From NCBI GenBank assembly GCA_051362555.1, contig CM120641.1, positions 19,902,001 to 19,966,000 of the forward strand: a stretch of 64,000 nt of DNA. Direction: 5' to 3'. How positions within the stretch are numbered: position 1 is the first letter of the stretch; every line of letters starts with the position of its first letter. The notes beneath the pieces are model-generated. The model did no database searches. It was given only the letters and a program-made list of their open reading frames with translations, and had not been told where the DNA came from. This document shows, one piece after another, positions 1 through 64,000 of the stretch. The translations under genes were made by a program, and so were the position numbers. This DNA comes from Lingula anatina. Taxonomy: Eukaryota > Animalia > Brachiopoda.

Positions 1-509
1 ACACACATCAGTCAATTATATGTTTCAATGCTGAATTCCATGGACTCTTGGTACATTAATGACTAAAACATGTAAAATACATGAATGTAATAAAGAAAAA
101 TAAAATGAAAATAGATAAATCTCAGCTTTAGAAAACTGTGTCCAAAGGTCACATGGCACAGATAATTCAATATAAATAGTCTACTATCTCTGAATCAAAT
201 GTCAACAATGACTTGAAACCTCAAAGACAAAGATCACCAGTGCAAAAAAAAAAATCATAGAGAAGCATCATTAAAGATAATAAATAGATAAATCAGTAAA
301 GACATTAAGATAAAACACTGACTCGAATTCCCTGACAATGCAATAAATTATATTCCTTTAAAATACAATTCATGCATTGGACAGCAGATTTCATATTCCA
401 TTAGTCCAACTATCTGTGTGTCTGTCTGCCTGCCTGTCTATCCATTCGCCTCTCCATCCATCTATCCACCTACCTAGATAGGTAGATACATTTATAACAT
501 GTACATTAC

Positions 510-12531
<12,022 letters not shown>

Positions 12532-14152
12532 GTTCACCAAGTGAAATCAATGGAAAACCCGACTTCCGTTTTCCTTATTTATCAGATACAGAATATAGTT
12601 CAACCTCGGCAGTAAAAAATCCAGATAAAACGTGACTCATTGTGTTTGTTTCACTTGAATTTTCAGTTTCATTGTACCATTTTCAGTTTTCTTGCATATC
12701 TGTATAAGTTACGATTACATAACGCTACAGATCCTTACTAAATTTGGGTGCCTTATATTCAATAAAAACAATATTGAGTCTTGTTTTGATCGTAGAGTCC
12801 CTCAGGTAGTCCACAACACGCACCTTACTATGCGAAATACCTTGGATGAGTGAACATTTAGGTCAATGTCAATTTACAAGTTCTCACACAATCCGCTAGA
12901 TGACAGCATAAGCATAAATCGTTTAGGCCAGATGTTATCAACTCAACTAACACATTTGTCTCGTGCGTAACTTGACTCACTGTTAATTTCTGCATGTACA
13001 AATCTTGAGAAATAAATTAAATCAGACTACAGGTAGACTACATAACTATAGTAGTATAACTAACTACATAACTATAGTATAGTATAAATACCAGAAATTT
13101 CCTAGATCTTATCATGATATAGGCCTAAGATAAAATGGAATCTTTTTAGATATAGGCCTATTACTGGATTTTTATTCCTTTTTTTTTTCAATCTGTTACT
13201 GGAATCTATTCTAGTTTATTTTGTCTCCGCGAGAGAGAAGCAACGAAGAATAATTTTTTATAGTTTATTGTAGTAGGCCTATATTCATCTGGTGGCAGTG
13301 CAGCTTACACCATAACACGAATACTATGCGTATCTCAGAAGGCGATTTTGGTATGAAATAGGCCTAAATGTCATTTTCAGTTTCATCCCCCCCCCCCCCC
13401 CCCCCCAGCTTAAATACTACTTGGTTTTATGTAGCTTTGGGGTATTTATACAAAATCAACACAAAAATTTCAGGAATACTTTAGCAAAAACATGAAATCA
13501 TGCTTTTTTTTTGTCCAAAATTTCGGGGACATTTAATAATTCACCAGCAATTTCGGTAACTTCACATAATAACTTTGGTTGTAGTCCGTAATTCCTTATA
13601 ATACGTTATAAATGTAAAGTCTAAAGAGGCAAAGTAAATACGTTGGCTTGTTAACTAATTTGATAAAGAAGTTATGTTCAAGAATCCATAGTCAGAATGT
13701 ACCTGAGCAAGCAACGAGTGAACGTTAAATGATTGAAACTGGTTATTGTTGTCAGCGTTGGATTTCCTCATAGCGATTTACACTTAAATAACCACGGAAA
13801 GTAGTATTAACACGTTATTCAGCCTAAAAGTATACAACGGTGTCCGTATTTCGAGCCTGCTTGTAATTTTCATTCATTGCTAAATTTGCGCGGTTCCGGA
13901 CACACTGAGGGTCATCATTTTGGAACAAAAGGGTTGGAATCTAATATCTCTGTTAACAATTTTGTCTTCACATCTGCTTTTATTAACTGAAATGTCATCT
14001 TTTTTCGAAAAAGGTTCTATGTAAAACCGATCGCAATCTCGACCTTAACTAGGAGAGGGTTTAAAATATGTATATAAAAAAAGCGTCAGTGCTGAATCCA
14101 GGTGAAATTGTCGAGCTCGGCTACAGTATCTGTTTTCAGAAGAGTTATACAC

Positions 14153-14189
<37 letters not shown>
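14153..14189. repeat. (TAA)n microsatellite
   Basis: Direct reading of about 12 TAA units. Confidence 0.95.
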
Positions 14190-14190
<1 letters not shown>

Positions 14191-15059
14191 TCTCAGTTCT
14201 TAGCAAGACCCCCCGATGTAATTTGCGAAAAAAAAAGAGCAAACAACATTGAGTAAATATTTCCCTTTGAAATAGGTATTAAATTCTACCGTGAATCAAT
14301 TATAGATTTGTTTGATAGAAAAACGTCATTTTGAATAAGACTGCTCAAATTTCTTGATTTTAAATGGTTGATAAATGATTGAACACAAATGATGTGTGAA
14401 AACTAAAAAAAAACATTATTTCTGGCGATGAATAGGTACCTACGTCAGTTCGATTTGAAAGACGGCCAGATTGAGAGGCTCTGTCGTTGAAAGCGTTTAA
14501 TTTTCGATCATACAAATAACAGTTACAAATGCAAAAGAAACATCTTTCTGAGTGAGATTAGTCTCTTTATCTCCATTTTAAAGTCCCGACATCACAAACC
14601 TTACTGGGCCTAATTGTTCACCATTTATTCGTCTATCTATTTAATGTAAGTATTAATTCAGCAAAACACAGCAAGAAAGGAACTCTTACCTAATGTGTTA
14701 AAGACTGAGCTTAACTAATATCCCATAAGACATTAGACAGGAATATTAACTACCAGTTTATTTGTCTTATCTTTTATCATGATTACACTCCATAAGGTAG
14801 ATCAAAATGTACTGTAAGTTTATGATAAACTACTGGAAAAAGGCTAAGAAATCTTCTTTACAGACGGGTCCAGAATTTTGCTGGGAAGCCGAGGGGGGGG
14901 GGGGGCAGGGATAATGATATTGTCTCACTTTATCCTGCAACTAAAATGGTAGAAAATCTACACCAGGTCAATAATAATTTAATATCGCAGGAATGGAGGC
15001 TTCTGATTTCTCTCTCTTTTTACATGTTATATATTTTTCTTTCGAAGGAGGAGGGGGAG

Positions 15060-15108
15060 AGTAAAAGAGTAAGCGTAAAAGAGTAAGTGTAAAAGAGTAA
15101 GCGTAAAA
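15060..15108. repeat. 14-bp minisatellite (gtaaaagagtaagc)
   Basis: About 3.5 copies visible. Confidence 0.8.
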
Positions 15109-16071
15109 ATTGAAAAATACCAAGAAGTCTGCTGCAGTTTAGTGTGTATCGCCGGGTGTACTTGTTTTGTTTCTTTGGCACACAAAAACATAACAAAACA
15201 AAAACGTTGGAAACATCTAATAGGGTATATTGATTTCTTGTTTTGGAGATAACATACTTGGTTAAAATAAAAATGTCACATTGTACGCCCTAACTACTGC
15301 CTAGAAACATTGTCTTAGTTCACGTAAATTGAGTTGTAAATCAAACGGAGAGGGTTATTTATTTGTAGGTCCTATTTATAACAGGTTTGCATGAAAGTCA
15401 AAAGATGCGATTTCTTAGTAAGTTCTTTAGTAGTTCTTTTTTATCAGTTTGCATTATTTGATGTGGATTTTTTATTATAAAAACGCTACGATACAACACC
15501 CAAATTCGTTATTTTGTCAAGAGGCTCATACTGTAAACGGGAATGAAAGAGAAATTCAGGCAGTTAACCCCATAAGCCACCGGAGACAGTACAAAAAAGT
15601 TTGCCCAGCTGAAAAAAATAAAAAAAGAAGAAAAAACATGGGACGATTCATGTACCCACCCCCTTGGATATGACAGAATGCTAAAGTCAGATTATTCACC
15701 ACCCGTGCACTTAGTTTATTAAAAAGTAAACGTGAATCTTATCACGGGGAGGATACGCATTGTTCGGAATAGCCTCGAAGTCGCAGCCAGCTTTCGTTGC
15801 ACATTCCCACACTCACTGCTGTCGACCCGCTATGACTACGGAGCCAAGTTTTTGAACTCGTGTAAGCTAGCGCATCTTCTTCTTCTCCTGCGGAAGACTC
15901 CACCGTAACTCTTTGGACACTTGTCTTATCTCAACCGGGAGCTGAGTGTCATACAATGAGAACAGACAAGCAAAGGCAGGAGATGTTAATTCTGACGAAC
16001 TTGACATGAATGAAAACTACTGATACTATTACTAGGAAGCTCGGCGGCGTTGCTTATTTCACCGCAACACA

Positions 16072-17246
16072 ATGGCCTCTGTGTATTTCATAGGGGCTTT
16101 TCTCCTGCTAACGTTGAGCTCTTTCCTGAGGATAAATTGCAGAGTTATTGCTGGTACGTATGGAAAATAACATTCGATACAAATGCCAAGTAAAATGCAG
16201 TGAAGTACACATTTGTTTCAATTGTTGTTTTTTTACATTTTTGGGGGGTAGGGGCCTACTCAACTCGACAGTACTGTAGTCCGTGTATATTAGCGACCGT
16301 CTTTTGCATTTTCAACTAATGATAACGTTTTGGTACTTACATTGTAATACTTTGACTTTTGTTTTAATACGCATTGCGATACGGACTTGAGATGCTGAAA
16401 GGGGTGTGGTTGAGTTATGGTGGGAGTGGGGTGGGGTGTGAATAGGTGCATCAGCTGGTTTATCTTTGAAAATAACATTGAAATACATTCTCTCTGTCTC
16501 CCTCTCCCTTAATTGACTTTCAAGCTTGTTTATATTTTGGATCTAACAGAACAAGTATTTCCTAAAGATAATATTCATAGTATTAATCTACAGGGCCAAA
16601 ACAAAAGCTTTGCCTATTCCAGCCTCAAAAAAGAGGTAAAACATCCAAACCATTATTTGTAGCCAAATGTTAACAACTTACACTAAACTAACCTCATAGG
16701 TGCTTGCCAAAACAGATTTCACACAAAAAATTATTTGCTGTAGTTGAAGTCAATTTTAGTAAAAAAAAATAAATAGTAAAATATATATATGTAAATGATT
16801 GCATATTTGAAATTTTTTCCAATCCCTTTTGAGAATTTATTTAACTGAAATAAGTATGAAAAGTTTTTTTTTTGAAATGGCTCCAAAACATGGGGACCTA
16901 CTTGTATGCTAAGAATATGTTTTATACTTTCATTAAGTTTACACATTTAAATATTTTATTTTCAATTTTATTAGCAAACAAGAACAACCTTCCCATAGTT
17001 TATTTAGTTTGTAACTCTGTACCATGAAGTTTTATTATGTTTACTTTGCGTAACTTATGATATCTCTGACATGATGTGATATATTTGCTGTTTGAAATGG
17101 AAAGGTTTATAGTACACAGTAATAACATTTAAGTTGCTGTTTATTATATGACAAAGGGAAAACCGTACATTTTAATAGCTATTAAGGAATCATTTATTGA
17201 TAAACTGTTTAGTGACAATTTTTACTTCTATAATATGAAAACTGCC

Positions 17247-17288
<42 letters not shown>

Positions 17289-20200
17289 GCACTCTGCCAC
17301 AAAAATGAGAGTATTTAACTAGAATTATGCCAGACTAGTTTATATAGTCATATTAACTTCACACATGTTGAAGCACACTAGTTAATCACTTCAAGTGGAT
17401 CCTTATCTGTTAACAAACAATGTTGGGATAGAGAACTCTAGTTGCTTATCACTTAGGTAATTGCTGAATAATTGGAATTAATGACCTATTGATTAGACTT
17501 TGAAGAAGGTATTTTTGGTTATTGAAAAAGGGCATTTTTTAAGTCTCCAAACAACTTAAAATCTCAGCTATTAGCTTTTTATCATTGCACAATTTCAAAT
17601 AATAGCAAGACATTCAAGTCTGTAGAGGCTTTTTAAAGTTGATTGCTTTCTTGTGAACATATTTGATTGTGGCACTTAGTAAATTGAATTTTCTTACAAT
17701 TCTTGATGAATTGTACTGTGGAAAAATGTCATGTGGGCCTTGAACTGCAGAAAGGTATGACCTTGTGCAAGTGTATAGAATTGCTTATTTGATATATTAT
17801 TACTGGACCATCAAATGTTAAATGTAAAGAATTATTTTTCAAATGGTCAACATTTCACTTTTAAAGATACACACAGATTTTGTTATCACAAAGTGGGCAC
17901 TTTAAGTGTCCTGGTGTGTAATAATTGACTTGCAGATATATAATACACATCTAAAATAAATGTTAACTCAAGCCCAAACAAATTTACATGTCCAGTTAAA
18001 AGTTTGTGCTGGAAGGAAAATGCTGTTAATATTTATTGGTCACCAGGAAGTAACAGGATGCATTCCTCAGGTGAAAACTAGCCTTCAGAAAGACTATTGA
18101 AGATATAAATCAATTTCTTTGTCAGATTGCTGAATGAGGGCCATTTTGTATGTCCACATTTCCCAATGCCTAGGACAAGATGGTAAATATAATGTGGATG
18201 TTTGCAAATGTAGAAAATCAAGATATTAGCCAACTGTCTGTCTAGGTGAAGACAGTTTCTTTCCTAACTCAAAGGTGGATTGTTTACTTAATTAAAGTAG
18301 TTGTTTACCCAGTGCCAACATAAGTGGTGTTTGTACACACTACTCTATAAAACTGGATACAAAAGACAGCTAGTTCATACCCTGGCATTGCTGACAGAAA
18401 TTGGTGTTTATGATTGCAGGGCCCCTACAGCTGTAGTAATTTGAAAAATTCCCACAATTCACATGTGAATATCAGAAAAAAGGGCATTGGATCATGGTTG
18501 TCTGATTCTAGTTTGTATTCAAGGAAGCATTAACATGGTTTATAGCTATTTGATTTCTAAATAAGCTAAACAAAAAGAGATTGTGATTTGTAATGGTGTG
18601 ATATTGGAAATATGAGGCTATGAAATACATGTAAGGCTCACTGGAAAGGATCAATGCACAGTTTCATTTTGAAGAATCGTGATACAGATCTATATATAGG
18701 TGTTTTGATCAGAAGTACATGTGCACATAACCACAAAGTTCTTAAGTCTTCTAAAAAACTTCCGTGTTCCCTTATAAAGTGGGTAGTATAACAAAGCTTA
18801 TGCTGTAGTTCAACTGCCCCTTTTCAGAGTAGACATTGTTTTCTTGTTGCCATGACTTAAGTTTATTACACTTTTCAAACATAGTAAATGGGTTAAATGT
18901 TTTGAAGTAAAACTTGGACCTTGGAAGTATATGTATCCAGTTACTTGTATTTGATATTGTGTCCTCATTTTTCTTAGGGTATTGAATGTAAAAATATTAC
19001 ATTCATCAAAAGAGTACATTCAGAATTGTGGAATTAAAAGTAAACATCAGCAGTACTTAAATCAAGTGTCCATTTGGACCAGTTAAAGGAAAGTTTTTTA
19101 AAGAGTAATAGTAGTACATATATAGAGTAGGAAGAACAATTAGTGGGTCTGCTGGAGCAAATTTAGATATTTTTACCCATGATTGTGTGGGAAATTTATA
19201 TGTAAAATTAAACTGGAGCATCTTAAAATAGTCATATTGCCTGATTGATTAAGTGCAGTTTAAAATGTTGTTTGATTCCATGGTACACCAGCTGATAAAA
19301 ATCCTAGATGTTTGTTAAGGATCAAAACTTTGAAGTGAAGTAATGTTGACATAAACGATTAATAGTGATTAGGATGATAATATTCATATTAAGATAGTTG
19401 CAACAACAATAATGATGATAAAAGATCGGTTGTCATAATATCTGCTCAAATTATTGACCACTGGAGGTATGTGTTATGAAAAATTAATATGTATGCGCAG
19501 CAGAGATGGTGATACATACAGTTATTTGCAGCAAGTAAAGATTCACCATGGTGTTTGAGTTCTACAATCAATTATTATTGATTGTTATCATGAATTCAAA
19601 ATTCATTCAAGGAAATGCAATGCTGCAGTGTTTTCATGGAATTATAAGAGTGAAATTGACATTTGGTATTTTATGTGATTTAGGAAAAGTATTCAAAACA
19701 CTAACAACATTTTATGGCATTTGAGTATCTTGCAACAAAATATCACAGCCTGTGCCTTAAAAAATTTGAACTATGAAAGAGAACACCACCCTTTTATAGT
19801 GAAGCCAAATAAATTGAAAGAAAAATATTTGGATGGTACTGATTTGAGACAAGGTTATTTTAACTTTTCCAATATACACAAGATTTTGTTTTGCTCTGAA
19901 TTACTTATGAAAATATACGGTGATTTGTTATATCAAATTTTTAATGAAGGACGATAATATTCATATTTTTAATTTTTTTATTTTTAATGAAAATGGGGTT
20001 ATTTTCACTTCCCTCTCCAAAATACACAAGATTTTGTTTTTGTTTTGTTTTGCAAGACTTGTAGAAAATTATGGTGATTTATTCTTTTTTCAGCCACTCC
20101 TTTGACTTCAGCTATTCGCCATTATGAGCCATTATATTATGATGTAGAAAGCCTTCATGCAGAACATCACAGAGTGAAGAGATCCAGCCAGAAAAATATT

Positions 20201-23200
20201 GTATGGGAACTCTCAGCACATGGAAAGTAAGATCCTGTTCCAAGCCATTTGCCAACTTTCCCTATCACAGCAATAAATACTGGATGTTTTAGTGAGACTT
20301 GCCTAGATTAAAAAAAAATACTTGGAAAAGCAATATTTTACAAAATAACTATTGCTTTTGTTTTATGTTGTGAAAAGTAAGAGTATTGCCAGGAGAAAAA
20401 AAAAAGAGCTAGAAGCTATGTTATTTATTATGAGATGATTAAATGGCTCTTAGGGATGAGTTAGAATTTCACCCAAAGGAAAAAATATTCAATATTGAAA
20501 AAAAAAGTAAGAGAAAAAAGCAACAAAAGCAAATTTCCAGAAAACAATTAAAATTTTTGAATTGTGTAGTTGAAAAAATATTTTTTTAAAAATTTGTTTA
20601 CAGAAAAATGAAGATTATTTTGAAAAGGGATACCTCCATCTTCACCAATGACCTAGTTGTGGAGACATCAGAGGGACCTGTACATTGGGACATTTCCAGA
20701 GTGTATGTGGGACATGTATTAGGTAAGGTGCAACAATAAAATTTTTTAATTTTTTCATCAATTCGTGTATATTGAGAAAAGATAGAGTTTGGACAATTCT
20801 TCTGCAAAATATAAGTACATTTTACATTGAAGCATATCCCGAATTTATTTATTTATTTATTTTTTATTTATTTATTTTTTAATTAAGTTTTTGTAGTAGA
20901 TAAGAATAGGTTTTTCTCACCAGCCTTGTACAGGAGCCATTTTCATTCAACAGTTTCATATCAATATTTGTAGAAGACCATGTAAAAAAGGACTGATATA
21001 AACAGATGTAACCAGTCCAAAGCATATTCTTTATCCTTATTTTTCACTTTAAAGGGATTGCTTTAATGTCAATATCTATAGTATGCTTAAGCAGAGGTCT
21101 TCTCACACAAAGTTATTTTATGTATTTTTATTTTGTCATCTTTAAGCCTTTCCTGAATCAAATCCTTTTAACAAATCTCTTTTTAAGTCTGACGTGTCTG
21201 ATGTTTTATGAGATTCTGGAAACTTTTAATCAAAAATACCAATTTATATTTATGCTCAGTTATTTAACTTCACATTTGCTTTAAATCTGATGGATTTAAA
21301 ACAAGGACAGCAGATTTATACCAAGAGGAACATGTTTGTTTAGTGGATTTTGTTGTGCCAAGTTTATCATTTAGCTGCAGGATGGAGCTTGAAAATGGAA
21401 AAATGCTTAATGGCCATTTGGATTACCGTTGATAGCCAGTGTTTGAGATAAGTCCTGCGATAATACGGTCATTTATTATCAGGTTTTTCATTTCTCTGTC
21501 ATTAAACTGTGGTTGAGCAGTATGGTAAGCTGTGGTTCAATATTGGTTTAAGCTTATTGTGCTTTTGTTGTGACTGTAATAATATTGTGTCTGCAACAAT
21601 TTAAAAGACCACCTAGGCATTTTTTCTTCTTTTCCCTGTAGATCGATTAACAAAGAGACAAAAAGGCTATTCATATCAGATTGTTTCTGTAGATCGCGGT
21701 GCTCTTAACAAATTATTTATTATGGTAAAGACTAGATTTTTTCAATGGGTAAAATTGTGAATTTTACAGATACTTTTTTAAAATCATGAATTATTAAAAG
21801 TATAACATTTTGAGTGAGTGATAGCAAAAAAAAAAAATGAAAAACAGGATAGTCTGTAGTTCTATTTTGTATAGTAAAAACATATAAAGCATAATTGCTG
21901 TTTTCTAATACAAGCCTTAGATTTTGGAACACAAATGCACAAATTAACCATCCCATTCACAAATTAACTTCCCCAACGTAGAATTACTTGACATGAGCTT
22001 AGTGTTTCAAAGCATGCACAATTTGGCCAGCAACTTGGCCACAATTTTTTCACCTGCTACACCTGTCGCCTACGAGGGACGATACCCGAATGACAGGTTG
22101 AGCTCACGGTCGTTGTACAAAATTTGTCCCAGGTATAATACTATGAAATGCATACTAATACACACTTTGAATACAGGTAGCTGACTCCTATCTACCGGTG
22201 AATTCAGGATCATTTGCCTGGTAGTTGGGAGGCCTGTAGTCTGGTAGTTGGGTAGGCCTGGCTGTGGCAAGTAATTATATGTTGGGTTAGTTAATTGGTG
22301 ACTGGAGTCTTTAATTTTGGCATTTGTTCTTCCAAATCTGAGACTTATGTTAAAAAACACCTAATCTTATAAGGGCTGCCAATGCTATATAGAAATATAT
22401 ATTTTTTGTGATATCAACATTTTGTACCCGAACAATTAATAATGAAAGCTTTAGCTGTTAATCAAATAAAGATTGTACAGCTGCTAACTCCTTGGTCAAA
22501 TGAAATGAGAAACTAAGGATGACACAACGCCGGCCGGCCAGTGCCAACAGGGATTCCTGGTGCCAGGTGGAGTGGCCTATCAGCCCACCTGTGTGATTTT
22601 TTTAAATAGACTTATAGACTAATTCTTTTCGTATTGTGTCTTATATCATAAATTGGTGACTCTAAGTAATATATCTTGTCTTTCACAAAATCAACAGGCA
22701 TAGTGATAGTGCAAACAGTACTATAAAGTTCCCTTTGATATCTCAGTGTAGCTACTCGTTACACAACAAAAAAATTGTTCCTGCACTAGCCAGGTTTTTG
22801 AGATACTGATAATCGAGGCTTGAAATTGTTCTGTGTCAATACTCCAAAAGTAAGTCGCTTGTGTTGTCCCACTTTTGTTTACATTGATTTCTTCCTTAGA
22901 ATCCATGATAAATGCTTAAGAGCATTTCCACTTCAAAGCATCTCCTATTTTGATAGTGACATTTATATATGGTCACAAAGTGCAAGGATGGGAGTTTTTC
23001 TCATTTTTCTTTCTTGGATTTTCTCCTATTTTGTGTGTGTTTTTACCACCACCCCCCAAAAAAAGCTTTGAAGTTTTGAAAGTTAGTTGAATCTGCATAT
23101 ATTATTTAAAAAAGTGATTGTTCAAAGGGAAGTGGGAGGATTTTCTTTCATTTCAACAGTCTGTGTTCCCATTCCTGATAGCTTTAACTGCTCCATAGAA

Positions 23201-26200
23201 ATATTGATTTTGTCCCCACTACCATGCACCATTGAAATGGATTATTTATAGATATAAACCATTTCAGAACCTTTTCAATACCTTAACTTCTTGCATTATG
23301 TATGGGTGGGTTGTTTGGCAAGTGCTAGATTGATTTATGGTTTGTTCTTGAAAATGTGAATCAATGCAGGAAGAGGATTCATACTTGGATAATAGAAACT
23401 CTTAGAGCTTTAAGATTCACAGTACTTTTAATGAACTGTATGAATTCCCATTGTTTTTCACATATTGCTATTAAGAGGCACATTTATGAGAACTGTTTAT
23501 GCTTATGGCAGTGCGAATCAATACTGAGAGGAAAATTATACCCGGAAAATACAGAACATTTCAAATCCCTGGATCTTAAATTGGCTGCTTGTAATACCAC
23601 TTGTATTTTATATTTATGATGTAGACACAATTATCTTACAAAAACCCTGATGTGCAAAGGCATTCAGTAAGTTAAAAATTTTAAATATTACACTGTGTAG
23701 TAAAACATGGTCACCATGGCATGGGCAAAATATTGAAGGCTGGGCCCTTAAGTGCCATTAGACATAAAAAATTCTATAAATTTAGACTGTTTTGACAGCT
23801 GTAAACATTGGACCTTAGTTAAATAGAATGCTGATAAAGGTTATTACACAGTTCATTTTATTTTACTGTTGATAAACAGGGTTTCTGTTTTCACATTATT
23901 TAAGGGTTCTTGATGCATTTTTGCAATTTTCTTTTAGGAACCGCAGTGTTTTAGAAACAAACTTTCAGACTTTCATTTGGGATTTCCAGATAACCCAAGT
24001 TGAAAAGTAATTGGAGGCATTAATGGCAAAAAGTTAAAAGCTTATGAATAAGCATTATGAATCTTTTCCTTTCGTGTTTCTGCTTAAAATTACCAATTAC
24101 CTTATTTATTTTAGATGATGACACTTCCTATGTCCATGGAGTGATAACAAAAAATGGCCTCTTTGAGGGAAAAATAACCACCAAAGATGACCAGTACATG
24201 ATAGAGCAATCCAAACGTTTTTTCAAAGACCCTCAGAAATTCCATTCTGTTATATATAAAGCAGGTGATGTGAAGGATTTTGAACAGGGGTGTAAATCAA
24301 AAGCATTGTTGCAAAAAATTCAAAGTAAACTAAAACCCGAAGGAGTTGACAGGCCACAGTCAGAAATGAGTGTTGAAGGAAATTTCCATGATCATAAGGA
24401 TTTTGATGAAAAAGACAAATATACCAAAGTGTATCAGCGTTTTAAGAGGACTATAGTTCCGTCCAAGACTGAATGTGCGATATACATGCAAGCTGATCAT
24501 TTGTACTATCAGAAACAAAACAGTGATGTGCATGCAGTGATTGAACAGATCACAAATCACGTCCAGGCTGTCAATCAGATCTATGCATCTATTGGTAAGT
24601 ACAAATCTGCTTTTAATTTTCTTTTTTATTGTGATTTACTGTATAAAAAGCCTGTAAATTAAGATTTTTTGTTTGCTTGATCTAAATAAAGAATTTTCTT
24701 TAAATTGTTGCTTACTTTGTAGAATTTTGTTTAATTGCTCCATTTATGTATATATTTTTTCTTTTTTAGAATTAAATCATTAGTTGATTAGGTTAACAAG
24801 TTAATGGCTCTTTTCAGACTTTGACTCTAATGGATCACCTGATGGTATCAATATGAAAATCAAGAGAATAAAAGTCCACACTGACCCCAATGCAATAGGG
24901 TATAAATTTGATGGAAACTATGGCGTGGAAAAATTTCTTCAGAAGTTTTCAGAGGATAACTACACTTCATATTGTCTTGCCTATATGATGACACACAGAG
25001 ATTTCAATGACGGGACCCTTGGGTTGGCTTGGACAGGGAATTTGACTCTGGCTGGGGGTGTTTGTGAAAAATATGCAGTAAGTATTCACAGGAAGTGGAT
25101 GCATGATTATATCTTTTATTATTTATTGGGTTTGTATATTTTCTTACTGATTTGATTTCAACAAAAATTATAGCCATATCTCATCTATCTCCATTACGTT
25201 ACATACTATTTGATTTTTGCAATTAAAAAATTTCAAACATGGCGTATTTAAATCAAGTAGTGGTTATCAGTTATGCTACTCATGTTATTCTTCTGCATAA
25301 AATAACTCTCCTGTGCCATAAGAATTTATTCTAGACAATAAATCAGTATTTAGTCTTTCATTTCAGATATTTTCAGGAAGTAATGCCAAATTATTTTTAA
25401 ATCTTCTCATTTCAGATATTTTCTGGAAGTTATGCCAGTCTCAATACAGGGATTGTCACCACACTGAATATGGGCAGTGATGTCCCTCCCATTGTCTCCC
25501 ATGTCACATTGGCCCATGAGATAGGACATAACATGGGATCAGATGTATGGAGATTTATGATAAAAATTTTCTTCAACTAATTGAAATTTGTTTAAATACA
25601 GTACAAATATATGTGCTATGGAAGATATTTGTATTTCAGTCATTAGTGGCATAAAGATTGTGCTTTTATGGCATAGCTTTTAGGTTTCTTTACAAATATT
25701 TTGACACACAACCATCAACATTTCTCATCTTGTACATGTTGTCATACAACCATTTACATGTTGCATTTAGATAAATAAGATTCAAAAAGGTTTTAAAAAA
25801 TTATTATAGTATTTTTTTTAAATTTATTTTAGTATTATATATTCAGTTAATTAACTCTGTTTTTTTTAAATATATTTCAGCAATGTATATTTGATGAGAT
25901 TAGTATATTTAGATGTTATTTATTTTAGCATGACCCAGAAACCAACAGTAGCTGTGTCCCGGGGAATCCAAATGGGAATTTTATTATGTATGCAAGGTCC
26001 ACATCTGGAGACAAGACCAATAACAACCGGTTCAGCCCCTGCAGCATAGCCATGATGGGGCCAGTCATGGAGAAAAAGGCGAGAGGGACAGATGGCTGCT
26101 TTACTGGTAAGTTGATTTCACATTATGATTTTTAGATATTATTTAGGTGCATATAACTAATATTAAAAATGTTGATGTTGACCTTGTATGATTTGAAAGC

Positions 26201-29200
26201 TAAATATTTCTTTTGATAACTTAAAAGAATAAATGGTGTGTTTAAAGGGTTTCTTTTCATAAGTAAATTTGAGTTTTTACTGTAATTTAAGTCATGAAGT
26301 TTGGAAAATACATTGTAATTGATTATTTATTTATTTATTTATTTATTTATTATTTTCACATATGTTAAGATATAATTGGGTGAATTTAACATAGAGTTAT
26401 GGGTAGATAGATTTCTTGAAAAGTTTGTGACCTGACTACACAATCCATATAAGCAAGTAATTCATGGCCTTCAGTGCACCAAGTGAATAGAAATCAAAGT
26501 CTACTGTATGATTAACTGAACATTTACAGCACCGACTGCTAACATCTGTGGCAATGAAATTGTGGAAACTGGTGAAGAATGTGACTGTGGTTGGGACAGT
26601 CAGTGCACTGACCGTTGTTGTAATAAACAGTCAGACAACCCCGCTGCTGGAGAGACACCATGTACCTTAAAGAAGAACATAGCGGAATTAGGAGGCATAA
26701 ATGCTACTTGCAGGTTTGGATTTTTTTTCTTTTGTACAATAAATGTGTTCAAACCACAAATGAACTTACTTTAACCAAAAATAGACTAAGTACATGATTG
26801 CTTATTGCTTGAAGTGGAAGGAAAAGTGTGATGTTGTGATGATCTTGTCTTCTCGTGATGTTAGTTGAACTGTTTTTGGTTTCTGAGTTAGTCTGGTTCT
26901 GAATGCAAGCTACAATATGAACTTACATGCTCTGAAGATTGCACTCACTGTTATGGACAGTGTCATGTTGATGTTTTTGTCAGGATTACGTTTTTCTTCT
27001 TTTTGCTCCTTTCTTTTTCATTGTCTGCAAGGTGGTTAAAAAAATACAAGCAGTAAGTAGAGGGTGATACTTTTATTTTTATTTTTTCAAGTTAGAAGAT
27101 ATATGTTACTAAAGTTGTAAAGTAAATAAAATGAAAAGGTGTTGAAATCTGAGTGATATTTGTTTCATGACATATTTCTGTTTTAGTCCAAGTCAGGGTT
27201 CATGTTGTTCGGCGGACACCTGTGACCTTGTGACTGCCGCAGAAAACAAGACTTGCAGAGCTGCTGGAGAATGCAGTGAAGCTGCCTACTGCAAATATCC
27301 TTTTTTGCAAGTAATAAGGTCATATAGATATGCCAGTATATATTGCTTTTTCACTTGATGTTAGTTACTGTTTTTAAAACAGCTGTCACACAAATCTAAA
27401 GGAATATTACATTTCCTCAACACAGAAAGGTTGATTGCATTACATCACACAGAGAACTGCAATGTGGTGTGATAAATTTGAGTTAAGCATGCAGGGGTTT
27501 GGATCCATCTAGTGCCAGAAATAGATGTTATACTTAAAGAGCCGTCTGTAGTAATGCTTTTATATTGTTGAATTGAGAAGATATTTTTCTGTGGTCGATA
27601 TAATGAGTGCATTATGCAAATAATTTCACTGCCTTACTCTGGTGTTTATTTTCATGTCAGGTAAAGTGAAATATCTGTGCTATCAGTATTAGGTAAATCA
27701 ATTGGATATCCTGACATGAAGTGAAATTATTTATTTGAACATGTTTATGCCTTAACGTGCCTTCACTGGGAGCAGTTTTGAATGTCCTGCTAGTGTAAAC
27801 AAACCTAATCAGCTTACCTGTAGCACAGGGATATGCAGTGATGGGGTAAGTTCATCTTCATCCTTATCTGACTCTTTAAGCTCAGTGAATGAGATATTTG
27901 TAAAGTGGCCATCTTAAATCTTGTGTTTAATTGGAGAAAAGAGAAAATGCAGAATTTGACTGTTCTGCCATTGTAAAAGTAGGTATGTTGTTGATCTTTT
28001 TTTTCTTACAAGTAGTCTTTTGTTCTATCATTATATATAGGTGTGCAGTACTGATATATGTCCAGCTTGGGGCCTAGTGGGTTGCCAGTGCTCCCCTACT
28101 GTAGATGGAGATTATAAAGATGTTAAACTGTGCCAGTTATGCTGCAAGCAGAATGTGACTGGCGCAGAGTGCAAGTAAGTCCTGTAAATTGTCATGAAGA
28201 AGATTTCTATACATAAACAGCCTGAAAATTTCTCTATTTTAGTGCAGCAGACACCAATTAAGTCCTTTTAACTATTGCGTTTGACTCTTGATACTAACAT
28301 GTTTAAGGCATGTTCCATTGCTGCTTAGAACAGATTTTTATGACATTTTATACAAAAGTTTCCTTATGGCCTCTATGTGTCTAGTGTTATATCTTAGTGA
28401 TGTAGCTATATGTTTTGAGAGAATCACCTTAATAGCCTAGCCATTACATGAGAGTCACCTTAACAGAGCCCCTTTGCTTAACACTACCAATTTAGAGTGC
28501 ATTCAAAACATCGAACTAACAGATCCATGGATTAAATTTGGCAACCGACTTAACAGTAGAAAGCAAAGACATTAAGGACATGTGAAAGGGAGTGAATTCC
28601 CCTGGATTATAATCACATGGTAGAACCCTTCAAAACATTGTTACAAGTGCACGGCTAAGATGTAACACGTGAAAAGGCCTTTTATCTACTTGTTAAATTG
28701 ATTTTAGTATAATAGACATTAACAGATGATCTGAAAAATGTAATGCTTTTAAATGGATTGAAGTACAAAATACATCACCAAAATGTTATAATTAATTCAT
28801 TTTCAATCTTTTTCTACAAGGTCTACTTTTGAGATTACCACAATGCCAAACACAACTTTAACCTCTGGAAAACCATGTTACAACTACAATGGTTACTGCG
28901 ATGTGTTCTTAAAGTGTAGGCAGGTGAGGGGAAACTTCAGTACAAATGGTTATTGGTAAATTTCATTCTGATGTGCCTTGTCTGTCACACCTTTATGTGG
29001 AAAATTTTTCTCATGGCACATGAATTTCATTTGTGAATTCTGTTTATTACTTTTTCTGTTAGGTTAATCCATGCGGTCATTTGCTTTAGAAAAAATCCTA
29101 GATGGGATACTATCATTACTTTTTCATGCAGTTTTAAACATGTAGCTTCATCTGTTTTTAATAAACTATCCTTTGTTTATCCAGGTGGTTTGACCACTTT

Positions 29201-31201
29201 GAAAAAAGTTTTTTTTTTTTTTTTTCGTGTTAATTCAGGTTGATCCAAGTGGCCCTCTGTCCATGTTAAGGAACCTGTTCTCTAGTGATGGACTAGAGAG
29301 TATGAAGGCCTGGCTGACTACATATTGGTATGTGGTGGTGGCTGGTGGAGTGGGATTCTTTGTTCTCATGGTAAGTGGGCATCAATTTTTTAGAACTATT
29401 TTTGATCAGATGGCATTTTTTAATTTAAAATTATCGTTACAGGAGGTGTTGTTTTTATTATCTAGTAATACTTGAATTGATTGAATTTGAACTTTTGTTG
29501 AAATAATGAGAATGATGCATGGTGCATGGTATCATAACTGACTTATTCGTTTGCAGTCATTAGACACAATTTATATTTATTGTAAATTTATTGAAGTATT
29601 TGCATGCAAGCTAACAAATTAAAATTATTCCACATGCCATATCTAGCTATGGCTACAGTGTTTGAAGGCAAGGCTTCAACATGTTTTATGCAATTTTATT
29701 TGAGCTCAGTAGGAAAAGATGTCTATGAAATAAGGGCTTTTGAGAGTTTGCTTCAAAGATACACCACAACCTCTAACCTTTAAATTACTGCAATGTGGCA
29801 TTATTGACTTACATGGCATGCATGCATGTGACACATGGAAACAACTTACACTACAAATCAATTCACTGGGATAATGAGAAAAAATTTCCAGGTTGCTGTC
29901 TGTCCATGTCATCGTGTCCAGTGGGTGCTGCAGAAATTACTTAAAATACTGAAAAACTTTTGAATGACTGTTTTGGATAAAATTTGACTGACATTGAGGC
30001 TTTTGAAATGCTCTGGCTCAGTGGTCAGTGGTGTGCCACTGTTTATATTTAGAAGGTATTAGTACCAATGATAATGAATGCTTGCTTACTTATAGGAAGG
30101 ATGCATACATTTACATTATTTTTTGCATGCAGGCAATATTTATCAAAGTGTGCAGTGTGGATTCTAGCAAGAAGCCCAAGTCTAAGGATGAGGAAAAATC
30201 TGACAAACCTGAGGAAAAGCCTGAAAAACATGGCAAAAAGAAGAAAAATGGAAAAAAGAACAGGGTTTCTCCTACTGCATGGGATAAAAACTAAAAAAAG
30301 CATGTATGATATGTACTAACTAATTGAATTACACTACTGTGAAGCCTTTATTGATAATAATTTTTTTTATGAATATCCATGACCATGGCTTTTGACTTTT
30401 TTAAAGTGCCTGTGTGTAGATTTTTTAATAGATGAAAAAAGGGAAATGAATCACCATATGAAGGCCCTTTTCCTGTTGATTATCAAATTTTACAATTATT
30501 TTTCATAAAGACTTCATAGTATTGCTTTTATTTCATACCATTGTTCTTATATGTCGCTCTTAACTTAAATGTAGTTATACATGTACTCGTTAAGTAATTT
30601 TCATTGCATGTTTTAGCACATATTATAATGTACCACATGACTAGCTGAAAATTGCATGTGCATGAGAAAGTGGTAATAAAACATAACATGTTATTAATAG
30701 GCCAGTTGTAGACACTGTATAAGTATTATGTTGAAATAAGTATTGTTTTAAAATTTTCAGGCTCTTTTCATCAGATTCTGCAGTGTCAGTCATGCTAAAG
30801 ATCCAAACAGGGTTGAGGAGTTAAATTCTGATGAATCAGACAAAAAAAGCAAAATAAAAAACATTTTCTCAACCAAAAAATCCTATTCAATTCCATCAGT
30901 TGAAAAATCAAGTCATAGACCTTTGCCTATTGTTCGGCCGAATCATACTTTACGTAATAATAATAAAGAGTGCCACAAATTAGAGCCTCAAAAACTGGAA
31001 AGCGGGCATCCACAGTATAAACATAATCATTCCAAGCATGACCGCCCTACTGTACATCAGTCATGGAAATCCAACGAATGGAAGAGGAAAGTGGATCATG
31101 AAGACCAGTATATAAGTAACAGGAAACCATCTAGGAGACCCCCAATTAGCCTCCGTCCACCAAGACTACAAAGACATAATAAAGTGGGCCAGTCTCCTTA
31201 G
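16072..31201 (+). CDS. ADAM10: ADAM10/Kuzbanian-like disintegrin metalloprotease (760 aa with exon 14a, 853 aa with exon 14b)
   Basis: Exons 16072-16153, 20094-20226, 20604-20722, 24115-24594, 24818-25077, 25416-25544, 25929-26106, 26530-26713, 27187-27294, 27767-27845, 28041-28174, 28821-28923, 29239-29370, then 30133-30294 or 30761-31201. Signal peptide; prodomain [23 protein letters not shown]; furin site RFKR; [21 protein letters not shown]; zinc motif [12 protein letters not shown]; Met-turn [12 protein letters not shown]; disintegrin [24 protein letters not shown]; [18 protein letters not shown]; transmembrane helix. May be a divergent paralog. Confidence 0.93.
17250..17286. repeat. (AT)n microsatellite
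   Basis: Direct reading. Confidence 0.95.
27295..27766 (+). other. U12-type (minor spliceosome) AT-AC intron in ADAM10
   Basis: 5' splice site ATATCCTTTT at 27295; branch site TGCCTTAAC at 27748-27756; AC acceptor at 27765-27766. Splicing restores [19 protein letters not shown], matching the ADAM10 disintegrin pattern CNG....CPAS..KPN. Confidence 0.95.
30133..30294 (+). CDS. ADAM10: ADAM10 alternative terminal exon 14a (short, charged cytoplasmic tail)
   Basis: cag acceptor, phase 0; [18 protein letters not shown]...[13 protein letters not shown]; AATAAA at 30675-30680, upstream of the 14b acceptor. Confidence 0.8.
   Translation, partial: AIFIKVCSVDSSKKPKSKDEEKSDKPEEKPEKHGKKKKNGKKNRVSPTAWDKN
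30761..31201 (+). CDS. ADAM10: ADAM10 alternative terminal exon 14b (long tail, Pro/Arg-rich end)
   Basis: ttttcag acceptor, phase 0; [17 protein letters not shown]...[22 protein letters not shown]; 146 codons open; candidate poly(A) signal at 33158-33163. Confidence 0.8.
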   Translation, partial: ALFIRFCSVSHAKDPNRVEELNSDESDKKSKIKNIFSTKKSYSIPSVEKSSHRPLPIVRPNHTLRNNNKECHKLEPQKLESGHPQYKHNHSKHDRPTVHQSWKSNEWKRKVDHEDQYISNRKPSRRPPISLRPPRLQRHNKVGQSP

Positions 31202-32621
31202 ATCTGAGATATTAAAACAACTTTTTTTGTGAATATTTGTAAGCCTTTATTGGGTATATGCATTTATTTATAGAATGAATTGGTAAAAAAATCATTGAAG
31301 CTCTTAAAATTGATGAGTGACTGTAGACTGGTATGTAGAGCAAGGGGAGCTTTAACACCACATCTTCTATGATGTAAAGGGAATGTGAAACTTATACAGT
31401 TTTCCTCTCTTATTGTGGATAACTATTCATATATGACACATATCTTTTGGATAAAGTGCCAGAAATTATTATATATGCCATTTCAAGAAAAAAAGCTATG
31501 CTTAACCTTTTAAAGTTGTAGTAGTACCAATCATGATTATACAGGCATTGCGCTTCCTTCAAGAAATGCCTCTTACCCAAACATTTTTTATAAATCTTTA
31601 TATACAGCTGTTGTAGCAAAAACTTGCAGTTATCTTATGGTGACAGTTATAGAATACAAGATATTCATATTTAGAAGACAGATATTTTTGTAACAATTTT
31701 CTTATTCTTTTGTAAACTATTATATGCTTAATGCAACCGTCCACTATTAAGCCAGTAGTTACTTTTTAGTTTTTTATGTTTGTTAGCATCTCACACATTG
31801 TTAAAATTGTAAATTCCCCTCATTGACTGTCTGAATTATATCAGGGTTATATAGACTCTTCTATATGTTGTTTATTGACATATTATTGGATAGTAATATC
31901 TTCGGGGTCTACTATCACAGTTACCATATTGTAAGTTGTGGGTGCCTTGCCTAATTTTATGTTTTTCAATGATCTCACTCGGATATATACCAATACATTG
32001 CTATGTATTTTAATTTAAACTGTAGTTTTGTATTTTTACCACACAACTTTGCCTGACAAATCAGGGTAGCAGCAGTGGCAATAGTGGCTAGAGGTAACAG
32101 ACTCCCAAATGACTAGTTTCTTTACCAGCTATCGCAGTGGACTTCTGGGGTCGCTTACAACAGAAAATGCTAATAGCACTGTGGGAACTAGCATTTGTAT
32201 TCTAATATTGCGAGAGTCGATAGTCTTGAGGTTATGCAGTTGTTAGTGTGCCACCACCACTGCAAATATAATTATTTAGCTCTGAACAGATTAATTTAAA
32301 AGCTCAGCATCTGTGATATAAATATTTAACCAAATGCTTATTCTTGAAGTAAAGACGTTGTGGATATGGTATATTCAGATATAAATATATATGTTCTCTA
32401 TGAAAGTTTGAAGTACATTGTTCTGTCAATGTTTTGATGATAATTTCATTTTTGTGTTGGGTATTTATGTTGGTTTAGCTGTAAGACCATGTTGTAATCT
32501 TGCACCAGGTAGGTATCACCTAAAGTGCAGTAAATTATTATATTTTTTCTATGATTTTGATGAAATGCTCACAACATCTTAATCTTAGTGTTGTCCTCTG
32601 AGATTCAGCACTTAATGAAGG

Positions 32622-32800
32622 CTGGGGTAGCGCTAGCACTTTTTTTATTTTTTTGGCTTAGCCAAATTGCCACTTGTTTGTCAATTTGTTATCCAAATGG
32701 TTTTAATATGACTAAAATTAGTCAAATCAAGTCCCTTTTGTTTAGCCAATTTGTCAGTTTTAACATTTGGCTAAATTGGCAAGTGTTAGCGCTACCCCAG
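32622..32800. mobile_element. MITE (179 bp) in the putative ADAM10 3' UTR
   Basis: 20-bp TIRs ctggggtagcgctagcactt / aagtgttagcgctaccccag with 1 mismatch; flanks gaagg/ggagg resemble a degenerate 5-bp TSD. Confidence 0.7.
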
Positions 32801-33793
32801 GGAGGCCATCCTCTGTAGCAGCATAGGCACATGATTTTGTTATGCTGTACATGGAATTAAGCTTAATGTACAGTCATGCCTATTTGTTACGAAGTACAGA
32901 ATGATGTTATACTGACATAAAGTAGTCAGTAGATGAATTTGTTTTAAGTTCTTTGAATATTTGTGTTTTTACATATGTGGACAAGATGCATAATGATATA
33001 CAGATGAAGGGGCCTATTTCAATGTATTGTGTCTTAGTTATCATGTTTTTTTTTCTTTCTTTTCATTATGACTGAACCTTTGTAACCATAGAAATTTGGC
33101 AAGACCCTGTACCTGTTGTAAAAGTTTAAATATTTTTGTAATGTTTGTGCCTTGTATAATAAAGTGTGAGCAAGCAATGAGCAGAATTTTTTGTTTCTTT
33201 GATATTCTATTCTACTAGTTTAATTTAAAAATTGAATAATAAATATGATATCCTTATGAAATCTTCTCTAAAACATTTCCACAGCTAAATAAAGCAGTAG
33301 AATAAAAAAGAATTAATTTTTAAAATTTACAGTTAATTTTTTTCACAAACATCAGCCAGAAACTGAACTACTACTAAACGAGAAAAACACTGCATTTTAT
33401 TGAAAACATACTTCTCAAATATTATGCTTTTACTTAACAAATAAAAAACAGACATTAGCTTTTTCTGCAGAATTCCCCCTTTTTTAAAAATTCATTTGGA
33501 CAGCCTGTTCAGGCAGAAGACGATTGCAACCTATTGCAACTGGCATTTTTAAAAACTTACCCTACCCTCTACCATCTAGAGACATATCTATGGAAAATCA
33601 ATCGGTCGCCCTGGTAGAGGGTAAACCTACCCTACATGTACCACCCACCCCAGCACTTATCATCACGATGAATGTCCAGTGTTTTTTCAAATACCCAGGT
33701 TCACATCTGAAAAAATTAAATATTTGTGATAACACATCAATTCCATTGTTAACATTGTACAAATTTAATTTTTTTTCCATTTAAACAATCCGG

Positions 33794-36762
33794 TCAAGCA
33801 ACTTCATAGGTGGGATTGCCATATGAGCTCCAGCTTCCAAAGTCGTCCAGGGTAATGTATCGATATCCTTTGACATGACGCTTTCTGAAAAAAGGAAAAG
33901 GAGATCAAGGTAGTCTTATCATAGGGTTAATTATCATTAAACAGAACAAAGGGTAATCAGACAGGTCAATTTAACAATGTTTAACAATTTAATAAATATT
34001 TTTAGAATTTTATGTAAGTTTTACCAACATATGCAGTGTTATTTTCTCGGTAAAAACAGTTCCGAAAAGTACAATGGCATCAGATTTTAGTATGAGACTA
34101 TAACTTCTATGTATGCAGCAGACAACTGTTTAAAGCCAAGAAATGTGCTTCAACAATCTGTTTGATATAAATGTTGCATGTAGTATTTGGCATGAAAATG
34201 TGTGTAAAGAATAAACTACAAGTCATCTAATATCATATATTCTACAGTTATTTTCATCTTACCTCATCCACAGGAAAATTACAATAACAATGATTAAAAG
34301 CACAGGCAGGCCAACTCCTAGGCCCACTGCCAGTCCCACATTGTTTCCTGATGGCTTTTCTGTATCTTTCTGTGCAATGTGAGTTGTTATGTCCTTGGAT
34401 AAACTTGTTGTAACAATGGATTCAGGGGATGTTTGCATGTTCCTTCCAGTTGTTATTGTTACTGGTACCGTTTCCTTGCTGATACCAATGGTACTACTGG
34501 CAATACTAGGCGGATTCTCAGTTACTGTTGTAATTATAGTACCAGTGACAGTGATGCTGACATTGTTATCTATAGTTGATAATGTAGAAATGGGTACAGG
34601 TGTTGCTGTTGTACCTGTTGTGTTTGTGTCTGGTGATGTCTGACTTGTAGTAATGGACTGCTCAGTTGTCATGGTAGCTCTGCCACTGTCAGGAATAGGC
34701 TTCTTTGTTGAGCCTGTAAACATGGCTTCAGTAGTAGAAGTCACGGAAGCTGTCTCACTGGTACTAGTGTTGCTTGTGGCAGTTAAAACAGTTGTTAAAT
34801 CTACACCAGGGTTGACAGTGCTTTTGGCACCAGTAGATGTTGAAATATATGTACTCAAGTCCATGTATGTAGTGCTTGTTGAAGTAGTTGTACCATCTTG
34901 TATTGATGCTGAAGTTGATTGTAAGGATGAAACAGATGTTGTACCAACCACAGTGGGAGTAAGGGTTTTTGCCGAATCGTTGGAAGATGTAGGATTTGAA
35001 GTTACTGTGGTTATAACTGCAGTTGTCTCTGCTGCTGTTTTAGTTTGCATTGCCCTTGTTGATGAATTAACCTTAAATGAAGTTGTTAATTTTGACAGAA
35101 ACTTTGATGTAGACACTGATAATGATGTAGGTTCCTCTGGTAATGCAGTTGTTTGTGTACTGTTATCCTGCATACTAGGACTGCTACCTGCTGTTGTAGT
35201 ACCTGGTGTTGTTCTTAAACTTTTTTCTGAGCTTGTATTTATATCCGGTGATGTCCCCTTTTCATTTGTCACCTTCTTTGCTGTCACTGTTGGTGTCACC
35301 AATGTTGTGGTGGACCCAAGTTGAGTCACAGAAGGTGTCTCGGTGATTCCAGTTGACGCAGTCATTGATGTTGTAGAGGTCGAGACTTTAGTTGTTATTG
35401 TGGGTACCTTTGAGTCTGTCATAGACTGTGTGCTAGTCACAGGTGATGTCTTTGGTGGTTCAGTCTTTATAGGTGTCACTTTTGTCATCACTTTGGAAGA
35501 TGAACTGATACTAGGAGGCATTGTTGAAGATGTTGATACAGTTGATGAGGCTGAAGCATTACTAGAACTATCATTGTTTATTTTAATTGAGGTTGTAAGG
35601 TGTGGTAATGGACTGGTATTTAGCTCTGGAGAAAATGCATTTGTCCCAACCTGGCAACTTACTAAAACTGAAAAAGGAAAGAGGTTAATTAAATATGAAC
35701 AAAAGATAATTAGTGAATGAGTAAGTAAATTACATGTTTACTGCATTTTCTGAGAAATATTTTTGATAAGTAAAACCCGATTTCTTACTTTTTGCACTTT
35801 CTTTGATGACTACCCCTTTTATGAAACTTTAAGCTAGGATCTATCTAAAAAATTAAATTCCTGAAATTCTGCAATATAAATCTGTAGCACTCCTATTTCC
35901 TGTCTTTTTGGGGAAAGTGGATGGGGAATTAGGAGTCCCCTGACCCTCCCCTCTCTCCTTCTTATCTTGGATCTATCAGGGGAAAATTAATAAATATATA
36001 CTTTTTTCAAGACCTTTATTACATCTTGGGCCCAGGTGGGACCTCGATTACACTATTGTGAAGTGGCACTGTGTTTTGTCCGGCAGGCCTTACTAGCATC
36101 ACACGGAGATGAGATTTCCCGACTATCGGAGGACCTCCGACTTTTTGGGAGTCTAAAATGTCCCCCCCCCCCCCCCCCCGGCGGTCCCCACTCCATATTT
36201 TCCGACTTTTTCACTAAATGGCAGTTTCATCCCTGAAAAGGAAAGGTAAGTCGAGTTGGGACCTTCCTTTGTACTTCACATAAGTGCCAAATCACTTTCA
36301 CTTTCCCTTTTGGTTGACTGTTTATAATATAAGGCGCGTTAATAATCTTGTCTTTTACCTAAGTGCTTAACAAGATTTTAAATAAAAACCGCAAGTTTGG
36401 GAGTTTAAGTTATTTACATGATGACATCCGTGTCTCGCATACCACCAAATACCCCATACTATCGTTACCCTTAGCACTTTAAATTTGTAAACTTTGTTTT
36501 TAACTCTCGAGCATCGGTTTTGCTAAAATAAGGCTATCACACTTTTTTCTTTTCTTTTTTTTTTTTTTTCGTTTTCATTTCCAGCGTCAACTTATACGGA
36601 CCATGATAGGCAAAGGGGGATAGGGGGCGGGGGCAAAGAACAGTTCAAGTTACGTGAACTAAATTTAAAAGTGAATGACAGAGTCCCGCTCTGTTACAGA
36701 TGTAGTAAAAACTAAAACTTCTTACCTAGACTTAGCAATACGACATACATTTCGACTCCCAT
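33794..36762 (-). CDS. Mucin-like single-pass type I membrane protein with a PARM1-like tail (510 aa)
   Basis: Exons 36726-36762, 34263-35667 and 33794-33884 (minus). Signal peptide MGVEMYVVLLSLVLVSC; ~430-aa Ser/Thr-rich ectodomain; TM VGLAVGLGVGLPVLLIIVIVIFLW; tail MRKRHVKGYRYITLDDFGSWSSYGNPTYEVA*. Confidence 0.88.
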
Positions 36763-39059
36763 TTTACGACGTGTGTCCTATAACTTGCTTGCATGTCCTT
36801 ATGCTTGTTAAAACACTGTAAAGTTGTAGGACCAATATGTTATCTGCTTTGTCCTACTTTTACAGATAAGCGAGACAAGGCATGACAAGGACACATAACG
36901 CTACTATTCACATGCATGCAGAGGTCACACATTAATCTTTATACAAAGAAACCTTATTATAATGCACGCGGCACTAATGTTTATTGACACCATGCCGTTA
37001 TATATTAAACAGAAAATGATTTTGTGACGTTAATAAGTACCTTCAGGTAATGTACATGTATACATATATGTTGGTGATGTACAGTAGTGTCGTATGCAGC
37101 CAAAAGAGGGCGATGGTATTCGAATAAACAACTCGTTCACTCGTCCACTCTGGTGGGCGAAAGACGTTTTCCAGTATTCATTGGGTTTTTGACATTGAAA
37201 GTTTCTCTGAAAAGTAACAAAATCTGTAATATGTTAGTTTTCATTTCACTTATCATATTGAAAGGGACTAATTGAGCTGGCCAGATCTTAGCAATGAAGA
37301 GGATTCGGTGTTTTAGTATAGAAATTCATTAAAATGTGTAGGCCTACTGTACCACGGTAAATTATGAAAGTACAAATAAATCCAACTTTAAGAAACAACG
37401 ATAGTGTAGGAAGAGTTAAAAAATTACAGTTTTAATAAAGTTTTTTATTTAGTATCATTGAATACCTTGGATGTCAATAAAGGAATCAGAGGGCGTCTTT
37501 GATTTTTTTTTTTTTTTTTACCTTATTTATTTTTATGAATTTTTAGGGTCCCGTTTCTCATTATCATGACATTGCATGTATATCTCGTTCACCGAAATTC
37601 ATTCACCAGCTTTTCATCTATATAATATAATATAATATAAGGTTTCATTTTCCGGACATACAGAAAGAAGGGTGTCTCGAGGTAAAGCGTTATCAGTACC
37701 ATTTAGTTCATTTAGTCTGGAAAGGGGCATTTACTCAACCCCAAAAACTCTGATAAAGCCTAACGTAAATTTTGTATAGAATAAAAAAAGTAGTCAGTCC
37801 CTGACTTAAGCGATCCTATTCGGGATTTTCTCACCAAAATCGAATTTTCCCATGAAAAAAAGGCAATTTCTTCTACACACGAACCATTGCTTGACCCGTC
37901 CCTGGGCTTTTGATTTGATGTTTAATACCACTTTAATATAATAATTTAGTCCTGAATGTTTCCCGTAACATTTAGACTGTCATGTCTTCCCGTACATTTC
38001 AGAAGGTACTTTTATTTGATGGGTTTTATCGTTTATTAAGTATTGAATCGGGAGAGATAAGTGGGGCAGTTGCAATCGTGGATAGCTTATTTTTAAACTT
38101 AGGACCCATATTGTGATAGTGGACACGTTTTCCGACGGAAAATATGTCTGATTCTGAATAATTCTTTCCAAAAAAGTATTTGTTTCTCTGGCATTTTATG
38201 ATACTATTTGGAATAAGAAAAGACTATATTAATAGATGACTAAAATAAAATGTGACGCACCGTCACAAAGATCAATAGTAGAACTGTTACGAAGTGATGA
38301 TTCCAAACCTGTACCCTTCACATTATAGGCCTATTTGTCTTGTAGCACATAATCATTGTATTTAAATTAATAAGTTCTATATGAACCAGAGGATTCACTT
38401 ATCTTTTCTACGGAAGATTTAATAAGAAATGCCAGATCCTTCGAAGTTTGCAACTTTTTTTCTTGTGCACGAAATTTAAGAGTGATAACGGTAAAATTGA
38501 CGGGAAAAGAAATGAAGTTATCGATCCCCCTGTTTGCGCACGTTGCAAAAAGTCAATGGCGCAAACTGATAAAGTTATCATGCAATTCAGTCATTCTACC
38601 TGAGTTCCATTAAAAATTCAAAGGCAGGATCGATTTTGTTTTCCGGCAAATCTACCGGCGCAACCTGGGTATGACACCATCGACGAGTAGCCTAGACAGC
38701 TTTATTTCACTTTTAGAAAATGAGACTTGCAAAATAAGACATCATTCCCAGTAAATCAAAGTTTCTAAATGTGCGTCTTAAACTAAATTACATGTAGATC
38801 TCACTTCTTGTCTGACTGCATACCACTGGTGGCCGGCTGAAATCAATAAACACCTTTTCATCAACCCTTTCTATGGAGGACCCTGCAGAGGGCGCTCTTT
38901 TCTATCCGTACCGCTGGGACGCAAAATAATCGATATCAACAAGCCTCGGCATTTCGTGAGGCAGGTTAGTTGGAGTCGGGTCCAAATTACTTCTTGTATT
39001 CCCATCTTGCGTGACTTCAAGAAAGTCTTTTTCGGGAAGAAAATTAAGATAACGACCAA

Positions 39060-42000
39060 ATGAGTGCCAAGTCGAAAAGAAGCCCCCGTGGCTCAAACAG
39101 TAACTTGACAGAAGCTGACGAAGCTGAAATGGATCGCATCGTCGGACGACCCGACAGTGCCCGCTCCCGTAAGAGCGCATGGGATGAAGATGGAGGCATG
39201 GACAACATGGGGTTTGACCGACCCTCCTCTGCGCGCAGCTACCGCGAGGAAGAAGAAGTCGGACGTATTGAAACCACCGATGATCTGTTCCCCACCGATA
39301 CCAGCATGGATGAGAAGAAGAAAGCCGAAGAGGCCGCCCCACCCTCCGGTTGCTGTGGAAAGTTCTTGGGTGGAATACGATGTAAGTGGAATTATCTGTA
39401 TCATTGCTTTGGTGTTACTTAAACTTGGAAATATGTATATATATTTAACACTGCTCTTAAGCAGAATATAAATTTTAAGAGTTTGAATAAATTTGTAGAG
39501 TGTTTAAGCACTTAAATGGCTATGAGGCGAGACCCCGTTTCTTAACTATTTACAGTGTAAACGTCAGTCATTCCGGAAACGTTCAGTTTTCTTGGTAAAA
39601 TAACCTGGCATAATAAAACATTCATTTGTTGTGTGTATAAGGCAAGAAAAACAGCGAGACTGAAAGGATTTCAGTTCAACCCAGTTCACAATTTATATCG
39701 CTGTCTGTATCGTTTTGATATAAGTAAACGGACCATTTACGTGCATATTAATTCTTCCAAAGATTTGCCCGTTCAGATAACATTCATTTTGGTGGATCTC
39801 TAAATTTGTACAACTGTAAAGACACTAATTTTATTTGATGATGTATAAAAAAGAAAACATGGCATTTAGATTTTTTATCCGTTCAGTTCCCTGTTTTTGT
39901 AGCTTTTTGAATGTTATTTAGGATAAGTGAGAGCTTGAATGCTGCACAATGCAACCTCAAAACATTCTACTAGACAGCCATTACTAAACTTAAGGAAATA
40001 AAGCAACAGATTTTAAACGGGTTTATGAAGATGTAATGTTGTATATGTTATACTTTGTACATAAAGAAACAAAAGGCAATATTCATTGTGTGTTGTTGGA
40101 TGATTCAGAATGATACATGTATTCAATAATATATGTATTGATCAGTGAGAGTTTTAAAGTTTTTAAACTTTAGAAATTAAAAAAATTATATGTTAATGAG
40201 GTTGACATAACCGACAATATGGATACTTTTTTAAACTAAGCATTTTTATCTAAGACTTTACAAATTAAATAAAATTGCATTTTTGTTATGGTTGAAGATA
40301 ATTTTCTTAAAAAATTGCAATGCACATTTATGTACTAATAAAAATTCAAGGAGAAAAAAATAATCTCACCCATTTGCATATTTTTATAGAGCAGTTTTGT
40401 ATATCAGTGAGCTTTCATTTATTGTTTCACTGATGTTGAAAATTAATTATGCCTAATCATGTGTTTGGTTGGCAACATTTGCCTTTCAGCTGCCCTCATT
40501 AAGTTTTGAATCTAATTATCTTATTCCATATTATTATTATTATTATTTCGTATTTTATTCATAATATTTTAAATGAGGTTTGTTTATTGGTATAAAATAT
40601 TTGCAAATATTTTTTTCTTCAAAAACATTCACTTCATATGGGAACTACTGATTATCTTATGTTGTATGCATTATGTCAGTTTCACTTTAATTTCAATATT
40701 ATTTACTTTAATTAAATGTTTGTCACAGTCACGTATTATATATTCATTTCTGCACATTTAGCACTGTGGAGAACCAGAGAGACTGTGGATGCATCAGGCA
40801 ATAAAGATCTCTACATCAAAACCACCCTAAAAGAGCTGATTATTTATCTTCTCTTTTTGGTGGTGTTATGTGTTAGTAAGTACATGTGTGCACTGGCTTT
40901 CTTTAGATTTTAGGTTTGGTTTGGTTTGGTTCTGGTTGGTTTTGGAGTGCTCTGACATTGACTTGCTGAGCATCTATTTAGAAAATATAAAACACCCTTT
41001 TTCATCAGTTGGCACATGTAGATATGACCTCCCTAGCTGTTTCCTGTGGCACCCAGCACTCAGCGTGGTAAGTAAAGTGTGAATCATCTCAGTTTGCAGT
41101 GAGTTTGTCTTACTTTTCTAACTATAACTTCTTCCAGCAATGTGGGCTACTAGACAATTGCAGTTTGAAGAGTCTACAAAAAATCAGGAACTTTACATTA
41201 AAACCACCCTGAGAGAGCTGATAGTGTATATTCTCTTCTTGGTCATTCTGATGGTTTGTAAGTATTCAGATTATATATCCGTTTTAATATAATATATTTT
41301 TATGCCTCAAGATATATTATATTCACTTTAAATTGGTTGGGGAATAATTTTTAAAGGATATAGAAAAAATGCTGAATAAATGAAAAGATATTGATGAGAT
41401 AAATAGTAATTAAGAAATGCAGTACATTTTATTGATCTCACCTTTGTATGAGACTTTGAAATGTTTGATTTTACCTGTTGAATTGATTTTTTTTTTTTGC
41501 TCTTCCCAACCCATAATCATGAATTGCTCCTTTGAAATGTTATCCATCAAGATTCATTCATACATTGATTTTTTGTCCGGTTCACAACATTTGATTGCCA
41601 TTCGATAATGTAATAGAAAGAGAGTACTAAATAATGCATTGAGTATTTGAGTATGCAATGCATTTAGCACATACAACTGAACTTGTGATGAATTTGAGTG
41701 GTGTAGAAAATTAGGAATCATTTTTACAGAAGTGAGATCAGAAATTGACATTTTTTCTTTGAATACGTTATAAAACAACAAAAACATAATAAAGTTAATG
41801 TTTTACTTACTAAATTTTCCACCTTCTCTTGGACACTTTTTTGTGATTTGTAGAGATTTTTCATACTGTTTTTTCATAGACTCTTTCTTTGTGTGGTGTG
41901 TCCAACATTAATGCCAGTAGGTCACTAATTGATATGTAAATGCATTTGTATCCACTTGACTTGGCAGGAAGTGCAACTTTGCCCTTTAGATATTCACTTT

Positions 42001-45000
42001 TCAACCAAAAGATTCTAAGCTTCAGCACCTTGAAGACTGGACTTTTAAGATTTCCATTAAAAAAGTGAACACTTCTTGAAAATCCCATTACTACATGATC
42101 ATTTTTCTCCAAACTAAAAATTGTTATTTCACATGTAATATTTTCTTGAATTTAGTACTGTATACATTGTACTGCACAAGCCTGGAAATAAAAGGGTTAT
42201 TTGTTGGATATAGAGACCATAGACCTCATTACATAATCAGATTCTTATTATTGAAATGTTTGCTTTGGCATTACTATGTGGAACTGTTATGCAGTTACCC
42301 CATCCAGGCTTTTGGCAAAATAAACTCAAGCATACCAAGTTTGTGGAAACTGAAGGCCTACTTTATTAAATGAAAGAATGGTCCCAAAGCTGTTGGTGCT
42401 TGACCCAAGTTATAGAAAAGTGTACCAAATATATGCACTGATATCAGACTGATGAATTAAATAAAATATTATTGATTGTGCTCTGCTTTTTCCTTTTAAA
42501 CTAGGATCTAAAATAAATACAATTTTTGGATATTAGATTAAATAAAAATTAGTGGAAGATTTATCTAGTTTTACCAATATTAATTACAAAGATGGTAATT
42601 TAACACAGTGTTAACTTAATATTTTTTTAATCTAAAATTCTATTTTCTGTTAGTAACCTTTGGCATGACCAGCTCCAACATGTACTACTACACCAAGGTA
42701 ATGAGTGAGCTCTTCTTGGACAACAGCTTTAATTCTAATGGACAGACCTTTCGATCAATTAGCAACCTTGGAGACTACTGGCAGGTTAGAAATATTTTCC
42801 AATGTGTATTTTATCAAAATTAATACTTTTTTCTAGTAAATGTAATGCATTAAAAAAAAAATCTTGTATTGCTTTATTTTAAGCATATTGCAGTTAAATA
42901 TCTGTGGCAAATTACTCAAAACTAGAATTTTTTTTGTTCTTTTTTTGAATGGTAAATTCATAAAGAACATGAATTTTGTTATTTCATTTCAATAAGAAAG
43001 TTGCAGCCAACAGAGGTAATTTTATGACACTGTCTCTTAAATTAAGTTCGCTCGTGGCCCTCTCATGGATGGACTGTACTGGGAAACATGGTACAACAAC
43101 CGCAACGTGTCACAGGATGAACTCGGCTTTATTTTCTACGAAAACAAATTGCTTGGTGTCCCTCGTATCCGTCAGCTGAAGGTTAAGAATGGCTCCTGCA
43201 AAGTGGAATCAAACTTTGGACATGTTATCGATGATTGCTATGGACCATATGCTTCAGGAGATGAGGACAAGTCAACCTTTGGGAAGGCAAATGGAACTGC
43301 GTAGGTTCAAAATTATATTTTTGTGAAAGTTGATTATGAAAGTGTATTTAATTTATTTACTATTATCAAAGCTTTTTTAACATTTAATAAAAGATTTAGT
43401 ACCAACTGATGTAGCACCACATGCAACTGATTTTAAACTAAAATTTTGAGAATATCTGCAAAGGGTAAGAAAATTAGATTTTACTTTTTGAAGTAAAGTA
43501 AAGTTTATAATATATCCCTTTCATGTATAGATATGTTGCTAACTGTTAGAGCCCTATTTTCAGTTGGTCCTACCAAACCTCTGAACAGCTTGATGGCTCA
43601 GGCCATTATGGCATCTTGACCCGCTATGAAGGTGGTGGCTATGTCCAGAAGCTGTCCACAACCAAAGCCAAATCCCTGGCCATCGTTGATGACCTGAAGC
43701 AAAACCTGTGGTTGACTCGTGGAACCAGGGCAGTTTTCACTGATTTCACTGTCTACAATGCCAACATCAATTTGTTCTGTGTCATCAGGTGATTGCCATT
43801 TTTTTCATTGGATATGAAAAGTTAAATGAAATTGAAAAGCATAGATAAATTCATTGAGTAATGAACTCCTTGAATAAATACATGATACAGTGGCAAATTA
43901 TGTGACTTAGGGTATAGGCTATATCAAAATCTTAAAAATAATATATATAATCTATTAGAGTTATAATCATTATTATTAATTTTATTTTTAATTGATTTAA
44001 CTAATTCACCCTTTTTGATGTTATTTCATGATATATTTTAACACATTTTCCAGACTTCTGGTTGAGTATCCTGCCACTGGTGGTGCCCTGTCCTCCTGGT
44101 CATTCCGTACCATCAAACTTATTCGCTACGTGTCAGTGGGAGACTACTTTGTCATGGCTTGCGAATGTATCTTCATTCTCTTCATCATTTACTACATCAT
44201 TGAGGAGGTTTTGGAGGTGAAGTAAAATTTTGAATACTTTAAATGTTAAAACATGTAGGTATGATGACTTTTTATGCCCAAATGATATTTTACTAGTATC
44301 ATAAAACAAACCTTGAAAGTTTGCATTTAACAAAAGTTTTTTAAATTACAGATCAAGAAACACAAAGTGGAGTACTTCAAACACTTCTGGAATGTAGTTG
44401 ACATCCTGGTGCTGGTGATCTCCTCTGTGTGTATTGCCTTCAGTATCTACCGTACCATTGCTGTGGACACCATGCTGGAGAAGCTGCTGGAAAACCCTGA
44501 GGAATTCCCTGACTTTGAGTTCCTCAGTTTCTGGCAGATGCAGTTCAACAGTGCCGTGGCTGTTGCAGTGTTCTTTGCCTGGGTGAAGGTAAATATTGGA
44601 AAATGTGAATAGGGATGCTGTACTATTTTATACAGAAATTTTTAAATTAGAAAATGAGTGTGTTTTATAGCAGCGGGTCATATTCAGGGACACTTTTCTT
44701 TTTTATTTTGACTTATTTTGTTTTGAAAATTATGAAATTATGAATTGATTAAATTGAAAAAAAAATGTAATAATTAAATACTCAAAATAAGTTGAAATTA
44801 TTAATATTGGATTTTTTTATGTAAATTGAGTATTGATCTAATCATGCCCAAAAATGTTGCAACTTCAATTTATGTTTTACAATTTTTATTTCAGGTTTTC
44901 AAGTACATCAGCTTCAACAAGACCATGACCCAACTGTCCTCCACCCTCTCACGGTGTGCTGGTGACTTGGCTGGATTCTTGGTCATGTTCTGCATCATGT

Positions 45001-47490
45001 TCTTTGCCTTTGCCCAGCTTGGTGTGCTCGTGTTTGGAGCAGTGATCAGAGACTTCAGCAACTTCTGGAACGCTGTGTAAGTTAGTTAAGAGACCATTAG
45101 ATTAAAGATGTTTGTATGTCAATTACACTGTATATATGTATTTTTGGGAGATGAGTAGTCTTTTAATCAGATTTGTTTTGTAATTTGAAGACATTCTTGT
45201 AACATCATGCCTGTTTTCTTTAACATCTTTAAACAAAAGTCAAAGTAGTAACAAAACTAATTGTGTTGATATGCATGTTTGAATTTAAGAATATAAAATT
45301 GAATATATGAAGACAATTTGAAAGCAATGAAGTGATTTGGCAATGAAAAACATTTATATTAACAAACGACATATGCTGTTTCAGGTTCACTCTGTTCCGT
45401 ATCATTCTTGGAGACTTTGACTTCAATTCCCTGCAGGACTTCGACAAATTCCTTGGCCCCCTCTACTTCTTCTGCTATGTGTTCTTCGTGTTTCTCATCC
45501 TGTTGAACATGTTCCTGGCCATCATCAATGACACTTACGCTGATGTCAAGTCTGACATAGCTTTGCAGAAGAATGACTTTGAGATGACTGACTACTTCAA
45601 GAAGGTAAGGTAGAAGAAAAACTTTAAAAATATGTTAAATGAACTTTAAGAAATATTTGGTTTAATGCTGGCTTGAAAGTAGTAAAGGCTCCTAAGATTG
45701 GAATAACCAGAGCAGTTATTCAAGTAGTAAACTTTTGTTTTTTGATAAACTATGTATAACATAAACTTTATAAAATTATTAACTTGTGCATTTTAAAGAT
45801 GATACCATAAATGCGATTATTGTATATAATTTATTTTAAATTTACAGGGCTACCAGAAGATGATGGACAAGTTGAATTTCAAGCGTGACAAGATTGTGGA
45901 CATTCAGAAGGCTCTGGCTAGTGCCGACATGGATAATGACATGGTGGTTGACTTTGATGAGTGGCGTACTGAGTTGAAGAAGTGGGTATTGTTTCATTAT
46001 GTCTTTTTTCATTTACTCTTTATCGAGTTTTAGAAGCCATTTGACATCATCTGTTAGTATTTTAACAGTTCAATTGAATGTTGTTGATTATATATGCACA
46101 AAAATAGAAATAGATCTTGGGATTAAAGGAACCAATTTCTGCTGTTAATATTTCAAAAATAATCTTTTTCAAAAATCTTATTTCTAGGCGTGGTTATGCT
46201 GACACTGAAATTGAAGCACTGTTCGCGAAGTATGATGTAGATGGTGACCGTACTTTGGATGAGTCCGAGCAAAAACAGATGGCAGTTGAACTTGAAGGCC
46301 AGAAAGTAAGCATATAATTGTAAAAGAAAAAATTAACAAGATAAAAAACCTTAATTCATCATATCTTTAAATTGGCAAATAATTTAACTGGCTTGTCTAA
46401 TTTTGTTTGATTGTTGTTTAATTGATGGTTGATTATTGTTGTTTGATTGATGAAAATTTTATCAATAACCATGCTTTTTAGTCCTCTTATTCAGTAACAC
46501 AGGGAAATTATTTTTCTCTTGAAAATTTATTCTAGGCCAAACTTGATGAAGAAGAAAATGAAATCGAAAAAGACAAAGAAATGGCACAGGCAGGTCGAAA
46601 AATGGGCGTGACAGTTGAAGAATTCAGTGTCCTACAGCGCAGAGTAGACAGAATGGAGCACTCCATTGGCAGCATTGTTTCAAAAATAGATGCAGTCTTA
46701 GTCAAGTTAGAAGCCATGGAAAAGGCCAAATTAAAACGAAGAGAAACAATGGCAAAAATATTGGACAGTATCACAGAGGTGTGTGTTAATGATATTTCTG
46801 AAAGATTTCAGTGAAATGAGATCATTATGAAACAGGAGGAGAAATAATGGCATAAAATACTGTATTCCACGGATTTTAAAAATTCACTTTTTTCATAAAA
46901 AAAACAGAAAGAAATAATAAACAAATGTGCATTTTAAGGTCATTTCCTTCCCATTATTAGTGCCTGGCCTTGAGTATTTATATTCTTTATACAACCAATT
47001 AACCACCATTTTGAAAAAGAAAATTAAAACTACAGATAAAGAAACACATTTTCTAATCATCTTTAAAGGCTGACGGTCTTGATGATGAAGAAAAGCGAGA
47101 CCAAATGGAAAGACTAGTGAGGGACGAATTAGACAAATGGGACCAAGATATAGAGACCAACAGCACAGGTGCCTCCTCGGGCTCGGACAGATCTCGGACA
47201 GCTAGCTCAAGACCACCTTCATCAGGATATGTTGGGGTAAGCATTGTTAAATAAATATTTTGAAAACAAGACTTAAAATTAAAGTAATGGATAAAATACA
47301 TAGGGTATTTTTGTAATTATTGCAGTTCAAGTATTATCTTCTTGTAATGCCAGAAATATGAAAATTTAGTTAACTTTTGTTATTTATAATGGTCACGTGA
47401 TCTGATGTGAGAGGTAACATTTTTCAAATGGTTTAAAATGATGACATTGTAATGTTTTTATACTTTGTTTGCTAACAGTCGGACTTCTAA
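39060..47490 (+). CDS. PKD2: Polycystin-2 / TRPP channel, paralog A (~840 aa)
   Basis: Exons 39060-39381, [40762-40875 or 41138-41257], 42654-42784, 43047-43300, 43564-43788, 44054-44216, 44352-44588, 44895-45076, 45385-45604, 45848-45981, 46188-46305, 46536-46778, 47069-47236, 47479-47490. Motifs [46 protein letters not shown], pore [22 protein letters not shown], two EF-hand loops, coiled coil [25 protein letters not shown]. Confidence 0.93.
40762..40875 (+). CDS. PKD2: PKD2-A exon 2a (pre-S1/S1), one of a duplicated pair
   Basis: tag...GTAAGT, phase 1-1, 114 nt: [38 protein letters not shown]. Confidence 0.85.
41138..41257 (+). CDS. PKD2: PKD2-A exon 2b (pre-S1/S1), one of a duplicated pair
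   Basis: cag...GTAAGT, phase 1-1, 120 nt: [40 protein letters not shown]. Confidence 0.85.
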
Positions 47491-47500
47491 ACATGAAAAG
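47479..47500 (+). CDS. PKD2: PKD2-A stop-containing micro-exon (SDF*)
   Basis: ctaacag|TCG GAC TTC TAA ACATGAAAAG|gtatg; homologous to 61896-61920 in paralog B. Confidence 0.7.
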
Positions 47501-50500
47501 GTATGCTGATCTGAACGTTATACCTATTTGAATATTTGTTGTTGTCTATAGTTTTCTTTGGTTTATTTTTTCTTCAGTTAACTTTTTTAAAATTCGTTGT
47601 GATTGATTAATTTGTTTTTAAAATGCAAAATAGCAATTTTTGCTTGTGATTTTAAGCTATTCGTTATATTTTAAATCGACTTTAAAGTATCATTTAAAAA
47701 CACCCGCCTTGCGCCAAGGAGTCTGTTTTGGTTGAACGCCGTTTAATCTTGTAAACTTTTCGCGTGTTTCTGTTTGGGCTACGATTGGTGTTCGTTCAGT
47801 TCTCCCTTTTTTCAGTCAGTTAACACTGCCAGAAAAGAGACTGCGCTTTCCCTTGATTCATTGTGTAGTGCTCATTCTTTCATGTTGAAATTTATACTCT
47901 GACGTAAATGCTTGAATGACTAGTTCGATTAATCAATCTCAATTGTGTCACGCCCAGTGGAACATAATTGAAGTGTAAACTGTTTTGGACAGGTATAAAC
48001 AGTGCTTTCAGTTGGTATTGATTAAACCGCCCCTAGGGAAATCATTAAATAAAAAAGTCGAGACACATTTGCAGACAAGGTAGCGATTTTAAATTCGATC
48101 GGCAAAATCAACGAAATGAATTATTTTCACTGTGTAAATCTTAGATGACATTTATAAAATCGCTATGAAAATATCCTCTGTTAGCTTTACAAAATAAAAT
48201 CTGTACAGACTTAAAAACAACCCTGTTTTGACGTTTCACCTTGAGATGAGAAAGGTGGCAAAAGTTGAATAATAAGTTTAGCTGAACGATACGTTATGTC
48301 GCCAGCCACAACAATTCGAATTTTATCAAGCTCAATTGGTAAATAAACGAACCATTCACCCATGAGAGCTTGTTCGTTTGTCTGAGCAGTCTTATTTATT
48401 TCTTTGATATTCTGACTTTTCTTTTCAGGATCGGGTTTACCAAAACAGAAAAGATTCAAGTCCAGTGTGAAATCGGCATATACGGCAGATGCCTACCGGT
48501 ACCAACCAGTTATTATTGAGATTCTGTTTTCGTTCAATTTCAATTAAATAATCCGTCCGGGGAAACTTCAAGTGTCAAGAACTACCTTTTGCCACGCACT
48601 GTCTGAGAGCGTGACCTTCACGACCACCCTTCGTGATGCGAAAGAAAAATACGTAAATGGCAAAATATAGCGTTATTTATCAAAACTTTTCCTTGACATG
48701 GACTGTTGACATCTTGAACGTCTTTTCATCAGAGTAGCCAGAATGAAATGCAACAATGTGCAATGGTCAATGTCACTTCAAAACAGCATCTACTTAAAAA
48801 GAAAAGAAGTCTGCATTGCGCGTGACTGGGAGTGAAGCAGGGTTAATTATTTATTGAGAAATGAGCGTTTTTCAGCCGGTCTGAAATGCGTTTAATTTGC
48901 TGGAGAAACGTAACTGTCTGGTCGTGCATTATTTATAAACAATTACTGTATCCATATTTATTTGTCTCATCGAAAAAACATGAAATACTCTGCCGATGTG
49001 CAAGTCTTATGTTGGATTTGTATCTATACTAGTGATATATCTATTTTTGAGTCGTTAATAGGCTTCTCGTATATATTTACAAATGTCTTCAAAGACATGC
49101 TTATCAATGTGAGATAATGTGATATTACTTGTAGGGCAATTATTTAATGAGTGGTGTCTAAAAATATTATTTTGTTCTACACTGCATTTACTTGTCAGGT
49201 TTTAACGTAAGAAAGTGAATGGTAAAGATTAGCAGCGCTTCATAGCGAGTTACTGCAACAGGTTCCTAACTGGTATGTCTATATATTGAGGTCGAGTTGT
49301 AAATTTCGCAAAATAAATGACACTATTCTTCTGTTCTAATTCTTACTGTTTCGGTCCTTCGGGTACTTTGTATATGATGCACTTTGCTTTTCCTGTTTTC
49401 TGCAGCAATAAAAGCAATTAAAATTATTTGAAAGAGTTTTTTATTTGTTTGTTTGTTTGTGATGATTTAGTCGAACTCCCTTAGATATTTAACTCTGAAA
49501 TTTATTGATTTATTTAAGATTTTGGCAGATACCTACCATGTGTTTAGGCAAAATGGTAGGCCTACCACTTTTTAATATCGGATTTACGACGGTTAAGTCT
49601 CCAAAGGAGAAATGTGCGAGCGTCTAAACTTTATCTTGGTCATTAATACGCTCGACAGTGTCGAATTGGCTTTTGGTAACATTTTCACATTTTCTAAGAT
49701 TTGAAAATATATAAATTGCTTTTTACGATGTGAGAAAAGAAAAACTAAAATGATAATATAATAACTATCTAATAAATTTTATGAAGTAAAAAAATAAATT
49801 ATGATTTTAAACAAAAACCTCTTCAATCAATCTAATTGTTGGACAAATCGACCAATAGGCAAATTAGTAAATGTAATTGATTTGCACGTTCTCATACTTT
49901 TGCCTTGATTTTCGTTAATTGCTAGACTCCATTTGATATTACAAAAATCTCAGTAAAATCTTGAATTATCCAGTCAATTCACAAGAGATATAATAAGGTA
50001 AACCTTTTGGCCATTAGTTCAGAGATGAATAAACCGGCATAAATTTTTCCTTTACGAATGTCAATCGATATTTCAGTTATCATTTATTAGAAAAATAGCT
50101 ATAAGATGATAAAATTAGAAAACGTTACAAAGAAAAGTTGGGAAGCACAATAAATAAAACTGAAAATGTAAAGTGGACGTTGTTATACGTCAGCAAAAAC
50201 GCGACCAGGCGATTAAAACTTCTCCAATAAAACATTTTTTAATCTTTGTTTAAAGTCCTTGAAACAAACTCCATTTTTGTCTTGAATTTAGATAACGACA
50301 CAAGGCATCCACTTAAGGTCAGCATAGCAAAATCAGACAGATGCAGTTGATTTAATACTTTGAAATATCCACTTTTGTTCAACACCACAAAGTCAAACAT
50401 CGAGAGGTTATCTCGGGCGAACCAACATTTATGCTTTCTTTTCATTTCTTTTTATCCCAACTGTTTAGAATCGCCGTTCTTGCTGGCGAATAACCGTGAT

Positions 50501-50927
50501 ATGTATGTAGTTTGAGTTATACTGTTATGAGTAAATCTATAAAGAAAAATACGATGAATGAAGATGATAATAATTAAGAAGTCTTGATACTCATGCTAGA
50601 CAGATAAATAGGCCTATCGAAGAGAACATATCCTTGTTTCCGTATGGTAATTAGAAATTTTATGGATTTAATTTCTTCTTTTTCATGTTACAGGTGAAAC
50701 ACAACACTTATCGAATAGTTGCATTTAAAAAGGATGATAAATGAATGATTGATTTGAGATATTGATCTACTGAATTATTATTCGTGAGGACCTTTACAGA
50801 TGAAAAAGAACCCAGTCTTCATTGATTATTAATAAAACAACTATAAAAACGGATTCCAATTCTCGTACGTGGGGTACAGACATTGATTTGCAATGCAACC
50901 TGAACATTTTAAGTTATAAATCCATAA

Positions 50928-52305
50928 CAGGGACGGATCCAAGATAATTTGAAAGGGGGTTCACGCGTGCGAAGCCGACCCCCCCCCAACCCCACCCCAC
51001 TTGGCGTGGGGTTCGGCCCGCTGAAGGGCCCCGGAAATTTTTGGTATTTTAGAGGGCGAACGGTGCCATTTGGTTCGGTTTAGAGCGATGATTCAGCTAG
51101 TCAAAATTCTAATTACAAGAGCTGACCAGAAATCAAAGGGGGGCTCCCACGTAAATTTGAAATTTGTCACCACCCACGTTTTACCCCCACGTTATGTGTA
51201 ACGTTGCACCAACGTTACTTTGAACGTGGATCCCATGTTAACTTGTAAGAAGTTTGAACGTGGCAGCAAAGAAATATTGAAAGTAGATTCTACGTAAATT
51301 TGTAAGAGTTATGAACGTGGAATACACGTTGAAGCTCCACTTTACCTATAATGTGGCAGCATCATTAATTTGAACGTGGATCCCACATAAATTTGTAACC
51401 GGTTTGAACGTGGAATACATGTTGCAGCTCCACTTTACCTATAACGTGGCAGCAACGTTACTTCGAACGTGGCGCTCACATAAATTTGTAACCGTTTTTC
51501 ACGTGGAATACACGTTTCACCCCCACGTTACCTATAACGTGGCAGCAACGTTACTTTGAACGTGGTGCCCACGTAAATTTGTAAGAGTTATGAACGTGGA
51601 ATACACGTTGCAGCTCCACGTTATCTATAACGTGGCAGCAACGTTACTTGGAACGTGGCGCTCACGTAAATTTGTAACCGTTTTTCACATGGAATACACG
51701 TTTCACCCCCACGTTACCTATAACGTGGCAGCAACGTTACTTTGAACGTGGTGCCCACGTAAATTTGTAAGAGGTTTGAACGTGGAATACATGTTGCAGC
51801 TCCACTTTACCTATAATGTGGCAGCAACGTTAATTTGAACTTGGTGCCCACGTTAATTTGTTAGAGGTATGAACGTGGAATAGGCCTACACGTTTCAGTT
51901 TCACGTTACCTATAACGTAAGAGGTTTGAACGTGGTATACACGTTACGTGTACGTGGCAGTGACGTTACTTTGAACGTGGTGCCCACGTAGATTTAATTG
52001 TAACCGTTTTTTTCGTGGAATACATGTTTCAGCTCCACGTTACCTATAACGTAGCAGCAACGTTACTTTCAACGTGGTTCCCACCAGGGGCGGATACAGG
52101 ATTATTTGAAGGGGGGGGGGGGGGTCCGCAGATGCGAAGCCGACCCCCCCCCCCCCCCCTCCTACTTCTCGTGGGGCTCGGCCCGCTGAAGGGCCCCGAC
52201 AATTTTTGGTATTTTAGAGGGCGAACGGTGCCATTGATTCAGCTAGTCAAAATTCTAATTACAATAGGGGACCCCCCTGACCCCCTCCCTCTAAATCTGC
52301 CACTG
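50928..52305. mobile_element. Composite non-autonomous DNA transposon: 5' MITE copy + 93-bp tandem array + complete MITE
   Basis: Ends CAGGGACGGATC ... AATCTGCCACTG form imperfect TIRs, flanked by CATAA direct repeats at 50923-50927 and 52306-52310. Segments ~50928-51118 and 52085-52264 are homologous (gcgaagccgacccc...cggcccgctgaagggcccc...gattcagctagtcaaaattctaattacaa). Confidence 0.7.
51145..52084. repeat. 93-bp tandem minisatellite, ~10 copies, built from AACGTG..CACGT palindromic sub-repeats
   Basis: ggcagc anchors at 51355, 51448, 51541, 51634, 51727 and 51820 are exactly 93 bp apart. Confidence 0.95.
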
Positions 52306-53006
52306 CATAACTCCCCTTCCCAAACGGTCTGATTAAGACTTCTTCGATGTGATATTTTTTTCTATAATGCAATTCATATCTCGTTGGTAATAAACACTTT
52401 TACAGTCCCCAGATATTGGACAAGAAATTGTATTTTAATCAGAAAAAAAAAAACTGTAAAGAGGGGGGTCTATTTTGTCGTCATGAGCACTTCCTCAATT
52501 TTAAAATAAACAGTCAATACACGAGTATTATGCTGATGTTAAATTTGTTATAAAATATTTAGTAAGCTCTTAAAACAACATAAAGCTTTGCATCTAGAAA
52601 AGATCCATGGTATTTTTTTAAGTCGTGGACTTTTGTCGACTTATCTACTTTCAGCAGGGTAACAGATTTAAAAGTTGTTTTAAGAAAACAATTTAAAATC
52701 CTGTTATTATCAGATTTTTGTTGTTCTACTTTCTTTTGACTCCCCTTGACCATTTTCTATTTGCGAACGGCTGCGTGTTCCACAGTTCGGTTGGTAGAAT
52801 CCATATTTTAGTGACGTCATTTAATCTCAAGGGAGCCATGTTCTGTTGTATTTGTAGACAGGGACTGACACAGCGGTCGATATTTTCTCATTAAGGTGGG
52901 CTTTTGCTGAATTGCAGGTGAATATTAAAGTTGATTTATCGAGGATCGAATAGAAACTACTGAGCAAGCGCAAATCGAAGAATCTGACGGTGGTTGGGAC
53001 TTTAGT

Positions 53007-56000
53007 ATGAGTTCAAATTCACACAGAAACAACCGCACTTTGCAAGAAGAGGTGGAAATGTCGAACAGAAATCGCCCTAGCAGTGCCCAGTCAAGGCAAG
53101 CCTGGTCGGACGACGGGAGCGACCGCCCGGACTCACGCCAGGGACGCGATGGAGGTTTTCGGGAGGATGCCGATCTGTCTCTCCCCGCAGCAATGGAAAG
53201 CGACAACTACCTGAATACCGTCTGCGTCCAAGAGCGTGATGAAGTGGAGGTGCAAGATAACTCCAATGGTTGCTGGGCCAAATTCAAGAGAGGTGTCAGA
53301 TGTAAGTTGTAAAGATGCTAGCATTTCCTACATTTTAAAATAAATATACACTGCTGTTACTGTGCCCCAAATTTTCTTGAATTTTTAGAAGAAACTTTTT
53401 TTTTTTTTTTGGGGGGGGGAGCTTAGTTTTGTGAACAATGCCAATGGTTTAATACGTTCTCTAAAACACCTCAAGAAAGATAATGTACAAAATAAGATTT
53501 AATGTTAGATAAAGCATCATGTTTTGATGGATGACCGAAAAAGAACATTTATAACTCATTGTGGGATTTTCATCGCTAGGGTAAAACATAAAACATTTCC
53601 ATCCTAGATCTGACCTGTTACTTTGCTTGAAAAATTTATTGAAATTTTTTGTCAGGTGGCAGGTCAATGAAATATATATAAATATCAGTAGTATTATGTA
53701 AAAATAAATAATGCCAAGGGAAAAAATATGTATGATTTTATTTTGTGCTAAAAATGAATAAGTAAAAGTATCTTATAATTCTTTTTCCCGAAATTTTAAT
53801 ATACAGACAATTCTAACTTGCCAGTGGAAAGAAAAATACTGTTAATGTTAAAACATTGAAATATAGACAGTGGATATTTGTTCATAGCTGAACAGTATTT
53901 GTTAAAAGGAGATCAGAGTTTATCCAACTTTTTTTTTTAATTTGCTTGCTGCACTTATTAAGCCATTCCATTTGTGCTAAGAAAAGTTTTCACTAGTGAT
54001 GCGAAAAGGTTTTTATTTACACATTTAGACAAACTTTGTCATAATTTATTGTGTTAAAGCAAGACCGAATCATCACATCATCAAGAAAGTTTGATTGCCA
54101 AATATTTGAATTATTAGCTTCATAAACATATAATACGTTGCACTATATGGACATAAGTTTATTACATAAAATCTCATCTGTGTTTACTTTAAATTACTTT
54201 TGTGGGAGTGAAGTAACAAAACATTTTTTCATTACAAAAGAACAAGCCGATTGAAAGTTGTAAGGGTGCGAAACAAATTACTTATTTAGGTTTATGCATA
54301 TGAAGGCCTTCAAAACATAATAAGGTTTAAAGTTCTATTGAGATATTTACCATTTTTGGTGTATGGTTTATTATAGAAACTACAGACAGTAAATCCTGAA
54401 TTGGGTTCACTTGATTAGGTTCCTTAAACAAATTGCTTTGAATTCAGATGTAAGGTTGTTGGGTTAATTGTTATTATATTTCAAAAATCATATAAACAAA
54501 GTATTTTATATGAATTTTTGCACCAGGGCATGTTTAACTTTCCATTCTTCATCAGTATGATAAAATTTTCTACAACCAAATACATTCTTTTCTTTTCTTT
54601 TATTTCGAATTTGTATATTTATGTGCTCATTATAAATGTTCTTAAAACTTGTTAATTATACTCCTGTACAAAATACTGAATGATTTATAAACATACAACT
54701 TTTATGGAATAAAAATTATTTACTCTTTTACATACTCTAAGATTATATTTTCTTGCCAGATTATCATTCACTACTAACTTCTTACATAGGTACAATGAAA
54801 CTTAACATATTCCAATTAAAACTTCACATTTTATAGCTATTTGGCAAACCAAGGATATGCAGGATGAGGATGATGACAATAAGGACTTCAAAGTGGTCAC
54901 AACCATACGAGAACTGGTCATTTATCTCGTATTCTTGTTGGTTCTTGTTGTTTGTAAGTAAAGGATACTAAATCCTGGACGTGCATGTGTTGATATTGTG
55001 TGTACTTTATTTTCCAGTTGTATTTATTTTGTTTTATTATATTTGTATTTTCTTTTTGATGTTGTCTTATTTAGATCCTGATATAGATCAACACAGAGGG
55101 GTTGTACCACCAAGCAGAGATTCACCTTTTGTTTATAGTGCATTATTATGTCTCTTGTGTTTTTATTTTATGGTTTATCTGTCTCCCTTAAAATAGCACT
55201 TTGGGCAACCAAGCACACTGAAGACACCAAGACTGATCGAGAACTCTATGTTAAAACCACTTTGAGAGAGCTGGTTATCTATCTTCTTTTTCTGACTGAT
55301 TTGACTATTTGTAAGTATTTGTGATAGTGCATTTTAGTTTGTAAATATGTTATTGCACTTTTCTGTCCTGGATATATGTTTTTTTCTCTCATTTTAAATG
55401 GTCAATCTATTTTTTGTCACTTTTTTTTGTCTTGCAGTAGAAAATGTTAATATGTTGACATGTAACTTTTACAATTTAATGATTGTTTTTAGTTTTAAAA
55501 AAATTGAATTTAACCAATTTGCAAGTTGAAGTATTTGTACTTAGAACATGCTAATGCAATTTTTAACTCCCAAGCACAAAACACGTAACGTAAAAGTGAA
55601 TTGAAAATTAGTGATTTATATAACATATTTAAAAAAGAGCATTAAAAAAAAGAGTGGAATGAAGGACTAAATGAATGTGTTCCAAAAGCCATTTTGATGG
55701 CACAGTGTGTTTGGTAATGGCAAACTAGGTGGTGGTAGACTTGCACAGGAAAAAGAAGATCGATGTTACCTGTGTGCTTGACAAAATCAATATGCAATTA
55801 ATACTGTGCTTGCTCACAGACCCTGGAAATTAGACAATGATACTGTTAATCCAAAATCAATTATTCAGAGACTGGCATAGAAATAATGTCTTTGTCAAAC
55901 AGTTTCTATTCAGAAGAGGCAGTAGTTGCTACAAAACAGTTATATCTGTTTTAGCTATGATCATCGATTGTGCCGTTAATGTTCTGAAGTTTTACAGCCG

Positions 56001-59000
56001 TCAGCTTTGTAAAGTTTCTAGCTATTAACTTGTTCAGTAATTTGTCCCATGGTGTTCTAATTGCATATTTTGAAATTATAGATTATTGGAATGGCATGAT
56101 TAATTATTGACCTTTACAAAATGATATTGGTTATTAATTGTGAAAATCATTTGAGCTAGAAAATGTTTTTTTTTTTTTTTTTTTTTTTTAATTGGGCAAA
56201 AAATCCATGAATCATGACATTTCTTTTGGGATAGAGTTTTTGGACTTTTGCCAAAAAAAATTTTTTTTTTGGTCACACCTCTCTGTACGTCATGACATCA
56301 ATGGCAGTGAAGTTAATTTGAGATACATGCAAGATATCCATTGCTTTTTAATTACTGTTAGAGTGCCAATCAATATAACTTCATTTCAAGTTTGCGTGCT
56401 TACAAGGAAATGACCAAATGAAAGTGCATAATTCAGTACTTTGTGGGAAATAATATCCTTATTTTTAACATAACCAGGAAATTTTATAGCAGTCTCTAAT
56501 GGCATTACCAAAGTTAAAGCATACAATAACAATGAAAAATAACAAGACACGACACTAGAAAAAGTATTTGTTTTTTGATTTCATTAAAAAATTTTATCAT
56601 AAAAACAAATGGTTAATTTATATAAAGCTCTTGTTTGGATATATGATTTTTGGTAAAAGGTAAATATAAGAAAATGTCTTAAAATGGTAGTTACATTGAA
56701 TTTTCTCTTCCTTGTCTTGGCTACAGTTATTGTGATTGACTGATGGCCACTAAAAAGGCTATAAGGGCGAGTCCAGTATGCATGACACCGACACTGAGAA
56801 AAAAATATATATATGTAGAAAAAGAATTAATTTATTTATAATAATCAATTAACTAATACTTTCTGAAGTTATTATTATAAGATTAAGTTAATAAAATTCC
56901 TCATCTTTAAACCTTAGTGACCTTTGGCATGAACAGTGAGACTTACTACTACTACACTAAGGTGATGAGTGAACTGTTCTTAGATGGTCAGTTTGCCGAC
57001 ACCAAGAACACTTTCCGAGGAATGACTACAATGCAGGACTTCTGGAGGGTAAAGATATGCTTATATTTATACAGATTTGAGATTTTATTTATTGACATCA
57101 AGAATGATGGCATGTTAAATTAATGATATGAGGAAAATAGATGTATTGATTGTGGAATTTATAACAAAATGCAAACAAATAAATTAAAAGATTTTAAGTA
57201 ATAAATCATGGAGGTAATTAAATTAAGAATTAAAGAAAAAAATGAGTTGTCTTTAGTCTTATTTTACTTCTGCCTCAAATAACAGTCAACCAGTCACAGA
57301 AGTTGAAAACTTCATCATTACTATATGAATTGCTGAATTGCTCTTACACTACAAATGTCTAATAACATTTACAGTTTGCCGAGGGACCTCTGATGGACGG
57401 ACTTTACTGGGAAAAATGGTACAATGGACAGAACGTCAGTGACAGCCAACTTGGATACGTCTTTCATGAGAACAAACTCCTTGGTGTCCCTCGCCTGAGA
57501 CAGCTGAAGGTCAGAAACGACTCCTGTGAAGTTCATGATGACTTCAAGAATGAGATCAAGACTTGCTATGATGCCTATGCAGAAAGTATAGAAGACAAGT
57601 TTCCGTTTGGGAAAATGAATGGGACGGCGTAAGTAACCTTAATTTGAACATTCATAGTATCCAGCAAACAAAAAAATACTTATCTTTTTCAAATGTTTTT
57701 TCTTAATTAAGAAGCTTGAGCAACATTGTGTACATTGTATGTGATGTCTTATTTTGTAAAGTTTCTCACTTGGCAAAAAAGGCATGTTGAATAAAAAACA
57801 GCACCTGTAATGTGTAAGTCATCTTTTTTCAGTTGGGTCTATCAGACTGAAGATGAACTGGACGGCTGGGGACACGAAGGTTTGATAAGTGAATACGGTG
57901 GAGGAGGTTTCGTCCAGAACCTCTTGTTGACCAGGGAAAAGACTGAGCCCATCATTGCTGACCTGAAACAGAACCTTTGGCTGGACCGTGGAACCCGAGT
58001 CGTCTTTGTAGACTTCACTGTGTACAATGCTAATATCAACCTGTTCTGTGTTATCCGGTAAGCTACTTTGATCTCAACAGATTTAGGGATAAAAAGCAGG
58101 TACCTGGTAAATGTTTTACATTGTCTAAAGCTTGCAAAAGTAACTGCACAGTAACTGTTCTAACGAGACCCTTTGGTTAACTTTTGCCATTTAGCTCAAA
58201 ATTATGAGAGAGAAAATCTGGTCTTTTAGGTGGCAATTAAAATGAAACAAGTGTCATAATACTATGTGCGCATTAAACAATTTTAAAGAACATTCTTTGT
58301 GTTTTGAGTTGTCTCTGACATTATGTTTTCAGACTGGTTGTGGAATTTCCTGCCACTGGAGGAGCTATTCCATCTTGGTCTTTCCGTACAGTCAAGTTGA
58401 TCCGCTATGTGTCCATTGGAGACTACTTTGTACTGGCTTGCGAGGGCATTTTCTTGTTGTTCATCATCTACTACATCATTGAGGAAGCATTGGAGGTGAG
58501 AAATTTGTTAATGAACATTACTAATATTTAATTTTATACATTCTGGTTTAGAATACAAAGGTGATGGGATTTGACACATAAGGTAACAGAACTTTAAAGC
58601 TTGTGAATAAAATGCATTTCTGTTTGGCAAAAAAATGGTACTCCTTAAGATTTTTAACTTCGCATGATGTGTTCTACAGAGCATTTATCTTCATTTTCAG
58701 ATTGCCAAGCACAAGTGTCAATACTTCAAGAGCGTCTGGAACATCCTGGATATCGTCGTGATTGTGATCTCTGTGGTCTGTACCGTGTTCAATGTGTATC
58801 GGACCATAGCAGTAGGGAACATGCTGGAATCGCTGTTACAGAAACCGGATGAATTTGCCGACTTTGAGTTCCTTAGCTGGGCTCAGGTCCTGTTTAACCA
58901 GGGCATTGCTTTTGCCGTCTTCTTCGCTTGGGTGAAGGTGTGAAAATTTGCTATAACAAGATTTATATATTTTTGTATAGAATAATCATTTCAAAAGGTA

Positions 59001-59635
59001 TCAATACTGCATGACTACTTAACATTTTGAATAAATGACCACTTTCAGTAAGCATTATGAAAAATATTGTAAATATCTGTCTTGATATTTAGAAGGGAAA
59101 AATTCAATATTTTTCATATTATTACATCTAATTAAAATCTTGTGAAGTTAATTCTCTAATTACGTATCACAAAACTGAGTTACTTTGTGTAATAAGGAAG
59201 TATATTGATGCACAGTTGTTACAATTTTTTCCAGATTTTCAAGTACATCAGCTTCAACAAGACTATGACCCAGCTCTCCTCCACCATTGCTAACTGCGCC
59301 AAGGACTTGGCAGGATTTGGTGTCATGTTCTTCATCATCCTGTTCGCTTTTGCCCAGCTTGGTTACCTGATCTTCGGTACCCAAGTCAGGGACTTCAGAA
59401 GCTTCCCTGACACCATGTAAGTGTCCACATTCATCAATTCTTCTTATGAGCCTTTTTATTTAGGTGCATAAAAATGTTATGTGCCATATTCAATAAAGCG
59501 TCTTCTTTTTGATGAAAACCCCAAATTTGCAGCAGTATTTTTATGGCCATGCATTGAATATTCTTACTATAACATGGAAGCGAACTGAAATTGAAAATTT
59601 TGTTGTAATTTGTATTCATGATTTAATATAATGTA

Positions 59636-59703
<68 letters not shown>

Positions 59704-62167
59704 TTTCAGCCTTACCTTGTTCCGTATCATCCTTGGTGACTTTGATTTCCATGAGCTGGAAGCTGCCCACCGTGTTCTGGGTCCACTGTATTTCCTCCTG
59801 TACGTGTTCTTTGTATTCTTCGTACTGCTGAACATGTTCTTGGCCATCATCAACGACACTTACTCTGAGGTGAAGGCTGATCTGGAGAACCAGGAGAATG
59901 AATTCGAATTGCAGGACTACTTCAAGAAGGTAAATCAGTAGGCTGAAAACACTTGGCAATGTTTTTTCATTACCTTCTGGCTGGGTATATCATTTTATTG
60001 AATCTTGGGTAAGAAATTATATAAAAAGCACTACTGAAGCAGACAACAAGGAGTTAAAGGGCTTATAGTGTTAAATTTGGATTTTATTGACAAAAACAAA
60101 ATTTATATTTAAGTTTGTTTGTTTTCTAGGGCTACGACAAGATGTTGGACAAACTGAAGTTCAAGCGTGATAAGATCATTGACATCCAGAAGGCCATTGT
60201 TGATGCTGACGCCAATGCTGACAAGCAGATTGACTTTGATGAATGGAAACGTGACCTGAAAGAGTGAGTTGTCATATGTGGAAAATTTCTCCATAATGAC
60301 TTTAAATTGTTTTTAAATTATGTTCTATTTCAATGACCTCAAAAACAGTTGTTAAAAAGTTTTTTCTTACAGATAGGCATCAAGATCAGATACTTATATG
60401 AAAGTTTATTTTCTTAGGAGTTGAGAGCAGGAAATGATATGTTTTCTATTTCTTTTCAGACGTGGTTATGCTGACAGTGAAATTGAAGCTGTGTTTGCCA
60501 AATATGACTTGAACAATGATCGTATGCTTGATGAAGAAGAAATCCGCAAAATGCAGGAAGAACTGGAAGGACAAAGGGTAGGAAATGATTTTTACCTAAA
60601 GATTATAAGAAGTTTTACAAGTTTGTTGACAGTATATGGATAGTTCTATGAATCTTCATGTGCTAAATGTTTAAAGATACAGATGTAAAGATATAGATGT
60701 TTAAAGATGCAGATGTAAAGATATAGATGTTTAAAGATATAGATGTAAAGTAAAGATAATTAGAGAAAATATTTTGTTTTTCAAAAAAGTTAACTCCTAA
60801 TCAAAATGGAAGTATGTCTTTTCAAATATAAACGTATTCTTCCTTTAGATGGCAGTTGACAAGGAATTTGAAGGTCTTGAAAACAAAGAAGGAGAAGCAG
60901 CAGCCAGACCAAAGAGTTCAGCCCGTCGCAGATCAGCCAGACCAGGTAGTCGGAAAGGAAGCAGCAGATTCAGTTTCGGAGACGACAGTGGTGATGATAG
61001 CGATGATGAAGACAGTGGAACACGATCAGGAAGAACAGGACGCTTTGTCAGTGGTGTATCATATGAAGAATTCACAGTCCTCTCTAGGAGGGTAGACAGA
61101 ATGGAACATTCTATAGGCAGTATAGTATCCAAGATAGATGCTGTTCTTGTCAAATTAGAAGCCATGGAAAAAGCAAAATTAAAACGAAGAGAAACCATGG
61201 GGAAAATATTGGACAGTATCACAGAGGTAAATTTCAACACTGTGATTTCCTTCTTTTGTAAAGTGAAAAAGTAATATATCTTTTCACCATTTCTTCCTTT
61301 GTATAACCATTTATTGTTTGTACAGCCTGTTCAAGTGAACAAAAGTCTTTCAAGATTCTCTTTGCTTTTCTTTGGGGAAGCTGCTCCTTTTGAAAATTAA
61401 AAAATTTGAGGTTTCTGTGATGATTTCTATAGATATTAAAATTTGTGCCAATTGGTGGAATTATGCGACAAGAGCATTCTTACATGTAATTTTACATTGA
61501 CTTTTCAGTCTGAGGGTGTAGGGGATGATGAAAAGCGTGACCAAATGGAAAAACTTGTCAGAGAAGAACTTGAGAGGTGGGACTCTGAACCATCCATCCA
61601 ACAGAGTGGCCGTGGTGCCTCGCCACGCTCCCCACCATCTGGTGTAAACGTAAGTTATTTTACATCACTAGCTGAATTAAACTAATTTTAATATTTAAAA
61701 ACACATATAGAAAATTCGTCTACCCCCTTGAGATAAGGGATTAAAATGCAGTTTGTATAAGGATGAGAAAAAAAAAAGAAGAGTTGTGTTTAGAAATTTG
61801 CATGGAACTGTAGATGAATAATAATAATATTTATATATGTCAAAGTGGAATTGTATGTGAAAGTTTACACAGTCATTATTATTATTTACATGCAGTCATC
61901 TGAAGTGTAAACATGACAAGGTAACATAAATGTGATTTTTTTAATGTCTTGTTTTGATGTCTGTCATGGTTACTCTTATGAATGTCTGTTTCACCATCAC
62001 TGGTAGGATATTAATTAATGCATGTCTGTTATTAAAAAAAATTTTCATTTAAGTGTTTTGTGCTTTTTGAGTAACTTCATTTGCCCAGCAATAACACTTA
62101 TCTGTTATTAAAGATCTACTTTTCCTTTTTTTAGGACACAGACCAAATGGGATCACACAATGTGTAA
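53007..62167 (+). CDS. PKD2: Polycystin-2 / TRPP channel, paralog B (~870 aa)
   Basis: Exons 53007-53301, [54837-54953 or 55197-55310], 56918-57048, 57375-57628, 57833-58057, 58333-58495, 58701-58937, 59235-59416, 59710-59929, 60130-60263, 60460-60577, 60849-61226, 61509-61649, [61896-61920 optional], 62135-62167. Exons 3-11 have the same lengths as in paralog A and the same TRPP motifs. The start could instead be the Met at 53058. Confidence 0.93.
54837..54953 (+). CDS. PKD2: PKD2-B exon 2a (pre-S1/S1), one of a duplicated pair
   Basis: tag...GTAAGT, phase 1-1, 117 nt: [39 protein letters not shown]. Confidence 0.85.
55197..55310 (+). CDS. PKD2: PKD2-B exon 2b (pre-S1/S1), one of a duplicated pair
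   Basis: tag...GTAAGT, phase 1-1, 114 nt: [38 protein letters not shown]. Confidence 0.85.
59641..59698. repeat. (TA)29 microsatellite next to the PKD2-B exon 9 acceptor
   Basis: Direct reading; acceptor AG at 59708-59709. Confidence 0.95.
60668..60750. repeat. Short tandem repeat (aaagatatagatgt variants)
   Basis: About 5 copies of a 14-16-bp unit in PKD2-B intron 11. Confidence 0.8.
61896..61920 (+). CDS. PKD2: PKD2-B stop-containing micro-exon (SSEV*)
   Basis: tgcag|TCA TCT GAA GTG TAA ACATGACAAG|gtaac; phase 0 after exon 13. Confidence 0.7.
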
Positions 62168-63572
62168 AGAATAAACGGACTTTCAATTATTTTTAACCCC
62201 AGCAAAGATACCAAGTAATCTCAAGAACTCCAAAGAACTATTTATTTTGTTTTTAAAGCTTTTTTTATTTGCATTTAACATGTTAGTATTATGCAGAGTA
62301 TTGTGTGCATTTTACTTGATGGATATTTTCTTATTACGAGATGTTACTACTTACAACTCAAGTGATGTCAGGGAAAACAAAGTAGTCAAGATGATATGTT
62401 TAGTGGCAATAGCATCTATTTACTTGCCAGTGTAATTCAGCATTTGTGTTCGACTTAAAAAACTTAATTGGATATTACTAATTTCATTGAAATTCACGAT
62501 TTTGAAGTTTTATCTAGATTTAGCTGGTCTAAATTAGATACAAGAGATATTTGCCAACATTCTCATTCTCAAACAAACTTGACTCGTGAATTTTGAACCA
62601 AAATTTTTTTAATACTTTCTTTCAACACATTTTTGTAGAACTGCTTTTTAGTTCTGTATTGTATCAAACAAACTTCAGTGATTTAACTGAAGTGCAAAAT
62701 GAGCTAAATATTCACTGCACATCTCATTCCGTCCTTACAGTAGGCTATGCTGTACTTAACGTTAGTGTGAATTGTATTGGACTAATTGAAGGCCATGTGA
62801 GTTTTGCACCAGTGTAGCAGCACAAAGCTGTTAGATAATCGGCATTGGGTTAAGACAATCGCAAACAATGTAAATATAACCCAGAAACATTCAAGGCTTG
62901 AATTGAAGGGATTTTAAGTTCAAAGAGGTTGGACAAGGGACCAAAACTAACAACTGCACCGTCCAAGTAAACAATTACAAAGAGCATGGTTACACTTTGA
63001 TATGTTTTAATAAATGTGGAGGGACCAAGAAGTGTTAAAAGATCTTTGGCTGGATTCAGTGCATTGCATGTGAAAGTTTCACTCCAAATTATTGCACATT
63101 CTTGTCCACTTAATACTTTTGCCAGTTCTGTTCACCTAATTGTATGAATGCAATAAAATGTTTTGTCAAAGCAACAAAAGTGTTAAAGTTTATTTACAAA
63201 ACCTTGTGACTTTTTCAAAATGAATTATTTTTGTAAAAAAAATTATTTCAGTTATATCACTCACTATACACACTTTCAAATGGTGTTTTCTAACTAAATT
63301 ACATTCCTTTACGAGGAAATTTTCATTCTTTAAAAAATATTTAAAATGACCAGGTTATATTTCTTCTTTATAAGTGACATTCATCTTATCATTAATTACG
63401 TGCCCATGAAGTTCACCAAACTAACCAGCAGCCAAAATCATTTCTTAGTTTGCATATAGCTGCTAACCAGTCCCAGATAGCCAATTTTCTCTTGAAATCA
63501 TGACAAGGAATTGCAATTTTATGCCAAATGAAATAAAATTGAACCAGTGACTGTTATCAATCCTATGGTGTT

Positions 63573-63847
63573 TTATTTTCTTTGCAGTTTCTTCCCTTTA
63601 AAGTTCTTCCCTTTTCCAGTTTTTCGAAACTTATTTCCATTTTTCCTTGGACCTCTTTGCTCTCTGTTAGATCTGTGTATTGACTTTTTGCTCTTAGTCT
63701 TATCCATACTTCCTTTACTTTTGTTACTTGAAAACTGTTTCTGAGGTTTTCTCTGCTGTCTACTGTTGGTTTCAATTTTCTTTCTTTTCTCTGGAATGTC
63801 CGTTTTCATCTTGCGTTTTCGCTTTTGTCCACCAACAGGAAAAAGAT
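63573..63847 (-). CDS. Terminal coding exon of an unidentified gene, Lys/Arg-rich (possibly nuclear/nucleolar)
   Basis: ttttcag acceptor at 63848-63850 (minus); open frame xLFPVGGQKRKRKMKTDIPEKRKK...GKNFKGKKLQRK*; minus-strand AATAAA at 63189-63194. Confidence 0.6.
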
Positions 63848-64000
63848 CTGAAAATACAAGATTTTATTGAAATAAAAAAAATTATTCTGACTCGCATCCT
63901 TATGTTGTCATTGAAAGTAAATTCCTCAAGCTATGGTAATAAATATAAAGCAAGATTCACAATATTAACCAATTTGCAAATTAAACGTTTGTTCATTGCA

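Follow-up and report, generated by a model that had tools for sequence, protein, structure and literature searches.

Each of two tandem PKD2/TRPP paralogs of the brachiopod Lingula anatina, referred to as gene A and gene B (62% identity), carries two consecutive copies of the exon encoding the pre-S1 and S1 segments within the window, i.e., the whole 64 kb stretch of DNA that was analyzed. In both genes, the two copies very probably constitute a functional pair of which one or the other is used. On balance, we lean toward the wider reading that each gene has a selected exon pair, likely spliced in a one-or-other manner, likely derived from a single exon duplication that preceded the split of the two genes, and with a predicted role in tuning gating. 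Duplicated mutually exclusive exons in ion channels are already known, and the isoforms concerned are present in RefSeq as automatic models; what is likely new is a TRPP member of this class of exons, kept in both paralogs.

Two PKD2 paralogs with paired copies of exon 2

Both Polycystin (TOP) and PKD_channel domains were found in the full proteins of genes A and B, with PF20519 Polycystin at E 3e-15 (gene A) and 5e-17 (gene B) and PF08016 PKD_channel at E 4e-18 on a gene A exon, and the match to human PKD2 reached E 1e-247. A quick 42-row tree placed the two genes within the spiralian PKD2 group, with no resolution as to their sisterhood. Domains, tree and key residues thus identify genes A and B as PKD2/TRPP members, for which cation channel activity is predicted.

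All features described here are on the forward strand. Gene A begins with coding exon 1 (39060..39381; RefSeq XP_013419430-432), which ends in phase 1 and is joined in reads from 39381 to 41138. It is followed by exon 2a (40762..40875; RefSeq X2), with a weak acceptor and donor, a spacer intron (40876..41137) and exon 2b (41138..41257; RefSeq X1 and X3), which has a strong acceptor and is the form seen in RNA; both exons encode the pre-S1 Trp, the linker and S1. The constitutive exon 3 (42654..42784), supported by the gene model and reads, encodes the end of S1 and the start of the TOP domain, and the other shared coding exons (43047..47236) encode TOP, S2-S6, the EF hand and the coiled coil. 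Gene B comprises coding exon 1 (53007..53301; phase 1 at its end; RefSeq XP_013419422-424), exon 2a (54837..54953; RefSeq X1 and X3), a spacer intron (54954..55196) with TGCATG at 54982 and no other AG in its last 60 nt, exon 2b (55197..55310; RefSeq X2), and, according to the gene model, a constitutive exon 3 (56918..57048) and other shared coding exons (57375..61649). Two alternative last exons are present in gene A and likewise in gene B, and the RefSeq gene B difference amounts to one substitution and the last exon. The introns around exon 2 have a parallel layout in the two genes (1380/262/1396 nt in gene A and 1535/243/1607 nt in gene B; the spacers of 262 and 243 nt are as originally given), and the other ten introns of each gene span 135-326 nt. 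As a mark of the pair, long flanking introns carry less weight, since single-copy loci such as L071 and L044 have them too.

The four exons (A2a, 114 nt; A2b, 120 nt; B2a, 117 nt; B2b, 114 nt) are each preceded by AG and followed by GTAAGT, with the frame open at a 2-nt offset, i.e., phase 1-1, exactly where and as the original prediction had placed them. Their peptides match one another in tblastn at E 2e-7 to 2e-11 and have 10 invariant columns out of 39, and a tblastn search of the 64 kb revealed no third or decayed copy (next-best match, E 0.10). The original prediction had assigned a single such exon to human PKD2, and this was borne out by the splice-variant table of PMC11355194, where exon 2 is c.596-709, also 114 nt and phase 1-1; the duplicated unit is therefore the ancestral single exon. 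Lingula resembles human PKD2/PKD2L1 in these boundaries, in domains and in key residues and differs in that the exon is single in humans; judged by their sequence, the Lingula copies are homologous to human PKD2 exon 2 and encode pre-S1/S1.

Purifying selection acts on all four exons. dN/dS lies between 0.20 and 0.54 in all six exon pairs, at dS 1.0-2.1, and not near 1, the value that would have spoken against the original prediction. All indels among the four exons are in frame, and the W, ELxxYxxFL and splice sites are intact; when neutral decay was simulated at 0.5 substitutions/site, with 20,000 trials for each start exon, 0.005-0.015% of the trials retained W, ELxxYxxFL, the splice sites and the frame together. 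B2a is the most diverged copy, with 42% identity to outgroups vs. 70% for the gene B core, and B2b is the nearest to the ancestral exon (66%).

Transcript evidence and the search for an exclusion device

Reads from four of nine Lingula raw-read runs were aligned to gene A only; two runs were informative (X7 and X9), X1 and X4 gave 2 and 0 reads, and the tissues of the runs are not given. The joint from exon 1 to 2b was covered by 23 reads (11 in X7 and 12 in X9) and that from 2b to exon 3 by 24 (9 and 15). No joint from exon 1 to 2a or from 2a to exon 3 was listed for gene A in the four runs, and none from 2a to 2b or from exon 1 to exon 3 in the two informative ones, where the depth of about 12 junction reads per run would let double inclusion below roughly 10-20% escape detection. 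The junction count suggested with the original prediction accordingly yielded 2b-alone joints in gene A and no listed 2a joint, and the contrary outcome, routine inclusion of both exons, was not observed at this low depth. In run X9, three reads lie over position 40781 within A2a without a listed joint. Supposing that one of them is a 150-nt read coming in from the upstream intron, some 71 bases are left for the other two; those two carry at least three other differences, the number also present in the final 115 nt of exon 1. Such coverage indirectly fits one or two molecules spliced from exon 1 to 2a under the listing threshold.

All three RefSeq isoforms of gene A and all three of gene B contain 2a or 2b, never both, with 2a in one of three for gene A and two of three for gene B; the use of 2a, and of both gene B exons, is indicated by automatic RefSeq annotation. 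In one MetaClust model of 890 aa (UPI00078A2781), the two gene A exons are joined to each other. The forms with a, b, a+b or neither lack stops in the models of both genes, so that joint inclusion stays in frame as claimed, and double inclusion causes no frameshift that could provide NMD-type exclusion. With splice sites scored on a small matrix built from genes A and B themselves, all four alternative donors score 2.1-2.4 vs. 4.1-10.5 for 24 constitutive donors, and the acceptors of A2b and A2a score 7.8 and 0.0, respectively. A CTAAC branch-point match is predicted for A2b at 41118..41122, with its A at -17. Separately, a possible 59-nt frameshifting cryptic exon (41009..41067) ends at an extra GTAAGT donor (41068; feature 41009..41073) located 53 nt upstream of the 2b branch A; it has no joint in the gene A reads and no gene B counterpart.

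Steric hindrance operates when the second exon's branch point is no more than about 50 nt away from the first donor. In gene A, the predicted CTAAC branch point is 246 nt from the 2a donor, and in gene B, a predicted TTGAT at +40 precedes other AGs that lie far upstream of 2b; the predicted branch points thus do not indicate steric exclusion, in line with the original view that the spacers look too long for it. U2/U12 incompatibility, which would call for a flanking intron of minor-spliceosome type, is not indicated either, as the donors around the pair are all GTAAGT and the acceptors all AG, judged against the general consensus. The gene A spacer is unusually GC-rich (0.40 vs. 0.22-0.27 in other short gene A introns), and neither spacer folds more stably than its shuffled versions (z +1.7 in gene A and -0.1 in gene B); a donor-hiding stem in gene A gave p 0.11. 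The intron-1 arm at 40073..40108 is a candidate for pairing with 41079-41110, which would loop out exon 2a. The duplex has -36.6 kcal/mol, a value attained in one out of 200 shuffles of the query and one out of 200 of the target. It is the pick of 16 scans, other 60-nt windows give -36 to -42 kcal/mol, and gene B has no counterpart. The best shared-site scans stood at 1-2 of 25 shuffles in four of eight tests, against a coarser null. The active exclusion device implied by the original prediction was thus looked for without being demonstrated, and the suggested docking/selector search produced this weak gene A candidate and no intron sequence conserved between A and B beyond AT-rich chance matches.

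We give an even chance to exclusion acting chiefly through protein regulators at weak splice sites. As all four alternative donors are weak, each exon would need help. In gene A, 2b would be the default owing to its strong acceptor and CTAAC branch point, a cell-type-specific RNA-binding protein would switch 2a on and 2b off, and a rare double-inclusion product would be removed by membrane-protein quality control rather than by NMD. An unlikely alternative to such regulators is long-range RNA pairing of the type described for Dscam and srp (PMC4691838), in which the candidate gene A duplex loops out 2a and a competing pairing frees it. This would agree with the 2b default in the gene A reads and with the GC-rich spacer, and Lingula resembles Dscam and srp in its long introns flanking an exon pair and its one candidate upstream pairing; by contrast, that pairing has neither a competitor nor conservation in the paralog and is not significant given the number of scans. 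The exons could also be non-exclusive, both being often included to give a subunit with an additional pre-S1/S1 segment, and the open a+b frame and the one Lingula and one Macrostomum model that join both copies would permit this. Gene predictors often fuse tandem exons. Against frequent joint inclusion, every listed gene A exon 1 joint leads directly to 2b, all six RefSeq isoforms contain one copy, and an extra helix would, from PKD2 topology, misplace the TOP domain across the membrane, which renders it very improbable. It is improbable, too, that A2a and B2a are minor or recently silenced copies with little function and that the RefSeq isoforms reflect rare splicing; the absence of a listed 2a joint in gene A, the divergence of B2a and the weak A2a acceptor would suit such decay, but all pairs stay under a dN/dS of 1 at a dS of 1-2, the reading frame and motifs have survived, the single population difference among those listed for A2a is synonymous, and 2a is present in most RefSeq gene B isoforms.

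Origin and distribution of the exon pair

The four exons were compared under three topologies, for protein and DNA, with RELL and AU tests. The grouping of a with a (and b with b) is the maximum-likelihood tree of the three for both protein and DNA, with a RELL support of 0.54, and all three trees survive the AU test (p 0.17-0.66). The proposed tree check thus returned the expected grouping as the best one while retaining the alternatives, and the proposal that the exons duplicated before the genes did is plausible rather than established. The grouping stays unsettled when outgroups are added. Both a exons carry D at a position where all 19 outgroups have E; this D is found in 4 of 61 other linkers as well, and in single-copy loci. 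The NKD motif ascribed to the upstream exons holds for K and D, which are a-specific among the four exons, and not for N, which is present in A2b too; KD itself turns up again in single-exon orthologs. The motif shared by the downstream exons, also put forward as grouping evidence, is uninformative because it is the ancestral state.

A second exon 2 copy was found in none of 80 other animal loci. In one Macrostomum gene model (A0A1I8IWX8), the segment is repeated; as the second of the two copies falls with Macrostomum paralogs (SH-aLRT 97), this duplication looks independent. The case so far comprises one brachiopod and one flatworm gene model. A wide pairing of the a-type exon in animals was considered and rejected: A2a-like peptides occur among the best 150 of 348 profile matches, yet their loci (L016, L019-L021 and transcript L009) have one copy each, and we read these peptides as lineage-specific forms of the single exon. 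Starting from exon 2a, a region search yielded one protein out of 16 candidates and added no information.

One exon duplication before the gene duplication is plausible and unproven, and we regard it as fairly probable. The same switch could instead have arisen by duplicating the exon independently in A and B, the exon being simply a recurrent target, or by conversion that copied it between the genes or homogenized it within them, which we consider possible and rather unlikely. Such histories would accord with a by-gene exon tree that survives the AU test (0.17 for protein and 0.42 for DNA), with a derived K common to both B exons where 18 of 19 outgroups have R, with the 77% identity of A2a and A2b over 84 nt, with the doubled Macrostomum segment and with independent origins described in ion channels (PMC9741552). 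They would require two events at the same one of about 13 exons in adjacent genes when all 80 other animal loci are single, and the best tree is a-with-a; as for conversion, a codon identity of 0.42-0.61 along the gene gives no sign of a recent A-B exchange.

Known systems and predicted function

Tandem duplicated exons are kept in the paralogs SCN2A/3A/5A/8A/9A, CACNA1C/D and GRIA1-4 (PMC4494069; PMC9741552), and it has been described that an exon pair can persist in both paralogs (PMC4494069). Lingula is similar to these in having a same-phase homologous internal exon pair in both paralogs under purifying selection, and differs in its duplicated unit, pre-S1 together with S1, and in being a case of PKD2 in a brachiopod. 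In Drosophila and Anopheles TrpA1, exons 10a/10b, which are likewise mutually exclusive, belong to a TRP-family channel and lie just upstream of the transmembrane region, alter gating by chemicals and heat (PMC11471635); TrpA1 is of another TRP subfamily, and the function in Lingula is a predicted one. The two paralogs ASIC1 and ASIC2 retain alternative homologous first exons (table 2 of PMC4494069) through which the first transmembrane helix is exchanged; they belong to an unrelated channel family and their exons are 5-prime, whereas the Lingula exons are internal. In agreement with the original prediction, no report of an S1-exon switch in TRPP was found in the literature or in the one supplement searched, PMC8373072 (others could list TRP-family events); this human catalogue gave 0 matches for PKD2, TRPC, TRPM, TRPV and MCOLN and 16 for the control CACNA1C.

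How TRPP channels gate is poorly understood; the elements implicated include the pre-S1 Trp latch and the outer end of S1 (PMC6483072; PMC8357825). All four isoforms retain the counterparts of W81, E103, E356, D523 (the filter aspartate), D525 and K568 in human PKD2L1; the W81-K568 pair, formed by the pre-S1 Trp and the TRP-like Lys, is required for gating (PMC6483072), and the L117 carbonyl at the S1 end helps to bind Ca2+ in the VSD cleft (PMC8357825). Both versions would retain the Trp latching pre-S1 to the TRP-like helix while altering the cytosolic linker, with a net charge of -4 (B2a) vs. 0 between the two versions in gene B, and the outer S1 end, where the D113 column of PKD2L1 holds Val in B2a and Asp in B2b and lacks the aspartate in A2b. 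Since the linker and outer S1 change and the Trp latch stays, a shift in gating or cation sensitivity, not in the pore, is expected. The Asp switch itself may matter little, because D113N behaved as wild type in oocytes (PMC4621500). An AlphaFold model of isoform A-2a, of low confidence (pTM 0.43, mean pLDDT 60.6), served solely to delimit helices.

At the D113 column, tenrec PKD2 has V and human PKD2L1 has D, and Lingula gene B has both as alternative exons. The vertebrate PKD2/PKD2L1 divergence as a split of an ancient exon pair was considered and rejected, as the likeness concerns one Asp column, A2b is without it and the tree does not settle the matter; convergence is more likely than an ancient exon pair. 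A more speculative and doubtful proposal is that the pre-S1/S1 exon is a recurrent TRPP splicing switch in spiralians, used by two old Lingula paralogs and separately by Macrostomum, with gene B alternating between an S1 of PKD2 type (Val, acidic linker) and one of PKD2L1 type (Asp). If so, brachiopod splicing does what gene duplication did in vertebrates, and the natural isoform pairs would help to dissect how pre-S1/S1 sets TRPP gating. Differing only in 37-39 residues and selected in both paralogs, such pairs are ready-made tests of the segment. The D113 column itself lies one turn beneath the voltage-sensor Ca2+ cleft.

Tandem TRPP genes with a duplicated exon 2

Two tandem PKD2/TRPP genes, A and B, lie on the plus strand of the window, and each carries two copies of exon 2, 2a and 2b (A2a, 40762-40875; A2b, 41138-41257; B2a, 54837-54953; B2b, 55197-55310). 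The four exons occupy the positions of the original prediction, each between AG and GTAAGT in phase 1-1, and are homologs of one another in a comparison across the window; a search for a third copy within the 64 kb returned none. One exon of gene A is a 100% match to Lingula anatina polycystin-2 and one exon of gene B a 100% match to the Lingula protein "polycystic kidney disease 2-like 1." The exon model of gene A equals the RefSeq protein exactly up to the last exon, and that of gene B does so bar one substitution. The two proteins share 62% identity (508/814 columns), and both are placed inside the spiralian PKD2 group in a quick 42-row tree, which leaves their sisterhood open and gives A the longer branch (0.83 vs. 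0.38).

The duplicated unit is the equivalent of human PKD2 exon 2, given as c.596-709 (PMC11355194). Alignment to human PKD2 and a low-confidence structure model (helices 98-109 and 122-150) indicate that it encodes the pre-S1 end, a loop, and most of S1. dN/dS is 0.20-0.54 in 6/6 exon pairs (dS 1.0-2.1), and when neutral decay is simulated to 0.5 substitutions per site, frame, sites, and motifs survive in at most 0.015% of trials. The pairs are real and constrained, and they are probably mutually exclusive. Duplicated mutually exclusive exons are described as enriched in ion channels, of repeated origin, and often kept in both paralogs (PMC4494069; PMC9741552); in insect TrpA1, such a pair just before the membrane region alters gating (PMC11471635). 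The Lingula pair adds a TRPP case (background in PMC12799467) to this known class. Literature listings and the opening parts of abstracts, a scope outside which most subscription papers fall, contained no report of a TRPP exon switch, and in the supplement of a human catalogue (PMC8373072) PKD2, TRPC, TRPM, TRPV, and MCOLN have 0 occurrences and CACNA1C 16.

Elsewhere in the genes, RefSeq gives each two alternative last coding exons (A, 47479 and 48429; B, 61896 and 62135), the proximal one adding 3-4 residues and the distal one 10-13 in both; isoforms 7-10 residues apart in Patella, Lineus, Tubulanus, and Ciona clusters may reflect the same event. Gene B has an acidic, Ser-rich stretch linking the EF hand to the coiled coil (plus-strand exon model 60849-61226, 378 nt), most of which is missing from A (46536-46778, 243 nt).

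Exon choice and candidate exclusion devices

One-or-other isoforms are already in RefSeq as automatic models: for gene A, isoforms X1 and X3 carry 2b and X2 carries 2a; for gene B, X1 and X3 carry 2a and X2 carries 2b; none carries both in either gene. The read evidence comes from four of nine RNA runs (X1, X4, X7, and X9) and concerns gene A; splicing of gene B is taken from annotation. Run X1 has two reads on gene A and X4 none, and reads of X7 and X9 are mostly 95-99% alike to it, which indicates that these two runs come from a diverged population carrying the same species name. At a threshold of three reads, joints from exon 1 to 2b number 11 (X7) and 12 (X9) and those from 2b to exon 3 number 9 and 15, and no joint with 2a or from exon 1 to exon 3 is seen in the gene A runs, X7 and X9 being informative. 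Three X9 reads cover 40781, inside 2a; their depth and the number of other differences they carry fit, indirectly, one or two molecules spliced from exon 1. By these joint and coverage counts, 2b is the major form of gene A in the X7 and X9 samples and 2a at best a minor one; with coverage of roughly a dozen reads, no double inclusion was observed. The predicted mutually exclusive use agrees with the RefSeq isoforms and, at this depth, with the gene A reads, but one 890-aa protein model joins both gene A exons. In X7 and X9, reads also lie within the intron after 2b (41434-42520), yet none across most of intron 1; this could reflect slow splicing, intron retention, or a 3′ end within the intron.

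As anticipated, joint inclusion stays in frame: a, b, a+b, and skipping of both are readable in both gene models, which excludes NMD by frameshift as the exclusion device, and GTAAGT donors with AG acceptors exclude U2/U12 incompatibility. Steric exclusion, doubted from the start, is unlikely in A, where the 2a donor and the CTAAC at -17 are 246 nt apart; B offers no support for it. For the active device proposed instead, spacer folding is no better than shuffles in either gene, a donor-hiding stem in A gives p 0.11, and no conserved intron sequence was found between A and B. One weak candidate duplex in gene A, 40073-40108 with 41079-41110, would loop out 2a; it is matched by 1/200 shuffles but was chosen from 16 scans, other windows equal it, and gene B has no counterpart. 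Long-range pairing is a described exclusion device (PMC4691838). On a small matrix, all four donors are weak (2.1-2.4 vs. 4.1-10.5 for 24 constitutive donors), and the gene A acceptors score 7.8 for 2b vs. 0.0 for 2a, in agreement with the reads. From these weak donors and the stronger A2b acceptor we infer choice by splicing factors: cell-type-specific factors would select the exon by acting on weak sites. Possible handles would be the GC-rich spacer of gene A (the intron between 2a and 2b) with an extra donor at 41068 and, in gene B, TGCATG at 54982, which we take to be an RBFOX motif; TGCATG occurs at 0.4 per kb across the window. The gene A spacer also holds a putative cryptic exon (41009-41073; good acceptor, 59 nt, strong GTAAGT donor, frameshifting), with a few X7/X9 reads in this stretch but no joints.

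Order of duplications and occurrence in other animals

The original prediction placed exon duplication before gene duplication. Grouping a with a gives the best of three four-exon trees for protein and DNA alike, but RELL support is 0.54, the AU test rejects none of the three, and adding outgroups does not settle the grouping. The motif shared by the downstream exons loses its value as grouping evidence, being the ancestral state. Both a exons share a D where outgroups have E (19/19), and the same D occurs in 4/61 other distinct linkers, also in single-copy loci (e.g., L019-L021, L050). A K common to both B exons (R in 18/19 outgroups) and the 77% identity of A2a and A2b over 84 nt point away from a single origin before gene duplication. 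Synonymous sites lie close to 0.52, the saturated baseline for A and B, and give no hint of recent conversion. The introns before, between, and after the pair measure 1380/262/1396 nt in A and 1535/243/1607 nt in B (elsewhere 135-326), and long introns flanking exon 2 are seen in single-copy loci too. Parsimony and the parallel layout, namely these introns and the pair of alternative last exons that each gene has, favor a single origin before gene duplication, which we consider fairly likely.

The exon swap is absent from the isoform sets of nine other clusters plus seven more (the Mytilus set covering the 15 of 40 members listed; two further clusters are single proteins). One Owenia protein differs in the exon and in other parts as well, and probably represents a different locus or allele. 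Among the best 80 of 102 confirmed metagenome matches, 80/80 loci have no second copy; 17 were assigned to spliced transcripts (one of them probably in error), and 63 are genomic (38 distinct peptides). Just 3/63 genomic loci reach from exon 1 to exon 3, and 22/63 (16 peptides) show exon 3 together with either exon 1 or 700 nt or more of upstream sequence, so this negative is partial. Exon 2 has the same boundaries in genomic loci from many animals, indicating an old and stable unit.

When 1.84 billion representatives were searched with a profile built from the four exons, four of the best 150 hits (of 348 in total) were proteins matched in two stretches. P0224, a Macrostomum lignano gene model (UniRef A0A1I8IWX8), has the pre-S1/S1 segment twice in tandem, both full and followed by exon 3 sequence; the remaining three, all short read-through ORFs, lack a second full segment. 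The two P0224 segments agree at 23/37 positions, and the second one falls with Macrostomum paralogs (SH-aLRT 97). This gene model suggests that the exon was duplicated in a flatworm too, and the grouping suggests independence from the Lingula duplication.

Channel residues and other features of the window

The PKD2L1 columns W81, E103, R343, Y344, D349, E356, D523, D525, and K568 are kept in all isoforms, and the human PKD2L1 Y438 column is F in both Lingula genes. Gating requires W81-K568 (W201-K688 in PKD2), a pair opposed by PIP2 (PMC6483072). The 2a and 2b versions differ in the loop after the pre-S1 Trp. The B2a linker has a net charge of -4, 61 other linkers spanning -2 to +2, and B2a shares 42% identity with outgroups, the gene B core 70%. 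The D113 column, one turn from L117, is Asp in B2b and human PKD2L1 and not in the other invertebrate rows of the residue alignment. The carbonyl of L117 contributes to Ca2+ binding in the cleft of the voltage sensor (PMC8357825); D113N is wild-type-like in oocytes (PMC4621500), so the effect of the Val/Asp difference is uncertain. Exon choice may tune channel gating. Asp at the late-S1 column also occurs in three exon-like ORFs of non-vertebrate look (P0330, P0354, and P0370) and may thus have arisen more than once.

Between the genes lies a 93-bp tandem repeat of 6.4 copies (51292-51882). It is flanked left and right by similar GC-rich stretches (around 50950-51140 and 52100-52260) and has the look of a repeat or mobile element. 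Exon-sized ORFs at 24048-30294 (plus strand) look like parts of an ADAM10/17-type metalloprotease gene, and Cys-rich ORFs at 391-7278 (minus strand) are EGF-like repeat exons that we take to resemble a MEGF10/11-type gene. A 492-codon open frame at 34259-35737 (minus strand), Ser/Thr-rich with a hydrophobic end, resembles an exon of a mucin-type membrane protein.

Follow-up and report, generated by a model that had tools for sequence, protein, structure and literature searches.

The window analyzed here, a 64,000-nt stretch of the Lingula anatina genome, carries a tandem pair of PKD2 (polycystin-2) genes, both on the + strand: gene A at ~39060-49400 and gene B at ~53000-63160. The RefSeq proteins of both genes were placed exon by exon on the window (protein-to-window map); a gene A exon matched XP_013419430 at 100%, and a gene B exon matched L. 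anatina XP_013419423 at 100%. Polycystin cation-channel, TOP, and EF-hand domains were present in precomputed Pfam assignments (PF08016, PF20519, and PF00036; P0001, P0170). Judged by sequence divergence, A and B are old paralogs, with 62% amino acid identity and 73 of 182 fourfold-degenerate sites identical (0.40). In a quick tree, both genes fell inside the spiralian clade (SH-aLRT 98), with the A/B sister relation not settled and the duplication therefore not dated. The branch leading to gene A was long (0.87; B, 0.41), and RNA run X2 contained B reads but no A expression, which suggests that A is the faster-evolving, more restricted copy.

Toward the 3' end of each gene, a penultimate common coding exon (61509-61649 in gene B, RefSeq XP_013419422-424; 47069-47236 in gene A, RefSeq XP_013419430-432), placed by RNA joints and the protein map, ends in phase 0 and is followed on the + strand by a stop-carrying micro-exon and a terminal exon. 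The gene B micro-exon is a 25-nt cassette (61896-61920) encoding SSEV and a stop, with 10 untranslated nt behind it, and is spliced on both sides in runs X7 and X9. Its gene A counterpart is 22 nt long (47479-47500), encodes SDF and a stop followed by 10 untranslated nt, and is bounded by joints 47236-47479 and 47500-48429. The terminal exons span 62135-63160 in B (from depth and joints; 3' end approximate, with AATAAA at 63152) and 48429-49420 in A (from sequence, RNA joints, and RefSeq; 3' end approximate). In both genes, then, inclusion of the micro-exon gives an SSEV or SDF end and turns the last exon wholly into 3' untranslated region (UTR), while skipping opens a long tail in the last exon: 10 residues in B and DRVYQNRKDSSPV, followed by a stop, in A.

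The coordinates, frames, and letters of both micro-exons, together with the phase-0 ends of the upstream exons at 61649 and 47236, were as given in the original prediction. Its expectation that gene predictors would likely miss these exons proved wrong, since both isoforms of both genes are modeled in RefSeq. For gene B, isoform X3 (XP_013419424.1) ends in GVNSSEV and isoforms X1 and X2 end in GSHNV; for gene A, isoform X3 (XP_013419432.1) ends in VGSDF and isoforms X1 and X2 end in DSSPV. A second micro-exon look-alike lies in the last intron of gene A (47958-47992), consisting of an AG, WNIIEV with a stop, 14 nt, and a GTAT donor. Around the EV-stop, it has 12 letters in common with the B micro-exon (blastn E 0.23); no RNA joint supported it in run X7 or X8, and it may be a chance match or a rare or decayed copy.

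RNA runs were chosen by species label, and seven of the nine were aligned to the window. Gene B was examined in runs X1, X4, X7, and X9 and gene A in runs X2, X5, X7, and X8, with a joint reported only when at least 3 reads from 2 starts covered it. All four predicted joints (61649-61896, 61920-62135, 61649-62135, and 47236-47479) were found. In gene B, inclusion joint 61649-61896 was covered by 14 reads in X7 and 22 in X9, and inclusion joint 61920-62135 by 15 and 19 reads, respectively; the skip joint 61649-62135 was present in four of four runs, with 47 (X1), 7 (X4), 13 (X7), and 23 (X9) reads. In X7 and X9, the B joints start at 61648 with one T between, reflecting a synonymous difference at 61649. 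The micro-exon had zero depth in X1 and X4, against 47 and 7 skip reads. Inclusion of the B micro-exon is sample dependent, at 0.53 in X7, 0.47 in X9, and 0 in both X1 and X4 (Fisher P of 1e-11, pooled). In gene A, joint 47236-47479 was covered by 19 reads in X7 and 27 in X8, and a further joint, 47500-48429, by 19 and 26 reads; no skip joint (47236-48429) was listed in these two runs among 46 upstream-junction reads. Run X2 contributed only cross-mapped B reads to gene A, and X5, with no reads on A, is uninformative. The claim that the tail is switchable in both paralogs is therefore supported for B, which is alternatively spliced, and not for A, where two of the four runs expressed the gene without a skip joint and the skip form comes from RefSeq models only.

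Dozens of fixed differences and indels set runs X7, X8, and X9 apart from the window in the regions compared (46480-50200 and 60780-63300), with most reads 95 to 99% alike, while X1 and X4, the runs without B inclusion, were near-identical to it. This divergence suggests that X7, X8, and X9, which carry the same species label, come from a distinct population or a cryptic species. Since the B-including runs are those that diverge from the window and run tissues are not given, the shift in B inclusion from 0 to ~50% mixes sample type inseparably with population. One could accordingly ascribe B inclusion to a population difference or to splicing noise with no regulated role, given that it appeared only in two divergent runs of unstated tissue. 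However, the splice sites are intact on the window haplotype itself, and the SSEV form is among the RefSeq models for this genome. Gene A was expressed in the same study whose runs include the B exon and was not seen in X2; this co-occurrence gives a hint of one cell type.

Each micro-exon places its stop 10 nt ahead of the last junction, with no later joint listed. The limit for nonsense-mediated decay (NMD) is placed at ~55 nt from the last junction (PMC13247117). The prediction that the stops fall inside the ~50-nt NMD escape zone agrees with the reads, in which the included form accounts for roughly half of B and for every A junction read listed; for B, a stop this close to the last junction in an mRNA as abundant as the skipped form fits NMD escape.

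We next considered what the alternative ends could bind. A class I PDZ ligand has the form [S/T]-x-hydrophobic at a free C-terminus, an acidic residue at -1 favors PDZ domains of the DLG/PSD-95 type, and Y-x-V ends are a class II-like form. As predicted, the included tails of both genes (SSEV and SDF) fit the class I rule by motif. The skip tail of B (SHNV) does not, whereas the skip tail of A (SSPV) does, which by the same motif leaves no general PDZ on/off switch. A link between polycystin-2 (PC2) and PDZ scaffolds has been reported: in mouse cells, ciliary targeting of PC2 required DLG1 PDZ1-2 and was blocked by an IETDV peptide (PMC11239879), whose ETDV end is likewise acidic at -1, and an interaction of PC2 with PATJ is cited in PMC12512994.

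To place these tails among relatives, we drew on protein clusters and on one metagenome contig scan. The protein set comprised 30 clusters, 22 spiralian and 8 deuterostome or cnidarian, with at most 15 members listed per cluster except for the oyster cluster (40 of 51 members). At least 16 of the 22 spiralian PKD2 clusters contained, among the members listed, both a short tail and a long tail that part from a common position: Lingula A and B, three gastropod, five bivalve, Octopus, Sepia, two nemertean, Owenia, and Paralvinella clusters. Both tails were not seen among the members listed in the other 6 (Biomphalaria, Capitella, Dimorphilus, Watersipora, and 2 others). The micro-exon swap is thus older and broader than first thought, with the short tail in named molluscs, annelids, and nemerteans known from protein isoforms and not as an exon. 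Noise would not keep both tails in 16 of 22 spiralian clusters over more than 500 million years; a purely population-based or noisy origin of B inclusion is accordingly very improbable.

From these clusters we assembled 17 tail pairs by choosing a single short and a single long isoform in each, with two pairs from oysters; additional tails, such as those in oysters, Mytilus, Dreissena, Mercenaria, Mizuhopecten, and Owenia, were omitted. The short tails were class I in 14 of 17 cases and carried D or E at -1 in 15 of 17, counts that come from related species and are not independent. The three outside class I were SSKA, PAEV, and FPDA, and several short tails from unnamed sources end in A. Of the 17 long tails in these pairs, 10 were class I and none was acidic at -1; the background class I rate in internal tripeptides was 0.03. 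The original prediction held that the micro-exon turns class I binding on and that skipping turns it off in both paralogs. By the motif rule, that model describes Lingula B, which also differs across samples, and 7 of the 17 pairs, including oysters, mussels, clams, and a cuttlefish/squid cluster. However, another 7 pairs were class I on both sides and 3 were reversed, several of the supposedly "off" tails end in Y-x-V, and the SPV end of the A skip tail is itself class I, in a gene read without skipping. The long tail of B also keeps its end valine and descends from an S-N-V end present in the outgroups. We therefore regard a simple on/off switch as unlikely.

The outgroups differ in what they carry. 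Among the members listed, none of the 8 deuterostome and cnidarian clusters had a short S-[D/E]-hydrophobic tail, and all 8 include S/T-N/K-V ends, with some echinoderm isoforms showing unrelated acidic ends. The metagenome contig scan with the upstream exon yielded 78 loci. Among 15 transcript loci, a short tail was followed, 1 to 4 nt past its stop, by an intact long-tail frame in 7, of which 6 are distinct; examples are L064 (QSDF, then DFYQSNV), L050 (SSEV, then DYFTSSV), and L039 (LSDV, then DLEDSLISTM), each tail ending in a stop. The nearest named proteins of these loci are annelid, gastropod, or bivalve. Genomic micro-exon candidates included L042 (TSEA, stop, and 4 nt), L053 (LPDA, stop, and 4 nt, followed downstream by the exon encoding the DGLGSAV end of the Paralvinella protein that it matches), L061 (QSEV, stop, and 3 nt, with EMYDLSNSSSV downstream), and L003 (TPDV and a stop). 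Mollusc-like and annelid-like DNA and transcripts share this arrangement, in which a short tail and its stop precede 0 to 4 nt, a donor, and the exon of the long tail. Micro-exon candidates were present in 5 of 9 nonclitellate spiralian-like loci against 0.05 expected, by a rule tuned after viewing the data and with the donor of one locus (L028) doubtful. This candidate count covers 31 of the 78 loci, with near-duplicates and short loci left out.

Within the same count, no micro-exon candidate was found in 3 bryozoan-like loci or in 4 coral-like introns, and one was found in 1 of 15 loci with EFFG tails (0.12 expected). The EFFG-tailed group, whose long tail runs from EFFG to a terminal C (L001, L004, L011, L020, and related loci, 15 in all), mostly goes without a micro-exon candidate, and the bryozoan-like loci have a terminal exon ending in SD and a stop, without a long tail; the two groups likely represent losses in each direction. 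In the coral-like loci, a phase-0 intron at the same place leads directly to an exon of the form D...HTNV, which points to the long-tail exon as the older of the two.

The tails could also act otherwise than through PDZ domains, as a C-terminal degradation signal, through ER retention or export, through serine phosphorylation, or by way of a 3'-UTR splice that tunes the mRNA level. Features in line with such a role are short tails in A or M (SSEA, SSDA, PDA, SKA, and TSDM), in which the acidic residue is better preserved than the hydrophobic end, long tails of bivalves with a cysteine end, and mild constraint on the 10 untranslated nt in Lingula. Nonetheless, 14 of the 17 short tails and 10 of the 17 long ones have a free V, L, I, or F end with S or T at -2, compared with a background rate of 3%, and this is the pattern of PDZ ligands. 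In addition, the stretch after the stop differs freely in length and sequence from one animal to another, and PC2 has reported links to the PDZ scaffolds PATJ (PMC12512994) and DLG1 (PMC11239879). We consider a function apart from PDZ binding improbable.

The post-stop sequence was examined on its own account. As originally noted, the 10 untranslated nt are 9/10 identical between A and B, and the flanking introns of the two genes have no alignable similarity beyond short, chance-level words. The window contains the pattern of a stop followed by ACATGA-N-AAG and G two times, where shuffles give an expectation of 0.01; this significance is overstated because the pattern was derived from those same two sites. 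Without the three donor-consensus bases, the match is 6/7 (P of ~0.02 at the fourfold rate of 0.40 and 0.003 at random), consistent with mild constraint in Lingula as read from the sequence; the stretch is perhaps an exonic splicing enhancer. The proposal that the motif TAAACATGA.AAG, ahead of a GT donor, would recur in relatives failed, in that it was found in 0 of 78 related loci and is Lingula-only; other animals have 0 to 4 nt after the stop. Re-initiation at the post-stop ATG was set aside: by eye, this ATG shares the reading frame of the long tail in L009, L017/L066, and L039 but not in either Lingula gene.

Tissue-regulated (neural-type) microexons are at most 27 nt long, and the Lingula exons, at 25 and 22 nt, fall within that length. 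The neural-type signature further consists of a UGC just upstream of the acceptor (SRRM4/eMIC) and a frame-preserving length. A TGC upstream of the acceptor was present in Lingula A, Lingula B, and L061 and absent in L003, L042, and L053, and the exons end the frame, so the SRRM4/eMIC-type description does not apply. An RBFOX-type TGCATG was likewise rejected as a common signal, since it flanks the B exon (61799 and 62019) and is absent around the A exon.

Taking the tail comparisons together with the RNA reads, we conclude that the micro-exon probably exchanges one PDZ-scaffold preference for another rather than turning binding on or off, as an ancient lophotrochozoan tail swap in PKD2. In both Lingula genes, a stop-carrying micro-exon ahead of the last exon puts a short S-[D/E]-hydrophobic end in place of the long tail. 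In this proposal, both ends would be PDZ-type ligands of different preference, the short one predicted to suit domains of the DLG/PSD-95 type. The long-tail exon (D...S/T-N-V), common to corals, echinoderms, and hemichordates, would be ancestral, and the micro-exon would have a single origin in early lophotrochozoans, before the A/B duplication. Its stop would lie close enough to the last junction for NMD escape, its inclusion may follow a cell type, the one also expressing gene A, and the swap could affect ciliary or membrane targeting of the channel. A more specific version, possible but distinctly more tentative, is a lophotrochozoan-wide cell-type switch in which ciliated sensory neurons would use the DLG/PSD-95-type ligand and epithelia the ancestral S/T-N-V ligand; Lingula would be fixing this split in its genes, A always taking the micro-exon where expressed and B still toggling. 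PKD2-1 of the annelid Platynereis acts in ciliated mechanosensory neurons (PMC6294549).

The Lingula layout is that of a stop-carrying penultimate cassette exon of the SynGAP exon 19 or NF2 exon 16 type: the micro-exon is spliced at both ends in A and B, and the skip form has its own open tail in B (four of four runs) and, by RefSeq isoforms X1 and X2 only, in A. In SYNGAP1, a short stop exon before the last exon (exon 19; SynGAP-gamma versus alpha1) similarly swaps the C-terminal residues, and its choice decides whether the class I PDZ ligand QTRV is present (PMC7314543). SynGAP belongs to another gene family, and its binding has been shown by experiment, whereas the PKD2 tails are predicted ligands by motif; moreover, the small SynGAP exon removes a ligand, whereas the PKD2 micro-exon in most cases adds one, with another frequently present in the skip form. 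Inclusion of NF2/merlin exon 16 (isoform 2), also a penultimate stop cassette, gives a shorter protein with a different C-terminus, although merlin is a cytoskeletal linker and no channel, with no PDZ-ligand swap described in the accessible text (PMC5929554). A broader class of NMD-resistant alternative C-terminal isoforms, in which a non-triplet cassette exon moves the stop under the ~55-nt rule, often in a cell-specific way in Caenorhabditis elegans, has also been described; the available text mentions neither polycystin nor PDZ (PMC13247117), and the PKD2 case adds conservation across phyla.

Work on PKD2/TRPP2 with PATJ and DLG1 and on Platynereis PKD2-1 concerns the same channel family (PF08016, PF20519). 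In their accessible portions, the scaffold papers describe no splice control of the tail and do not state direct binding of the PC2 tail to DLG1, the Platynereis study contains neither "isoform" nor "PDZ" (PMC6294549), and an abalone TRP survey contains no mention of PDZ or isoform (PMC12980990). A literature search over listings, abstract openings, and passages of the papers cited here found no description of the conserved PKD2 tail swap. The isoforms are already present in RefSeq, and the conserved tail swap is a new member of the SYNGAP1 exon 19/NF2 exon 16 layout. The PDZ scaffolds PATJ and DLG1 are implicated in routing polycystin-2 to cilia or other membranes. A natural tail pair retained in brachiopods, molluscs, annelids, and nemerteans, two ends on one channel, would allow this routing to be tested directly. 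Platynereis, if the exon is present there, would be a suitable test animal, as its PKD2 mutants have a clear behavioral defect.

Other features of the window were recorded in passing. In both paralogs, the exon encoding the pre-S1 helix and the first membrane segment exists as two mutually exclusive copies, which distinguish RefSeq isoforms X1 and X2 (40764-40874 and 41140-41256 in gene A; 54839-54952 and 55199-55309 in gene B; + strand). A single version of this exon was found in the isoforms checked from 10 other clusters (Owenia, Dreissena, Patella, oyster, Octopus, Lineus, two hemichordates, sea urchin, and Actinia), so the pair is possibly special to Lingula. The end of the coiled-coil exon (46700-46778 in A, 61150-61226 in B) is ~93% identical in DNA between genes that are otherwise near saturation; by sequence, this likeness suggests strong constraint or local gene conversion. 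Such identity is enough for RNA reads to cross-map, and reads joining the B coiled-coil exon to the next exon of A, and the reverse, were attributed to cross-mapping between near-identical exon ends and not to chimeric transcripts. On the - strand, 34259-35737 holds a 492-codon Thr/Ser-rich, mucin-like open frame with a membrane segment at its end, a neighboring gene on the opposite strand. Between A and B, ~51370-52050 contains an array of diverged ~90- to 95-nt repeats, visible as repeated peptides in the frame list.
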